DNA from: a plasmid
Direction: 5' to 3' (one strand)
DNA: 64,000 nt
NCBI RefSeq assembly: GCF_054482525.1
Contig: NZ_JBTHVG010000003.1
Numbering within the stretch: the stretch's first letter is position 1; each line of letters starts with the position of its first letter. The translations under genes were made by a program, and so were the position numbers. Below the pieces are notes generated by a model that was given only the letters and a program-made list of their open reading frames with translations, was not told the origin of the DNA and did no database searches. This document shows, piece after piece, positions 1 to 64,000 of this stretch.

Positions 1-664
1 GGTAGGGTCCTTCAACGTTGAGTTTTTTCAGCGAGAACTTGCTAAAAAACCCGATCAGGACATTTTTCCTGTTGCTGGTACGATTTATCCCGTTGAAGAA
101 AAGAGCATCATTAAAGAACTGGAAGAACGCGCACAAAAATATGACTGGGAAGGTGCAAAAAAAAGGGCCGTTGCGGACACCTGGAAAAATCAATGGATGG
201 TCGATCTCCCTCCTGCCCAGGAACACAAAGAATTTTTAATTGACCCTACAGTGAGGGTCACTCAGGACGTAAAAGATAAGCAGGGCCGTGTAATAGCTTC
301 CGCCGGTGAGTTGATTAATCCACTTTCGAGATTTCCTCAAAACCTGACGATGATAATTTTCGATCCACTCAATCCGGGCCAGCTGGTATGGGCTGAGCAG
401 CAGTATCGACAACGTCTGGGTAGTGGAAAAGTAATGCCAATGTTTACCCGTATCCAAAAAGATAATGGATGGGATCACCTAAATGATTTACGTGAAAAAT
501 TTAACGGTAAGGTGTTTAAAGTAAACGAACAGATTATCTCACGCTTTCAGATTAAAAATACACCTGCGCTTATAACTACTGACCAAGATAAATTCCGGAT
601 CACCCTGTTTAGCGAGGCAGAAGTCCGTGGAATCGGAGCCCCAAATCTTTCAGAGGAAAAATAA
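1..664 (+). CDS. traW: Conjugative transfer protein TraW/TrhW-like, 5' partial (gene begins before window)
   Basis: Frame 2 is open from nt 2 to the TAA at 662-664 (ORF-track fragment 197..664); lies immediately upstream of traU as in F-type T4SS operons. Family assignment is by position and size, not by a motif I can name. Confidence 0.55.
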   Translation, partial: VGSFNVEFFQRELAKKPDQDIFPVAGTIYPVEEKSIIKELEERAQKYDWEGAKKRAVADTWKNQWMVDLPPAQEHKEFLIDPTVRVTQDVKDKQGRVIASAGELINPLSRFPQNLTMIIFDPLNPGQLVWAEQQYRQRLGSGKVMPMFTRIQKDNGWDHLNDLREKFNGKVFKVNEQIISRFQIKNTPALITTDQDKFRITLFSEAEVRGIGAPNLSEEK

Positions 665-665
665 T

Positions 666-800
666 ATGAAACTCGGATTTATTATAGGCGCTCTCTTTGC
701 AACATGGCTGACGCTAAATTATCCGGACCAGATGAGAAGTTATTTTACCAAAGCCGTCGACTATATCGAAAGTGTTGCAACATTTATTACATCCAAGTGA
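666..800 (+). CDS. Small hydrophobic ORF (44 aa) between traW and traU
   Basis: ATG at 666 overlaps the traW stop (TAATATG); translation MKLGFIIGALFATWLTLNYPDQ... has a predicted TM segment; its TGA at 798-800 sits 2 nt before the traU ATG. Below the ORF-track size cutoff. Confidence 0.25.
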   Translation: MKLGFIIGALFATWLTLNYPDQMRSYFTKAVDYIESVATFITSK

Positions 801-802
801 GC

Positions 803-1864
803 ATGATGGTGAAAAAATTCAAAAAGTTACTTTTAGAGTTCATTGTAGCAGTTATGCTTTCGCTTTCTATACCTGGTATGGCTATGGCAGCAGATGCTGG
901 AGTCCCTGGGGCTATGTGTCAGTCAGCTGGAGTGTGGCAGGGCTTGATTAAGAATATCTGTTGGAGCTGCATTTTTCCCATGAGGATAATGGGCATAGGG
1001 GCTGCTCCAGAAGGCGCTGCACCTTCACGTCCGGGTTGCTACTGCACAGATCAGAACGGCGTACCGGAAATAGGTTGGCAATTGAGCTTCTTTCAGCCGG
1101 TGAAGATTGTAGAAGTTGTAAAGAGCCCCTGGTGCAGCCCCTTTCTTGAAGGCACGATGCTTCAAAAATCGCAGTTTGATATTGGTAAAAGCAACACTAA
1201 TCAGCCAATGACAGCAACTGAAGCCGGATTTTACGATGTTCATCTTTGGGAGTTCCCAATCATGACAATGCTCAAATTACTGATTATTGGCGAGTGCACT
1301 GCTGAACCCTATATAGATGCCAGCCTGACCTATATAAGCGAAGTGGACCCTATGTGGGAAAGTGATCTGCTTACACTCGTCCTGAATCCCGAGGCAGTAG
1401 TTTTTGCAAACCCAATTGCCTCAATGGTGTGCGCTGCTGACTGTGTAGCAGTAACAGCAGGAAAGGATAATCTCGCTGCATACTTTTGTGCCGGATGCGA
1501 TGGCAACCTTTACCCATTAACCGGCCACATTTACGCAAATGATGACGCTGTAAGGACGAGTTCACTGATTACCCAGCGTCTTCTGACAAAACTACATCGC
1601 CAAGGCATGCTGATGCGAACGATGGGAGCAGACGCAATGTGTGAGAAAACGTGGGAATACTTTACACCACGTTCCCAGTATCGGCTTTCAATGCTTTTCC
1701 CTACTCCTGAGGCGAAGGGACCGGATTGCTGTCATCGTCTTGGTGATTCGGTACACGACTGGTCAACCCTTAAAGGTGGGCGCAAAAAAATAGGCAACGA
1801 TAATTATGTCTATATGTTGTGGCGTTACAATGACTGTTGTGTTCGCTACGTTCCAGGCGTTTGA
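803..1864 (+). CDS. traU: Conjugal transfer protein TraU/TrhU
   Basis: Signal peptide then conserved TraU blocks ICWSCIFP and LNPEAVVFANPIA...KLHRQGMLM; Cys-rich. Start moved to the internal ATG at 803 (ORF-track ORF 704..1864). Confidence 0.9.
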   Translation: MMVKKFKKLLLEFIVAVMLSLSIPGMAMAADAGVPGAMCQSAGVWQGLIKNICWSCIFPMRIMGIGAAPEGAAPSRPGCYCTDQNGVPEIGWQLSFFQPVKIVEVVKSPWCSPFLEGTMLQKSQFDIGKSNTNQPMTATEAGFYDVHLWEFPIMTMLKLLIIGECTAEPYIDASLTYISEVDPMWESDLLTLVLNPEAVVFANPIASMVCAADCVAVTAGKDNLAAYFCAGCDGNLYPLTGHIYANDDAVRTSSLITQRLLTKLHRQGMLMRTMGADAMCEKTWEYFTPRSQYRLSMLFPTPEAKGPDCCHRLGDSVHDWSTLKGGRKKIGNDNYVYMLWRYNDCCVRYVPGV

Positions 1865-1882
1865 TTTCTAAGGAGAAAATAA

Positions 1883-4800
1883 GTGAAACTTAGAAAAACA
1901 ATCACCTCAGCGATTATTGCATCAATGGTTGCCAATACTATGAGTTGGGCTTTTTATGTCACACTCATAAACATGGTAATGACACCACGTGTTTACGCTG
2001 CTGACGCTATATTTGACCAGCTCGAAAATAATTTTAACCTTGCAAATCCTAACGCAAATCGCAATGCAACCACCAGTGCTCAGGACATTGTGGAGAAATA
2101 CAAGAACGCGGATTCAGGCGAGAATGTCAGTGGGAAGATCACCGAGAAATACGTGGGTAAAGCCGAATCCGCTAATCTTAATCTCGGGAAGTATGGGGCA
2201 GGGAACTCTAATGAAAGTGTCATGAAAAATGCCGCATCCGATGGAAAGTCTATTGGTAGCGCCGTACAACTGCCGAGTATGTCTGGAGGGACAATCAATT
2301 CAAACTACACCAAGGAAGGGGCAAAGCTGCTCTCTCGTGATGCTAATGGCAACATTGGTATAAGCAGTAATCCCAATACTACTCCTGGAACCAAAACAAA
2401 TACGGGAGAGATTTTCAGCTCAGAGCAAAAGCACAGCGATATAAAGTTCAACGCCGCAGATCGTTATGGGGATGAGGATGGCTTTGTTAACGATATAAAG
2501 AATCGGAAAAGCCAGTTATTTGATGCTCAAAGTTATGATGGCGTTGCCTACCGCACCCTCGTAAATGCTAACAAGGACAACCCGGCATCGTCTGTAAAGC
2601 CTAACGATCCCATGTTTACTGCGGGGAGAAATGAGATAACCAATGCTGTTGCTGGTACTGGAAACTGGCTTCAGAACTGTAATGTTGAGACCTCCAAAAA
2701 AACAGTAACCACACACTATCCTGATTACAAAGAGTTCTACTGTAACTCGCCTAAGCAAGATAACTTCAGCAGCTGCACGATAACTCGTGACTTCTCTGTT
2801 CCTGTATACATTTCAGGCGGAAACGGAGACATGTCGATGTGCGGCGATAATTGTGTGCGTATATGGTTTGGTCGCCGTGATGACAACTACTGGAGTGACG
2901 GGGTATTTGATAACGAACTGACATTAAAATTCCATCCGGATGCAAAATTGGCCTCAGCAAAGATTGTTAACGCGGAGTGGGATGACCACATGCGGGTAAC
3001 ACTTGATGGCACGCAGATTTTTGCTCACATAGATGGTGCATATCGAGAAAGTGACTATCCGGCTCCAAAGGGATCTTGGGAGTTAAAAAAATCGTGGAAA
3101 CTCGACAAAGTATACGATGTAACTGAAAAGGTCAGAAAATCAGTTTATGAAGAACCTGATCGTGAAGTGACAATGGCATCCAGAGTCTGGGTTGGTGGGG
3201 GAGGTGAAGGGTACTTTGAGGTTGAGCTGACGTTTGAAAATATGAAGCTCGAAGATAAGCACGTCCAGGAACCAGCTGGTTGTTACGATGCTGTACAAAC
3301 ACCAAATACATTCTGCCGTTTCGATCGGTTTAAAGATATGGATGTTGGCACGAAGCGGCTTCCGGAAAGCGTGCTTTCTATGGCAAAGCCGCTGTATGAA
3401 GGCGATAAAGGCTTTCTTACCTGGAAGACTAACCTTGAAGGCTATTTTTGTGATCCATTGGCTAAAGACAAGATTTGCTCTTATGACGCCAGTGGGAAAA
3501 TTATGAAAGACGCTAATGGAAAGGACCTCTGTTACAACTACGAAGAAATTAAGAGTATGCCTGATGCATGTAGTTCTTATAAAAATGATGCAGCATGTGT
3601 ACTCGATAAACAAACATGTGCAGAGGGTTGGTTCGATGAGGGCACTAACAGCTGCTACATGTATGAACAGAAATACACCTGTGACAGAGGTAAGGATGTA
3701 GTTCGTGAGGTTGAATCTTCTACAAATGCCTGTGTTGGCATGATCCCATGTTCTGGAGGAACATGCGAAACTGGGCCAAAGGAAGAGAACAACGATTTTG
3801 GAAAAGTTGCGGCTTATTCAAACATGGTTCAGTACATGCAGGGCGAAGCCAAATGCGAAGACCCTAACGATGCCAATTCCTGTTCTGTCTTTGAAGGAAA
3901 ACCTGAATGGTGTGGTCGTTCAGTAGGCTTTGTAAATGGCCTGGCAAAGACGGACTGCTGCGAAGCACCGCAGGGAACCGCAGGAGCACTTGAAGGTATC
4001 ATGCTTGCCGGATCTATGATCAGAAACACTAACTGGACCAGAGTTAATGCTCAGCTAATAAAATGGACCGGCGGTGATACAGGTACATGGGCTTCTATGT
4101 CCAATGCGGTCGGTGAGTGGACTGCATCAGCTGGTAAAACAGTAGGGCAAATGTGGAACAATGTCACGAGCTCCTTAACGAGCGTATATGAAAACGTCGC
4201 TGGTAATCTAAGCAGGGCAGTTGGGTCTTCCGCAACTTCTGGAGGGGCAGGAGGTGCTGGCCAGTTGGCACAGGAAACAATGTCCAGCTTCGGTATAGGT
4301 CAGCTTAAGCAGATGGCAATGAAGAAAGCCTACGAATTGCTACCAGATACAGTTCGAGACTTTGTCTTTAAGAACGTTGCTACTACCGGAGGAGAGGTTG
4401 TCTTCTCGGCTGCGGTTCAAAACTTTATGCTTGCATTAAACGTGATCGGTTGGATTTATACAGCCTATCAGGTCACTAAAATGCTTTTAGAAATGTTGGT
4501 AGCATGCGACCAGAAAGAGATGGAAGCTTCTATTCATAAGAATCAAAAATCCTGTTTTACATTAGATACGGAACGATGCGTCAAATATCTGAATGTTGGT
4601 TTCACAAAGAAATGCGTTAAAAAAGCAACAGACATGTGCTGTTATAATTCCATGTTGTCACGCGTTATTATGCAACAAGCTTATCCGCAATTAGGAATAG
4701 ACCCTGTCGCCTCTAATTGCGTGGGGCTATCAATAAAGCAAATACAGCAACTGGATTTCGATAAAATTGATCTGACGGAGTGGATTAATGATGCAGTTCA

Positions 4801-5071
4801 GGTAGGAGAAGTTCCTGATCAATATTCAAAATTCTCCGAAGAATCAATTGTGGAAAACTTACCATTCCAGAATGAGAACTATCAACTTCCATCAGAACGT
4901 ACCAAGGAAGCAATGGGCGGTGAAGAAAATATGATAAAGGCCAGACAAGAAAATGCTCAGGCTATAAAAGAGGAAAATGTAGATTGTAGCTATTTACCTC
5001 GACCGGCCATATGTGAGGTAGGTTCAACTACGCTGGATCCGGTTACGGGCAAGCAGTTGCCGAAATATTGA
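1883..5071 (+). CDS. traN: Mating-pair stabilisation protein TraN/TrhN-like (1062 aa, Cys-rich)
   Basis: GTG start with AAGGAG RBS; N-terminal signal peptide; many conserved Cys pairs, C-terminal CC motif (KKATDMCCYNSMLSRV); directly follows traU; size matches the long TrhN-type proteins of IncHI/SXT-like elements. Confidence 0.8.
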   Translation: MKLRKTITSAIIASMVANTMSWAFYVTLINMVMTPRVYAADAIFDQLENNFNLANPNANRNATTSAQDIVEKYKNADSGENVSGKITEKYVGKAESANLNLGKYGAGNSNESVMKNAASDGKSIGSAVQLPSMSGGTINSNYTKEGAKLLSRDANGNIGISSNPNTTPGTKTNTGEIFSSEQKHSDIKFNAADRYGDEDGFVNDIKNRKSQLFDAQSYDGVAYRTLVNANKDNPASSVKPNDPMFTAGRNEITNAVAGTGNWLQNCNVETSKKTVTTHYPDYKEFYCNSPKQDNFSSCTITRDFSVPVYISGGNGDMSMCGDNCVRIWFGRRDDNYWSDGVFDNELTLKFHPDAKLASAKIVNAEWDDHMRVTLDGTQIFAHIDGAYRESDYPAPKGSWELKKSWKLDKVYDVTEKVRKSVYEEPDREVTMASRVWVGGGGEGYFEVELTFENMKLEDKHVQEPAGCYDAVQTPNTFCRFDRFKDMDVGTKRLPESVLSMAKPLYEGDKGFLTWKTNLEGYFCDPLAKDKICSYDASGKIMKDANGKDLCYNYEEIKSMPDACSSYKNDAACVLDKQTCAEGWFDEGTNSCYMYEQKYTCDRGKDVVREVESSTNACVGMIPCSGGTCETGPKEENNDFGKVAAYSNMVQYMQGEAKCEDPNDANSCSVFEGKPEWCGRSVGFVNGLAKTDCCEAPQGTAGALEGIMLAGSMIRNTNWTRVNAQLIKWTGGDTGTWASMSNAVGEWTASAGKTVGQMWNNVTSSLTSVYENVAGNLSRAVGSSATSGGAGGAGQLAQETMSSFGIGQLKQMAMKKAYELLPDTVRDFVFKNVATTGGEVVFSAAVQNFMLALNVIGWIYTAYQVTKMLLEMLVACDQKEMEASIHKNQKSCFTLDTERCVKYLNVGFTKKCVKKATDMCCYNSMLSRVIMQQAYPQLGIDPVASNCVGLSIKQIQQLDFDKIDLTEWINDAVQVGEVPDQYSKFSEESIVENLPFQNENYQLPSERTKEAMGGEENMIKARQENAQAIKEENVDCSYLPRPAICEVGSTTLDPVTGKQLPKY

Positions 5072-5075
5072 AGAA

Positions 5076-5097
5076 GGGGCCGTTAGGCCCCTTTTTT
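5076..5097. terminator. Bidirectional rho-independent terminator between convergent traN and lipoprotein gene
   Basis: GGGGCC-GTTA-GGCCCC stem-loop followed by T6, with an A-rich run on the other side. Confidence 0.7.
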
Positions 5098-5099
5098 AA

Positions 5100-5972
5100 T
5101 TACTTGGCTTTCAATGTTTTTTCTGGGAAGCCTTTTTTACCGTATTCACCGGTAAAGAGGTAATAATCTTTTCCGTTGATGGAGGCTGCAACACCCCCTG
5201 GAGTTGTTGTATTTGGGCTATCAGAACGGAAAATGATACCCGAAAAATCAGCGCTTGTTTCGTTTCCTTTAAATGGGATGAACACATAACGAATTACAGC
5301 GTAATCACCAGCGGGAAGGTTTAGCTGAGGAATTTCGGTTCCTGTTGCGGGGCGAATCGCCTGAAAGCTGTACATTGAATCTGTAGGGAAAACATCAGCA
5401 TCAGGCTTAGAGGGCAGATCACAGGTACTCCATTTATTGACGACTGCCATATCAATTTTACATGTGGCCAGAGCTGCTTTCTGTTTTTCAGGGTTGTATC
5501 CAAATGAGGCCTGAGTTGCTTTTGTATGCTCAAAAACATACTTAGCTCCTTCACGTACCAAACTTTCATCATTGTAAGGCAATTTTTTTGGATTGGGGAC
5601 GAACACTAGGTATTGATTGACCTGGATGTATTCGGCGTCAGAAGAACTGTACAAAGAGCCGAGGCTCATGATCCCAAAACCTTTTAGACCGCCTGTTACG
5701 TAGCCCATCGAACTATTGATGAGATACTTAGAAAGAAAGTTGTCGGCATCCCCTCCAGGAGTAACCTCTTGCTCCTTAAAATTAACGTCGAAACCAGCAA
5801 ACGAATAGGCATTCTTGGCGACAGAATCATTTGCTTTAGCATGCCAGTACTGGCCGTGACTGTACGCATTCAGAGCGGTGCCTGGCGTAGTGCCGGTGTC
5901 ACCGGCACAACCCGATAGGGAAAAACCAATGACGACAGAAGAGACCAGAGATACTAAACGTAAAAGTTTCAT
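5100..5972 (-). CDS. Lipoprotein, unknown function
   Basis: Signal peptide with lipobox LSGC (MKLLRLVSLVSSVVIGFSLSGCAG); convergent with traN. Confidence 0.6.
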   Translation of the reverse strand: MKLLRLVSLVSSVVIGFSLSGCAGDTGTTPGTALNAYSHGQYWHAKANDSVAKNAYSFAGFDVNFKEQEVTPGGDADNFLSKYLINSSMGYVTGGLKGFGIMSLGSLYSSSDAEYIQVNQYLVFVPNPKKLPYNDESLVREGAKYVFEHTKATQASFGYNPEKQKAALATCKIDMAVVNKWSTCDLPSKPDADVFPTDSMYSFQAIRPATGTEIPQLNLPAGDYAVIRYVFIPFKGNETSADFSGIIFRSDSPNTTTPGGVAASINGKDYYLFTGEYGKKGFPEKTLKAK

Positions 5973-6151
5973 TTAAAGCCCTTTTTGTAATGTCTTTTGG
6001 AGATGGAACCATTATTCCATAGTCACGCGTTTCACAAACAACCTGATTGCATAAAAAAGGAAAAAAAGTGATTTCCAGTAGAACCAGCAGTACACAAGAA
6101 AAGCGCTTTTATAAAAATGTATAATTATTAAAACGAAGTAATGAGGTTGAA

Positions 6152-7936
6152 ATGGGTAAGCCAACAGAAGAGCAAAGACCTGTTATCGAGAATGCTAGCG
6201 CAAACAATATGGTGATAGCAGCGCCTGGATCAGGCAAATCATTCACCATGATAGAAGCGGTTATATCGATTCTCAAAAAGTATCCATATGCAAGAATCGG
6301 GATGGTGACCTTTACTCGCGCTGCAACAAACGCACTTGCAGCAAAGTTACAAAAGCGATTGAGCAAGAAGGATCTTGACCGGGTGCTGGTGGATACTTTT
6401 CACGGACTCGTTAAGAAGCAACTGGACATGATTCGCTGGCCGGGAAAGATGTTGATAGGGCCAGCACAGAGATCTGTCATTCACCGGGCTTTGAAAGAAT
6501 CCGGTGTAACGATGAAGTTTGCTGAAGCTGAATTCGTTATTGATGCTATCGGCAGAGAAATGGATACGGATGTGATTTCAGTTCGGCATAACAGACAACA
6601 GATCCATTTATTTAATACCTATCAGGCGTTATGCCAGAAAGACCATGTGGCGGACCTCAATGCTCTTTCAAAATTTGTTGTCGGTCAAATGCATTCGGGA
6701 AAAATGCGCACGTTAGATTTGACACATTTGATAGTAGACGAAGTTCAGGATACTGACTCTATACAATTCTCATGGATAGCATTGCATACAAGAGCTGGAG
6801 TCTATACGAGTATAGTTGGAGACGATGATCAGGCCATCTACTCCTTCAGATCCTCAGGAGGAGTCAAAATATTTCAACAGTTTGAAAAACACTTCAGACC
6901 TAACATATTTTACTTAAACACATGCTTTAGGTGTGAACCTGAAATTTTAGAGGTGGCCGGAGCACTGATAGGAAAGAATGTTTACCGTTATGCCAAAGAG
7001 TTACGCTCGGCAAAAAAGGGAGGAGGAAAGGTCACTTTTCGTTCATATGTAGATATGGAGGAACAGATACAGGGTATTTTAAGCCTTATAAATCAGGATC
7101 CACATGGATGGGCAATTCTAAGCCGCAATAATGCTCACTTGGATGAGCTAGAAAGTTTGATCGAACAGCCAGTAATTCGTTACGGAGGTAAATCATTCTG
7201 GGATGAAAAAGAAACAAGCGATGTGTTAAGCCTTATGGCCTTTTTCCGACAATCAAATGATCCTCGCTTAATGAAGAGAGTATTGGCATTGTTTGGAGAA
7301 CAGGAATCAGTTTTGGATGATGTGGCATTGAGTATGAGAGGAAGAAAAGTTACTTTTGGCGACCTTGCCATCCCGGAGGACAGTTCTCTCGAAACAAAAA
7401 CATTACATTCAAACTTCGTGCGCTTTACCCAGGAAAGTACTGATAAAGTTGAGATAGCAAAACGTTTCGCCAACCTTACGAAATGGATGGAATCGTCGTC
7501 AATCAAGATGAGGAGTAATAAAGGTACAGCAACCTTAACAAAAATTGCTTTAGACACTTGTAAACAGTGGGCAGAAAAGACTGGTTGGATGAATATGATC
7601 AATCGTGCTGCTGCAATGTCATTAGGCCCTAGGAAGAAGGACGAGGAATACAGCCCAGAGAAAGTAGTCCTATCAACCTTGCATGGTTCAAAGGGTCTTG
7701 AGTGGAATAAAGTAATAATAATGAGTTGTAATGCGGATCAGATACCAAGTAAAAGATCAGTTGGGGAGGAGGCAATAGAAGAAGAAAGACGTTTGCTTTA
7801 TGTTGGATTTACGCGTGCAGAAAAGCAACTTTTTGTAATGTGGTATGGTGACCCTTCTTTCTTTTTAAGAGAATGCAGTGAAGAAAAGATAAAAGAAGCA
7901 GCTAATATTCGAATTTCTCCAGTTTATACAGAATAA
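6152..7936 (+). CDS. UvrD/Rep/PcrA-like SF1 DNA helicase (594 aa), solitary
   Basis: Walker A AAPGSGKS, motif II LIVDEVQDTDS, motif III GDDDQAIYSFR, motif V VLSTLHGSKGLEWNKVII, motif VI YVGFTRAEKQL; GAGG RBS 5 nt upstream of the ATG. Confidence 0.85.
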   Translation: MGKPTEEQRPVIENASANNMVIAAPGSGKSFTMIEAVISILKKYPYARIGMVTFTRAATNALAAKLQKRLSKKDLDRVLVDTFHGLVKKQLDMIRWPGKMLIGPAQRSVIHRALKESGVTMKFAEAEFVIDAIGREMDTDVISVRHNRQQIHLFNTYQALCQKDHVADLNALSKFVVGQMHSGKMRTLDLTHLIVDEVQDTDSIQFSWIALHTRAGVYTSIVGDDDQAIYSFRSSGGVKIFQQFEKHFRPNIFYLNTCFRCEPEILEVAGALIGKNVYRYAKELRSAKKGGGKVTFRSYVDMEEQIQGILSLINQDPHGWAILSRNNAHLDELESLIEQPVIRYGGKSFWDEKETSDVLSLMAFFRQSNDPRLMKRVLALFGEQESVLDDVALSMRGRKVTFGDLAIPEDSSLETKTLHSNFVRFTQESTDKVEIAKRFANLTKWMESSSIKMRSNKGTATLTKIALDTCKQWAEKTGWMNMINRAAAMSLGPRKKDEEYSPEKVVLSTLHGSKGLEWNKVIIMSCNADQIPSKRSVGEEAIEEERRLLYVGFTRAEKQLFVMWYGDPSFFLRECSEEKIKEAANIRISPVYTE

Positions 7937-8330
7937 TTCGATATGGGCATTTACTTATGCTTAAAGCTATAGTATAAAAACAATGAGCTTAAATATCAGC
8001 TCCCAAATTTGAGTAACTTTGCTTAAAGTTACTTTCGCGTTAAGCGTTGATTTAGCCGTGAAAAGCGGCCAGCTTAAACAAGCTGTAAGACACCACCGGC
8101 AAAATGTCACCTTTGTCGCTGGTGCACTTCCCATGCCTGAAAAAGGCAATCTGAATTTACCAAACCGTAACTAATTTAGCTCCTCCTGGAGCTATTTTTG
8201 TTGCGTACTTCTAATGCCAGATAGTATAAATCAGGCGGTTCATAGCTTACGGGAGATGAATGACAGGCTTTGCCTTCGTGTTGAAACAAAAAATTGTTTC
8301 TTCCTTCTTACTATATATAGGTGACCCCAA

Positions 8331-9203
8331 ATGTCTAAAAATAAAGCTCGCAGTAAAGCCCTTCATCAAACCTTTAGTGAAATTATTCCAGAGATGGATA
8401 AGGCGCTAAACAAACAGCTCTTAGAAGTTCTGATGAAATATACAGAACGTGATAATGAACTGATTGTTATTTTGAATGAGGACGGCCCAAATATCATTGA
8501 ACTTAAGTCTCTTAAGCCTGTGTCGTTGTTGGCCGAAAAGCTTTCTGCTTATTCAAGCTATTATCATGTGGATGTTGTGGAGCTCGTGGTCAAGAAAATT
8601 GATTTCGAAGGAGCTTATAAGCTTCTTAAAGCTTCCCCAGATGTACCACTTTTTAAAAGCTTAACTGAACTGGATAAATATCTTGTTGAGGAGTTTGAAA
8701 AATACGGATTAAATTCATTTCTTGACGTGGATAATCTGGATTACTCACTTGAAAAAGCCAGTGAACTCAAAAATGAGCAGTTAATAAATTGGGTTTCGGA
8801 CATCATTTGCAAACGTGAAAAATTAACTTTACGTAAGCGTTTTGATGTCGCAGTAAAGGCCCACTACGAAAATGTAGAAAAAATGTATGATACCATTCGT
8901 CCGTTAATGAAAAAACTGGGTTTCCCAGAAGATCTCATGACGCACACCTTTAGTGAGTTAAGCGTTTTTGAAACTAAAGGATGGGACCATGCAATAAAAT
9001 CGAAAATTGAGACTCTCGCTAAGCGTGAAACTCAATATTTAGATGATGCGGCTAAAGCAGAGAATCGACGTCTTGTAACAGAGAAGTTGGAGAACTCTTT
9101 AGCGATTGCACCAACTAAACCAACAAGAAATTGGTTACATATTGCCGGAATTGCCTGTTTGGTAGTCTGCACGTTCATGTATGTAACTAATAAATTTATT
9201 TAA
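8331..9203 (+). CDS. Hypothetical protein with C-terminal membrane anchor
   Basis: 290-aa ORF, AT-rich codon usage, C-terminal hydrophobic helix WLHIAGIACLVVCTFMYV; no recognised motif. Confidence 0.5.
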   Translation: MSKNKARSKALHQTFSEIIPEMDKALNKQLLEVLMKYTERDNELIVILNEDGPNIIELKSLKPVSLLAEKLSAYSSYYHVDVVELVVKKIDFEGAYKLLKASPDVPLFKSLTELDKYLVEEFEKYGLNSFLDVDNLDYSLEKASELKNEQLINWVSDIICKREKLTLRKRFDVAVKAHYENVEKMYDTIRPLMKKLGFPEDLMTHTFSELSVFETKGWDHAIKSKIETLAKRETQYLDDAAKAENRRLVTEKLENSLAIAPTKPTRNWLHIAGIACLVVCTFMYVTNKFI

Positions 9204-9260
9204 TCCTGTTAAGGGGGAACCCTAACGGGGCTTCTCTTTGAACAAATCGAGGAGCGGAAA

Positions 9261-9638
9261 ATGTCATATCTTGAATATATCAATGAAGTAAAAGTGTCCG
9301 GGATAGTTATCAGTGCTGTGGAGAAAAAAATGACTGACCAGAGTATAGGTTTGTTAATAAAGCTCAAAAATAGGATGAAGACAGAAGTTGATGGTGAAAT
9401 CACTGAGAGAGAATTTTCAGTTCAAATCAAGGTGTCGCCTGAAATGTATTCAACCTGTTTCACTGGTATAAATCAGGGTGATGAGTTGATGGTCTCCGGT
9501 TATATTGTTGTCGATACTATTATGATTGAAGGGAGAGAACATCCTCTTGACTACATGAGAGTGGTAGCAACAAGTAAGTTGGCTCACATACCTAAACCTC
9601 TAAAAGGTTTTGGACAAAGTAGCTTTAATCAGATCTGA
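9261..9638 (+). CDS. Hypothetical protein, possible OB-fold ssDNA-binding-like
   Basis: 125 aa with GAGGAG RBS; beta-rich pattern loosely resembling SSB/PriB. Weak assignment. Confidence 0.4.
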   Translation: MSYLEYINEVKVSGIVISAVEKKMTDQSIGLLIKLKNRMKTEVDGEITEREFSVQIKVSPEMYSTCFTGINQGDELMVSGYIVVDTIMIEGREHPLDYMRVVATSKLAHIPKPLKGFGQSSFNQI

Positions 9639-9658
9639 CATTAAACCCACCCTAAAGG

Positions 9659-9689
9659 GGAGAAATCCCTTCATGGGATTTCTCCTTTT
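9659..9689 (+). terminator. Intrinsic terminator-like hairpin
   Basis: GGAGAAATCCC-TTCAT-GGGATTTCTCC perfect 11-bp stem followed by TTTT; lies between ORFs 9261..9638 and 9699..10676. Confidence 0.6.
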
Positions 9690-9698
9690 GGAGTCCCC

Positions 9699-10676
9699 AT
9701 GAAACAAAAATTTAGGGCTACTGCAATAAGTAGTAATCAACTTAGTTTTTTTTCTATACTCGATATAGATGAAGATGAAATAACGCAAATAGTTGATTCA
9801 CCCAAAGAGCATTTAAATGATGCTTACACGTCCGGATTAAACTTTAAATCAGAAGAAAGTAACATTTCTGAGATAAATTATGATTCTGAAAGGCGTGAAA
9901 ATCACCTTTATGAAAAATCCAAATTACTTAAAAATCAGATTTTGCATACAATTAATTTTGCAGCAGAAACAGATTATCTATATACGGTTGAAGAATATAA
10001 CCCAGATTTGGGTGGTCTGGTAATAGAATGGACCCCTGAGGATGTGTATGTTGTTTTTCTATCCGCTATGGAAGAGTCTTTGGAAATCATTAAAGAACTA
10101 GTGTTGAGGAGAAAGTTATTCTTCAAAGATGACAATGGTAATATCACAGTGAATCCACTTTTAGAAGCTGAAACACGGTGGTATATGTCAAAATCATTTG
10201 AATACACTTGTTTATGTCATGGACTTGATGCATGTGAATTTAGAGCGGAATTAAAATCATGGCTCTATTATCATTCGCATCGTTCGATTAGTGAAAACAC
10301 GAAATTAGCTGAATGCAGGAATGATGATGAAATCATTTTGCATGATTGCAATGACGATATGGGCTGGGACATCTTCTTTGATCAGGATTATTTAATGTCA
10401 GAAAAAAAACTGGCTGTTAAATGGACTGACAGGGAAATTATGGATGTTTACATAAAAGCTTTTAAATCCACATTAGAGTTGTTTGACGAGCTTGTTTCAT
10501 GTGATCTGTTAACTAAACGAAACGCTTTTGGCAAGTTAGAAATCAATCCAATATTCGAAAATCATTTTGAATGGATCATGTCTGAAGCTTTTGAAATAGT
10601 GGGAAATCATCTTGGTTATAATGTGCCTCAAATCAGGAAACTGATGGCAACTATTTGCCAAATGAATCTCAAATAA
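9699..10676 (+). CDS. Hypothetical protein
   Basis: 325-aa ORF, GGAG RBS, no recognised motif. Confidence 0.5.
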   Translation: MKQKFRATAISSNQLSFFSILDIDEDEITQIVDSPKEHLNDAYTSGLNFKSEESNISEINYDSERRENHLYEKSKLLKNQILHTINFAAETDYLYTVEEYNPDLGGLVIEWTPEDVYVVFLSAMEESLEIIKELVLRRKLFFKDDNGNITVNPLLEAETRWYMSKSFEYTCLCHGLDACEFRAELKSWLYYHSHRSISENTKLAECRNDDEIILHDCNDDMGWDIFFDQDYLMSEKKLAVKWTDREIMDVYIKAFKSTLELFDELVSCDLLTKRNAFGKLEINPIFENHFEWIMSEAFEIVGNHLGYNVPQIRKLMATICQMNLK

Positions 10677-10733
10677 AATGCCACTGGCAAACATCTGCCA
10701 GAGGGCGGTGTTTGCATTTTACCGGAGTTAAAA

Positions 10734-11792
10734 ATGTCTAATGCCGCTATGAAGTTAAATGAAACATCTTCTGATGCTTATGAAAAATTAGAAGCTCTTC
10801 TTTCCCCGGATGTTATAAAGTTAAAACATTATGTGGATAAAGGTGAGTATCTTTTAGTTCTAGCAAAGGACCTTTTTGGTATTCCAGAAATGGATCCAAA
10901 GATGGCTGTGCCTGTTTTCAAAACTAAAACCTCGTATCGAGCTCCGCTGAACAAAGACTACATACCAAATCCCCGAATACTTGAACAAGTGGTTAAACTG
11001 CTTATCAGTCCGGATATAGATTTAAGTGTGTGTCTTAAAGGTGAGTCCGGTTCTGGCAAGACTGAAATGGTAATGTACATTAGCCACATGATGAATTGGC
11101 CGCTGACAATTAAGCAGATCAACAGCAATATTCGAGTTGATGAGCTTGAAGGTGAGCGCAGTCTTAATGGTGGTAATACAGGTTTTGTACACAGCGATTT
11201 GGTAACGGGATTTCGTAATGGTCACCTCATTCTTCTGGATGAAGTGGACAAAATCGATCCTGATACGGCAGCAAAACTTCACATGCCCATTGAACGTAAG
11301 CCCTGGTCACTCAGTGCTAATGGTGGTGAGGTTATAACTGCTAATGGCTACACGCGATTTATTGGTACTGCAAACACAAACATGAGTGGAGGCGCTCGCC
11401 GGTTCGTTTCTTCTCAACGTCAAGATGCAGCTTTTATAAAGCGGTTCTTGATAGTTGAAATGGAGAAGCCCGACAAAGTTGCTTTAACCAATGTGCTTAC
11501 TAAACGATATAGCTCTTTGCCTTTTCAGGTCATTGAGAAGTTCGTAAGAGTAGCGATTGCAGTAAATGACTCTGGTACAGAAGACAGTGTGATGGATATT
11601 CGTCAATTAGTAGCTTGGGTTGGCACGTCGATGACGTTAAAAACCTTTAGTCTTCTTGACACTTTCAAAATAGCTTTTGCTTCTGCTTTACCTTTACATG
11701 TGGTCGATCTTGTTCTTCAAGCTATAGATCTTTCTCTTGGCGAAGACAAGGATAAATCGCTGGAGTATTTCACAGCAAAAAAGTCGAGTTAG
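10734..11792 (+). CDS. AAA+ ATPase, CobS-like/MoxR-like
   Basis: Walker A GESGSGKTEM, Walker B LILLDEVDK, about 350 aa as in the CobS-like ATPases of conjugative elements and phages. Confidence 0.8.
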   Translation: MSNAAMKLNETSSDAYEKLEALLSPDVIKLKHYVDKGEYLLVLAKDLFGIPEMDPKMAVPVFKTKTSYRAPLNKDYIPNPRILEQVVKLLISPDIDLSVCLKGESGSGKTEMVMYISHMMNWPLTIKQINSNIRVDELEGERSLNGGNTGFVHSDLVTGFRNGHLILLDEVDKIDPDTAAKLHMPIERKPWSLSANGGEVITANGYTRFIGTANTNMSGGARRFVSSQRQDAAFIKRFLIVEMEKPDKVALTNVLTKRYSSLPFQVIEKFVRVAIAVNDSGTEDSVMDIRQLVAWVGTSMTLKTFSLLDTFKIAFASALPLHVVDLVLQAIDLSLGEDKDKSLEYFTAKKSS

Positions 11793-12109
11793 ATGGGATT
11801 TGTTATGAAACCTCTGATATTTGTATCTCAGAGTTATCCCATCTTGAATTTAGTGCGTTTTTAAGTACGGATGGTGCTGCTACCATTGCTATAGCAAAAA
11901 ACGGAACTAATTTTACTGGACTTATGCAACTGAATAACGACTATTCTTTATTGTTTTATCATGATGGTAAAATAAATATGGAAGGTCTGATTAAACAAAT
12001 GGAATTAAAAGGTTATATGTATCAGGGAGCAATGGGCAATGATGATGTTGTTGCTGAGTTTCCCGGTATTCTTTTAATTTCACCAGAGAAGCTTTAATAT
12101 CAACCCTAT

Positions 12110-12150
12110 CGGGAAATCTTTCCCGTTGGGGAGGGTTTCCCCTTTTTTTT
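12110..12150 (+). terminator. Tandem hairpins with T8 tract
   Basis: CGGGA-AATCTT-TCCCG then GGGG-AGGGTTT-CCCC followed by TTTTTTTT, immediately before the GGAG RBS of the next gene. Confidence 0.6.
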
Positions 12151-12160
12151 GGAGAAACCC

Positions 12161-13288
12161 ATGACTTTAAATACTTCAATGCTTAACAAAGTATCTGCAA
12201 AACAAATCTCTGAGAATTTTGCAAAATCATATCCAGATTTACTGGAAGGTGCAGTTATAACAAAAATTGAAATAAGTGGCTGTCAAGGATCGCGTCGAAC
12301 CGATAAAATCGATTTGTCTTATGATGGAGATGATATTACGGATCAAAAAAGCGTATCTAAAAGCGAAGTACGCTGGATTGACATAAAAGCCCTTAGCTTC
12401 AAAAGTACGATTACCAGCAGAATATCAACTCTTTGCTCACGCTTGTGCATCCGCTATAGCAATATGTGGATTTTACCAGTATCCAGTATGGAAGAGTTTC
12501 TGGAAGGGGCCCAAGAGATTGAACGAGAGTTTCAGGCAGGTATTCAAAACGTTGTAGACAATTATGAGATGCATATTGAGGCTGAAAAAAATAGAAGCCC
12601 AAGAATGTCTTCTTTGATTGATCAGTTGAAATTAACTAAAGATGATTTCATAAAATCCTTTAGATTTAATATTGCTCACTTTATTCCTTTTACGCCTATT
12701 AGCGTTGAAGGTGATGAAACCCAGGACTACTATCAGGAACAATTGATAACAGATCTGGCAGAAGAAGCAATGAAGGTTTATGAAAAAATTAGCAAAAATA
12801 ACAATTTGCGCTCAAGTACTATTGACCGACTGAAGCAAATGCAAAATAAGATCATTAGCTTCATGTTTATACATAAAGAGGCGGCAGTACTTGCAGAAGC
12901 TATAAAACACATAATGAATAATTTACCTAAAGGTGCCATTTCTGAACCTCGCGACGTTGCGGTGTTACAGCAGTGGTTTTATTTCATGAGTGATGCTTCA
13001 ATGTTAAAGCGTATTATTTCAGGAGAGCAAAAGGTTACTGACTGGTTGGAATCTATTACCAGATCATTTAATCAAAGCTCACAAACAGAACCGAACGCGC
13101 TACAGAACACAGGTATTGAAGCTATTTTAGATTCAACAAATGTGTTCCAGGTTGAACCTGTCGTAGAGAACGATATAAATAACAGCACGTTTTCAAACAC
13201 TGATCCTGTAGCTGAACCTGAGAAATCAGTTTCGCAACAGGAAGACAATGTTGAAAATGGTTTTGATATCGAGCTCAAAGGCTGGTAA
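12161..13288 (+). CDS. Hypothetical protein (between the AAA+ and vWA genes)
   Basis: Start moved to the ATG at 12161 with a GGAG RBS (the ORF-track TTG start at 12149 lies inside the terminator T-tract); no recognised motif. Confidence 0.5.
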   Translation: MTLNTSMLNKVSAKQISENFAKSYPDLLEGAVITKIEISGCQGSRRTDKIDLSYDGDDITDQKSVSKSEVRWIDIKALSFKSTITSRISTLCSRLCIRYSNMWILPVSSMEEFLEGAQEIEREFQAGIQNVVDNYEMHIEAEKNRSPRMSSLIDQLKLTKDDFIKSFRFNIAHFIPFTPISVEGDETQDYYQEQLITDLAEEAMKVYEKISKNNNLRSSTIDRLKQMQNKIISFMFIHKEAAVLAEAIKHIMNNLPKGAISEPRDVAVLQQWFYFMSDASMLKRIISGEQKVTDWLESITRSFNQSSQTEPNALQNTGIEAILDSTNVFQVEPVVENDINNSTFSNTDPVAEPEKSVSQQEDNVENGFDIELKGW

Positions 13289-13308
13289 CTGTTTGCTTTA
13301 TTAAAAAC

Positions 13309-13350
13309 CCCAGATGGGTACTTCACCATCTGGGTGAGTACCCCTTTTTT
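13309..13350 (+). terminator. Terminator-like element with two mutually exclusive stems
   Basis: CCCAGATGG / CCATCTGGG stem overlaps an alternative GGGTAC / GTACCC stem, followed by T6. Confidence 0.55.
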
Positions 13351-13365
13351 ATAAAGAGGTATTCT

Positions 13366-15378
13366 ATGAAATTAGATCTTAAATCATCACCGCGCCATAT
13401 TAAGCGTTTACAGAATATAGCAAAAGTCATTAGCGGCTTAGGCGATGTAAGAGTTGTAATAGACGACAATACCAAAGGACCGTATTTTGATCCTGTAAAT
13501 AAAGTTTGTGTTTTACCAAACGGCGATTATAGCGATGATGACTTTGTCAGTCTGATTGAAGGTTTTACCTGTCATGAAGCTGGTCATGGTCGCTATACCG
13601 ACAGCGAGGTTTACAGTGACGCCTTTAATAGTGTTCTCAAGTCATCTGAAGGGTTTACACGCTTCGATGACGGAATGAATGCAGAGTTTGAGAGCCTCGC
13701 TGAGAAACGTAAAGCTTATAGCAGGGCAAAACGTCTTACCGGGCTTATAAATCTGTTCGATGATGTACAGATGGAAGAGAAGGTTGGTAACGATTATCCG
13801 GATGCAAAGCGGCGGCTTGCAGCCACTTACGCACTGATGGTTAAAGCCGGAAGGATGACTCCTGATATATCTTCTCGTCCGGAAAATCCTGTCCTATTTA
13901 TTGAGTGGTATCTGCTTAACTCATTGCGAGTAAAAGTCCTTCAGCAGGCAGGTCACAAAGAAACACTCGATCCGTTTTTTGACTATGCCCAAAAGATACT
14001 TTCTCCAGTAATTTCTGATGTTGAGGAAATTTTTCATGATGCTCTTGGTTGTGAAAATACTCAGGGCTGTGAATCCCTTGCTCGTAAGACCCTGGCTCTT
14101 TTAGAGAGACTGCGGGATGAGGCAAGGGAACAACAGCAGCAGACAGAGCAGGAGGAGCAGGAGGCATATGATGAATCCGAGACCGATACCGATACCGATA
14201 CCGAATCAGAAGATAAATCGCTTGAGTCGACTGATAGTCGTGAGGATGATTCTGAGGACGATAGTGAAGGTCAGGCAGATACTTCCGATAACTCTGATCT
14301 TGCTCAAGAGGGATGTTCTGAGCCTTCAGAACTTGCTGAAGATAACGAGGGAAATAATGAACCCACCGGTGGCAATCCCACAGGTGATAACATTATTGAA
14401 GACGATACTGATGCGATTAACCCTTCCGAGAGTGAATCAGATGAAGCCAGTTCGACTAACGTTGAAGATGAAAGTAACTTTTCATCGGCTCAATGGGAGA
14501 TACTGGCAGATTTGTTGGATGCCTTTCTTGGCAGTGATGAGGATAGCGAAGATTATCACGATGCTTTGGCTAAAGAGATTGAAGGTATTGCATCAAAAGT
14601 ATCCGATGACGTGAAAGCCGAATTCGGTGCTTCTGAATGGGATATCCCTGATCTCCTTATCGATTTGAATGTTTACAATGAGGCTTTGTCTCTGAGTCAT
14701 TCAATCGGTAGCGACTTGTCTGTTTTACAGCAGGTTAAAATGCGTGGCCGAAACAAAACTCATGAGCGTGGAATTACCTTCGATGGAAATCGATTAATTC
14801 TGTCACCAATGGGAGTTCGTGATGTCTTCAGAGCTCAAAGCGAATCTAAAAATAGAGGGCATGTTGGCCTCGTATTAGTTCGTGATATTTCAGCGTCAAT
14901 GGCTAATGATGAAAGATATATTCATGCCATTAAGTCAGATCTTGCTTTATCGATGGCCGCTGAAAGTTTGTCAAAAATGCATGTCTCCAATATAGTCTTT
15001 CCCTTCAAGGAAAGTGAATTTGAGATTATCAAAACGTTTGATCAAAGCGTTGAGGAATCTCTATCGAAATTCACTCTTGGATGTAAGGGTTATTATACCC
15101 CTACGGGATCGGCTTTAATGGCAGCTGTTGATCTGTTACTTGACAGCCAATTCGATAGGAAAATAATTTTTCTTATAACTGATGGTTATCCGAATAAATC
15201 GGAATTTACTATCGGCGAAGTTATGGAAAAGGCTAAGTGTAATGGAATAGAAATCGTTGGTGTTGGTATTAAGACTGATGAAATAATTGGTTTTGAAACG
15301 GACACTTTCGTAACAGTTGATGATACTTCTTTATTGTCTATTGAAGTCAGTAAGCTAGTTCATCAAATACTTTCTTAA
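13366..15378 (+). CDS. von Willebrand factor A protein with acidic linker, CobT-like
   Basis: C-terminal vWA with MIDAS motif (LVLVRDISASM, later ITDG); long D/E/S/T-rich low-complexity middle region; AAGAGG RBS; downstream of the CobS-like ATPase. Confidence 0.75.
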   Translation: MKLDLKSSPRHIKRLQNIAKVISGLGDVRVVIDDNTKGPYFDPVNKVCVLPNGDYSDDDFVSLIEGFTCHEAGHGRYTDSEVYSDAFNSVLKSSEGFTRFDDGMNAEFESLAEKRKAYSRAKRLTGLINLFDDVQMEEKVGNDYPDAKRRLAATYALMVKAGRMTPDISSRPENPVLFIEWYLLNSLRVKVLQQAGHKETLDPFFDYAQKILSPVISDVEEIFHDALGCENTQGCESLARKTLALLERLRDEAREQQQQTEQEEQEAYDESETDTDTDTESEDKSLESTDSREDDSEDDSEGQADTSDNSDLAQEGCSEPSELAEDNEGNNEPTGGNPTGDNIIEDDTDAINPSESESDEASSTNVEDESNFSSAQWEILADLLDAFLGSDEDSEDYHDALAKEIEGIASKVSDDVKAEFGASEWDIPDLLIDLNVYNEALSLSHSIGSDLSVLQQVKMRGRNKTHERGITFDGNRLILSPMGVRDVFRAQSESKNRGHVGLVLVRDISASMANDERYIHAIKSDLALSMAAESLSKMHVSNIVFPFKESEFEIIKTFDQSVEESLSKFTLGCKGYYTPTGSALMAAVDLLLDSQFDRKIIFLITDGYPNKSEFTIGEVMEKAKCNGIEIVGVGIKTDEIIGFETDTFVTVDDTSLLSIEVSKLVHQILS

Positions 15379-15393
15379 TAAACTCTACCCAAT

Positions 15394-15422
15394 CGGGGCA
15401 AAAGGCCCCGGTGGGTCTTTTT
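15394..15422 (+). terminator. Terminator-like hairpin
   Basis: CGGGGC-AAAAG-GCCCCG stem, T5 tract a few nt downstream. Confidence 0.5.
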
Positions 15423-15449
15423 GCTCCATGAAGGAATAAGGAGCAAAAT

Positions 15450-15671
15450 ATGACTCAGATAAAAACTTACCGTGTAGAACATGAAAAAGTCGGTGCGATG
15501 CATAAAGTCCGTATTTTCGGACGTGTTGGTGAAGTTATAAGCAATGATAGCCCTCAGGAAAGAATCTTCCGCGAAGTCACTATAGCGGAGGGTAATAGCC
15601 AGCAGGCTGCGTTACTTGTAGATAACTACATACAGTGTCTTGAGAATAATGGCTTCACGACTGAAGCATAA
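15450..15671 (+). CDS. Small hypothetical protein (73 aa)
   Basis: TAAGGAG RBS 6 nt upstream of the ATG; bracketed by terminator hairpins. Confidence 0.45.
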   Translation: MTQIKTYRVEHEKVGAMHKVRIFGRVGEVISNDSPQERIFREVTIAEGNSQQAALLVDNYIQCLENNGFTTEA

Positions 15672-15676
15672 ATGTT

Positions 15677-15700
15677 GAGGGCCCCCGGGCCCTCTTTCTT
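15677..15700 (+). terminator. Terminator-like hairpin
   Basis: GAGGGCCC-CCG-GGCCCTC followed by a T-rich run. Confidence 0.55.
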
Positions 15701-15784
15701 AAATTCTGCGTTGTGGGTTTCTCCCTGTCTTCTGCACCGCAGAAGGCATTGAGAAACTCACAATGCCAGATAAGAGAGATCATC

Positions 15785-17017
15785 ATGACTTATGCATCCC
15801 CGGCTCTTCGTCGTAATCCACAGGAAGTATCTGAACACTTTATTAAACTCGTTCATGCTCGAATTGCTGAAGTGTCTGGCTGGAAGTATATATTCGAAAG
15901 AATACCTGCTTTCAAAGACGCTTGTGCAAAAGCCCCGAGCCAGGTTCCTTGCCCGTTTACTGGCGCAGGGAAATCGAAGTTTCGTTTCCGACAAAAAGAC
16001 CTTTATACCGGATGTGCGATCCATAATGACTTTCCGGTAAATGAGTTTTGCGACGGAATTGATGTTCTGGCGAAATATTATGAATTAAGTAAAACGCAGA
16101 CTTGCAAAAAGATTCTCTCAGATTTTTTCGGGATGGATCTGCATGCTCCGTTAACTGACGCCGACATTGAAAATGAACGACGCTATAAATCAGCAGTTCG
16201 TGCCACAGAAACTCTTGACCGAGAGGAAGTGGCAAAGCGAATGCGAAAACTTGATGTGATGTATCACTATACCGGTGAAATCAAGCCTAATACTCCTGTT
16301 GCTTTGTACCTCCGTAATCGTGGGATCTCCCGCTTACTGAGTCACTTACCAAAGGATTTAGGCTTTAATAACCGGATCTACTATTGGGATAAAGATAAGC
16401 AGAAATCGATTATCTATCCGGGAATGATTGCGATCTATCGTGACACCCGAGGTCGGCCTCTGACTATTCATAGAACATACGTAGACAAAAATGGTGATAA
16501 GGCACCTGTAGAAAATCCAAAGCTGATGATGAAGCCTCCTGCCGATATGACAGGTGGCTCAATTCAGTTGTTTGACCCTCACTATGATTCAGGTAGTTCG
16601 ACCTGGACACTGGGAGTGGCTGAAGGGATCGAGAACGCGCTTTCTGTTGTAGAAGCGACTTCAACACCATGCTGGGCAGCCAGCTCCGCATGGTGCCTTG
16701 AAAACGTTACTGTTCCTGATTTTTTACTGCCTCCGCCGGATGTAAAATCTATAAACTTTTATATCTGGGCGGATAAGGATATTGCTAACTCACAAGGCAC
16801 TCGTGCCGGTATTGAAGCTGCTCAGCGACTTCAAAGCCGCATGGTTGAGTTTTTGGCTAAACGATATCCCGCATCAAAGCTGACAATTGAAGTCTTCGAA
16901 CCAGCACAAGATATTCCTGATGGGAAAAAGGGTATCGACTGGAACGATGTTCTCCAGTTAACAGGGCAGGATGGATTCCCGATTCACTGGGCTCCTGAAT
17001 GTCTTAATCAGCTGTAA
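15785..17017 (+). CDS. DNA primase, CHC2 zinc finger + TOPRIM
   Basis: Zinc-finger-like CPFTGAGKSKFRF...C..H; TOPRIM-like GVAEGIENALS and YIWADKD; start moved to the ATG at 15785 (the ORF-track GTG at 15713 overlaps the upstream terminator). Confidence 0.7.
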   Translation: MTYASPALRRNPQEVSEHFIKLVHARIAEVSGWKYIFERIPAFKDACAKAPSQVPCPFTGAGKSKFRFRQKDLYTGCAIHNDFPVNEFCDGIDVLAKYYELSKTQTCKKILSDFFGMDLHAPLTDADIENERRYKSAVRATETLDREEVAKRMRKLDVMYHYTGEIKPNTPVALYLRNRGISRLLSHLPKDLGFNNRIYYWDKDKQKSIIYPGMIAIYRDTRGRPLTIHRTYVDKNGDKAPVENPKLMMKPPADMTGGSIQLFDPHYDSGSSTWTLGVAEGIENALSVVEATSTPCWAASSAWCLENVTVPDFLLPPPDVKSINFYIWADKDIANSQGTRAGIEAAQRLQSRMVEFLAKRYPASKLTIEVFEPAQDIPDGKKGIDWNDVLQLTGQDGFPIHWAPECLNQL

Positions 17018-17028
17018 CAACGATAACT

Positions 17029-17060
17029 CCCCCGCTTTTTGCGGGGGGGGTTATCTTATC
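17029..17060 (+). terminator. Rho-independent terminator after primase
   Basis: CCCCCGC-TTTTT-GCGGGGG stem (G8 run) followed by a T-rich stretch. Confidence 0.6.
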
Positions 17061-17287
17061 AATATTATATTTTAAAATTGTATTGATAAGATAACCGCTT
17101 TCCTTCGTGATAATTACCTGCCTTTAAGGTCTTTTCACGGCTGAGATGCTTGCTCAGTTAAATAAATGTGCGGTACTACTGGCTATGGTCGGTTGTATGA
17201 CATGGTTATTCCATAAACTATTAAAACCCATAACGGGAGTATTACCGTTATGGTGATGCTCGTCGTTTTACATCGGAGAGCATTTTA

Positions 17288-17809
17288 ATGAATTTTCAAA
17301 TTAACGAAGTTTTTAATAAATTTGCTGCTGTTATAAAATCGCGCATCGTCAATGAACCATCGTCATGCTATTTGCTGCATGATAATGAGATAGATATAAC
17401 GATTTTGAAACATAGCATATTAGAAAATGACAGAAACCTGTTGTACGTAGTTCGTCCTTCAGGAACGTGTTTGTTGCGTTGTGACAAATATTTCTATCCG
17501 AAATATTATCTTCGTTGCCGTGGAGATTATAAGTCATTCATATATGTCCATCTTGATCTACATAGTGGTGAAGCTAAAGAAATCACATGGGAGCAAGCAG
17601 ACGATATGCTGTCTAGTCCAGGAAAACCCCCATTAAAAGGGAATCTTGGACGATTTGAGTATATAAAAGTTGTGGTTGAGGACCTTCGTATTCGAGGTTA
17701 CGCTGATTATCTTCCTGCGTATAATCTTGATGACCTTCGCCGTTTTGCCTTACAGGACGACCGCCCATCCCTTGTCAGATACATTGACAATGTCATGGCA
17801 ACGGTCTGA
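17288..17809 (+). CDS. Hypothetical protein
   Basis: 173-aa ORF, AT-rich, no recognised motif. Confidence 0.45.
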   Translation: MNFQINEVFNKFAAVIKSRIVNEPSSCYLLHDNEIDITILKHSILENDRNLLYVVRPSGTCLLRCDKYFYPKYYLRCRGDYKSFIYVHLDLHSGEAKEITWEQADDMLSSPGKPPLKGNLGRFEYIKVVVEDLRIRGYADYLPAYNLDDLRRFALQDDRPSLVRYIDNVMATV

Positions 17810-17887
17810 TTGATTGCTAATTGATTTACATATTTTCCCTGATGGCCAACCTGCATCAGGGAGGCCTCAATAACGAATGGAGGCTGT

Positions 17888-18766
17888 ATGAAGTTAGCTA
17901 CGGACCTGGTAAAAGCTATTTTGATTAGAAATGGCGTTGAACCAGTAAATATAAGCGAATCATCTAAGTTATCTTTGAAACAACCACTGACAGAACTTAA
18001 ATTCAGTTTATATTTGCGAACTGAGCATTTATCTCACTTCCTACCCGGTTATGTTTATTCTATAAAAGAATGTCCACTGTCATATGACATCGGGATCGAA
18101 ATTCAGAAAATCTTCGAAAGTTTACATTTGTTAAACGAAGAATTTGAATCCCTCGGTTTTGTTTCTGTATGGATAGAAATGCATCAAAGCATTTTTGAAC
18201 AAAGTCGGTTTAAGAAAAGTAACTTTACTTTTCGGGAGGAAGAGGTCGAGCTTGCTAAAGGGCTTGTTTGTTCTCACAATTCACAAATAAGTAATGCGGC
18301 TTATTTCTGGCTTCAGCACTTTGAGGAGTTTATGATTTATGTTCGTAATAAGCTTATCGACCTCTTTCGAGAGGCCTATGACCTGATCCTTGGAATGCAG
18401 CAAGTATTTTTCATTCGGGAAAAGGAAGAGCTGTTGAAAACTATAAGTTATGGCGATGAGCTGTATGAGGTGAAATTCATGGCGGCTGAGCTTTACTCTA
18501 TCGAACAGAACTTAAAGTGTTCTGAATCGATAAGTACAAAATCTCAAGCTTCGGCATATATTAACCGCATCCGTGAGTTTGTGCGTTCGGGGTGGAGGCA
18601 GGGCTATATAGTCTGCCATCATAAGCGAAGTAATCAAATTTCATCATTGTCATTACCGATGTACTTGAAAGATACGTCAGGCCGAAGTGCTCGAAAGCGA
18701 GTAAAACGTCTTATATCTTCTACAGTTTGTGGTAGAAATAAAGATTTAGGTCTTACAGATTTTTAA
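17888..18766 (+). CDS. Hypothetical protein, first of a run of about 300-aa ORFs
   Basis: 292 aa, GGAGG RBS, preceded by the hairpin CCCTGATG...CATCAGGG at 17837-17861. Confidence 0.5.
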   Translation: MKLATDLVKAILIRNGVEPVNISESSKLSLKQPLTELKFSLYLRTEHLSHFLPGYVYSIKECPLSYDIGIEIQKIFESLHLLNEEFESLGFVSVWIEMHQSIFEQSRFKKSNFTFREEEVELAKGLVCSHNSQISNAAYFWLQHFEEFMIYVRNKLIDLFREAYDLILGMQQVFFIREKEELLKTISYGDELYEVKFMAAELYSIEQNLKCSESISTKSQASAYINRIREFVRSGWRQGYIVCHHKRSNQISSLSLPMYLKDTSGRSARKRVKRLISSTVCGRNKDLGLTDF

Positions 18767-18784
18767 TTAAATTATACCCATGTG

Positions 18785-18820
18785 GGGATCACACCCCATA
18801 TGGGAGTGATCCCTTTTTTT
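18785..18820 (+). terminator. Terminator hairpin with T7
   Basis: GGGATCAC...GTGATCCC stem (loop ACCCCATATGGGA) followed by TTTTTTT. Confidence 0.6.
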
Positions 18821-18836
18821 ATTGAGAGAGGATCAC

Positions 18837-19772
18837 ATGAAAATTATCGAAAAAATCATTAATGCCTTTTTGGTTGTTCAACATAAAAAAATACAGGTTA
18901 AAAACATTACATTTTTAGACAATGGGCAGGGCATGTTCTCTGGTATGTCTTTTGATGCTGATGTTTCACTGGAGTTTATGTATGAATCAGCAAAAGCATA
19001 TAGTTCTTGTTTCTGTGATATTCCCTTTCCAGGTTTTGAAGATGCAAATCTGGAGGAAATTACGAAATTTCAATTAGATGCTTTGAAGCAAAGAAAGAAT
19101 CATTCTTTCTTTGTTAACCATTTGAGGTTTCCTATAGTTTTAAGGGAAGGGTGCAAAATCGAAAGAGGAGAAGTCTATTCAATTTCGAATTGCACTTATA
19201 ATAAAGAAAGATTGCAGTATCTTTTTTCTCAGGATATTTACGGTAAGTTGTATAATTCCTTAGAGAAAGAATTAAGCTCGTTTTTCTCATTTATCAATGT
19301 TGAGGTGCACGAGTTGTTAAAAGATGCTGTATGCTTTGCATTAAAAATCCTGAATAAGATATCTTTGGATACACCTGAAAGACTTATTAAAGCTTTTAAT
19401 TATCGTGACTGGTATTGTAGTTACGATGTTGAGCTTTTTAGGAAAGGCTTACCTGGTCATATTCTGGAAGAGCTCATTGCTCCAGATATCTTACTTTCAG
19501 ACCTTAACGGTTGTAGAAAAATACTTAGAAATGCAAAACGATTTCTAAATGGACATACACAAACCAATTGTGTTTATATTAAATATGAATGGTGGTTGGG
19601 GCCTGTTGATACCTCACACTCAGCTAAGTTGATGTCTGACAAAGAAATTAATAACCGAAGTGACTTGAAGAATTTTTCAAAGGTCTTTTTCAAAGAGTGT
19701 TTAAGTTCTGGTAAGTCGGAATATGAAAACCATCTTAGTGAAAAAGAACATGCGCTTCGCTATAATTATTAA
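18837..19772 (+). CDS. Hypothetical protein
   Basis: Start moved to the ATG at 18837 with an AGAGAGG RBS; about 311 aa. Confidence 0.5.
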   Translation: MKIIEKIINAFLVVQHKKIQVKNITFLDNGQGMFSGMSFDADVSLEFMYESAKAYSSCFCDIPFPGFEDANLEEITKFQLDALKQRKNHSFFVNHLRFPIVLREGCKIERGEVYSISNCTYNKERLQYLFSQDIYGKLYNSLEKELSSFFSFINVEVHELLKDAVCFALKILNKISLDTPERLIKAFNYRDWYCSYDVELFRKGLPGHILEELIAPDILLSDLNGCRKILRNAKRFLNGHTQTNCVYIKYEWWLGPVDTSHSAKLMSDKEINNRSDLKNFSKVFFKECLSSGKSEYENHLSEKEHALRYNY

Positions 19773-19840
19773 TTAAAATTATTTTCTCCCATAGGGATTT
19801 CTCCCTATGGGAGAAATCCCTCTATTAAGAGGGTATTGAA

Positions 19841-20761
19841 ATGAATGCTATACAAAAGTTAGTTGAATCTATTCTTGTTAAAATGGGTTTTGTTGGCGCT
19901 GTAGTGGAAAATATATATTTGGATTCAAAACCATTTCGGCATATTCGATTTGTGGCTGATATTCCAGTAATATCTTTTCTACCTCATTTGGTGAAATATC
20001 TTAAGGGTGCAGACCATCTTTACAGTGGTAACGATGATTTGCATCCTCTTTTCATTTATTTTTCCGAAGCGGCTACATTAAAAGCAGGTCCTGTAAATCT
20101 CGCGAACTTTCGTTTTGAAGTTTCTATAGCTTCAACTCATTTACGACTGGTCTCAGAGCAGCCTGATTTGCTTTTCAAAGGATTTAACCGGGATAATCTA
20201 GAATACGTTTATTACCGCTCAGATTTGGCCTCTAAGGATCTTATACTAGGCCTTGTTGAACACGGTTCTCCTTTCATAAAACATCTACATGGACTTATAC
20301 AAAAGCGAATTTTAAACGAGTTCTCTCTGATTTTTTCTGTTCTTGAAAAGATTTTAGAAAGCGCGAAGCCACAAATTCTTGCTTGCTTCCATAGTGTTGA
20401 TTATGAAATGAACGTAAAAATAATAGCCGAAGCTATACCTGAAACTGTATCTAATCAGATAGTCACATCTGATTATATAGTTAATTCTATATCAGATGCG
20501 GACAAGTTTATAAATCATGTTCGTCGCTATTTAGCAGGCAGGGTAATGAAGAGGCGGATATACGCTGAATTAGATGTTTGTGAAGAAACATCAAGTATTT
20601 CACTAGTGAACTTAGGATGCTTTACGTCTCCTCTGCTCGTTACGGAATATCAAATGTTTAAGCCACACTCTTCAGGGTTATATCGAAAAGCTATAAACAA
20701 CTCCTTAAAACAGTTCAAACCAGAAATGCATGTACCTTCTGAAGAACTCTTTTATAATTAA
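19841..20761 (+). CDS. Hypothetical protein
   Basis: 306 aa; preceded by the composite palindrome at 19783-19820. Confidence 0.5.
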   Translation: MNAIQKLVESILVKMGFVGAVVENIYLDSKPFRHIRFVADIPVISFLPHLVKYLKGADHLYSGNDDLHPLFIYFSEAATLKAGPVNLANFRFEVSIASTHLRLVSEQPDLLFKGFNRDNLEYVYYRSDLASKDLILGLVEHGSPFIKHLHGLIQKRILNEFSLIFSVLEKILESAKPQILACFHSVDYEMNVKIIAEAIPETVSNQIVTSDYIVNSISDADKFINHVRRYLAGRVMKRRIYAELDVCEETSSISLVNLGCFTSPLLVTEYQMFKPHSSGLYRKAINNSLKQFKPEMHVPSEELFYN

Positions 20762-20827
20762 TCTAACCCATCCGGGAACCTGCTTCCCGGTGGGAAGCAC
20801 TTCCTTTTTAGTCATGAGGTAGTGTAA

Positions 20828-21766
20828 ATGTTTAAAGAATCTGACCACGTGGAATTTGTTAGTGCCTTTCTTTATCAAAATTTAGGCCTTAATGTTTCCG
20901 CTGACGATATAACCGTTCAATTATCTGATACTTCGTTCGACAAAGTAACCTTTGATTACGATGTAGATATCGATAATTTAAATTGTATGTTGGATCTCTA
21001 CATATCTGAGCTAATAAAGCACAACGCATCTTACTCCGATTCTATTCTTTTGAAACAAAAAATAATTTATTTTCTTGGAGTATTTAAGAATTTCGGATTT
21101 TTTACGTTTGATATTCGCGGATATAGTAATACTTTAAGCCCAGTTAAAGTTATTGATATTGTTTCAATGATTATTAATGACTGTGAAGAGTTATCTAAAG
21201 CTAATTCTTCTACTGATGCTATAAGAAATCTTTATCTCGATAAAATGAAGGTGGATGGGAAAGTGTTAGTTGCGAAATTTGCACTTAAACAGTTTTTTCA
21301 TTCCGACTTTGGTGACTTTATCTCATTTGTCGAGAAAAGAATTACAGATTGTCTTAATGAAACTTTAAGGATTATCAAAGCTGTTGAACATGGCTTTGTA
21401 CGTGTAGGGCAGCATAAGATTAATCGCCGTATTAATGATGACTTAAAGTTATGCATTGATTTCAATACTGATGATTATCCGGCAAATATGCCAGATATAT
21501 ATATTAAGTTTAACGATACATTTGATGGGAACGGGGCGTTATATTGTGACAATGATGCCCTCATATCCCTCTATACCGATGTTGCTTCAATTATCAATGT
21601 GCCGGTGATGATGGAAGTAAGATTGATCAATAAAAGAGGGCGTGTTGTCTGTGATTCTTCGCATTCAACTTACGTATCTCTCGAAAGTAATGACCGATAC
21701 AGAGTAACTGATCGCACATTACTAATAACTGAAGCTTTTGACGATTTTCGTAACGCGTCTCAATGA
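20828..21766 (+). CDS. Hypothetical protein, tandem paralog A
   Basis: 312 aa; shares blocks with the next ORF (VDGKVLVAKFALKQF vs VDGQVMIARFALQQF; C-terminal ...VCDSSHSTYVSLESNDRYRVTDR vs ...VTDLCHTVYVSELTGGRIKIHDR); its upstream leader is also duplicated. Confidence 0.55.
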   Translation: MFKESDHVEFVSAFLYQNLGLNVSADDITVQLSDTSFDKVTFDYDVDIDNLNCMLDLYISELIKHNASYSDSILLKQKIIYFLGVFKNFGFFTFDIRGYSNTLSPVKVIDIVSMIINDCEELSKANSSTDAIRNLYLDKMKVDGKVLVAKFALKQFFHSDFGDFISFVEKRITDCLNETLRIIKAVEHGFVRVGQHKINRRINDDLKLCIDFNTDDYPANMPDIYIKFNDTFDGNGALYCDNDALISLYTDVASIINVPVMMEVRLINKRGRVVCDSSHSTYVSLESNDRYRVTDRTLLITEAFDDFRNASQ

Positions 21767-21937
21767 TCCTTTTGCTTCAGTCCAAAAAAGTAACTTTGGT
21801 TGGCTGAAGACACTTGTCTATGACAATGTAAAATCTGTCGCTGGCATCTTCTTTTAGCTTAACCAAATTTTTATCTAACCCAGTGGGGAAGTCGCTTCCC
21901 TTCTGGGGCACTTCCTCTCAAATTCGAGGTAGTGTAT

Positions 21938-22894
21938 ATGACACATTCATCTGATGATAAAAACTATGTCCGAGCAGTTCTGAGTTATCTTGGCATAGAT
22001 TTTGATGAGGCGGATATAGTATTAAGTGTTTGCCATTGTCAAAGTGACGAGCTTTCTTTTACCTGTAATATCAAAGCTATTGAACTCAAGAATGTTGTTG
22101 ATTTATATGTCGATAGTATCTCTGAGAATGAAATAGAAGCTTTAAACAGAGAATCTTTAAAATCGCGACTCTGTTACTTTCTTGAGGTGTTTGACGCAGT
22201 CTCTGGTCAGTACCTTGAAATTTCAGGAAAACACTTTGCAACTAGTCGTTTTGAATATGATGATGTTTGTAGTGAAGTTCTTAGCATGTCTAATGATGTT
22301 TCTCAGTCGAAAGGTTATGACCGGGATGAATATAACAGACTGATGCAGGTTGATGGTCAGGTTATGATTGCCCGTTTTGCTTTGCAACAGTTCTGGGATA
22401 CTCATTTTATTGGACTAATAACATTTGTATCTGAGTCTATAACATCGAGCCTCTATAAAGCTTATGAAACTTTTAGTGATATTAGTTTGGCTTGCTATAA
22501 ACTGAGTGAATATTCTTATTCACGCTCTATCAACAGTGAATTGACCCTTAATATTTCACTTAAAGAAAATGACTTCTGTGAGGACCTATCTGATTGCTAT
22601 ATGGAAGATGAGGCTTTACCTTCTGGTAGGGTAATTTCTCGACGCAACAATGACTCCATAATAAGTATTTATGAGAGCTATGCTGCGGCTTCTTATATTC
22701 CGATGATTGCATCTTTGGAAGTCGTTGATGAATACGGCGAAGTGGTTACTGACCTCTGCCATACCGTTTATGTTTCAGAGTTAACCGGTGGGCGGATTAA
22801 AATCCACGACCGTAATGACTTAGTATCTGAAGTTTTCGATAACCTAAGAAATTTAAATCTTGCAGTTGGAGATTCAGTTTCACAAGCTGCTTGA
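21938..22894 (+). CDS. Hypothetical protein, tandem paralog B
   Basis: Start moved to the ATG at 21938 so that the leader GAGGTAGTGTATATG matches paralog A's GAGGTAGTGTAAATG; about 318 aa. Confidence 0.55.
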   Translation: MTHSSDDKNYVRAVLSYLGIDFDEADIVLSVCHCQSDELSFTCNIKAIELKNVVDLYVDSISENEIEALNRESLKSRLCYFLEVFDAVSGQYLEISGKHFATSRFEYDDVCSEVLSMSNDVSQSKGYDRDEYNRLMQVDGQVMIARFALQQFWDTHFIGLITFVSESITSSLYKAYETFSDISLACYKLSEYSYSRSINSELTLNISLKENDFCEDLSDCYMEDEALPSGRVISRRNNDSIISIYESYAAASYIPMIASLEVVDEYGEVVTDLCHTVYVSELTGGRIKIHDRNDLVSEVFDNLRNLNLAVGDSVSQAA

Positions 22895-22933
22895 TTCTTT
22901 CCCTGATTTTGATTTTTTCTCACATACTCTTAT

Positions 22934-22958
22934 GGCACGGTTTCCGTGCCTTTTTTTT
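22934..22958 (+). terminator. Rho-independent terminator closing the paralog block
   Basis: GGCACGG-TTT-CCGTGCC followed by T8. Confidence 0.7.
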
Positions 22959-23157
22959 GCCTCGCTTACAAGCGTCTACTCCTCTTCTACCTATCCCACC
23001 TTACATCACCACTTAAAATCTATCTTTCTAATTCCATTATCCTTTTCGTAGCCTCTAATGCTCTGGTATGAACATACTCTTTAAACTCAAAAAAGTGCTA
23101 TTAACGAAAAAAAATCCCTAAAGAGATTTGTATACTGTTCTCAACCAAGGAGAGCTC

Positions 23158-23433
23158 ATGAATGAACTAAAATCCAAAAACGAGAACAGTACCAAAAGCA
23201 ACTTTCCCCCGGTTGATAATCAGTTTTGCTTTTACCATGTTGATTTCAGCATAGAACGACTACTTTCTACGGCCGAGGATCTCCAGCTTGAGTACATCTT
23301 CCAGAAACCTGGAAGTGAAGTAAGAAAGGATTTGGTTGAGCGATTCGAACGTGGAGAGCGCTTTGTTACAGCTTCACACTGTGACAATTTCTGTGAAATC
23401 CTTGGTTGTCAAGGCCATCAGGAAAATGCATAA
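23158..23433 (+). CDS. Small hypothetical protein
   Basis: AAGGAG RBS upstream of the ATG at 23158 (the ORF track starts at 23128). Confidence 0.4.
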   Translation: MNELKSKNENSTKSNFPPVDNQFCFYHVDFSIERLLSTAEDLQLEYIFQKPGSEVRKDLVERFERGERFVTASHCDNFCEILGCQGHQENA

Positions 23434-23477
23434 ACCCATAAACCTACATTTCCACTTTTAAGGATGTTCACTAAAGA

Positions 23478-24068
23478 ATGATTGGAGAAAGTATTTTTGA
23501 CTGGGTAATTTACGGAATATCCATTTTGATATTTGCCTCAGCACTAATTGAAGGAAAGACAACTCGCTACCCAGCACTTTTTTTCTATGGGAGTTTAATT
23601 TTAATGTTAATCCTGATAGTTGCTGGAGGCCTTAACTGGTGGTTCTACAGGTCAAAATATGGCGCAGTAATCGTTATCTTCACAGTGGTTTCTTTACTGA
23701 TGACTCGATTCCGCCTGGTCATATATAAATTAAGATTAAGAAAGTTAGTTTCAGAGATCAGATTTCGTATAAAAACGGGTTTTCGTATAATTCTTGTTTT
23801 GTCGGATAATGAGGATGAGCGTAATGTTCTGCTGTCTATGCTTAGCAACGTATTGCCAGAGCAAACGCTTATTCACACGCGTGATGCTCTCGGACCTCAT
23901 TCAGGGCCTATCCTAAAAGCTCTTGAGCTACATCATCAACAGGGAACAGGTTACATACTCGTCTGTGAACAACAAATCTCAGCGCGTACGTGGTTGAGTA
24001 TCGTAGAAAATGGGAAACCTGATACATCTATAGCTGTTAATTTTCATTCGATCCCAGAAATGGAGTGA
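23478..24068 (+). CDS. Membrane protein, unknown function
   Basis: Three predicted TM helices in the N-terminal half followed by a soluble domain. Confidence 0.5.
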   Translation: MIGESIFDWVIYGISILIFASALIEGKTTRYPALFFYGSLILMLILIVAGGLNWWFYRSKYGAVIVIFTVVSLLMTRFRLVIYKLRLRKLVSEIRFRIKTGFRIILVLSDNEDERNVLLSMLSNVLPEQTLIHTRDALGPHSGPILKALELHHQQGTGYILVCEQQISARTWLSIVENGKPDTSIAVNFHSIPEME

Positions 24069-24075
24069 TTTTTCA

Positions 24076-24333
24076 ATGAGTAGAACCGTTTCACAAAGTG
24101 TCACAGAAGATTGTCTTTTTGATACCCGCACACAAGTCAGATTACAACTAAGTCGAAGCGTTCATAAAACGCTGGCATCTGCTAAAGAAATTTTACAGGG
24201 AAGGGGGGTTGATTCGGTCTCTATTGAAGATCTTGTGCGAGCCTGTCTTGAAGAGAACCAGCCAATTGATCTCGCCTCACTTTACCTTGAAAATCTCTTA
24301 AAACAGAAAGGTACCAGCATTTGCGATTTTTAG
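24076..24333 (+). CDS. Small hypothetical protein
   Basis: 85-aa ORF starting 8 nt after the previous stop. Confidence 0.35.
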   Translation: MSRTVSQSVTEDCLFDTRTQVRLQLSRSVHKTLASAKEILQGRGVDSVSIEDLVRACLEENQPIDLASLYLENLLKQKGTSICDF

Positions 24334-24406
24334 TGTTTTCAAACCTATTAGATAAAATGCCGGTTGTGTTTATATAACATCAATAATTTCATGCAACAGG
24401 TAAAAC

Positions 24407-24943
24407 ATGAGTACTCAAAAGCAACTTTCCAGAACAACCGGCACTGAACGTATGTTTAAGGAAGAGCTGGCGTTATCCTTAATTTGTTGGGTTTTCACCA
24501 GTCCATTTACCAACTGGACCGATAAAGTCTTCAGTGGTATTGAAGTTCCGTCTGAAGGACCGTCAACATTACTGGGTGAGGCTGAAAAATTCTTTCGTTT
24601 TGTCGTTAATGAAGAAGGCTACGACGCAGGAAGGGCTGCTCTTGGTCTTGACCTATGTTGTTTTTCACTTCCGTCGTGTTTGTTCCCGGACGCTGCCCTG
24701 TCTGAGGAAGAGGTTATGAGTAAGTTAACCGGAGAAGTTATCCATGGGATTCTTCTTTCCTTACCTGAATTTATTGATATGCCAGAAGTGCTCGCTTACC
24801 AGGTCAGGGATGAAATTCTTGCTTTTAACACTCGCTGTGGAGACGGGATCTTTCATGGTTGGAACACGGCTTCAGAATTGTGGAAGTTTGAAATCTTTCC
24901 CCGCACCACCATCATGATGCAGCATACTTCGGCAATACATTAA
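24407..24943 (+). CDS. Hypothetical protein
   Basis: 178-aa ORF, no recognised motif. Confidence 0.4.
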   Translation: MSTQKQLSRTTGTERMFKEELALSLICWVFTSPFTNWTDKVFSGIEVPSEGPSTLLGEAEKFFRFVVNEEGYDAGRAALGLDLCCFSLPSCLFPDAALSEEEVMSKLTGEVIHGILLSLPEFIDMPEVLAYQVRDEILAFNTRCGDGIFHGWNTASELWKFEIFPRTTIMMQHTSAIH

Positions 24944-24959
24944 AATTAGGCGGGGCAGA

Positions 24960-25406
24960 ATGCATAAAAAACTTTTTCTTCTCGAATGGAAACCCTGTCA
25001 GAGCCGCGTATGGGCCGGTTGGATGGCCCTGTGGTTGACTATCAGTTTTCTGATGTTATCTGCCTTGCTTATGACAGATCATCTCCTGAACAAAGTCATC
25101 CTGCCGCCAACATGGTTGTTGATCTGGTTTTCGCCAATGCTGGGGTTTTTGATAAAAGTTCGCGTCGTCGAAACTCAACATTTCCTGGAGCATGACCTCT
25201 GTGTTGCAGGTTTCTCTTTTTACCGCTGGAAGAGGTTAGTTTCTCCCGGGCTTTGGTCAGTTGACTGTATAAATGGTCGTTTTCGCCTCAATCGGATCAC
25301 CCAGGTGGGTAAGACTATCCACTATCCATGGCGTCTCCATTATCATCCTTTGTTCATGAGCCCTATCGAACATAAATCGCATGCTGTGAAAGCTGTTTCA
25401 AAATGA
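24960..25406 (+). CDS. Hypothetical membrane protein
   Basis: 148 aa with hydrophobic N-terminal segments; ATG 17 nt after the previous stop. Confidence 0.4.
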   Translation: MHKKLFLLEWKPCQSRVWAGWMALWLTISFLMLSALLMTDHLLNKVILPPTWLLIWFSPMLGFLIKVRVVETQHFLEHDLCVAGFSFYRWKRLVSPGLWSVDCINGRFRLNRITQVGKTIHYPWRLHYHPLFMSPIEHKSHAVKAVSK

Positions 25407-25478
25407 CTTCTTTAGAGGTTTACATGACATTTATGTTCTGCAAGGTCAGCCAGGGCAGCAAAATTGATTTGAAATAAC

Positions 25479-26459
25479 ATGAGCCTGGAGAAACGTATGA
25501 GTTATGACGATTTGCCCTATTTTCGTGACCAGATTCTGGAACGTATCGACTCGCTTAAGTGTTTTCTTTCGAACACCCCCCCGCTGATGGCAAACCTGAT
25601 GACTGTCTCCACCGTATCTCGAACAGAAGAGCGACTGAAGCAGGTTAAACCCATCAGGGTTAGTGTTAAAGACGATGCTTCGGTTGAGGAAATTATTCAG
25701 GCACTTACTGACATCTGTGTGGATGACATAGAGTCATTAAGTCATGATTCCACCAAAGTGACCACTAAATACCCGGGTCTTATCATTGTCCCAGAAAGAG
25801 CAGATCTTCTCGAAAGCTTGATCACATCTATAAATGAAGCAAAAAATGATTTTGCTGCGGCAATGAGGCGTATCGATAATAAAAAGAATGTCCGTTTTGA
25901 TAAAGTGCACAAGAAGCTCCCGGGCCTTGTCGCTATGCACTCAACAAGAAATGTCCTTTTCATCAAGTCCCAGCTTAAAAAAGTTACTTTTTCATGGCGG
26001 CTAAACCGAAACCAGGAAGTTAAAACAGCAGAGCAACTTGTGAGTTTGTTGGAGCGCAGGAGAGCCTCAGAAGTAAAAAATGTAGCAACTACCAATTTGA
26101 ATGTCGTGTCTAATATCGATAAGGCTTTACACCGTCTTGAATTTCACCCACTGAAGCAGGGCGAATCTTATCGCCTTTGTCGAACTAACTCTTTCCCTGT
26201 TCCGATTGCTCACATTTTTGCATTTAGGCCTGAAGGCCAGGAACGAAACGGGAATAAATATGCTGAGACTGATTATTCAGTAGTAAAAGCATCCTTGCCC
26301 ATTTTCGCAGCAGGCAACATACCTCAATTAAAAACGCTCTCTGACTGGGCTCCTGAAAACAGCCAGGGCCCGTCCAACCAACGGAAGCTGAGCCTGAAAT
26401 ATACAGAACTCGTGCCGGGGGCTGAGCTGGGCATTTTCATTGTCAGCCCCGAAAATTAA
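25479..26459 (+). CDS. Tus-like (replication terminus-binding protein-like)
   Basis: Block FDKVHKKLPGLVAMHSTRNVLFI...FSWRLNR resembles the Tus block [23 protein letters not shown]...FGWANKH as I recall it; size about 320 aa. The real start may be the ATG at 25497 (GGAG RBS). Confidence 0.4.
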   Translation: MSLEKRMSYDDLPYFRDQILERIDSLKCFLSNTPPLMANLMTVSTVSRTEERLKQVKPIRVSVKDDASVEEIIQALTDICVDDIESLSHDSTKVTTKYPGLIIVPERADLLESLITSINEAKNDFAAAMRRIDNKKNVRFDKVHKKLPGLVAMHSTRNVLFIKSQLKKVTFSWRLNRNQEVKTAEQLVSLLERRRASEVKNVATTNLNVVSNIDKALHRLEFHPLKQGESYRLCRTNSFPVPIAHIFAFRPEGQERNGNKYAETDYSVVKASLPIFAAGNIPQLKTLSDWAPENSQGPSNQRKLSLKYTELVPGAELGIFIVSPEN

Positions 26460-26468
26460 GGAACAACA

Positions 26469-27374
26469 ATGCAATGGATTTCCACAGCCAGCCAGAAAAT
26501 CGATGAGCGTCTCTATCGTGTCTGCGTCTGGGTAAAAAAATATCACGCTGATGCGATTAACCGCGTTGTGCTTACCGTTGATCTAAGTAAAGCCCGACAT
26601 GACCCTGACGAGGACCAGGTAAGAGCAGAGCTGCTGTGCGGCCATTATTTTTTGCTTCGTAAGGAAAACGCTTCGAACTCTGCGCCTGACGATCAAAAGT
26701 TTGCTTTCCTGCCTGACGGGCGCAATCTGTGTTGGCAGACCGCAACCCCGGTGCTTCAGCATCTCCTGCTCAATAAAAACGTTCCTGAGTCGCTGAGGTT
26801 GCTTACGGACTACATACATATGCGTCTGGCCAGGCTGACAATGGTACCAATGTCCGGAACCATCATGAACGAGGCTCTGCTGGACAGCATCAGCTGGGTT
26901 AAGGTGGATTTGACCTACTTCTGGCAGTACGAACAGCTCAGCTCTCATCTGGGACCCATCCAGATAACCCACAAGGCACTAGTACGCTTCGGGCATCTGG
27001 CAAAGAATGATGAAAACTCCAGTGCCATAAGAATCCTGCGTCAGCGTCTGTCTTCAGAATTCTTACAAGAATTTCAGATGGCTGAGGATGAGCTAAAGCG
27101 CAAACAGTCGTTGATGGGCACCATGGACGTGAAAATGCTGTTTCATGCTCATTACCCCAGCCAGAAGATGCTGGTGGCTCGATATAAAAATGGTTGGGTA
27201 ATGGTGGATTGTTTTCTGTTTCATCATACCAAACCTAAGAAAAAAGCAAAAAACAAAACTACTGTGGCTAAGCCTCAACTTAAAGAGACTAAAAGAGAAG
27301 GGAGTGAAAATGGAACTGGGCATTATGGTGTGCATCGTGTTGTTACTCTCCGTGGCGGCGGCGTGGATCAGTAA
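26469..27374 (+). CDS. Hypothetical protein
   Basis: 301-aa ORF with a basic, lysine-rich C-terminal tail. Confidence 0.4.
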   Translation: MQWISTASQKIDERLYRVCVWVKKYHADAINRVVLTVDLSKARHDPDEDQVRAELLCGHYFLLRKENASNSAPDDQKFAFLPDGRNLCWQTATPVLQHLLLNKNVPESLRLLTDYIHMRLARLTMVPMSGTIMNEALLDSISWVKVDLTYFWQYEQLSSHLGPIQITHKALVRFGHLAKNDENSSAIRILRQRLSSEFLQEFQMAEDELKRKQSLMGTMDVKMLFHAHYPSQKMLVARYKNGWVMVDCFLFHHTKPKKKAKNKTTVAKPQLKETKREGSENGTGHYGVHRVVTLRGGGVDQ

Positions 27375-27654
27375 TAAGACAGTTGATTTGCTCGAAAGAT
27401 TCTATTTCAAGCGTCCGCTGAGCATGGAGTACGCGGCATGGCTACGTGTAATGTGTGCAGGCTTGTTATTGGTTTTTATTCAGGTTGCTCCACAATTTAC
27501 ACTTCTGTATACCCTTAAACTTGTCACGCTTATTAATCTTGGAATCCAGACAATGAAATTAAATGGCGTGTACAAATATAAAAGAACGGGAATTTTGCCT
27601 CCGGGAGGGGCACTCTCTAATCTCACCAGACTTAACCCGTTCAAGAAAAAATAA
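27310..27654 (+). CDS. Small hypothetical membrane protein
   Basis: AAGGGAG RBS 5 nt before the ATG at 27310; two predicted TM helices; overlaps the 3' end of the previous ORF in another frame. Confidence 0.3.
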   Translation: MELGIMVCIVLLLSVAAAWISNKTVDLLERFYFKRPLSMEYAAWLRVMCAGLLLVFIQVAPQFTLLYTLKLVTLINLGIQTMKLNGVYKYKRTGILPPGGALSNLTRLNPFKKK

Positions 27655-27675
27655 AGTTATGCGCCCGTGAGGGCG

Positions 27676-28860
27676 CTATTCATCAAAGGCATTTCGCATA
27701 AGCTTGATCATTGCTTTTTTACCAGCTTCAATATTACGAATGTAGCGCATAACCATTTCTTCATTCGACCAGTTCCCCATTTCCATAATCTGTGGTAGCG
27801 AGTAACCTTCAATATTTAGCTGTATCGCTCCGCCTACACGAACGCTGTGCCCTGTCCAGTAACGAGTTTTAGTCTCATTTGGATAAAGCTCATTCCACAT
27901 CTCTTTAAATGCTCGTAAAAGGGAATTTTTGCTGAGCATACCGGCATCGTCCACAGTGTCTTCTTCATCTTCATCGTTCAGAAGACTTTGCTTAGCACGA
28001 TAGGGTAGGTTATGCCTTTTAAGAAGTTCAGATAGCTCATTCCCCTTACTCCGAAGCTTCCAGCCGGGTGGCATATAGCCTGTATCATGGAAATTTACGG
28101 CCTGGAAAAGGAATTCATCCGGATGACTGTGCTGATCCATTTTCACGAGGTTCATCAATCTCAAGAGGCAGTTAGTTAACTGACGTGTCAGCCGGTAGGT
28201 AAGAAGTGTACTAATGTTCGTTTTTGTACGGTATACCGTCAGGTTAAATTCACCGGTCATACTATCCAGAGACAGATCTTTCAGACGTATACGTCGAATT
28301 TCGGATGAACGGAGCAGTGTTTCAAAGCCTGTCCAGATCAGGCACAGGTCACGAAGTTTACGAACTGAGTTTGTAGTACTGCGTAACTTTATCAGAGCCT
28401 TGAGATCGCCAATAAGAAAGGGAGTTGCCTGTTTAGTCGTCTTTCGCTTCCGGGCTTCCGATTGTTTTAAGGCTTCCAGCATGTACCATGCTTCAGACGT
28501 AATAATCCCGGGCAGGTTAAGCCCTTTTTTATGGATACTATTTAAGGCCTGAAGACAGCTGTTTATGCTGCTTCGTGACAATTTGCCTTCAAGATGCCCC
28601 ATAAACGCAAGCAGAGCGTCCTCAGACACGGGGAGCGAACTTACTGGCCAGTCTGTATGCAACCGGGCATTCGCCAGATACCATTCGTTCCATACTCGTA
28701 GCCAGTGCAGATAGGTTTTAGCAGTGTTGTATCTCAGATGGGAAAAGTAACGGATCAAGCGTGAAAGCTGTTTATCATGGTTGCCGAACGTTTCCAGCTG
28801 CTGATGCAATTCGCTTTCCGAAAACTGTCTGATCACTGATTGATTCTTCATCCTGCTCAC
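27676..28860 (-). CDS. Tyrosine site-specific recombinase/integrase
   Basis: C-terminal catalytic region HSVRVGGA...MRYIRN (H-x-x-R and catalytic Tyr); start may be the ATG at 28851 rather than the GTG at 28860. Confidence 0.8.
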   Translation of the reverse strand: MSRMKNQSVIRQFSESELHQQLETFGNHDKQLSRLIRYFSHLRYNTAKTYLHWLRVWNEWYLANARLHTDWPVSSLPVSEDALLAFMGHLEGKLSRSSINSCLQALNSIHKKGLNLPGIITSEAWYMLEALKQSEARKRKTTKQATPFLIGDLKALIKLRSTTNSVRKLRDLCLIWTGFETLLRSSEIRRIRLKDLSLDSMTGEFNLTVYRTKTNISTLLTYRLTRQLTNCLLRLMNLVKMDQHSHPDEFLFQAVNFHDTGYMPPGWKLRSKGNELSELLKRHNLPYRAKQSLLNDEDEEDTVDDAGMLSKNSLLRAFKEMWNELYPNETKTRYWTGHSVRVGGAIQLNIEGYSLPQIMEMGNWSNEEMVMRYIRNIEAGKKAMIKLMRNAFDE

Positions 28861-29021
28861 CGGGATACACTGGTTTTAATTACAGGTCATTTTAGCACTC
28901 ATGTACCTGGTTATGAACAGGGTGGAAACAACGAAAAAGGTTGTGAAATCGTTAGGCTTAAGTGAAAAATGATATTAAGATTATCCTTGGCCAGTTGAGG
29001 CCTGTCTAAAGAAGGTTGATT

Positions 29022-29234
29022 ATGTCTGACACAAAGCAGTCTTATTTAATGAAATTCCGTAAGTGTAGTTCGTTCGAAACGCTCGAAAAAGTATTTGAAA
29101 GGTTATGTGAAAAAAACTCGGGTGTCGCCTCTCTTGAAATTTCTGGTGCTTATGATCATCGTAAAGCCGAACTGACAATGAAAAAGTTATATGACAAAGT
29201 TCCTGCGAGTGTGTGGACCTTTGTTCGCGAGTAA
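29022..29234 (+). CDS. Small hypothetical protein
   Basis: GAAGG RBS before the ATG at 29022; about 70 aa. Confidence 0.3.
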   Translation: MSDTKQSYLMKFRKCSSFETLEKVFERLCEKNSGVASLEISGAYDHRKAELTMKKLYDKVPASVWTFVRE

Positions 29235-29594
29235 TTATTAATATTGGCACAACAAAAAGACTGTGCCTAGATTTGAAAATAGTTTATGCCCCTTTCGGGG
29301 CTAAAGGCATTGTAATAGCCTGTCTTTTAAAGTTGTTTATTAAGTTCGGAGAAAAACTTTAATCATAAGCCAAGCCCACTGCTAAATACATCCGATATTC
29401 TCCTTCATTTTATTAGAAGTGATAAAAGTTACTTTACCTAAACTTCTCTCTCAATATTTGTAAGGCTCTCATTTGATTTTTGTCAAACATTAATCTGGAA
29501 GACGGAAAAATCATTTCTTTTAATACGTTTTACAGAAATCCTCCTCCGTTATTTCGGATATAGTTTGAATCATTATCAAAAACGGGGTGCAGCC

Positions 29595-30677
29595 ATGCGT
29601 AAGAGTTATACATTTGGTATTCCATTTGGACTCCAGCGAGAATCAGGACTCTTTTTAGATATTACAGAGGTCAGCCGGGGTATTGACTGTAACTGCATCT
29701 GCCCCGCTTGCAAAACTGATCTGTTAGCAAAGCAGGGGGAGGTCAAGCTTTGGCATTTCTCACACAGTACAGCTGTAGCCGGTGACTGTGATGGTCTGAT
29801 GGAAGCCATCCGGGGAAAGATTATTGAAGTCATCAACGAGCACCAGGTTCTTGGTTTCCCAAATCTTCTCGCTGGCGACGATGGTGGGCCGGTTTCACTG
29901 AATGAGGTTAGTGGAAGCGGCAGTATGTTCGGAGGCACAGCTGATCTGTTCGTAAAGGTTAATGATTTATGTGTGGCCGTCTTTCTGGACAGGGATCGCA
30001 GCATTTCAGAGAAGTTAACCTTTGACCATCTTCATCCTTCCGAAAGAGTTGCCGCATTGCGTATCGATCTTCCTGATATTGAATATGAAATCAGTCAGGT
30101 GCAGCTCGGGCGACGTAAAACAACATACAGTGAGTGCATTGAAAGCCTGATCATTGATGAGACCAGTTCCCGGGAATGGCTATATCATCCATTAATGCAT
30201 GAACTTGAATCTGAACCTCTTCAGGAGTATCGGGGACGGGAGCCTTCAGAGGAAGGGCCTCTTCTTCAGCGCCTTGCTGACTGTAAGATGAAATTGCCTG
30301 ATATCCTTCCGGGCAGTCATAACGCGCTAGTCAGGTTACAGCAGGATACGATTGTATGTCTGTGTCGGTTAACGGTTCGGGCTTATGACATCGCTCAGAC
30401 CGATGAATTTCCTTTGTTCCTTCGCTATTTCAGGTTGCACTGCCTGGAAAACAGCGAACATGTCAGTTACGAAAGACTGATCTGCTGGCAGGAAATGATT
30501 TCAAAAACCCAGGAAGGCCAGTCCTTGACACAAAACGAACTTGAATATCTTCATGAGATTGTCCGCATCGCCTTTTACAATCACCGGCTTAACAATGTCA
30601 GTATTTCAGATGTTAAAAACCATGACACTGGAAAGAAGAGCGGCAGGGTAGAGTCACAAAATTATTCACTTTTATAA
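29595..30677 (+). CDS. CoiA-like zinc-finger protein, solitary
   Basis: N-terminal motif CNCICPACKTDLLAKQGEVKLWHFSH matches the C-x-C-P-x-C-K...HF-x-H signature also seen in the protein at 60984..61970; start moved to the ATG at 29595. Confidence 0.5.
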   Translation: MRKSYTFGIPFGLQRESGLFLDITEVSRGIDCNCICPACKTDLLAKQGEVKLWHFSHSTAVAGDCDGLMEAIRGKIIEVINEHQVLGFPNLLAGDDGGPVSLNEVSGSGSMFGGTADLFVKVNDLCVAVFLDRDRSISEKLTFDHLHPSERVAALRIDLPDIEYEISQVQLGRRKTTYSECIESLIIDETSSREWLYHPLMHELESEPLQEYRGREPSEEGPLLQRLADCKMKLPDILPGSHNALVRLQQDTIVCLCRLTVRAYDIAQTDEFPLFLRYFRLHCLENSEHVSYERLICWQEMISKTQEGQSLTQNELEYLHEIVRIAFYNHRLNNVSISDVKNHDTGKKSGRVESQNYSLL

Positions 30678-30843
30678 ATAACTTGGGCTTTGCGCATTAA
30701 ACCCTTGCCGCAGGCGGTGTACCGCATATCCGGCACAGACAGTCAGTTTTTTCTGGCAGCTTAAATTTGACACTGCTTAATATAGTGATTCATTAAACAG
30801 GTTCAGTATGCTGCCAGAACGTTTTAGTCGTAATGGGCGTCCG

Positions 30844-32343
30844 TTAGTTTTCAACTAACTGAACGACGACCAGCCTGCCGCCTTCCTCCTTTGACAGAAC
30901 AAACTGAGCGTTATTCGTCAGTTCAATTTTTTCCCCAATGGCAATCTGTCGTTTATCCGGTAATGACATAAGCCCATTTATGCCTTCATTTACTAACCAC
31001 CACTGATCGTTATGGAAAACAAAATACCCAACTCGTTTCCTTTGTGCATCGGTTGTGCGCTCATTTGGCGCAATGAGGCGATTCACATGCCACGCATAGA
31101 TTGACTGCCCGCTCCACACCATCAACCGGTGGTCGTCAGGACGATAACTGCCTTCCTTTCGGGATGAATATAAATTTAGAACCGGTAATTTACCCTTGTA
31201 TGGCGTACCGCAGTAGGGACAAACCGGCTTTGTCTTACCTGAGAAAACGTACCATTTCTGTTCACACGCCTTGTTCTGGCAGGGCTGTATCAGATCGACT
31301 GTTTTAACCAGGGCACTTTCCCACTCATCGGCGGTCGGGCGTTTATTGGCATCGTGTAAGCCATCAATAAAGGCGCGTTCAAACAAAGGCGTCAAATAAG
31401 GGCCCATGATGGTGTAAGGAATTTTCTCCGGGTCAGCCCAGGGCAGTGAAAAGGAGGATAGCTGACTGACTTTGACTGCATTGCTTTTGTCTGTCGGATG
31501 TTCAATGAAGAGTGCCTTCTCACCCATAGATAAGGTCTCATCACGTACTTCATCCGACATGTCATGTATTTTTCCGCCACGTAGCGGATGACGGAAGAAC
31601 AGATACATGTAGATAAGCACCGACAGCGCATGACGGTCAGTAGAAATGCTTGGCAATACGCGGTTCGGATCCTCTTTGGAAAGATGGCTGGTTTTCACCA
31701 CTTCCGGAGCGATAAAATCCGGGGTGCCCACGACGTCGGGAGGATACTTTCCAGGGACAACCAGGCCGTCTACGTCAATGATGCAGGCATGTCCCATTTC
31801 TGGATCGATAAGCACGTTTTTATAGCTTAGATCGCTGTGACAGAGACCTGCCGCATGCATCCTTCTGACGGCTCTTGTTAGCAGCAGACAGACCTTGAGA
31901 TAGGTAAGCGTATTGCCTCGTTCACGTAGGTCGAGAAATTTATTCTGGTTGCTGGCGCTGGCAAACCATTTGCCTTCCTTTTCACGGCCTTTTATGCCAA
32001 GAAAATCATCGTTTTTAGAGCCGTATTTAAAGAAAAAGTAGCTTTTGTAGGTTGGAACCACGATGCCGATTTTATCCCCATGCTCAACAACGTGGGTCGG
32101 CCAGCAAAACAGGTCCTTCCAGTATTCACCTCCGGACTGGCCAAAAATGTTTTGCCTGTAGCGTCCGGTGATCATATCAATCCGATCCCGGGCCTGCTCG
32201 TTCTGCGGTTTATGATAAAAAGCGACGACGTATGATTTATCAGGCGAGAAGTAAACATCCTTCATCGAGCCCGAACCAATTACCTCGTCAACATACTGGA
32301 CTGTTTCGCCGTCCTTTGTTTTGCACGTAACAATATTTGCCAT
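30844..32343 (-). CDS. Ser/Thr protein kinase with C-terminal zinc ribbon and FHA-like domain
   Basis: Gly loop GSGSMKDVY, catalytic loop CHSDLSYKNVLI, DVDG, APEVV; Zn ribbon CQNKAC...CPYC; start set at the ATG at 32343 (GGTGA RBS). The ORF-track start at 32397 would overlap the phosphatase gene. Confidence 0.85.
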   Translation of the reverse strand: MANIVTCKTKDGETVQYVDEVIGSGSMKDVYFSPDKSYVVAFYHKPQNEQARDRIDMITGRYRQNIFGQSGGEYWKDLFCWPTHVVEHGDKIGIVVPTYKSYFFFKYGSKNDDFLGIKGREKEGKWFASASNQNKFLDLRERGNTLTYLKVCLLLTRAVRRMHAAGLCHSDLSYKNVLIDPEMGHACIIDVDGLVVPGKYPPDVVGTPDFIAPEVVKTSHLSKEDPNRVLPSISTDRHALSVLIYMYLFFRHPLRGGKIHDMSDEVRDETLSMGEKALFIEHPTDKSNAVKVSQLSSFSLPWADPEKIPYTIMGPYLTPLFERAFIDGLHDANKRPTADEWESALVKTVDLIQPCQNKACEQKWYVFSGKTKPVCPYCGTPYKGKLPVLNLYSSRKEGSYRPDDHRLMVWSGQSIYAWHVNRLIAPNERTTDAQRKRVGYFVFHNDQWWLVNEGINGLMSLPDKRQIAIGEKIELTNNAQFVLSKEEGGRLVVVQLVEN

Positions 32344-32368
32344 ATTGATCACCGAAGAAGCGTATCCC

Positions 32369-34009
32369 TTACCACAACACCGCAATAGTGCGGTCATCGT
32401 GGTTCCCTGTGGAGAAAAAGTTAAGCCAGTCGCCTAACCTCTCAGGCGCAATACTGGCGTCTGTAAGGACAGGGATGAGCTCATCAAGGAGACGGGTCCA
32501 TTTTTCGTCACTGCGAAGCCCGTTATCTGTCTCAAACAGAGGGTCTGATACGCCATCTGTCATGAGGATCAAGTGAGATACATCATTCCATTTACCCACG
32601 CTGATGCGGCCGCTAAACGAGGGGTCTGCGATAATGCTCTGGTCAAGAAAGCGGGTTTGTCCTGCGTATTCTCCGCTATCGGGATTTCCCAGTATCCTGA
32701 CTTTACCGGAAGGGCTGTATGCACCTATCGCACCATCACCAAGCCAGAATGCAGCCGCAAACAGCTCGTTATCAGTTCGTAGCGCTACAGTTGCCAGTAG
32801 GGTTGTTGAATAGGATTTCACAGGTTGTTCTGCACAAATGGCTTCGTTCTGGATACTGTTGACCGCGAGCGTAGCTGCCTGTTTAAAATGATGAAGCATG
32901 GCGTTTATGGTTGCCTGCTGATCGCTCCCTTCCCACGCCGTGATGTGCTGCTTTAGATGGACGCCTTTCAAACCACTGAGCTGATTGAAAAGGTAATCGC
33001 CAGCCGTTTGGACTGCAATCCGGGAGCCTTCCCGGGAATTTACCGCACTACCGGCCCCGTCTGCGACCAGCATGACAGACCATCCTGTTTCCTGGCAGTG
33101 GTTGATATAGAAGTCGTCATCTCTGAAGCTCCCGGCATGCTCATGAGATCGTCCCCGGCGACTGGCGGCAGCAATACGTATGTCACCCCTGACCAGGCCA
33201 GCAGCGTCCAGATGGGACTTAGGGTAGGAAGCGTCTGCTGGTGGCTCTACCACCTTCCACAGGCTTCTCGGATCGGGATTGACTATAAAAAGCTGTTTTG
33301 TTTCGCATTCGTCGTGCGAAGCGCATGACCAGAGTACTGAAAGCTCTATATCGCCGCTTTCGGTGGGTGTACCTGTCAGCAACTTATGCTCTTTGTCAAA
33401 GGTCAGGCCAATGTTCCTGGGAAAGACAACGTCCCTGACAGTAGCCTGCTGGCCCTCATCCAGAACTATAGCAACCGGCGAAGAGAAACGTTCGCCTGCG
33501 CGGGCGTTGGGAATAACTATTTTAGCTCTCGGGGGAACGGCAGGTGGCACAGCTAATCCGGCCCGCTGCTGGCCTGTCGGTATCTGCCCGGGTTTTAATA
33601 CCAGGGAAGACAGGTTTTCGTCTTCCCTCTGTGCTGGTTTATCAAATTCGTAATAAGGCATCAGCTTCCAGAACGGAGGATGAGGTTCATTTTCTGGCAG
33701 GGGTTGCAGTAATGGTGTATCGGTAGCGTCAATGCCCGGGTTATCAGCATCACTTACGACCGTTTGTTGCTGATCGGAAAGGCTGGATGCTGACGAGGGG
33801 GCGATCTCTGCGTCGTTATAACCTTCGCTAACCCGCGCAGATAAACCCTGTGCAAGGCTCTCAATCCGCTCTTTAAGCCGCATAATCTCTTCAGTAAGGG
33901 AAGGGTCGTGCGATAGAAGAAAAAGCCGCTCACCTTCTACAGGGTGGCCCAGCTCAGACAGCACTAAGCGGATAATCTTCTCTTCAAGTAAAACATTTTG
34001 CGACATCAA
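32369..34009 (-). CDS. PP2C-family Ser/Thr phosphatase with long N-terminal extension
   Basis: PP2C motifs VMLVADGAGS and LILMTDGVSDPL; its ATG overlaps the stop of the upstream vWA gene (ATGA). Confidence 0.85.
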   Translation of the reverse strand: MMSQNVLLEEKIIRLVLSELGHPVEGERLFLLSHDPSLTEEIMRLKERIESLAQGLSARVSEGYNDAEIAPSSASSLSDQQQTVVSDADNPGIDATDTPLLQPLPENEPHPPFWKLMPYYEFDKPAQREDENLSSLVLKPGQIPTGQQRAGLAVPPAVPPRAKIVIPNARAGERFSSPVAIVLDEGQQATVRDVVFPRNIGLTFDKEHKLLTGTPTESGDIELSVLWSCASHDECETKQLFIVNPDPRSLWKVVEPPADASYPKSHLDAAGLVRGDIRIAAASRRGRSHEHAGSFRDDDFYINHCQETGWSVMLVADGAGSAVNSREGSRIAVQTAGDYLFNQLSGLKGVHLKQHITAWEGSDQQATINAMLHHFKQAATLAVNSIQNEAICAEQPVKSYSTTLLATVALRTDNELFAAAFWLGDGAIGAYSPSGKVRILGNPDSGEYAGQTRFLDQSIIADPSFSGRISVGKWNDVSHLILMTDGVSDPLFETDNGLRSDEKWTRLLDELIPVLTDASIAPERLGDWLNFFSTGNHDDRTIAVLW

Positions 34010-35046
34010 CCTCTCCCTCTGTTTACGTCGAAGTTAGTGTTTCCGCCATCATTGCTGAATGACAGACCTGTTTCACACCACGGGCAGATCACGTCATCCG
34101 GGCCGTCAATGCACAGCAATTTTCCGCATGAGCACAGGGCAAACGCACTGGCATTACCGCAGTGAGGGCAACCCGGTACGCCATGCAGTTCGCTGGTGTT
34201 TACCTGCAAACCGGTAGCGGTGGCATCTGACCATGCAAAATAGTCTTCATCGATGGGATAGCATCCGGCAATATTAAAGCTGTTCAGGTTCAGGCTGAAA
34301 TCGAGCCCGGAAATCCTTGCTGGTGGCCGTTCATACTTCATCAGATACGGACGACGGGTCTTGCTGCAACGGCCGGTAAGCGTAACGCAGTTTTCGTCGT
34401 ACGCTTTTACTGGCTCGTCCTTGGCCAGCCGGACTATGTATTCAGTCTGGCTGAGCTCAGGTTGTTTGTCGTCTCCGACGCTGCGGCTGTGCGCCGTAAC
34501 CGAGGCTGTGATCCATTTGATGAAGCGGGTAAAGTCCCCTTCCTGAGACTCGGTGAACAGCATGACATTCTCTGTCAGTTGCCGCAGGGTATTCAGGTCC
34601 GCTGACGGCCCCAGGCCAACGGCAATGAGATTCACTTTACTCGCGTAGTGATCCTTCCAGCGCTTCACTTCTGCGGTTGTGTCGTCAGTCGGACGTCCGT
34701 CGGTAAGGAGATACACGACGGGTTTCCAGTCGCCTTTAGCCTCATGAGTGGTTTTTCTGACCTGGGTATCAATTTGTACGGTCAGCTCACGCAATGCGGC
34801 CCCAAGGCTCGTACCGCCGCCAACGGGAAGGCGGGGAGGGTAGAACGAGGCAATTTCGTGAAGAGGTACAATCGTACGGGCTACACCGGCAAATGCGATT
34901 ACCGAAACCCAGGCTGTTTCAAGTGCGTGTGGATCCTTTCTTAAATCTCCGATGATCATTTGCAGACCATCAGTCATTTTTTTCAGGTTTTCACCAATCA
35001 TGGACTCTGAACAGTCCAGGACAAAAAACACGGGAAGGCGTCTCAT
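34006..35046 (-). CDS. TerY-like vWA protein with C-terminal zinc ribbon
   Basis: MRRLPVFFVLDCSESM MIDAS motif; C-terminal CPHC...CSC...CPWC; start moved to the ATG at 35046 with a GAGG RBS. Confidence 0.8.
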   Translation of the reverse strand: MRRLPVFFVLDCSESMIGENLKKMTDGLQMIIGDLRKDPHALETAWVSVIAFAGVARTIVPLHEIASFYPPRLPVGGGTSLGAALRELTVQIDTQVRKTTHEAKGDWKPVVYLLTDGRPTDDTTAEVKRWKDHYASKVNLIAVGLGPSADLNTLRQLTENVMLFTESQEGDFTRFIKWITASVTAHSRSVGDDKQPELSQTEYIVRLAKDEPVKAYDENCVTLTGRCSKTRRPYLMKYERPPARISGLDFSLNLNSFNIAGCYPIDEDYFAWSDATATGLQVNTSELHGVPGCPHCGNASAFALCSCGKLLCIDGPDDVICPWCETGLSFSNDGGNTNFDVNRGRG

Positions 35047-35131
35047 AATTTTCCTCGTACGGCTGGTACGGCCAGCAGAAAACGTTGCTGTACAGAAAGG
35101 TGCTGCCCGGAAAGCAGCACCTTTCTGTCTG

Positions 35132-35770
35132 TCAGAGCACCAGCTGGATTTCTGGTGGAGGAGGGGGAAGGGTATCAGTTCCGTTATTGATCCCCGCGCT
35201 TGTGCTGCCGGAAGACACGCTGGCCGATACCCATTTAAAGAAACCTGCAAACGCGGTTGAATCTAGCGTCTCCAGAGACACAACCTTATCGGTAAGCTGT
35301 TTTAAGTGCTCATGGCCTGCTTTAGGACCAACGGCGCAGGCAATGATGGATCCGAATCCCCGGCCGCGAATCGCTTTTACCGCTTCACCGTACGCCAGGG
35401 CATCAGAAGGGGTTCCATCAGTCATCAGGAATACCAGAGGACGCCAGTCTCCTTTTGTATCACCATCTGAGCGACGTACATCCCGTTCAACACACTGCAT
35501 CAGACATTCAAGGGCAGCACCGGTGAACGTCCCGCCTGCGCTTGGCACAACGATGTCAGAAAACTGGAAGTCTTCCAGCGGCGTGAGAGGAATGAACTCA
35601 CGCGCCTCATTGTCATAGGTGATAATGGAGATATGAACGCTTTCGAGGGCGTAGGGATCCTGGCGAAGAGCGCTAAGCATCGCCTGAATTCCAACGTTAA
35701 CGGAATGGATGGACTCACCGCGCATCGAGCCGGATGTGTCGATAACAAGGTAAACAGGCAGGCGGCGCAT
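35132..35770 (-). CDS. terY: TerY-family vWA protein
   Basis: MRRLPVYLVIDTSGSM MIDAS motif, about 212 aa; its ATG at 35770 overlaps the terX stop (ATGA). Confidence 0.8.
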   Translation of the reverse strand: MRRLPVYLVIDTSGSMRGESIHSVNVGIQAMLSALRQDPYALESVHISIITYDNEAREFIPLTPLEDFQFSDIVVPSAGGTFTGAALECLMQCVERDVRRSDGDTKGDWRPLVFLMTDGTPSDALAYGEAVKAIRGRGFGSIIACAVGPKAGHEHLKQLTDKVVSLETLDSTAFAGFFKWVSASVSSGSTSAGINNGTDTLPPPPPEIQLVL

Positions 35771-36411
35771 CACATGTAATTCCTCAGGTGCGAGACAAAC
35801 GAATCTGATTCTGAAGGCTCACCAATTGCCCTGAGTTTCCAGCCTGTAGCCTCGCGTATCAGCTCGGCAAAAACCATGGAGCGCTGGCTGGCGAAGGCGG
35901 GTCCGCCAGAAAGATCGAATCGTGCCATTTCAATATTACGGGCATCTACTGCCCGGATGAAGGCATTCTGAACTTTACCAAAGTGCTGCTGGAGCTTTTC
36001 ACCATTGTAGATCTGAACGATGAACACAATTTTCTCGTACTGAGCGTCAAGGGAATTCAGGCGCACAATAATTTGCTCATCGTCACCATCACCGGCTCCG
36101 GTTCGGTTATCGCCCGTCAGCCAGATATTTCCTGACTTATGGCGAAGGCTGTTGAAAAAGATGATATCGCCATTCACAAGCGTTGGTTTACCATTTTCCA
36201 CATTGCCGAGATCGGTCACCTTTCCGGCTGAATTACACAGGAAAGCGATCACATCAAGGTCGTATTCTTCTTCTTTTTTACCAAAGATCCCGCCGAGGAA
36301 ACCTTTCTTTTCCTCATTAATATCCCAACCCAGGCCGATAGTAACGGACGAGAGATCGTATTCATTTTTTTTCAGGCTTACGCCCTGGCCTTTGCTCAGA
36401 CTGACAGACAT
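35770..36411 (-). CDS. terX: TerD-family protein TerX
   Basis: TerD-domain hallmarks [13 protein letters not shown] and GDNRTGAGDGDDE; 213 aa; sits between two terY genes. Confidence 0.85.
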   Translation of the reverse strand: MSVSLSKGQGVSLKKNEYDLSSVTIGLGWDINEEKKGFLGGIFGKKEEEYDLDVIAFLCNSAGKVTDLGNVENGKPTLVNGDIIFFNSLRHKSGNIWLTGDNRTGAGDGDDEQIIVRLNSLDAQYEKIVFIVQIYNGEKLQQHFGKVQNAFIRAVDARNIEMARFDLSGGPAFASQRSMVFAELIREATGWKLRAIGEPSESDSFVSHLRNYM

Positions 36412-36433
36412 GACATCCCCTTAATTAATAAAA

Positions 36434-37072
36434 TTATAAGACCACGTTTACTTCTGGCGGCGGCGGTGGCAGGTCTTCAAGACCGATCACTTCTTTTTTG
36501 CTGGACTCCACTTTCTGACTGCCTACCGAAATGCTCGCACTGACCCATTTAAAGAAAGCTTTAATCGTCGAACTGTCAGCTGTATCGAGCTGAACCACGA
36601 TTTCAGTGATTTCTTTGAGGACGCTGGTATCGGCATCATGCCCGGCTGCACATGCCACAACAACGCCGGTTCTGGCCGCTTTAAAGTCATTCAGGCCTTT
36701 ACGCCAGTCATCATTCGGACTTCCATCCGTCATCAGGAATACAAGGGGACGCCAGTCACCTTTAGTGTCAGCCGTCGTTTTCTGTACTTCTTTGGCAATG
36801 GAGCTGGCCGTCAGGGTAAGCGCTTCGCCAAGAGAGGTGGTGCCGCTGGCTGTTAGTGCTGGCATCTGGAAACTCAGGAGGTCTGTCAGGGGGACTGCCT
36901 GTCGGGCTGAAGAATCAAAGGTGATCACTGACACGTAAGCCGTTTCGAGTGCATACGGATCCTGTTTCAGCGTGGTAAGCAGCGTCTGAACGCCATTCTT
37001 AACCGCTTCGATAGGCTCTCCGTGCATAGAGCCGGACGTGTCGAGTAGCAGATATACGGGTAAGCGTCTCAA
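36434..37072 (-). CDS. terY: TerY-family vWA protein
   Basis: (M)RRLPVYLLLDTSGSM; start moved to the TTG at 37072 with an AAGGAA RBS 7 nt upstream. The ORF-track start at 37153 adds an unsupported N-terminal extension. Confidence 0.75.
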   Translation of the reverse strand: MRRLPVYLLLDTSGSMHGEPIEAVKNGVQTLLTTLKQDPYALETAYVSVITFDSSARQAVPLTDLLSFQMPALTASGTTSLGEALTLTASSIAKEVQKTTADTKGDWRPLVFLMTDGSPNDDWRKGLNDFKAARTGVVVACAAGHDADTSVLKEITEIVVQLDTADSSTIKAFFKWVSASISVGSQKVESSKKEVIGLEDLPPPPPEVNVVL

Positions 37073-37496
37073 ATGTAATTCCTTCTTAAGAGATCGGAAG
37101 AGGAGAGTAGTTTCAGGAAGAGGCCAGAGTTTGTAGATTTGATAAAACGGCACGACATCTGTCGGGTGGAGATTAAATACTCAGAAGCGGCATTAAAGAA
37201 ATAAGTTAACCACCATTGAATTACCGACATGTGAATGGCCTCTTATCAGAGAAAAAAATTCAGACCGTACTGGAATATAAATTTCTGAAAAAAACTCCGG
37301 CAAAAATAAACTTTCTTATGTATGAAAATCATCATACATCACAGATCTGCATGAATGGAGTGTAAATCGCCCAAAGATTGATGTGTAGCACAAGAGGATG
37401 TCAAGACACCAGGTTTTGTAGGCAGAAAGGCGCTGCTGACATTGCGGGAGGAGAATAGATCAAAACTCCGTCACGCAGATACAGAGGTGAAATATG

Positions 37497-37520
37497 ACAA
37501 AACCGGGGTTTTCACCCCGG
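37497..37520 (-). terminator. Rho-independent terminator after terW
   Basis: CCGGGG-TTTTCA-CCCCGG (plus-strand reading) with a T-run on the minus strand just downstream of the terW stop. Confidence 0.6.
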
Positions 37521-37534
37521 TCTGAGATTTAGCG

Positions 37535-38002
37535 TCAGGACTTTTTAGCGCTGTATTCTTTTATCAGTTCATCAACGGAGTGCAGAGCCAGCTTCTCTAC
37601 CGCTTCACTTCGGGTCGAGCCACTCAGCGCAGCCAGACGGTCAATTTTTCTTAAAATCCGCATGCGTAGCGATAATGACACGGCTGTTTTTTTATCCTTA
37701 TCGAGTACGACCTTCCCTGTGGACTCACCGGTTTTCAGTTCAGCATTCTGTGCGAGCGCTTCATTCATCCGGCGAAGGGTCTTTTTATCCAGCTGGCCCG
37801 GATTAACGAGATGGTAGGAATGACCTGCCTTGCTGTATTTGATCTCCGCAGAATATGACTCGCGTAGCTCTTTGAGTGCCCGGGTTAATGTCGGCTCTGA
37901 GCATTCCAGACTGGTTATAATGTCGGCAGCGGAAACGGGCTTGCCGGTGCCCAGTAAGTTGGCAAGCTTAAAAATCCGGGCCTGTCTGGTATTTAATTGC
38001 AT
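37535..38002 (-). CDS. terW: TerW, DNA-binding protein of the ter locus
   Basis: 155 aa, HTH-like segment SAADIITSLECSEPTLTRALKELRES; size and position match terW of plasmid and island ter loci. Confidence 0.75.
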   Translation of the reverse strand: MQLNTRQARIFKLANLLGTGKPVSAADIITSLECSEPTLTRALKELRESYSAEIKYSKAGHSYHLVNPGQLDKKTLRRMNEALAQNAELKTGESTGKVVLDKDKKTAVSLSLRMRILRKIDRLAALSGSTRSEAVEKLALHSVDELIKEYSAKKS

Positions 38003-38019
38003 CGTAAGATTTAGCCTGC

Positions 38020-39228
38020 TTAAAGGGTTAGTGGTTCAATAGGCTGAAAAATGAAGGTACTGCTCATCTTTCGAATAACCGGGTGATCGCCTAACGCTTC
38101 AACCGGATCAATGTGTTCTAAGCCTGCAAAATTTACTGACGACATCTGGCTGCGACTGCATTTGCAGGACAGGATATACTCATCCTCCAGATAGCCGGTC
38201 CGCTTACTGACCCGTTGCGTAAAGCCTGACACAATCACGTTGTCGAACGGTAGCGTATGTAAAACGATACCGACCAGGCGGAACAAGCAGCCATGGACGT
38301 GGCGGGCATAGTTTTCGCGTACGGCTTTTTGCGTCATGGCTTTTTCCGTCAGCTCCGTGCCCCGGGCATTAACGCCGTAAATCTTATCAGGGAAATCTTC
38401 AATCTCAGCTAAATCAACATCCAGCAGGACTGCTGATAGCTCCGGCTTTACTTCAAATGCAACAAGCGTTTCACGCGGCCATTCAGTTTCTGCCAGCACA
38501 CCCGCCAGGTATGATTCGAAAAACGCGGCGTCTGTCCGGAACTGCTGCCGGGCATCTGCCTGAGCCGTGGCGAGCCGTTTTTCATGTTCTTCAGCCTCAA
38601 ACTTCCAGTTTGCATACTGTTCGGCCCAGGCCGTCCGTTGTTGCTGGTACCGGTGCTGTCGAAGGGTATTCTCACGCTCCACATCAATCAGCTCCTGCTG
38701 CCACCGGCGAAGATTTTCGGCGTGGCGCTCAGCTTTAGCTGATTCCGATTCAAACCATTTACCCAGAAAACTAATGCCTTCGCTCTCGGCAGGCTTTTCC
38801 GGCAATGCAAGATAGTCTGGCTTTTCTGGACGCACCGGTGCCGGAACCTGAAAAGGCGACGTTCTGTTATGCAGGTATACTGCTTCCAGCTCTGCCCAGC
38901 TGATGCCTGTTTTAGGATCCGGCGTCAGCTCGTGAATATTACGGATTGCGGTCACCGCTGACATGAGATCAGCGGCTTCCTCCTCAAGCGCCTGTCTGAG
39001 CCCCGGGTCGGTAGCCGTCCGGTTCCCACCTCCGGAACGCGCGGCCCGATCAAGCCGGGTACGGTAACTCAGCCCGGTACCGGGCAAGCCCAGATTGGCA
39101 TAGGTCCCCCGGCTTCCAAAAGAAACGGAAGCACCTCTCGGCCCGACACTCAGGCTCGGTGCACCGTTACTCAGGTTGAGGCGAACACCAGGAATAATGT
39201 TGATCGACTTTCTGAATCTGAACCCCAT
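38020..39228 (-). CDS. ter-associated protein of unknown function
   Basis: Starts MGFRFRKSINIIPGVRLNLS (DUF4236-like as I recall it); AAGGA RBS; last gene of the biosynthetic operon. Confidence 0.5.
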   Translation of the reverse strand: MGFRFRKSINIIPGVRLNLSNGAPSLSVGPRGASVSFGSRGTYANLGLPGTGLSYRTRLDRAARSGGGNRTATDPGLRQALEEEAADLMSAVTAIRNIHELTPDPKTGISWAELEAVYLHNRTSPFQVPAPVRPEKPDYLALPEKPAESEGISFLGKWFESESAKAERHAENLRRWQQELIDVERENTLRQHRYQQQRTAWAEQYANWKFEAEEHEKRLATAQADARQQFRTDAAFFESYLAGVLAETEWPRETLVAFEVKPELSAVLLDVDLAEIEDFPDKIYGVNARGTELTEKAMTQKAVRENYARHVHGCLFRLVGIVLHTLPFDNVIVSGFTQRVSKRTGYLEDEYILSCKCSRSQMSSVNFAGLEHIDPVEALGDHPVIRKMSSTFIFQPIEPLTL

Positions 39229-39238
39229 TATGATTTCC

Positions 39239-40195
39239 TTAATGATGCTGGGTCACGGTAAGTAATCTGATTCCATCAGCGCTTTGCTCGTTCTGTAACC
39301 CATAAAAACGAGCTCTGTCCAGAATGCCAGCCGCCCAGCGGCGATGTGTGGCGGGTTCACACATTGCTCCCTGCGACTTAAACACGGCCTGGGTAGAGTT
39401 CAGGATCCGCAGAGCGTCAGAATGCTCACCCTGAGTGACCATCAGCGCGTTTTGAATGACCTCTATCTGACCCGGGTGAATGGCCGTTTTCCCAACAAGC
39501 CCATGTGCCATATCAAGAGCCAGCTCTCTGGCCATTACGGCATGATCGTCAATATGCTCACATACGGGCGCGGTCAGGGCAAAATCACGCGGGCCGAAGA
39601 CCGAAACGAGCATTTTGATGACGTAGCCCATCGGGCTGTCATACAGCGTCAGGTCCCGGGGACGGCGAAGCGACACAACGTTCATAAGATCGTTGCCGCC
39701 GATTCGAAGCGCAATAATGCGGTCGTGGCAGGGATGTTCCACCAGACGGGTGGCCAGCTCCCGCATCTGAACCACGTCAAAGACGTCTTCTGTTTCCAGC
39801 GTTGGCATCATGCACAGGTGAGTCCCGCCCATGATATCCCACCATTCAGCTAACGAACTGAGGGTAAATTTCGGCAACACAAACCCGTCGACAGCGGAAA
39901 GATCATAATGCGCTTTTAACCATCTGCCCATTTCGGCATGCCGGGGGCGAATGAACACCAGAGGCCAGTCATTTTTACCCAGGCTATGCATGCTGTTACT
40001 GAGCTCGTGCAGCAGGTGCTCCAGATTTTTGAGGGCGACGGGGATGTCTGCTTCACTGACAGCATCCTCCAGGCAAATCACCAGAGAGCGCAAACCCGGG
40101 ATTTTCCCGTGCAGGACGGCATCAGCAATATCTTCCCGTGTTGCAGGCATGTATAGCGTGGCTCCCAGATTCCAGGGAGAAAGACGATTTTTCAT
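39239..40195 (-). CDS. HpcH/HpaI aldolase / citrate lyase beta-like TIM-barrel enzyme
   Basis: Citrate-lyase-beta-like sequence (…LVICLEDAV…) ; its ATG at 40195 overlaps the stop of the upstream PRTase-like gene (ATGA). Confidence 0.65.
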   Translation of the reverse strand: MKNRLSPWNLGATLYMPATREDIADAVLHGKIPGLRSLVICLEDAVSEADIPVALKNLEHLLHELSNSMHSLGKNDWPLVFIRPRHAEMGRWLKAHYDLSAVDGFVLPKFTLSSLAEWWDIMGGTHLCMMPTLETEDVFDVVQMRELATRLVEHPCHDRIIALRIGGNDLMNVVSLRRPRDLTLYDSPMGYVIKMLVSVFGPRDFALTAPVCEHIDDHAVMARELALDMAHGLVGKTAIHPGQIEVIQNALMVTQGEHSDALRILNSTQAVFKSQGAMCEPATHRRWAAGILDRARFYGLQNEQSADGIRLLTVTQHH

Positions 40196-41274
40196 CAAAG
40201 TACCTTCTTGATAATGGTTACAGCCCGATACTGGCCGAGGGTTCCCCCCATTTCTGTAACAACTATTCCCTTTTCACGAGCAAGCCCTACAAGCAAGGCA
40301 ACGTCCGAGTCGTCAATAGAACGCACAAATACATGGTCCGGTACCCGACGTAATACAGCCCGGGTTGCTTCAGCAATACCGGGTTTTATACGATTGACGC
40401 TGTCCACTTTAAATTCATCGGCCAGGAACGCGATAACGTCGCGACTTGTCTGCCATAAGACCCGGGCTGACTCCGTATTCCAGCTCAGGGGAGCGAGGGA
40501 TGACGGGGTTAACTTCTTACGGAAATGAGCGACGGTATCGACAAGCATCCGGCTGCATTCGAATTCACTGAGATGCTCGCAAACCATGCACCCGTGTAAT
40601 CCTTCAGAGGACCACACTGACCGGGAGATCAGGCCTGACACCGGCGCACCCATGATGCCAAAAGGAATGAGCCAGTCATCATCACTGGCTGCAAGCCAGG
40701 AGCAGCCACAGGGATCGGCCAGGACAACCAGTCGCGGCTGCTCAGGATAGCCCGGGCGATCTTTCAGTGCGCGTACAAGCTCTCCGGTAATTGCGCCTTT
40801 ACCTGTCCATCCGTCAACAAAGACAATACCGCTGGTACCATGCCGCTCTTCAATGACGTCGAGGGCTGCACCGTCAATTCCACGATCCCGGATAATGCTG
40901 ATACCGTAATGCCATGAGGTTTTCCCCATGTCACGCAGGGCCTGGTGCAGCATAACGCCGAGCGGCACGCCAGCCCTGACAAGACTGGCCAGTACAATGG
41001 GCTCATCACCAAAGCGTTTGGCCAGAGCAATAGCGAGCTGTGTGACTTCTTTTGCAAGTCTCTCTGCGCCCCGATCCAGCGCCCGGTGAAACAAATCAAG
41101 ATGCCATTGTGTTGGCGCTGGCTCCTGACTGAGCATGTCCGAATAATGTTTCTTCCCTGACTGAATCAGCTCTTCTTTTTGCTCAACCGGCGTCATCTCA
41201 ATGACAACCGGCTTTAGCAGAAATTCCACGTCACCGGGCTGGTATGAGCCGGTAAATGTGTCATGTGGCTGCAT
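40195..41274 (-). CDS. Phosphoribosyltransferase-like protein (ter-associated)
   Basis: PRPP-binding-like segment GIVFVDGWTGKGAITGEL; ATG at 41274 lies 1 nt after the HAD stop. Confidence 0.55.
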   Translation of the reverse strand: MQPHDTFTGSYQPGDVEFLLKPVVIEMTPVEQKEELIQSGKKHYSDMLSQEPAPTQWHLDLFHRALDRGAERLAKEVTQLAIALAKRFGDEPIVLASLVRAGVPLGVMLHQALRDMGKTSWHYGISIIRDRGIDGAALDVIEERHGTSGIVFVDGWTGKGAITGELVRALKDRPGYPEQPRLVVLADPCGCSWLAASDDDWLIPFGIMGAPVSGLISRSVWSSEGLHGCMVCEHLSEFECSRMLVDTVAHFRKKLTPSSLAPLSWNTESARVLWQTSRDVIAFLADEFKVDSVNRIKPGIAEATRAVLRRVPDHVFVRSIDDSDVALLVGLAREKGIVVTEMGGTLGQYRAVTIIKKVL

Positions 41275-41275
41275 T

Positions 41276-42049
41276 TTAATTTTCTCCAAAAATTCGCTGT
41301 GAAATGGCATCTGCAAACTGACTCTGACGCGGGATGCCAAACCAGCTGCACAGTTTCATAAAACGATGATCGCTCAGGCTGTCGCCCAGGCCAATTACGG
41401 GGAAGACTCCGCGTTCAGCCCGAAGTTTTTCAAGCAGCCATCTGACTGCCAGCCCTTTCTCAACCGGGGTGGGAAGCCAGGCCACGTTATTACTGTTGCG
41501 GTGGATGTAGAAGCCCTCGGTCGGAAACACCGTTTCTATCTCATCTGCAATGGCATTAAGCTCGTCAAGGCGGGTGCTGTCGCGGTGCTTCATCACCATA
41601 TAAACCGCCGTTTCACCGTATTCGAAGTTCAGCCTTGCCCAGGCATTGATCCCTTTTGCGTCCATCATTTCAGTGATCAGACGCTGCATCGATGTCAGCT
41701 TTTCCTGGTAGGGAGCCAGCTGGCCAAGCATATGGGCCTTCCACTCCTCGTCGGGTTTGCCTTCAGGCGTGAGAATGACGGCCCCGTGCGTGGTGATTGC
41801 CCAGGAGTGGAAAGGGATCCGGACGCGGCTGATTTCTTCAGTTCCCCGGGCGGTAACAGGTATGAGTTCAGCCTGCTCCAGGAGCCAGTCCACCAACATG
41901 GACTGTTCTTCCGTCATAAAGCTTCGTGGATTCAGGGTGCGATCAACGGCACCGGTACGGAATGGCTCCAGGGCCAGCTCGTCCACCATTTTACGACGGG
42001 TCTGAAAGAGCGTGTCGTCAAGGTCGCTCAGAACAACGGGTTTATTCAT
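41276..42049 (-). CDS. HAD-superfamily hydrolase
   Basis: Motif I VVLSDLDDTLF; start moved to the ATG at 42049 (MNKPVV...), which overlaps the 3' end of the upstream PRTase gene. Confidence 0.8.
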   Translation of the reverse strand: MNKPVVLSDLDDTLFQTRRKMVDELALEPFRTGAVDRTLNPRSFMTEEQSMLVDWLLEQAELIPVTARGTEEISRVRIPFHSWAITTHGAVILTPEGKPDEEWKAHMLGQLAPYQEKLTSMQRLITEMMDAKGINAWARLNFEYGETAVYMVMKHRDSTRLDELNAIADEIETVFPTEGFYIHRNSNNVAWLPTPVEKGLAVRWLLEKLRAERGVFPVIGLGDSLSDHRFMKLCSWFGIPRQSQFADAISQRIFGEN

Positions 42050-43184
42050 AGGTAACAATCTCCACGACGGGCGCAACCTCAGCCAGGGCTTTAAGAAGCT
42101 GCGTGTCAATACTTTCTGCGGGTGTCTCAGTACACACAAGAATACGGTCAAACTGCTGGTGGGCGACGTTATAGACAAAATTGGGGATGCCCAGCCCGTA
42201 GTTATCCGTAAAGGAAATGGCGGACTCAATGGCATAACCAACGGCGATAGGGGAGCGGGTGGTCGAACCATAAAGTGCCTGTGCTCCGGCAGCTTCGAGC
42301 CGTTCAGCAAGCAGGAACGGCTCCCAGACGAATTCCCCGGTCCCGAGAACCAGAATACGTTCCCCCTTGCGGACGGAGACCTCATGGCCGAGATCGGCCG
42401 CAGGTGCGAGCATCCCCAGTCGACCCCAGGACTGTTTTCCCAGGATGTCCCATTCTCCGCGTGAAGTTACGTTGACTTTCGGCATGTCCGGGACAGGTGC
42501 ATCAGGTAATGGGGTCCATCCCCACTGACCGCTTACAAGCGAAACCGAAGTGACGGGCAAGGATGTGCGCTCCGACAGGGCGTTGCTACTCCAGTCGGTA
42601 AGCGTAACGGCGATAACCTGTTCAATATGTTGAAGCTTGCCGGTATTACGCAGGGCAGAAAGCAGGTTAATAAAGGTATTACCGGTGGTTGCCTCGTCAT
42701 CAATCAAAACCAGCGTTCGTGCGTTGGTAACACGACGTCTTTTCTCTTCATCATCTGGCAGATAGATCAGATGATCGGTGGCGTGGCTGTGTTCTTCCTT
42801 GAACTCGCAAAGTAACGTGCCATCAACCGGGTGACGGGTAGAGGTCAGATAGACAGATTCACGATGCTGGTGGCGCACTTCATCAAACACACCGGCCCCT
42901 AGCCCAACGGCGGTTTCAGCCATACCGATAAAAAGTACGGGCCCTGTCAGCGTTGCGGGGAACTGGCTGGCAAGCTGTCTGTAGGCCTGCCGCATGACTG
43001 AGGGTGGCACGGGAATGTGCCTGCCGAGTACTTTGCTGACAAACAGAAAGGCGCGTTTCGGGTTACGTCTTTCAGCGATATCAAACAGGTCATCGAGCGA
43101 AACATCACCCTGGTCGCGGGTTACCTGTATCGTACCGCATGAGAGGGTACGGCGATAAATCATATCTTCGAGGGTATCAGACAT
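42042..43184 (-). CDS. Phosphoribosyltransferase (PRTase)
   Basis: Canonical PRPP-binding motif TLVLIDDEATTGNT; ATG at 43184 lies 9 nt after the ATP-grasp stop. Confidence 0.8.
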   Translation of the reverse strand: MSDTLEDMIYRRTLSCGTIQVTRDQGDVSLDDLFDIAERRNPKRAFLFVSKVLGRHIPVPPSVMRQAYRQLASQFPATLTGPVLFIGMAETAVGLGAGVFDEVRHQHRESVYLTSTRHPVDGTLLCEFKEEHSHATDHLIYLPDDEEKRRRVTNARTLVLIDDEATTGNTFINLLSALRNTGKLQHIEQVIAVTLTDWSSNALSERTSLPVTSVSLVSGQWGWTPLPDAPVPDMPKVNVTSRGEWDILGKQSWGRLGMLAPAADLGHEVSVRKGERILVLGTGEFVWEPFLLAERLEAAGAQALYGSTTRSPIAVGYAIESAISFTDNYGLGIPNFVYNVAHQQFDRILVCTETPAESIDTQLLKALAEVAPVVEIVTYE

Positions 43185-43193
43185 AAACACGCC

Positions 43194-44252
43194 TTAATTC
43201 AGATGGTTAGAGAGTGATTCCGGGTAAACGATGACATCTGTGATGGATCTCACTGCAACCGGAGAAAAGGTATTTCTGGCGCTCTGGATCACCGCATCTT
43301 CAGACATCAGACCGAGCTTAAAGGCAGCAAACAACCCGGGAAGGTTCACCCCGCTGTGAAGGGTATAACCCACCCCGCCTGACGGACGCATGTTGGTTTC
43401 AAGCAGCACCGGGTTGCCATTCACATCGTTTCGCGTCTGAACATTCACCAGCCCGTCGGCCTTCATAACCCGGGCGCAGTCACAAGCCAGTTCCCAGGCG
43501 CTTCCTTCGTTTACCAGATACTGGATAGCCCCTTCCTTACGGCGTCCCACGGCTGCGAGTATTTCGCCCTTATCCGCGAGGATATCGACGGAAAATTCCG
43601 GGCCTGGCAGGTACGGCATCAAAACAAGGGGTTTAAACGACTCAGAAGCCGATGCTGCTGCAATATACTGTTGCGGACTGACCAGACGATGTTCGGGATG
43701 ATTAAAGACGGCCATGGGCGAAGCACTGTCATCAAAGCGCCAGAATCCCATGCCATAGATACCCGTCACCGGCTTCACGCATACCGGGCTGTCCGAGAAC
43801 GGCGGGGCCGCGAGGTGCGTCTTTAATTCTGCCAGCGTATTCACCCGCCAGGACGGTACGACCGGGAGCCCGTTTTGCTCCATAAACTGAGCAAAAGTAA
43901 CTTTTTCGTCAGCCAGAGTTAACCAGTCGACGCCTGTTGCACCGGTAGTAAGGGTGGCTCCGGTCGATTCAATGGCTGAACGGTGTTCTTCAAACCACTG
44001 GCTGTTACGGCCAGTATGAATATGGTGGATGCCGTAGGTCTGAATGGTTTCCTGAATAAACTGAAGACGTTTTTGAGGATCTTCAGGTTCAGTCAAAGAA
44101 TAATCGGCAACGGAAAGAATTTCATGTCTTTCGTTACGGTGGGAGGCAAATACGGTAATAGCAAAATTATTTTTTTGTGCAAATGATTTTACCCCCTGAA
44201 TAATATCTCGCTGGGAGGACAAACCTTCCATAAACCAAATTTTCTTGTTCAT
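43194..44252 (-). CDS. ATP-grasp enzyme
   Basis: ATP-grasp-like core with Gly-rich and acidic segments (…VLLETNMRPSGG…); first gene of the operon, divergent from terZ. Confidence 0.7.
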   Translation of the reverse strand: MNKKIWFMEGLSSQRDIIQGVKSFAQKNNFAITVFASHRNERHEILSVADYSLTEPEDPQKRLQFIQETIQTYGIHHIHTGRNSQWFEEHRSAIESTGATLTTGATGVDWLTLADEKVTFAQFMEQNGLPVVPSWRVNTLAELKTHLAAPPFSDSPVCVKPVTGIYGMGFWRFDDSASPMAVFNHPEHRLVSPQQYIAAASASESFKPLVLMPYLPGPEFSVDILADKGEILAAVGRRKEGAIQYLVNEGSAWELACDCARVMKADGLVNVQTRNDVNGNPVLLETNMRPSGGVGYTLHSGVNLPGLFAAFKLGLMSEDAVIQSARNTFSPVAVRSITDVIVYPESLSNHLN

Positions 44253-44575
44253 TTTTTTTAATTATCCGGAACGCCATGCAAATTTATGATTGAGAAGTGA
44301 GTCTATGAGTGTCTACGCTACATGTCAATCATAATATGATTAATAACTTCAGTGGTTATGGAGTGCGTCAGTGTTTTTTTTAGTGCCTTATAACGTATTG
44401 ATATTTAAATTAAAAATAGAAAAATGAACACCATGAAAAGGATTTATTTTTGTGTTTTTGAAGAAAACTACCAAAATTTCCCTTGTCAGAGAACTTCATC
44501 ATGATATGATTTTCTTCGTCAGTTACTAAATATACCTTTGATTGTCTCGGTCATTACCATTTTAAGGAATAAAAC

Positions 44576-45157
44576 ATGGTTTCATTAAGTAAGAACCAGA
44601 CGGTATCACTCAGCAAAGAATCTTCAGCATTAAGCCAGCTTCAATTCGGTCTCGGTTGGGATCCGGTTAAGAAAAAAGGTCTTCTTGGAGGATTGTTTGG
44701 AGGCAACGACTCAATCGATCTCGATGCTGGCTGCGTATTAATGGACAGCACCGGTAAAACAATTGACACCATCTGGTTCCGCAAACTGGAATCCACCTGC
44801 GGCGCTGTTGTGCACAGTGGCGATAACCTGACCGGTGAGGGTGACGGTGACGATGAGGTGATTAAGGTCAACCTCTCCCGACTGCCTGCAAACGTTGAAT
44901 ACCTGGCGTTTACGGTAAACAGCTTCCGTGGTCAGTCGTTCAATGACGTCGAAAACGCGTTCTGCCGCGTTGTCGATCAAACCGGCAAAGAGCTGGCTCG
45001 CTACAAGCTGACTGAGCAGGGCTCACATACCGGGATCGTTATTTCTTCGCTGCGCCGTAATAACGGCAACTGGGACTTTACCGCCCTTGGCCATGCCTGT
45101 CGCGGCCGCACAATTGACGATATGCACTCCGATATCGTTTCAGCGGTTATTCGCTAA
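44576..45157 (+). CDS. terZ: Tellurium resistance protein TerZ
   Basis: TerD domain ([13 protein letters not shown]), 193 aa, first gene of the Z-A-B-C-D-E order. Confidence 0.9.
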   Translation: MVSLSKNQTVSLSKESSALSQLQFGLGWDPVKKKGLLGGLFGGNDSIDLDAGCVLMDSTGKTIDTIWFRKLESTCGAVVHSGDNLTGEGDGDDEVIKVNLSRLPANVEYLAFTVNSFRGQSFNDVENAFCRVVDQTGKELARYKLTEQGSHTGIVISSLRRNNGNWDFTALGHACRGRTIDDMHSDIVSAVIR

Positions 45158-46314
45158 TGAACCTGACGCCGGGGGGCAATGCCCCCGTTCCAGCCCAGGA
45201 GTTGCGGGTCCGGATCACCTCGGGCGGCCAGGTGGATGCTTCGGCGTTTCGCCTGTATGCCGACGGGAAGGTGCAGGGTGATGCGGACATGGTGTTTTAT
45301 GGTCAGCCACGTAACGATGATGGTACCGTCAGCCTGGTCAGTGAAGGCCAGTACTCAACCTTTACTGTCGCGCTCAACCGGCTGAAACCTGATGTCCAGA
45401 AAATTGCGTTCACCGTGACCTGTGACGGTGGGCAGACGGTGTCCGGTCTTCGTAATCTTTCCATCGACGTGGAGCAAGGGGCTACCGGCCTGGTTAGCGG
45501 CAGTGTCGAACTGAGCGGCCGTCAGGAAGCAGCCTTAATTCTGGGTGAATTTTACCGTCGTAATAATGACTGGAAATTCCGCTTCGTTGCGCAGGGGTTC
45601 AACGGTGGACTTAAACCGCTGGCAGAGCATTTCGGCGTAAATATTGCCGACGAACCGGCTCCCGCAGCCCCGACTCCTCCGGTTGTAACCCCTCCGCCAG
45701 TTGAGACAAAAATCAGCCTGAGCAAGGTATCGCTGACAAAAGAGAAGCCTGCAATCAGCCTGACCAAACGGGATAACTTCGGTGAAATCCGGATCAACCT
45801 GAACTGGCACCGGGGCAGCGGCAAATCAGGCTTTGCAGGCATGTTCGGCTCCAAAGGAATCGACCTGGATCTGGGGGCCTTTGTTGAGCTTCAGGACGGG
45901 TATAAATCGGTCATTCAGGCGCTCGGTAATGCATTCGGTAATTATCGCGATGAACCGTATGTTCAGCTCAAGGGCGATGACCGGACGGGTGATGTATCAG
46001 ACGGCGAGTGGCTGCATATCAATGGACGTGAATGGAAGCATATCCGCGAAGTGCTGATTTACGCCTTTATTTATGAAGGTGTTCCCAGCTGGGACAAGAC
46101 TGATGGTGTGGTCACCATTCATGTGCCGGATCAACCGCCCATTGAGACCCGCCTGACCGAAGGTGAAAACCGTCGCACATTGTGCGCCATTGCCAGACTC
46201 GTAAACGAAAACGGCGCAATTAAAGTCGAGCGAATTAACCAGTACTTCAAAGGCCAGGACGAAATGGACCGGGCATTTGGCTGGGGATTTCGCTGGAGCG
46301 CCGGTTCTAAATAA
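45157..46314 (+). CDS. terA: Tellurium resistance protein TerA
   Basis: 385 aa with two TerD-like domains; its start overlaps the terZ stop (TAATG). Confidence 0.9.
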   Translation: MNLTPGGNAPVPAQELRVRITSGGQVDASAFRLYADGKVQGDADMVFYGQPRNDDGTVSLVSEGQYSTFTVALNRLKPDVQKIAFTVTCDGGQTVSGLRNLSIDVEQGATGLVSGSVELSGRQEAALILGEFYRRNNDWKFRFVAQGFNGGLKPLAEHFGVNIADEPAPAAPTPPVVTPPPVETKISLSKVSLTKEKPAISLTKRDNFGEIRINLNWHRGSGKSGFAGMFGSKGIDLDLGAFVELQDGYKSVIQALGNAFGNYRDEPYVQLKGDDRTGDVSDGEWLHINGREWKHIREVLIYAFIYEGVPSWDKTDGVVTIHVPDQPPIETRLTEGENRRTLCAIARLVNENGAIKVERINQYFKGQDEMDRAFGWGFRWSAGSK

Positions 46315-46336
46315 CACAGCAACAAAGGAAACAGGT

Positions 46337-46792
46337 ATGAGCTTTTTCGACAAGGTAAAAGGTGCCATTAACTCTGGCCGGGACGAACTGACCCGCCAGG
46401 TTGGTCGTTTCAAAAACAAAAAATTTATGCACGGCACCGTTGCTGTATGTGCCCGTATTGCCGTATCGAGTGACGGCGTGAGTTCGGAAGAAAAGCAGAA
46501 AATGATGGGCTTTCTTCGCTCTTCAGAAGAGCTGAAGGTCTTCGATACCAATGAGGTGATCGAGTTCTTCAATAAACTGGTTTCAAGCTTCGATTTCGAT
46601 GTTGAAATCGGCAAGGGCGAAACCATGAAATACATCCTGGCGCTGAAAGATCAGCCTGAGGCCGCTCAGCTGGCCTTACGTGTTGGTATTGCCGTTGCGA
46701 AAAGTGACGGTAACTTCGATCAGGACGAGAAACTGGCCTCCCGCGAGATCGCTATCGCGTTGGGCTTCGACCCGGCTGAATTTGGCCTCTGA
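46337..46792 (+). CDS. terB: Tellurium resistance protein TerB
   Basis: 151 aa beginning MSFFDKVKGAINSGRDELTRQ; start moved to the internal ATG with an AGGAAACAGG RBS. Confidence 0.9.
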   Translation: MSFFDKVKGAINSGRDELTRQVGRFKNKKFMHGTVAVCARIAVSSDGVSSEEKQKMMGFLRSSEELKVFDTNEVIEFFNKLVSSFDFDVEIGKGETMKYILALKDQPEAAQLALRVGIAVAKSDGNFDQDEKLASREIAIALGFDPAEFGL

Positions 46793-46814
46793 TCCACATC
46801 CCTAAGGGTAAAAT

Positions 46815-47855
46815 ATGGTTTCCACACACATCGGCTTCCCGACTGAAACGGTCATTGTTTTCATTGCGCTTTCAGTCGGTGCCATCTTTATTGACCTGTT
46901 TATGCACCGTGATGACAAGCCCATTTCCCTGAAGAGTGCGGCGCTCTGGTCCGTATTCTGGGTTGTGGTTGCGATGGCATTTGCCGGTTTCCTCTACATC
47001 CACCACGGTGCTGAGGTTGCCAGCCTGTTTGTAACGGGTTATGCGCTGGAGAAAGTGCTGTCGGTCGACAACCTGTTTGTCATGATGGCCATCTTCTCCT
47101 GGTTCGCCGTTCCTGATCGTTACCGCCACCGTGTTCTCTACTGGGGGATCATTGGTGCCATCGTCTTCAGGGGCATCTTTGTCGCCATCGGTACGAGCCT
47201 GCTGAGTCTGGGGCCGTATGTTGAAGTTGTCTTCGCTATCATCGTCGCCTGGACGGCGGTCATGATGCTTAAAAGCGGTGATGACGATGATGAAATTGAG
47301 GATTATTCCCAGCATCTGGCTTACCGCATGGTTAAACGCTTCTTCCCTATCTGGCCGAAGCTCAGAGGTCATGCTTTCCTGCTTAACCAGAAGGAAGTGG
47401 ATGCCGAACTGGCGAAACCAGAAAACAGCGATGTCACCATTGGCCGTGGTAAAAAGGCGGCGCTGTATGCGACCCCTCTGTTCCTGTGTGTGGCCGTGGT
47501 TGAACTCTCGGATGTTATGTTTGCGTTTGACTCGGTACCGGCAATCATTGCCGTCAGTCGTGAACCGCTTATCGTCTATAGTGCCATGATGTTTGCTATC
47601 CTGGGCCTGCGTACTCTGTACTTTGTCCTTGAAGCACTGAAACAGTACCTGGTTCATCTGGAGAAGGCCGTTATCGTGCTGCTGTTCTTCATCGCGGCAA
47701 AACTGGGCCTGAATGCGACCGATCACATTTGGCATCATGGTTACAGCATCGCGGCGACAACCAGCCTGTATGTTGTACTGGGTGTTTTGGCGCTGGGCAT
47801 TCTCGCAAGCGTCATGTTCCCGGGCAAACCTGAATCTGAGGAAAAGGGGAGCTGA
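46815..47855 (+). CDS. terC: Tellurium resistance membrane protein TerC
   Basis: 346 aa, multiple TM helices, acidic loop DDDDEIED. Confidence 0.9.
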   Translation: MVSTHIGFPTETVIVFIALSVGAIFIDLFMHRDDKPISLKSAALWSVFWVVVAMAFAGFLYIHHGAEVASLFVTGYALEKVLSVDNLFVMMAIFSWFAVPDRYRHRVLYWGIIGAIVFRGIFVAIGTSLLSLGPYVEVVFAIIVAWTAVMMLKSGDDDDEIEDYSQHLAYRMVKRFFPIWPKLRGHAFLLNQKEVDAELAKPENSDVTIGRGKKAALYATPLFLCVAVVELSDVMFAFDSVPAIIAVSREPLIVYSAMMFAILGLRTLYFVLEALKQYLVHLEKAVIVLLFFIAAKLGLNATDHIWHHGYSIAATTSLYVVLGVLALGILASVMFPGKPESEEKGS

Positions 47856-47903
47856 TCCCCTGAAGTGTTAACCTGAACAATTACTAATCGAAGAGGTTAT
47901 TTT

Positions 47904-48482
47904 ATGAGTGTTTCTCTTTCCAAAGGCGGGAACGTCTCCCTGAGTAAAGCAGCTCCGTCAATGAAAAACGTCCTGGTGGGCCTTGGCTGGGATGCGCGTT
48001 CAACAGACGGTCAGGACTTTGACCTGGATGCTTCAGCATTCCTGCTGGCCGCAAATGGCAAAGTGCGCGGCGATTCAGATTTCATCTTCTATAACAACCT
48101 GACGTCATCTGACGGTTCCGTAACCCATACCGGTGATAACCGTACCGGTGAAGGTGATGGTGATGATGAATCGCTGAAAATTAAACTGGACGCCGTCCCG
48201 TCTGATGTTGACAAGATCATCTTCGTTGTCACTATCCATGATGCTCAGGCTCGTCGCCAGAGCTTTGGTCAGGTATCCGGTGCGTTTATTCGCCTGGTCA
48301 ATGACGATAACCAGACTGAAGTCGCTCGCTACGATCTGACCGAAGATGCGTCCACTGAGACTGCCATGCTGTTCGGCGAGCTGTATCGCCACAATGGTGA
48401 GTGGAAATTCCGCGCAGTGGGCCAGGGTTATGCTGGTGGTCTGGCATCTGTATGTGCTCAGTACGGCATTAACGCGTCCTGA
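47904..48482 (+). CDS. terD: Tellurium resistance protein TerD
   Basis: 192 aa, [15 protein letters not shown]...[13 protein letters not shown]. Confidence 0.9.
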
Positions 48483-48549
48483 TCGAAAAGTAACTTTTCA
48501 CCCGGGGCTGTTAATGCAGCCCTCATTCAACTGTTTGCAGGAGCTAAAA

Positions 48550-49125
48550 ATGGCAGTTTCTCTCGTAAAAGGCGGCAACGTATCTCTGACCAAAGAAGCA
48601 CCAACCATGAATATCGCTATGGTTGGCCTCGGCTGGGATGCCCGTGTAACTGACGGTCAGGCTTTTGACCTGGACGCTTCCGTGTTCGCAGTAGGCGAAG
48701 ACGGTAAAGTGCTGTCAGATGCGCATTTCATTTTCTTCAATAACAAAACCAGCCCTGATGGCGCGGTAGAGCACCAGGGCGACAACCGTACCGGTGAAGG
48801 CGACGGTGACGATGAGCAGGTCAAAATCGATCTGACCAAAGTCTCAGCAGATATCAAAAAACTGGTGTTTGCCGTTACCATCTATGATGCAGAAGCGCGT
48901 AAACAAAACTTCGGCATGGTGAGCAACAGCTTCATGCGCGTTTACAACAACGACAACGGCACGGAAATTGCCCGTTTCGATCTGTCTGAAGATGCCTCAA
49001 CCGAAACCGCTATGGTCTTCGGTGAACTGTATCGTCATGGCGCTGAGTGGAAGTTTAAAGCTGTCGGTCAGGGCTTTGCCGGTGGCCTGGCGGCTCTTGC
49101 CTCCCAGCACGGCGTTAACATCTAA
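48550..49125 (+). CDS. terE: Tellurium resistance protein TerE
   Basis: 191 aa, [15 protein letters not shown]...[13 protein letters not shown]; start moved to the internal ATG at 48550. Confidence 0.9.
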
Positions 49126-49142
49126 AACAACGCTGAATCATA

Positions 49143-49167
49143 CCCCGGCAATGCCGGGGTTTTTTTT
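49143..49167 (+). terminator. Rho-independent terminator after terE
   Basis: CCCCGGC-AAT-GCCGGGG followed by T8. Confidence 0.8.
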
Positions 49168-49553
49168 GGTTGCGATCCGCTTTCAGGAGGGAGTAGTAGA
49201 AAGGGGACTGGAAATTTCAGAAAGCAGGTCATGTTAATTCAGACCTGAGCCTTTTAAAGGCAGGAAACGGATTTATCTCTGGTTGCTGGTTAAAGCCGGT
49301 ATTCCGTGCCTTTTATCAACAGAATGCCCCTCTGATATATGTTACTTTTGCGGTTTATGAAGGAACGGGATCTGGAACATAAGATACCCGGTCAATCAAA
49401 ATTCCAGTTCAACAGGTATAGAAACTTCAGCGTGATGAAATATGGTGTCACACCATATATACGCCTCACCAGAAATCCAGCGTCCTGAACTAAGCCTGGG
49501 GAACATATATAAGCGCTGCGCTTTAAAAATAATCAAAAATCAGGAGAGTTAAT

Positions 49554-50795
49554 GTGAATCTACAATCCGGACAAAACATACCGCTTCAGCAATCTGCGAT
49601 CAGGCTGAATCTTCAGTACCCTGCCAAATCCGGCTTTAAAGGCGAACCCGATACCTGCCTCTTCCTGCTTAATGCTCAGGGAAAGGTAACCGGCGATTCT
49701 GACTTTATCTTTTATAATAATCTGTCTTCTCCTGAAGGGGCAGTAAAGCTCGTTACCGGTTCTCAGCAGTCCAGCATTGAGATAGCACTGGATCGTGTTC
49801 CGGCGAACGTCAGTAAGATTGCGATCACCGTTGTCATTGATGGTGAAGATACTATCAGTGGGCTCAGTTTATTGAGCATTCAGGCTCCTGGTATCGCTGA
49901 TTTTCAGGCTGAGACTCAGGGCCGCAGTGAGAAAGCAATCATCCTGGGTGAAGTATATCGGCACAATGGCGCCTGGAAGCTTCGTGCGCTCGGGCAGGGT
50001 TTCAACGGTGGTCTTGAGCCTCTGGCCATTAGCTTTGGCGTTGATGTCGCACAGCCAGCTCCGCAGCCAGCAAAGCCCGCTCGTATCAGTCTGGAAAAGA
50101 AACTTGAAACCAGATCTCCGCGCCTCGTAAGCCTCGCTAAAAAAGCCTCGGTCAGTCTCACTAAAAATAAACTGGACACCCTTGAGGCAGCGGTTGCATT
50201 TGTACTTGACGCATCCGGCTCAATGAGTGGCCAGTTCAGTAAGGGCAACGTTCAGTCTGTGCTGGACCGCATCGCCGTTCTTGCCGCCCAGTTCGACGAC
50301 GACGGTGAAATGGATGTCTGGGGATTTGGAGAGAAGCACAAGAAGTATCCAAACGTCACACTGGACAACCTGGACACATATATTCAGTCCATTCGCGGGT
50401 CTGGAAAGCGTTCAGCCTGGGAGAACCTGCCGGGACTTGGTGGGACAAACAATGAGCCCCCTGTGATGGAAGAAATTGTCGACTACTTTAAGGACTCGAA
50501 AATCCCGGTATATGTTGTATTTATTACCGATGGCGGGATCAGCAAGACCCGGGCGATTAAAGATGCAATCCGGCGTTCTGCCAACTACCCCATCTTCTGG
50601 AAGTTTGTCGGCCTGGGTGGTTCAAGCTACGGTATCCTCAAAAATCTGGATGACTTTACTGACCGCCGGGTTGATAACACCCACTTCTTTGCCATGGATG
50701 ATTTCGGTTCGATCAGCGATGAAAAGTTATATGATAATTTACTGGAAGAATTCAGACCGTGGATCGATGAAACAAAAAGGTTAGGCATCCTGTAA
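49554..50795 (+). CDS. terF: TerF (TerD domain fused to vWA domain)
   Basis: N-terminal TerD-like domain plus C-terminal vWA ([17 protein letters not shown]); GTG start with a GGAGAG RBS; 413 aa. Confidence 0.8.
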
Positions 50796-50885
50796 TACGC
50801 ACAGTTTTCGCATGGTTAAAGGAGCTCTACAGCAGCTTAATACTGTAGAGCCTTTGTTCACTGGAAATCGTACAGGGAGGAGCAT

Positions 50886-51017
50886 ATGGACCGCATCAAG
50901 TACCTGAAATGGATAGCTGAAGAATCACCAACTGATGATGAAATCGACAACTACGATAGTATCATTAGTCGGGGCGCAGAAAGGGCCGAGAAGGTTCAGT
51001 TGTCTTTAAGACGTTAA
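50886..51017 (+). CDS. Small ORF (43 aa)
   Basis: Strong GGGAGGAG RBS 5 nt upstream of the ATG; not in the ORF track because of its size. Confidence 0.3.
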   Translation: MDRIKYLKWIAEESPTDDEIDNYDSIISRGAERAEKVQLSLRR

Positions 51018-51357
51018 TATACGGGAGTTTAAATGTTCGCAGAAATCAAAGATAATTATTCGTTAGGTGGATAAAGAAAGGTTGCCATTACCAGCTTTCG
51101 ACGAGTCGAAAATAAAAACCTTATTTATAGTGACAGGGAGTATGAGCTGACGCTTGCCAATGGAACAATAATTAAAAATGTACTTAGAAAAGAAGAGTGG
51201 GAACTGTTAGAAAGCAATTCAATTAAGGTTATATTATAACGAAAATATATTTACAGTTTTGGATAGGTTTCAAACGAGTCCGGACATTTGTACCTGAAGT
51301 ATCTGACATTACAGTTAAGTGACGATTATGTCAGCACGTCTGTTGCTGGCAGCTTAG

Positions 51358-51639
51358 CTATCGGTCTAAAAGCTGATCCATTAATAATTCTTCGTAAAGC
51401 CCAGAGGTATCGGGCTTTATTACAATATCCGTTATTTCGAAGCGTTCAAGTACAAATTGCAGATATTCCGGAGTAACGTAGTAGGGATCAGGTTCAGCCA
51501 GATTAGTATAGAGTGGGTCTTCTGCTGCATTAATGTCATAATCAATGCACATATGAAACCACTGCAAAGGTGGATCCCAGCCTAACATCACCTGAACAAT
51601 TCCCTGATTGCTTTTCACCTCATACCAGTGCTGGCTCAT
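51358..51639 (-). CDS. Hypothetical protein
   Basis: 93-aa ORF in a run of three small minus-strand ORFs. Confidence 0.3.
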   Translation of the reverse strand: MSQHWYEVKSNQGIVQVMLGWDPPLQWFHMCIDYDINAAEDPLYTNLAEPDPYYVTPEYLQFVLERFEITDIVIKPDTSGLYEELLMDQLLDR

Positions 51640-51688
51640 ACTTAGTCCTTAAGAAAATTTGTCATCGGAAAATAACACGAAGCCTGCA

Positions 51689-51880
51689 TCATCGAGGCGC
51701 ATAACCTTCTTCCCTTAACGCCTGTTGTAATTTATCAACTGCGCTTTTCATTACCCAGGCTTCTTCGTCACTCACAGCACAACCACGTAGATCGCTCCAG
51801 CTCAGACGTTTAACAAATTGAGCAAGGGCCATAGTTTCGTTCTCATCAAGCCGCAAACTCAGTGTCTCAATACCTTCCAC
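51689..51880 (-). CDS. Small hypothetical protein
   Basis: 63-aa ORF. Confidence 0.3.
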   Translation of the reverse strand: MEGIETLSLRLDENETMALAQFVKRLSWSDLRGCAVSDEEAWVMKSAVDKLQQALREEGYAPR

Positions 51881-51971
51881 TATCTAACCTCCCTTATAAT
51901 GAAAAATGGCGCTTTACTTCTGACCAGATGCCGAAGCCTTGAATGCAGCCGGAACTGTCGTTGTTTCTACT

Positions 51972-52343
51972 TTACAGAAATGGAATTAAAAAGTGGTGAT
52001 GCTGGGCACGTTTCTTTTCCAGCCGGGGTTTAAGCCAGAGCTGAAACTCATTCAACTTCTCAGCAGCCAAAACCGCTTCAACGGGGAAAACTTTATATTT
52101 ACCCTGTTGCTGAGGTTCACCCAGCCATCGCCTGATGGCTCCGTCAGTCCATAAACGAGTCTCTTTTAGCCTAGTTACAGTGACCCATTTTCTGGACCAT
52201 TCATCAAATTGTCGCTGGCGATCCCGATAACGTTGTTCTTCCTGCTGCCGAAGCCACTCGCGATCAACAGCAAATTTTCGGTATCCAACAAAGAGCCCTT
52301 GTACTTTGGCCATGTCATATTCCGGTTGCTTAGAGTTACTCAT
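51972..52343 (-). CDS. Hypothetical protein
   Basis: 123-aa ORF with a basic, R/Q/E-rich segment. Confidence 0.35.
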   Translation of the reverse strand: MSNSKQPEYDMAKVQGLFVGYRKFAVDREWLRQQEEQRYRDRQRQFDEWSRKWVTVTRLKETRLWTDGAIRRWLGEPQQQGKYKVFPVEAVLAAEKLNEFQLWLKPRLEKKRAQHHHFLIPFL

Positions 52344-52646
52344 TCAACCAAAACCTAAACGTCGATACAAACTCTGTTTCATAACCAGGGTTTTATCCTT
52401 ACCGCGACAGTAAGTAACAGGGGCTGCATAAACCGGTCATTTAGTCCGTTATGCAAAAATTATTGAGGATCCGGGCTGTTAAACTGTTCTTCCTCTTTCG
52501 CTTCCGGTGAAAAGGGGAGGTGTCACCCTGCGAGCCCGTGTAGTGAAAGGGATTCGTCGTAATACAGGCCAAAGGCTAACATGACCGCAAAGGACGCCCG
52601 GGCGACCGGATACCTGCCGGGTTGTGCGATGTAAAATCCGGAAGCA

Positions 52647-53078
52647 GTGATAACACAAACAGGCCCCTACAGCGTAAGGATTGTGATGGACGATAAAGAG
52701 CAGTTTACGAATCTTGTGGCAAAGCATGCCTCCGGACTCACCGAAGAGCAGCTGGCCGGGTACGATGCCTGTTCCCTGGATGGTGAATGCGTCACGCCTT
52801 CATACGAGGTTTTCCGGGGGTATCGTACCCGCCACACACTGGATGAATTTCTGGAGATGGCCATATCGCTGAATGCCATCCACCCGGATGAATATTTAAC
52901 GGATATGCTGCTGAAGCCTCATGAGGTGATCGGCGCTCTGGCCGATGAAGGCGACCAGCTGAACAACGCCACCCCGGTTTATTTCTTTCCGGATACCGGC
53001 GTCTATGCAGCGGCCGTTAGTGAAACCCGGGTGCTCGATGCCTGGCTTTGCTGGCCATGCTACCCGGCGAACTGGTAA
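52647..53078 (+). CDS. Hypothetical protein
   Basis: 143-aa ORF; no recognised motif. Confidence 0.4.
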   Translation: MITQTGPYSVRIVMDDKEQFTNLVAKHASGLTEEQLAGYDACSLDGECVTPSYEVFRGYRTRHTLDEFLEMAISLNAIHPDEYLTDMLLKPHEVIGALADEGDQLNNATPVYFFPDTGVYAAAVSETRVLDAWLCWPCYPANW

Positions 53079-53552
53079 CGCGGCCGTTGGAATTGCACCG
53101 GCCGGATACGAATTTAACCGACCCCGTGGCGGGAAGGCTATCAGAGTTGCATGTCCTCATCCCTCAAGCCCCCTGCCAGGCCCCAACGTGCTGTCAGGCT
53201 TCGCCTGATTCCCGATCTGCGCCGATACTTCAGCCGATAACTTTTTGTTTTCTTTTTATTTTCTTCCCATTTCCTCAAAAATCGCGGGCGGCGTGGACAG
53301 GGCACCATTGCCGCATGTGGGGTCTTAATAAGGGCAGGGTGGTCAGTTTTGCTCGATGCCAGGGTTAGGCCCTCCCCTTCATGGGATGAGGACATGCAAG
53401 TAAGCTAACTATCTGAAATGACGAAGGTTCATTTGGTGAATGTCGCTTCATATTAATGTTGTGTCACTTATGATCGTATGTAGCTGGTTGCAAAGAGGAG
53501 CGATGAGACAATAAAGTTGTATCGCTAACAAGATTTATGCTGCCACATAGTA

Positions 53553-53620
53553 ACAGCCTAAAAGTTGTACGCCCTATTTAACAGCTTTTAGGCTGTTAAT
53601 TTGATATTACAGCTTTTAGG
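53553..53620. promoter_or_regulatory. Operator-like repeat array upstream of hipB
   Basis: 12-bp motif ACAGCTTTTAGG occurs at 53581 and 53609 as direct repeats, with an inverted near-copy ACAGCCTAAAAG at 53553; 60-120 bp upstream of hipB. Confidence 0.35.
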
Positions 53621-53678
53621 GTGTATGTTTAGGAAACAGCCTGCAAGGTGTATCAGAGGAAACTACTGAGGCCAGCTT

Positions 53679-53975
53679 ATGATCAATAATGATTACCCGT
53701 TAAACACGCTCAACCAGCTGCGTCCCTTGCTCATTGGTTTTCGCAAGGCGAATGGCCTGACGCAAAAAGACCTGTCCGAAAGGTTAGGCGTCACTCAACA
53801 GACATACTCACGTCTGGAAGCCAACCCTGCCAGTGCGAGCATTGAACGGCTATTCAAGGTGTTTTCCATCCTGGGCGTAAAAATCAGCTTCTCCTCGGCA
53901 ACCACCTCTTCAGAGAGGAAGCAGACGGAAGAAATGCTTAAATCAAACTCACCTGCACGACAGGAGGATTGGTAA
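53679..53975 (+). CDS. hipB: HipB-like XRE-family antitoxin
   Basis: HTH segment GLTQKDLSERLGVTQQTYSRLE; stop 4 nt before the hipA start. Confidence 0.75.
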   Translation: MINNDYPLNTLNQLRPLLIGFRKANGLTQKDLSERLGVTQQTYSRLEANPASASIERLFKVFSILGVKISFSSATTSSERKQTEEMLKSNSPARQEDW

Positions 53976-53979
53976 CGAT

Positions 53980-55305
53980 ATGAGCCGGAAACAGCAACGT
54001 CTGGTAATTTGGATGAACGGCATCAAAGTCGGGTACTGGGAAAAAAGCAAAGGGGTAGACAGCTTAGAATACCTTCCTGAATGGGTTGCTGACGAACAGG
54101 GAAGGCCGCTGTCATTGTCCCTTCCTTTTACTCCCGGGAACCAGGTCTGGCGTGGAAATGTGGTACGTGACTATTTTGATAATTTACTGCCGGACAGCGA
54201 AGGCATACGCAGACGTCTGGCAATGCGTTACAAGGCCGATAGCCTGGAGCCTTTTGATCTGCTGACGGAGCTGGGAAAAGACTGCGTGGGCGCGATACAG
54301 CTGCTTCATGACGGAGATGAACCCACTGATTTATATTCCGTGAAGTATCACCCGCTTACTGAATCAGAAATTGCGGCAACTTTGCGTAATACCACGGAGA
54401 CATTGCTACCGGGCAGGCCAGAAGATAACGACGACTTACGTTTATCTATTGCCGGTGCTCAGGAGAAAACAGCCCTACTGTGGCATGAAGAACGGTGGTG
54501 TATGCCGGAGGGTAATACACCAACGACGCATATATTCAAGCTACCGCTCGGACTTGTGGGGAACATGAAAGCCGACATGAGCTCGTCGGTTGAAAATGAA
54601 TGGCTCTGCTCGGTACTTCTCGGCCAGTACGGGCTCCCCGTGGCAAGAACGCAGATTGCTCACTTTGAAGATCAGAAAGCGCTGGTGGTAGAACGTTTTG
54701 ACCGAAAATGGTCAGGAGACGGACAATGGATCATTCGTTTACCCCAGGAGGATATGTGTCAGGCCCTGGGCGTTTCGCCATTACGAAAATATCAGGCGGA
54801 CGGCGGGCCAGGTATATCGGAAATTATGGAGGTTCTGAGTAATTCAGACCGTGCTGAGCGTGACAAAGCGCAGTTTTTTATGACGCAGATAATTTTCTGG
54901 ATGATGGCCGCAACAGATGGCCACGCTAAAAATTTCAGTATTTCTATTGGGCCACAGGGACGTTATCACCTTACACCAAACTATGATGTGTTGTCGGCAT
55001 GGCCGGTGATCGGTCATGGGAACAATCAGATATCCTGGCAGAAGTGCAAACTGGCGATGGCCGTACGTGGCAGTAGCAACTATTACCAGATATATCGAAT
55101 ACAACGACGCCACTGGATCAGGCATGGTGAGATAACCGGCCTGAGTAAACAGCAGACAGAGGCGATGATAGAGGAAATCATCGCCAGAACCCCGGGTGTC
55201 ATTGAACGTGTTAGCGGGCTTCTTCCGGACCAGTTCCCCCAGCAGCTTGCGGAAAGTATTTTTGATGGAATGAGGCAGCAATGCAGGCGCCTGGCTGAGA
55301 AATGA
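53980..55305 (+). CDS. hipA: HipA-family Ser/Thr kinase toxin
   Basis: 441 aa with HipA-like blocks SIAGAQEKTALLWHEERWCMP and GHAKNFSI. Confidence 0.85.
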   Translation: MSRKQQRLVIWMNGIKVGYWEKSKGVDSLEYLPEWVADEQGRPLSLSLPFTPGNQVWRGNVVRDYFDNLLPDSEGIRRRLAMRYKADSLEPFDLLTELGKDCVGAIQLLHDGDEPTDLYSVKYHPLTESEIAATLRNTTETLLPGRPEDNDDLRLSIAGAQEKTALLWHEERWCMPEGNTPTTHIFKLPLGLVGNMKADMSSSVENEWLCSVLLGQYGLPVARTQIAHFEDQKALVVERFDRKWSGDGQWIIRLPQEDMCQALGVSPLRKYQADGGPGISEIMEVLSNSDRAERDKAQFFMTQIIFWMMAATDGHAKNFSISIGPQGRYHLTPNYDVLSAWPVIGHGNNQISWQKCKLAMAVRGSSNYYQIYRIQRRHWIRHGEITGLSKQQTEAMIEEIIARTPGVIERVSGLLPDQFPQQLAESIFDGMRQQCRRLAEK

Positions 55306-55365
55306 CAGCCGCAATTTATAGTGTGCATGTTTTCAGAATAGCTGATGTAAGCGTGAGGATTCAGT

Positions 55366-55572
55366 ATGACTGAAGAACAAAAAAGAATAGAGCGGGCTAT
55401 TGAGTTGGCTTGTCGTTACGGCGGAACCGATGAAATGCATCATCTGCAATGGGTCGTGGATCAGATGGTAAGAGAACTTGCTGGAGAACGTTATGCACAG
55501 ATTGTAGCTGATGCCACCAGCGGAGAAGATGGGCCTGATACTTACAAATGGAGTGTTGGGATCGCGCCTTAA
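55366..55572 (+). CDS. Small hypothetical protein
   Basis: 68-aa ORF. Confidence 0.3.
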   Translation: MTEEQKRIERAIELACRYGGTDEMHHLQWVVDQMVRELAGERYAQIVADATSGEDGPDTYKWSVGIAP

Positions 55573-55673
55573 CAGCTGTCGGTCTGGGGGTGAAAACGTA
55601 TTCTTCATTCAGCGAATTCCCAGGCTTCACATTAAGACTAAAGCGGCGGCCGCAGTAACGTAAGAGAAAATAA

Positions 55674-56084
55674 ATGGCTATTTTAGCAATCATTGCAGTT
55701 ATCGCCCTGGGTGGGTACGCCTACGGATTTATTAAAACCCGTGAGCTGAGCGCTTTGCGTAAAGAAATGAAACTATACGTGGATCGCATGGAAGCGGCGG
55801 AGCTGGACTTACACGCAATCAGAAGTGTAGCGGAGCACCGGTTGCACGGTGCAGGTAAACAGTTTGCCGACCTTTACAGCCGTATCGACGGTGCAACTGT
55901 GACGCTGACACCCGAAGATCAGCTGTTACTGGCAACGATGCCATTTAATATTCAGGATGTAGAAGACATCGTAAACGAGCGCGGTCCAAAGACAATTAGC
56001 GGCCGTCCATTCTGGGAAGTTGAGCCAGGCCCGCATGATTATGAATATGGCCCGCAATATCCGTATTTCCCAGACCAGCGCTAG
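55674..56084 (+). CDS. Hypothetical protein with N-terminal TM helix
   Basis: MAILAIIAVIALGGYAYGFI; ends 12 nt before the HNH gene. Confidence 0.4.
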   Translation: MAILAIIAVIALGGYAYGFIKTRELSALRKEMKLYVDRMEAAELDLHAIRSVAEHRLHGAGKQFADLYSRIDGATVTLTPEDQLLLATMPFNIQDVEDIVNERGPKTISGRPFWEVEPGPHDYEYGPQYPYFPDQR

Positions 56085-56096
56085 GAAGAGATCAAG

Positions 56097-56912
56097 ATGA
56101 GAGAGCCAAGACCACGCCATACCTTGCAGGTCATTCGTGTACCTTCTCTGGAGGTTCAGGACCTGGGGCTGACCAGCTTTGATAGCTGGCTTGACGAGCA
56201 CGGGTATGACAAAACGAATGCCAGAAATAACCGTACCATCTGGGCGAGAGAAGGCGGATGGCATCTGAAACGTTGCAGAAATCTTGAAACTGGCACGGAC
56301 GATTTCTGGTTTATCGCTTTCGATGGTAAAGGCGGGAAGATTTACCCGCTGAAAACCCAAAGAGACTACCGGGCTGCATATCGTAAGCTGGAAGCAGAAG
56401 GTTATGCGCCTGCGGTCATCGAGCAAATGACCACAGGCGCAGCATATAACCTGGCCTATCCACGTTCCACCCTAAAACAAGCTGAGACGGCCACCAGCGA
56501 GCCAATTCGGAAACCTGACGTAGATATCCAGGGTGAGCACTGCGAGCGCGTAGTGACGCAACGTAGTGGCGTGGCACAGGGTAAATTCAAAGCTCTGCTC
56601 ATCGAGAATTTCGCAGGCCGTTGTGCGGTAACCGGTTGGGTTAATGGAGGTGTCCTGGATGCGGCACACATTGAACATGGAACCCGGTACAATCCGTCTA
56701 ATGGCATCCTGATGACTCCAACAATGCATGCGCTGTTTGATGCCGATCTTATGGGCATAGATCCGGCCACCCTGACCGTTCATTTTAAGCCAGGCATTGA
56801 GGTGGGCGAGCTGTTTGAAGGCCGTAAAATCACACCGCTGGTGTACGATCTGGACTTAGAGCGGCTGGCCGTACGCTGGGCAGAATACCAGGGCCTTGCT
56901 CAGGACCAATGA
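56097..56912 (+). CDS. HNH endonuclease with N-terminal extension
   Basis: HNH core CAVTGWVNGGVLDAAHIEHGTRYNPSNGILMTPTMHALFD; AGGAAGAG RBS. Confidence 0.75.
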   Translation: MREPRPRHTLQVIRVPSLEVQDLGLTSFDSWLDEHGYDKTNARNNRTIWAREGGWHLKRCRNLETGTDDFWFIAFDGKGGKIYPLKTQRDYRAAYRKLEAEGYAPAVIEQMTTGAAYNLAYPRSTLKQAETATSEPIRKPDVDIQGEHCERVVTQRSGVAQGKFKALLIENFAGRCAVTGWVNGGVLDAAHIEHGTRYNPSNGILMTPTMHALFDADLMGIDPATLTVHFKPGIEVGELFEGRKITPLVYDLDLERLAVRWAEYQGLAQDQ

Positions 56913-57165
56913 AGGGTGACAGCCAGGTTGTGCCTAAACCTGGCAGTAAAACCTGCATGCCACAAACCTTTAAATTCTGACTCAAGAGCCTGGCACAAGA
57001 TAAAAGCGAAATGAAAAGGTTAAAACCGGTGCACCAGACCTCTTAGGTTTAATACCTGAGCCAGTATACTGGCAGTCTCAGGTAAGTGGGTATCATACAC
57101 TTCAGAAATATCCACACCGAGATAACCGCAACAGTTAAAGAGCTAAAAAGGACGGTTTTAATTTT

Positions 57166-57591
57166 ATGAATAAAACAGCTTTAATTATGATTCTGGGAAT
57201 CCTCGGATGTGGTAAAGCATTTGCAGCCACTGAATTACAGCTCCAGCAAAAACGCGTTATGCATTTCTGTGCCAATGCCAGCCTTCCGTTGTTGATTGCC
57301 GGTACAACTTATGCGAATACGTCTGACAATGGACGACCAGAAAAAGAAAGAGTGGCAATCCTGAAAAATTCAGTTGCAAGCTCGACAGCTTATAAAATGG
57401 CATCTCCCGGAGTTCAGATGGCCATGATGAGCGTGGTGGAAGATATTGCCGATCCGAAAGAATTAGCTCTACATCAAAAAGAAGTTAGACGTCTTGGGGC
57501 TAGTTATCTTTCCGACAGCGGTGTTTCATGGGCTTCAAAAACTGTTTCACCATTTACAGCCTGGTGTAACTTTAACCGTTTAGAAAGTTAA
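57166..57591 (+). CDS. Secreted/periplasmic hypothetical protein
   Basis: Signal peptide MNKTALIMILGILGCGKAFAA. Confidence 0.45.
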   Translation: MNKTALIMILGILGCGKAFAATELQLQQKRVMHFCANASLPLLIAGTTYANTSDNGRPEKERVAILKNSVASSTAYKMASPGVQMAMMSVVEDIADPKELALHQKEVRRLGASYLSDSGVSWASKTVSPFTAWCNFNRLES

Positions 57592-58044
57592 GGCTGGCAA
57601 GGCGGTTCCTGTTCAGGAAAGTTACTTTCCGTGCGGGGACCGTAAGATACAGATAAAGCTTAAGGCCTTTGAATTTTTGGAAAGCATTTGAAAATTTCAT
57701 TGCGCTTGTCTGATATGAAACAGCCCTGCATTTCTGCAAAGGCTGAAAGAGTGTGTACGGACTTTGGAAGGAGTGATGATATACGCCTGAGCCATCCCAT
57801 CACCGCAGACAGGGTAATTAACCCTGACTAAAGCTTTCACCTATTCCGTCGCTCGCAAGCGGCTTTCGCACACTAACGAAGGTATGGCCTTTCGTCGGTG
57901 TTAAATTTTTCGGCTATTTGCAATCTGAGGTTGGATTGTAGATTTTAGTTAGAAATGGATCAAAGTCCGTTTTGTGCAAAACTTGGTTGACAACCCTCTT
58001 TTGGATGATGTGCCGTTTCGTGCAAAAGTTGGTTGGAGGCCAAG

Positions 58045-58287
58045 ATGGCAGAGTTCGTAGGTTCGGCTGCTTCGCAAGCTGATTTCATTTGGAAGAACGC
58101 GGAAGACCTGTGGGGGGGGGATTTCAAGCATACCGACTTCGGCAAGATCATTTTGCCGTTTACCCTGCTGCGTCGATTGGAGTGCGCACTGGAGTCTACA
58201 CGGGAAGCATCGCTCGATAGCCAACCAGCCACGATTGAGTTCTTAGAAGCAGAGTTCAGTGTTGATTTCGATGCGCTGCTATCTTGA
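58045..58287 (+). pseudogene. N-terminal fragment of an HsdM-like N6-adenine methyltransferase
   Basis: [36 protein letters not shown] matches the HsdM N-terminal domain pattern; the reading frame ends at a TGA after about 80 aa with no methyltransferase catalytic domain; GGAGG RBS; contains a G9 tract at 58112-58120. Confidence 0.45.
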
Positions 58288-58947
58288 CCGCCAATCAGAC
58301 CCGCATGGTTCAGGTTTGTGTATGAGAGTCCCCAAATGGCTGTAGTTCTAACCAAAGCCTTGATTGAAGCCGGCCGCACCGGAAATAGTGGGTACAGAAA
58401 AAAGCAGTTGCTTGCGCTGGGCGTAAGTAACCCGCCGAAAAGCGGCTGGATCGAACGACTGATCGGCACTGAGGTATCTGACGAGCAGTACGAACGCTTT
58501 CTGGGGCACAGCACGAGCAAGCTGCATATTCCGGTCGAAAATGAACACCTATTCCGGTTTAAAATGAACGCTGATTCCGGCTTGCGTGTACACCGATTCC
58601 GGACACCTCAGTGCACGTACTCTGATGTCAGATGAACCGTCCTGTTCCAACGTCTTGGATCCACAACTGCCGCGCTGCGCTTGGCTGCTGGCTTGTTCAG
58701 TGAGTCGAAAAGATGCCTCCCCTCAAAGCTCAGCTTCTGCTCGAAGAATCCCTGTCCGCATACTTTCCGGAATCACTGTTCAACTTCACCGGAATACGCA
58801 CAAGCAGGCTGAACAGATCCTACGCGGAGAGCAGCCAGCCAAGGGGCTTCAGTATGCAAAGCGAGCGAAGAAGCTCGCTTCTGAAAGAAAAGCCACAATT
58901 GATCTGGATAACGAGCACCTGTCTGAAATCGAAAAGTATCGGTAGCC

Positions 58948-60987
58948 CTAGACTTTTAGCCGCTGAAGATCTCTTAGATACCATTGGTGAAACTTGCTGA
59001 AGTCAGCCTTCTGTTTCTCTACCGTGCTTTTATAGATCGCATCACTGGTAACCGCACAAGCAGTCCAGCCAGCCTCATAGACGAAGCGAGTAGCTATCGG
59101 TGACTTCTTCGGGGTGCTATCCCAGCGGTTTTTGAGCCACCGCGCAAGCCCTTCATCAAGAGGGACAACCAGATTTAGCTGCTGTTTTGTGCGAGTGATA
59201 CCGACATAAAACAGCCGACGTTCCTCCTCGATTACCTCTTCGGTCGGAGGGGTGTTCATCGATGTGCGAACGCTGTAAACATCATCGGGTTTGCCGCCAG
59301 GAAATTCCTGCTCATTCAGCCCGACCAGTATTACGTTATCCCACTCCAGCCCCTTGGAACCATGCAGTGTGGAAAGGATGAAGGGATCGCAGTCAGTTGC
59401 AGCCTCGCCTGGATTCAAGATAAGGTTTAAAAACGTGCGGGAATCGATCTTACTGGAGACAAGTAGCTCCTCGATCCTCTTGACCCCTCGTTGCTGGTCG
59501 TTCGATCCAGTGCGAGTTACACCCTCAGAGCCAACACTATCAATGAAACCCTCCATACGCAGGCGTAGTAACACATCGATAGCAGGCGTTTCCTCTCCGT
59601 CTTTCTGGCAGATAGTGGCGAGCCTGCCCAGCCGATCTTTTTGGTTTTGTGCGCCCTCGAATAACTGGCCTAGAGCAGACCATAGGTCGGCGTGCGGAGC
59701 CATCAATCCACTGAGCGCCGCTTTGAATTGCCCTTTCTGCCAGCTAAAACCAGCCTCCTTCAGAAAGCCGTAAACAATCGCTTGTTTGTTGGGATGGTTT
59801 TCCAGTAGCCGCAGATCGCCGTACACAGACAGCAAGACGCCAACTACCAGTATCCCGATTTCAGTGCGGGTGTGTAATGCGCTTGAACCATTGAGGTAGC
59901 GATAAGGTAGCCCACACAGGCGTAAAGTAATTTCCGCCTCAGCAAGGTTCGCCTTAGTGCGGGACAATATGGCTTGTGTTCCACTGCTCACCGAGAGGTT
60001 TGATAGCACCTTGGATAGGCAGTTATCAAAGTGCAATCTGACCTCTGTTTTGGGGGTGCTAGGATGACTGACACAAAGCTTGGTCAGCTTTGTAGAGTTG
60101 CGCCGAATTACCGAGTTAGCCATCAAGGAAAGCTCATGGCCAAATCTGAACGTGCATGACAGTTGAAACACCTTCGTATTCGGGTAGTGCTTTTCAAACA
60201 GTCCGCCGATAAAGTCTGGTCGAGCACCACGCCACTCATAAATACACTGGTTAACATCACCAACAGCCATAACTGACGTATCCGACTTAGATAGCAAGCG
60301 GGTCATGTCATGCTGTATCAGGTTAACGTCCTGATATTCATCAACAATGATGTGCTTGAAGTGGGCACCAAGGCTGCTGTCATTACGCAACAGTGCGACA
60401 GCCTCAACCAAACAGTCATCAAAGGTTCGCAGACTGTTTTCCTCCAGCAGCTCACAATAGCGGCCATAGGCGCGAATAAACTCCCGTTTGATGTTGCTGA
60501 ACGTTGGATCATTGGCAGCATCAACAGGAGTTACGGCCGCCGCCCGGCAGCGAGCAATAAACAGCTCGAAGTTTTCAATTTCATTGGGGTCAATAAAATT
60601 CGCCTCATGGTCAAAGCCATAGCAGTAGGCTTGCTTTACCAGTTGCTCATAGCGGTAGTCGCTTGGAGTAATGAGGTCTTTCTTCTTGATTATCTGTTGG
60701 CGTTCTCCGTAACCAACAATCTTTAAGGCCAAGCTGTGGAACGTGCGGATTTCTGGAATCACGCTCGACATCAGTGCCGTCTTCAACTTCTCCGTGAAGC
60801 TCACCTGCGCCGACTTGTTGTACATCAGGATCAGAATGGAGCGAGGATCAGTTCCCGTCTTGACCAGCCGCTCAACGCGCTTTACAAGTATGGTTGTTTT
60901 CCCGCTACCAGGTACGGCTTTTACCAACGCATGTCCGGTGTCATGGCTGACAATACTTTTCTGCTCCCAAGTCAGTCTTTTTGTCAT
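58948..60987 (-). CDS. UvrD/PcrA-like SF1 DNA helicase (679 aa)
   Basis: Walker A AVPGSGKTT, motif II IIVDEYQDVN, motif III VGDVNQCIYEWRGARPDF, motif V ILSTLHGSKGLEWDNVIL, motif VI FYVGITRTKQQL; its ATG overlaps the stop of the upstream gene (ATGA). Confidence 0.85.
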   Translation of the reverse strand: MTKRLTWEQKSIVSHDTGHALVKAVPGSGKTTILVKRVERLVKTGTDPRSILILMYNKSAQVSFTEKLKTALMSSVIPEIRTFHSLALKIVGYGERQQIIKKKDLITPSDYRYEQLVKQAYCYGFDHEANFIDPNEIENFELFIARCRAAAVTPVDAANDPTFSNIKREFIRAYGRYCELLEENSLRTFDDCLVEAVALLRNDSSLGAHFKHIIVDEYQDVNLIQHDMTRLLSKSDTSVMAVGDVNQCIYEWRGARPDFIGGLFEKHYPNTKVFQLSCTFRFGHELSLMANSVIRRNSTKLTKLCVSHPSTPKTEVRLHFDNCLSKVLSNLSVSSGTQAILSRTKANLAEAEITLRLCGLPYRYLNGSSALHTRTEIGILVVGVLLSVYGDLRLLENHPNKQAIVYGFLKEAGFSWQKGQFKAALSGLMAPHADLWSALGQLFEGAQNQKDRLGRLATICQKDGEETPAIDVLLRLRMEGFIDSVGSEGVTRTGSNDQQRGVKRIEELLVSSKIDSRTFLNLILNPGEAATDCDPFILSTLHGSKGLEWDNVILVGLNEQEFPGGKPDDVYSVRTSMNTPPTEEVIEEERRLFYVGITRTKQQLNLVVPLDEGLARWLKNRWDSTPKKSPIATRFVYEAGWTACAVTSDAIYKSTVEKQKADFSKFHQWYLRDLQRLKV

Positions 60988-61970
60988 GCCTTAACCTTGT
61001 AATTGGCGCACTGACGGGCCTCGGTGTAGGGAACGATCTTTGCTTTACTGTGACATTGCAGATAGCCATCCTCCCATCGGCCTGCTTGCTCGCACATAAT
61101 GCAGTTGGGAAATAGTGAATGAGGATCGGCGTGACGGATAAAAGCTCGTAAGTTATCTGCCAGCTCAGCGGCCCCTAACGATCTAGGCCATGTGTTCACG
61201 TCAGAATTGATTGTTAAATCCACTTCAGCGAGCGGCATCGTTTGTTCGTTGAGTCGGCCGGAACCACTTAAACTCCAGACAGACATATCCACGTTACCTA
61301 CTGAGCAGACGCCGCTACAGGTGTCCACAGATTGAAACGGGGGAAGCCAGTTGAATACTCTCAGGATCTTCTCCTTGATCGAGTAGGCCCCGGTAAGCAA
61401 CATCTGAATATCAGAGGCAGATTGGACCTTAAACTCAAGAATCGGGATACCGGCTTCGATCTTGTCTTGAGAGCAGGGGTGTGTGACACAAATCTCTACG
61501 TAGCAACGCCTTTCGCCAGTCGTATCATACAACATCACGTCTGGTCGCAGCCCTGTGACCTTATCGTGTTTTTCCAGCTCTGCCTGATCGAAAAATTGAG
61601 TCAAGTTGTAGCGTGCAGGCACGGATTTTACGCACTGACGTGCTTCGTCTCTAACTAAGGCTAAATGAGGACCATTACAGGCAACCCGGCGCTCCAGCTC
61701 AAGGCTAATAGGCATTTCACGGCTGAGAGCTTGTTGGTAGCGATAGAAGAATGCTTCTTTGCCGCACTTGTGAAGATAGGTTTCAAGGGCACAGCATTCT
61801 TCCGAATGGCGAAAGTGCTTAGCGTTGAACTCGCCCATTACCGGGGTCAGGGGGCTCTTACAACCTGGGCAGGTGTAAGTATGTGAGCGCAGGGCAGCGC
61901 CAATGTGCGTGAGGGTGCCCTCGTCGTCTAGCGCGTAAGCGTATTGTATTGAGCTGGATTGAGTTGTCAT
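60984..61970 (-). CDS. CoiA-like zinc-finger/nuclease-family protein, helicase partner
   Basis: N-terminal YTCPGCKSPLTPVMGEFNAKHFRH signature; further Cys/His clusters; RPDVML...E-x-C patch suggestive of a nuclease core; start set at the ATG at 61970 (ORF-track TTG at 61988). Confidence 0.55.
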   Translation of the reverse strand: MTTQSSSIQYAYALDDEGTLTHIGAALRSHTYTCPGCKSPLTPVMGEFNAKHFRHSEECCALETYLHKCGKEAFFYRYQQALSREMPISLELERRVACNGPHLALVRDEARQCVKSVPARYNLTQFFDQAELEKHDKVTGLRPDVMLYDTTGERRCYVEICVTHPCSQDKIEAGIPILEFKVQSASDIQMLLTGAYSIKEKILRVFNWLPPFQSVDTCSGVCSVGNVDMSVWSLSGSGRLNEQTMPLAEVDLTINSDVNTWPRSLGAAELADNLRAFIRHADPHSLFPNCIMCEQAGRWEDGYLQCHSKAKIVPYTEARQCANYKVKA

Positions 61971-62600
61971 GACTGCGTAGCCTCCCAAAAAAATCCAGCT
62001 AAGAACAGACCTTACGACAGGGAAATGGTAAGTAGTGCTTCTTGAAGCAGTCGAGTGTACAGCGGCTCAGTGAAAAAGCTAATCGCCCGCTCAACAACCT
62101 AGTGATACTGGTGCAGATTCGACAATGAGTTAATGCCCGGAGAGCATCTGCAAGACTTCTAGCTGGAAGGCATTCCAACCAGCCCTCGCTTCTGAAAAGC
62201 CGTCAGGAAACGGTAAAATCCAACCAAGTGAGCAACTTCACTTGATCAAAGATCTAAGGCTAGAATGATGGAATTACAACCTTAGTTTGCAAATAGCCAA
62301 TTTTTCAAACTTTGCTTACTTTGTCAAGGAAGGTGACCGCAGTAGCAGGCACAACTACTTTAATCTGTATGAATAATAAGGTAGAACCGGCCAGTGAATG
62401 AATGCTTACCCTGAAATCAGGCGGACAACCTTCAGGAATATTGATAGCAAGACTGAATCTCTCGCTGCGGCGATAAACATTTCGCCATAACCCTGAACGA
62501 GAGTGGTTCATCCATCATATACAGGAGCGTTACATGCGCAAATTTAAGTACATAATCTGTCACCAGTCCTGACCAAGGTCCTTTCGCCCGGGATGTTAGG

Positions 62601-62939
62601 TTGAATTGCTACGGGCGATGTGTTGTCACCGGCGTAAGGTCCCCCTGGCGTACTGAGGCCGCGCACTTAACGCCACGTCATGAAGAAGGCATTCCCGACG
62701 TAACGAACGGAATTTTACTTCGCCGTGATATCCATACACTGTTCGACAATGACCATTGCGCCATAAACCCTGACACTATGAAAATTTACTTCAGCCGGGA
62801 GGCCCGGGAGTTGGATGATGATCTCCTGAAATGGCATGGGAATGAGATAGAGACGACACGCATGCAGGTTCCGGTTAACATCGAAAACCTTCGGATACGA
62901 TGGCAAAAATTTAAGGCTAAGGATCGTCAGCGTAAATAA
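62601..62939 (+). CDS. Short HNH-domain protein, possibly truncated
   Basis: CVVTGVRSPWRTEAAHLTPRHEEGIPDVTNGILLRRDIHTLFDND aligns to the HNH core of the 56097..56912 protein; TTG start, only 112 aa. Confidence 0.45.
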   Translation: MNCYGRCVVTGVRSPWRTEAAHLTPRHEEGIPDVTNGILLRRDIHTLFDNDHCAINPDTMKIYFSREARELDDDLLKWHGNEIETTRMQVPVNIENLRIRWQKFKAKDRQRK

Positions 62940-63000
62940 AGCCATAAGCTGAACCACGGCGAGGATTAGTCTTGTTCACTAAATGACAGCGAGAGATTAA

Positions 63001-63204
63001 ATGCAAACCCAAAAAGAAATTACAGTTGGCCAGATCTGGGAAGAAGTGGATCCAAGACTGATCCGGAAAGTGCGGGTTGTTGAGGTGGCCTCGTTAGAAG
63101 GGCCCAAAGGCATCCTTATCGAAAACGTGGAGTCTGGTCGTAAGAACTGGGCGTCGTCATCCCGCTTTAATGGAAAGCGTGGAGGGTATCGTCTTATTTC
63201 CTGA
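63001..63204 (+). CDS. Small hypothetical protein
   Basis: 67-aa ORF. Confidence 0.3.
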   Translation: MQTQKEITVGQIWEEVDPRLIRKVRVVEVASLEGPKGILIENVESGRKNWASSSRFNGKRGGYRLIS

Positions 63205-63545
63205 CGGTTTTGCCAATATGGGAAACTGAAGAGGTTGAAACCATCCCGGTGAGGGAGCATATCTGGTAAAGAAGAGTCTTTAAAAAGGTTTTACGCGACC
63301 TGGGATAATAAACGGGAAAACGATACCCAAAAAAAGAATACAGCGATGATAACGATAAGGAATGGTAAGGGCTTCAATATTTTGAGAAATGCCCTGGCTT
63401 CCTTTGCATCTGCATTTCTAATCAAACTGTCCACATAGGGATCACAGCTCTTAGGTTCTGAATTTTTCATATGTTCTGTACCTGAAATTGATTCCGTATG
63501 AGAAAAGGCCACCGAAGTGGCCTCTATCAAAACTGGTGGCAAAAG

Positions 63546-63950
63546 TTAGATCAGGAAATCATCAAGACTTTTACCGGCTGCAATTTGTTCTGCCAGAGCT
63601 TTGGGGGTACGGCCCTGTCCAGTCCACGTTTTTGTTTCGCCATTTTCATCAGTAAATGAGTATTTGGCCGGGCGTGGTCCACGGCTTTTCTTGGTAGCCG
63701 TAGATTTGGCCTGGAATGAGCCAAGCAGCTCTTCCGGGTTGATACCATCTTCTTCCATTAACTTACGCAGGGCGTCAAGTTTCTCCTGACGAGCTTGCAG
63801 TTCGGCAGCTTTGGATGATTCTTCCTGACGACGCTCATCAACAATGACATTAAGCTTTTCGAGGATTTCCTCAAGTACTTCTAAAGGCAGCTCGCGGCCC
63901 TGGGCGCGAAGAGTACGAATATTGTTTAACGATTTGAGTGCTTCAGACAT
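63546..63950 (-). CDS. hns: H-NS family nucleoid-associated protein
   Basis: [20 protein letters not shown] at the N-terminus and the DNA-binding block [10 protein letters not shown] near the C-terminus; 134 aa. Confidence 0.9.
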
Positions 63951-64000
63951 ACGACCCCACTTTCTAATTCTTTGATAAGGATTTACTTAATCATAATACA

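Follow-up and report, generated by a model that had tools for sequence, protein, structure and literature searches.

Does the gene at the end of this 64-kb stretch of plasmid DNA (the window, analysed at its full length) encode an H-NS protein belonging to a mobile element and, if so, which H-NS is it, which element carries it and what might it do there? An earlier note on this DNA had proposed an element-encoded H-NS paralog of 134 residues, consistent with the stealth role of plasmid H-NS proteins and potentially able to silence an AT-rich block in the same window. Our analysis identifies the gene as the hns of the IncHI2 plasmid backbone, an HppH-type ortholog of Sfh of plasmid pSf-R27 and of the H-NS of plasmid R27 (together, Sfh/H-NS(R27)). 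Arguing by analogy, we consider it probable that it would share their silencing and stealth roles.

The list of open reading frames places on the minus strand a gene of 134 codons with an ATG start, its stop codon being included in the coordinates of Table 1. RefSeq annotates this coding sequence as WP_001287392.1, ‘H-NS family nucleoid-associated regulatory protein’. Two Pfam domains cover the product, namely Histone_HNS_N (PF22470) at residues 1-78 (E=2.5e-26; 91.8 bits against a cut-off of 24.5) and Histone_HNS (PF00816) at residues 95-134 (E=3.6e-16). Sequence matches to the PDB comprise 3NR7, a crystal construct of the H-NS 1-83 oligomerisation region, at residues 1-81 (E=5e-23), 2LRX, the C-terminal domain of StpA (E=2.5e-19), and 1HNR (E=9e-15). 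These domain matches lie far above chance and thus confirm that a 134-aa H-NS family protein is encoded at the locus, as had been proposed.

The layout of the protein is that of the family. A dimerisation/oligomerisation domain (residues 1-78) is followed by a basic linker (approximately residues 80-94), where alignment shows six basic residues to be kept across residues 82-96 (K82, K87, K88, R90, R93 and K96), and by a DNA-binding domain (residues 95-134) that carries the minor-groove motif T108-W-T-G-Q112-G-R114-T-P at residues 108-116. The role of the linker's positive charge is well established in the H-NS family. Across 31 family members the residues R12, R15, L26, L30, K57, R93-Y97, T108-W109-T110-G111 and G113-R114-T115-P116 are invariant and Q112 is nearly so; at all of these positions, Q112 included, the window protein matches the consensus. 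An AlphaFold2 model computed from an alignment of 31 sequences (mean pLDDT 78.4) contains helices at residues 3-20, 23-67 and 72-78 and a C-terminal domain of two strands and two helices, the linker being modelled with low confidence (block-mean pLDDT 52-67 across residues 71-90). A Foldseek search with the full-length model recovered the C-terminal domain alone, which matched 2LRX, 2L93 (TM 0.70) and 1HNR; the N-terminal domain is supported by its sequence matches to the PDB rather than by Foldseek. Judged from its sequence, the product is an intact two-domain protein with every structural element predicted to serve head-to-head and tail-to-tail oligomerisation as well as binding to the minor groove.

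The feature had been drawn from 63291 to 63950. Its upper end is correct; the lower end was placed 255 bp too low, the gene extending no lower than 63546. The extra 255 bp (63291-63545) lie outside hns and hold a hairpin together with an ORF of 83 aa that has a TTG start (59 aa from an internal ATG). This ORF has no Pfam or NCBIfam match, no RefSeq annotation and no counterpart beside hns in the one IncHI1 plasmid locus compared (L005). A single longer feature spanning 63291-63950 was ruled out, the additional sequence consisting of the hairpin and an unannotated, family-less ORF.

The hairpin, GGCCAC-UUCG-GUGGCC followed by UUUUCUC, folds at -18.3 kcal/mol (z = -3.05 against shuffled sequences), and the IncHI1 ortholog possesses at the same position a hairpin of different sequence, AGCCACT-TTTC-AGTGGCT with a T-run. 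A simple terminator scan of the surroundings of hns reported no terminators, this hairpin included. The terminator-like hairpin suggests that hns is the last gene of its transcript. Upstream, the IncHI2 and IncHI1 genes have in common only the Shine-Dalgarno region and the block AGAGTGTAWTAT. At the position of the GGGG, which is probably the Shine-Dalgarno element of hns, the IncHI1 ortholog reads AGTGAGGTCATATG. The block AGAGTGTAWTAT, the sole long conserved upstream block between the two genes, lies approximately 45 nt 5' of the ATG and holds a -10-like element, which reads TGTAATAT in IncHI1 so that the shared pattern is TGTAWTAT. We infer that this block supplies the putative -10 element of the hns promoter; placed as it is at 63993-64000, it implies that the window stops inside the promoter and that the remainder lies beyond. 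A consensus promoter scan of the surroundings of hns found three promoter-like sites against 3.0 expected, none of them placed to drive hns.

Table 1 Features of the window bearing on hns and its plasmid context, in order of position
Feature	Position	Strand	Basis
Tra2 transfer region, final part (trhF to trhN, followed by trhI)	trhN ends ~5071		annotation of NZ_LT795115.1
AT-rich block (38.6% GC vs 50.2% for 31-64 kb)	7001..24000	n/a	composition
Co-directional run of mostly hypothetical genes	same as AT-rich block		annotation of NZ_LT795115.1
Tus-like gene, tyrosine recombinase, hha paralog	past the AT-rich block		annotation of NZ_LT795115.1
hha paralog, 70 aa	29022..29234	plus	Pfam HHA 8.6e-19; RefSeq
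ter (tellurite) clusters and hipBA	past the hha paralog		annotation of NZ_LT795115.1
HNH endonuclease genes, UvrD-like helicase, then hns	past ter and hipBA		annotation of NZ_LT795115.1
Terminator-like hairpin, 20 nt 3' of the hns stop codon	63500..63526	minus	RNA fold
hns (HppH-type) CDS	63546..63950	minus	ORF list, Pfam, PDB sequence matches, RefSeq WP_001287392.1
Probable Shine-Dalgarno element, GGGG in AGTGGGGTCGTATG, 4 nt 5' of the ATG	63955..63958	minus	sequence and alignment
Conserved -10-like element, TGTATTAT	63993..64000	minus	upstream alignment, IncHI2 vs IncHI1

The window is 100% identical to, and collinear with, IncHI2A/MOBH/MPF_F conjugative plasmids of Salmonella, E. coli and Enterobacter, the whole 64 kb running along positions 107130-171129 of NZ_LT795115.1. 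The 2 kb around hns are 100% identical to many plasmids of 150-270 kb. In PLSDB this 2-kb segment matched 1,119 records from Escherichia, Salmonella, Enterobacter, Klebsiella and Citrobacter, 956 of which are predicted to be conjugative; among complete E. coli genomes it was found in 259 of 5,426, and 286 of the 293 places were plasmid-borne. The matching plasmid records are typed as replicon IncHI2A, relaxase MOBH and mating-pair formation class MPF_F. Thus, the mobile element that had been suspected is a conjugative multidrug-resistance plasmid of the IncHI2 group, with hns belonging to its backbone. The gene order Dcm-DUF1173-DUF4942-small genes-hns is shared between this plasmid and Buttiauxella contigs that encode a protein of 72% identity, a synteny that makes hns look like an old module of an IncH-like backbone.

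Comparison with known proteins establishes which H-NS this is. The window protein aligns without gaps over 134 residues to the H-NS of plasmid R27 (UniProt Q9L5H8, HNSP_SALTI; 81% identity), and it shares 80.6% identity with WP_001287388.1 of an IncHI1B plasmid, 72% with the proteins on the Buttiauxella contigs (220-240 kb), 63-64% with chromosomal H-NS and approximately 62% with StpA. In a neighbour-joining tree of the H-NS family (simple BLOSUM62, no bootstrap) it clusters with the IncHI1 proteins and is separated from H-NS, StpA and the remaining enterobacterial clades. The H-NS and StpA sequences used in this tree and in the identity comparison are what we take to be those of K-12, and comparison with the database-derived P0077 (64%), P0120 and P0085 leads to the same conclusion. 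The protein scores 170.8 bits against the NCBIfam equivalog for H-NS (NF008193; cut-off 211) and 182.6 bits against that for StpA (NF007656; cut-off 202), falling below both; the label ‘StpA’ that some sources apply is, by the latter score, a misnomer. Two other identities were considered and ruled out: chromosomal H-NS or StpA, by the plasmid context and the scores below the NCBIfam cut-offs, and a truncated antagonist of the H-NST or Ler type, by the presence of both domains.

Fitzgerald et al. 2020 (PMC7544231) defined six plasmid-only H-NS clades, of which HppH contains Sfh and takes its name from the IncH plasmids that encode its members; in their Table S2 the protein of the IncHI2 plasmid pEC-IMPQ (ACO54303.1) appears under HppH. 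The window hns has 99.8% DNA identity to that of pEC-IMPQ (NC_012556.1), and hence the gene had already been classified. By its IncH plasmid location and its grouping with Sfh and R27 H-NS in sequence comparisons, the window protein is a member of HppH, and the description of the gene as an element-encoded paralog, distinct from H-NS and StpA, is upheld. The pEC-IMPQ entry ACO54303.1 and RefSeq WP_001287392.1 represent the same gene, whose DNA is 99.8-100% identical across 848 plasmid records and of which the window carries the majority allele; the exact window protein occurs on at least 1000 contigs. The IncHI2 hns gene, its clade and the idea of stealth are all already known from the literature and from routine annotation. 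Hundreds of records already annotate the gene, it sits in a named clade, and the function proposed for it is the textbook one of plasmid H-NS proteins, so that its confirmation adds no new biology.

The closest characterised system is Sfh/H-NS(R27). Like the window protein, these proteins have 134 residues, and the plasmids that carry them are likewise conjugative IncH plasmids of the MOBH/MPF_F type with an hha gene; their own genes are also followed by a terminator-like hairpin after the stop, preceded by the conserved -10-like block and a Shine-Dalgarno sequence, and flanked by HNH-endonuclease genes. The differences are 26 substitutions concentrated in residues 47-94, which leave 69% identity in the central oligomerisation segment and 67% in the linker, and the plasmid subgroup, which is IncHI2A for the window and IncHI1 for Sfh/H-NS(R27). 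Chromosomal H-NS and StpA have the same two-domain architecture and DNA-binding motif, with R12, R15, L30, K57, R90, R93 and W109 conserved; unlike either of them the window protein is plasmid-borne, and it is without the two C-terminal residues (KQ) of H-NS. Relative to chromosomal H-NS, it is most diverged in the central oligomerisation segment (44% identity) and the linker (42%). IncX plasmids, too, encode full-length members of the family, the HppX proteins, examples being the IncX3 H-NS-like protein and HppX(CROD2) of IncX4 pCROD2. Over residues 6-134 they share only 41-48% identity with the window protein, in matches on IncX-size plasmids, and Fitzgerald et al. 2020 (PMC7544231) assign them to a clade of their own. 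Roles in repressing transfer and in the stability and fitness of the plasmid have been proposed for them (for HppX(CROD2), PMC13308145).

What such a protein may do is known chiefly from the IncHI1 side, the stealth, ChIP and complementation experiments having all been performed on Sfh/H-NS(R27) and none on the IncHI2 protein. Within the literature that was searchable, no study of the IncHI2/R478 H-NS by DNA binding, ChIP, knockout or fitness assay came to light; what it contained were annotation-level mentions and one RNA-seq study. Sfh has a stealth function: it binds a subset of H-NS targets, among them many on the chromosome, forms heterodimers with H-NS and StpA, and complements hns mutants (PMC7544231; PMC7074111). 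Deletion of sfh from pSf-R27 increases the fitness cost and the transcriptional disturbance that accompany plasmid entry, and extra H-NS relieves these effects (PMC7074111; PMC7544231). The stealth concept for plasmid nucleoid-associated proteins is credited to Doyle et al. 2007, and the experiments concern sfh of pSf-R27 only. The H-NS of R27 selectively silences horizontally acquired genes (PMC2686267), and conjugation of IncHI plasmids is thermoregulated by H-NS with Hha (PMC6764697). In its native plasmid context, Sfh did not restore repression of hilD (Fitzgerald et al. 2020, PMC7544231), which indicates that activity in context can differ from that of the isolated gene.

For the IncHI2 protein, a preference for AT-rich or curved DNA and transcriptional silencing are candidate functions, carried over from the IncHI1 ortholog. 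The source of this functional transfer is a protein with 19% of its residues different, and the divergence between the IncHI2 and IncHI1 proteins is concentrated in the central oligomerisation segment and in the linker. In R27 H-NS, target selectivity is governed by the linker. Expression of an IncHI2 hns is documented for pMDRHI2, where across five Salmonella hosts the gene ranks in the top 12 of the plasmid by expression, with transfer genes at a low level (PMC13183382). Those data concern the hns copy of pMDRHI2 itself, and nearly all IncHI2 copies are at least 99% identical.

A probable partner for this protein is encoded in the same window. RefSeq names the hha paralog ‘Hha/YmoA family nucleoid-associated regulatory protein’; against the NCBIfam Hha subfamily it scores 75.6 bits, below the cut-off of 90. 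Within its first 20 residues the window H-NS departs from chromosomal H-NS at just two positions, 7 and 18, while R12 is among the invariant residues. R12 is the residue through which the N-terminus of H-NS contacts Hha. On these sequence features, plasmid Hha is probably the co-repressor partner of plasmid H-NS. Structure 4ICG is among the PDB matches of the hns product.

The window also offers a plausible target. Its AT-rich block of 17 kb comprises the 3' end of trhI and co-directional backbone genes that include those for an AAA ATPase, DUF3150, VWA and toprim proteins. Windows of 100 bp with at least 70% AT make up 5.7% of this block against 0.9% elsewhere, and are thus about six times commoner. 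Sites resembling the H-NS nucleation motif tCGATAAATT (PMC2094087), matched within 2 mismatches, occur at 2.24 per kb in the block and at 0.98 per kb elsewhere, approximately 2.3-fold less. This motif enrichment is largely a consequence of base composition. Furthermore, the block would draw chromosomal H-NS equally, and it is thus as a plausible, candidate silencing target of the IncHI2 H-NS that we regard the 7-24 kb region, on the basis of orthology and composition. The hedged suggestions of the earlier note, that the gene fits a stealth role and might be able to silence the AT-rich block, agree with the conserved residues, the purifying selection described below, the presence of hha, the motif enrichment and the expression of hns on pMDRHI2; they draw on what is known of the IncHI1 ortholog.

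By analogy with Sfh and with H-NS biology in general, the most likely course of events is that the IncHI2 H-NS would coat the AT-rich DNA of its plasmid together with Hha and add to the cellular pool of H-NS. The protein would form homo-oligomers and, with host H-NS and StpA, hetero-oligomers; these would nucleate on and spread along AT-rich DNA such as the block of 38.6% GC and the transfer regions, where transcription would be repressed, probably with Hha and more strongly at 37 °C. The additional H-NS-like protein would also prevent an incoming AT-rich plasmid of 200-250 kb from titrating chromosomal H-NS, and this ‘stealth’ effect would lower the fitness cost of plasmid carriage.

A narrower role can be envisaged, in which recognition of plasmid-specific context or topology confines the protein almost entirely to its own plasmid. 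Its main task would then be the temperature-dependent repression, together with Hha, of transfer and accessory genes, host stealth being at most a by-product. A 2026 preprint describes just such a ‘cognate plasmid specificity’ for the IncX4 protein HppX(CROD2) (PMC13308145), although at 41-48% identity HppX is only a distant relative of the window protein. The thermoregulation of IncHI conjugation by H-NS and Hha (PMC6764697), the plasmid's own hha, and the high hns and poor transfer gene expression on pMDRHI2 (PMC13183382) all fit this role, and the low identity to chromosomal H-NS in the central segment and linker could limit mixing with the host protein. It is at odds, however, with the many chromosomal targets of Sfh, with the heterodimers that Sfh forms and with its complementation of hns mutants, and R27 H-NS restores silencing of horizontally acquired chromosomal genes in an hns mutant (PMC2686267). 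We regard so restricted a role as unlikely, and continue to favor combined silencing and stealth.

Selection on the gene speaks to whether it has any present-day role at all. Between the window hns and its IncHI1 ortholog, DNA identity is 76%, dS is 1.39 and dN is 0.124, giving a dN/dS of 0.089, which indicates strong purifying selection. Copies with DNA at least 99% identical to that of the window are found in 848 of the 859 hns-containing PLSDB records, from at least 10 genera. It could be argued that hns is a relic inherited with the backbone, its function covered by host H-NS and StpA and its contribution now slight. In 122 of the 859 hns-containing plasmid records (approximately 14%) the gene is indeed cut to less than 80% of its length, usually abutting IS26, and this indicates that, in some lineages at least, the plasmid can persist without an intact hns. 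Similarly, the Tra2-side backbone occurs at 95% identity or more in approximately 1,135 records and any hns DNA in only 859, a difference from which the hns-less fraction can be roughly estimated, since the backbone count may include partial or chimeric plasmids. Against such redundancy stand the low dN/dS over a synonymous divergence of 1.39, the near-identity of the gene across genera, the position kept in the 72%-identical Buttiauxella contigs and the high expression of hns on pMDRHI2. An idle relic consequently appears improbable to us beside a silencing and stealth protein under selection.

Plasmids of the IncHI2 group rank among the main carriers of mcr-1, mcr-9, blaCTX-M, blaNDM and resistance to heavy metals. 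The H-NS/Hha pair is a plausible reason why these AT-rich plasmids of 200-300 kb enter many Enterobacterales at modest cost, and plausibly also why IncHI2 transfer takes place mainly at low temperature. Functional work has been devoted to the IncHI1 ortholog, while the IncHI2 protein is epidemiologically the more important.

The truncated alleles merit consideration in their own right. Most of the cut copies derive from a single IS26 junction at codon 41, which leaves an annotated fusion ORF of 118 aa and recurs in plasmids of E. coli, Salmonella and Leclercia. In this widespread allele, carried by roughly 13-14% of the records with hns, residues 41/42-134 are fused to an IS26-derived leader; residues 1-40 are gone, and the second oligomerisation site and the DNA-binding domain are kept. 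If expressed, such a product could in principle cap filaments, which raises the question of whether the plasmid H-NS might act in the opposite sense, as an anti-silencer comparable to H-NST or Ler that poisons H-NS filaments or displaces H-NS and so switches plasmid genes on. Entry of pSf-R27 modestly raised expression of hilD, hns, stpA and hfp in Salmonella (PMC7544231), as an anti-silencer might. Yet Sfh expressed alone complements the loss of H-NS (PMC7544231), and the gene in the window encodes the entire protein, in which neither of the two oligomerisation sites nor the DNA-binding domain is damaged. The known H-NS antagonists are single-domain proteins. We consider it scarcely credible that the intact gene serves as an anti-silencer, and a silencing function remains our reading of it.

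It is tempting to speculate, although we hold it to be quite doubtful, that the diverged central segment and linker may insulate the IncHI2 HppH protein into plasmid-specific filaments and, separately, that the IS26-truncated allele could be an expressed, filament-capping variant. Were the latter true, such a variant might lift repression from the transfer or resistance genes of a plasmid sub-lineage that has proved successful. The natural IS26-disrupted hns alleles in any case constitute a ready-made comparison with the intact gene.

Natural disruption of hns is recurrent. Among the 859 PLSDB records that contain hns DNA, 122 possess less than 80% of the gene, and most of the cut copies have a single breakpoint in common, at which an IS26 terminal repeat lies directly against codon 41. 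This breakpoint was found in plasmids of E. coli, Salmonella and Leclercia. An annotated fusion ORF of 118 aa remains at the cut gene, comprising a 24-aa IS26-derived leader followed by H-NS residues 41/42-134, and therefore lacking dimerisation site 1. In other plasmids, IS1 or IS3 insertions were seen inside the matched 2-kb region around hns.

Features at hns, in its surroundings and elsewhere on the plasmid
Feature	Location	Strand	Remarks
IS26-cut hns allele	compared locus L006:2929-3285		database matches H126-H129; window hns at 63546-63950
AT-rich block gene run	window ~8300-25400	single strand	~17 backbone genes
Unannotated putative ORF	window 63291-63542	-	just downstream of hns terminator
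Unannotated 94-aa ORF	compared locus L002:22129-22413, ~window 64128-64412	-	just past window end
Two-gene helicase module	window 58948-61988	-	neighbouring HNH endonuclease gene
HNH endonuclease gene	window 62601-62939		beside the two-gene module
hha paralog	window 29022-29234	+	70 aa; Pfam HHA 8.6e-19

The hns gene adjoins a module of two genes whose stop and start codons overlap. One encodes a UvrD/GajB-like helicase of 679 aa (PADLOC GajB 1.4e-51; Pfam UvrD-helicase 2.5e-44) and the product of the other, 334 aa long, matches CoiA_N weakly and falls short of the cut-off (Pfam 2.4e-5, 24.2 bits against 26.3). The module is missing from the one IncHI2 plasmid with which we compared it, pR19.0144_302k, and the adjacent HNH endonuclease is shortened from 285 to 112 aa where the module is present; it looks like a variable insertion. 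Only 584 of 1,119 records cover at least 80% of window 62000-64000, consistent with a variable junction near hns. Searches of Pfam and PADLOC matched the module to no complete known system; it is possibly a defence-type module of the nuclease-helicase kind.

Two small ORFs flank hns. The downstream putative ORF would encode 83 aa with a TTG as its start codon, or 59 aa if translation began at an ATG further in. Its C-terminal stretch is hydrophobic (PLPFLIVIIAVFFFWVSF), and it found no match in Pfam or NCBIfam. It is kept in all four of the IncHI2 loci examined and is missing from the one IncHI1 locus compared. The 94-aa ORF has many hydrophobic residues; it shares the strand of hns and immediately precedes it, at a position where the RefSeq locus-tag numbering skips one tag (RS26665 in pSA186_MCR1). 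Transcription of hns might start further upstream and include the genes there.

The plasmid also carries its own hha, lying some 34 kb from hns beside a tyrosine recombinase gene and a Tus-like gene. Its score against the NCBIfam Hha subfamily (75.6 bits) does not reach the cut-off of 90, which marks it as a diverged plasmid-type Hha. Most genes of the AT-rich block are of unknown function; AAA ATPase, DUF3150, VWA-domain and toprim-domain proteins are encoded among them. Across window 1-25000, 284 plasmid records match at 60-80% identity only.

Relatives of the HppH protein occur beyond IncHI2. Buttiauxella proteins encoded on contigs of 220-240 kb (L007-L009) are 72% identical, and their genes lie in the same Dcm-DUF1173-DUF4942-hns order as on IncHI2, which suggests that IncH-like plasmids possessing this module form a broader family. 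In Enterobacter ludwigii (L010-L011), a 90%-identical copy resides on a 1.09-Mb contig and adjoins TniB/TniQ and group II intron genes, a context that may be chromosomally integrated or mosaic.
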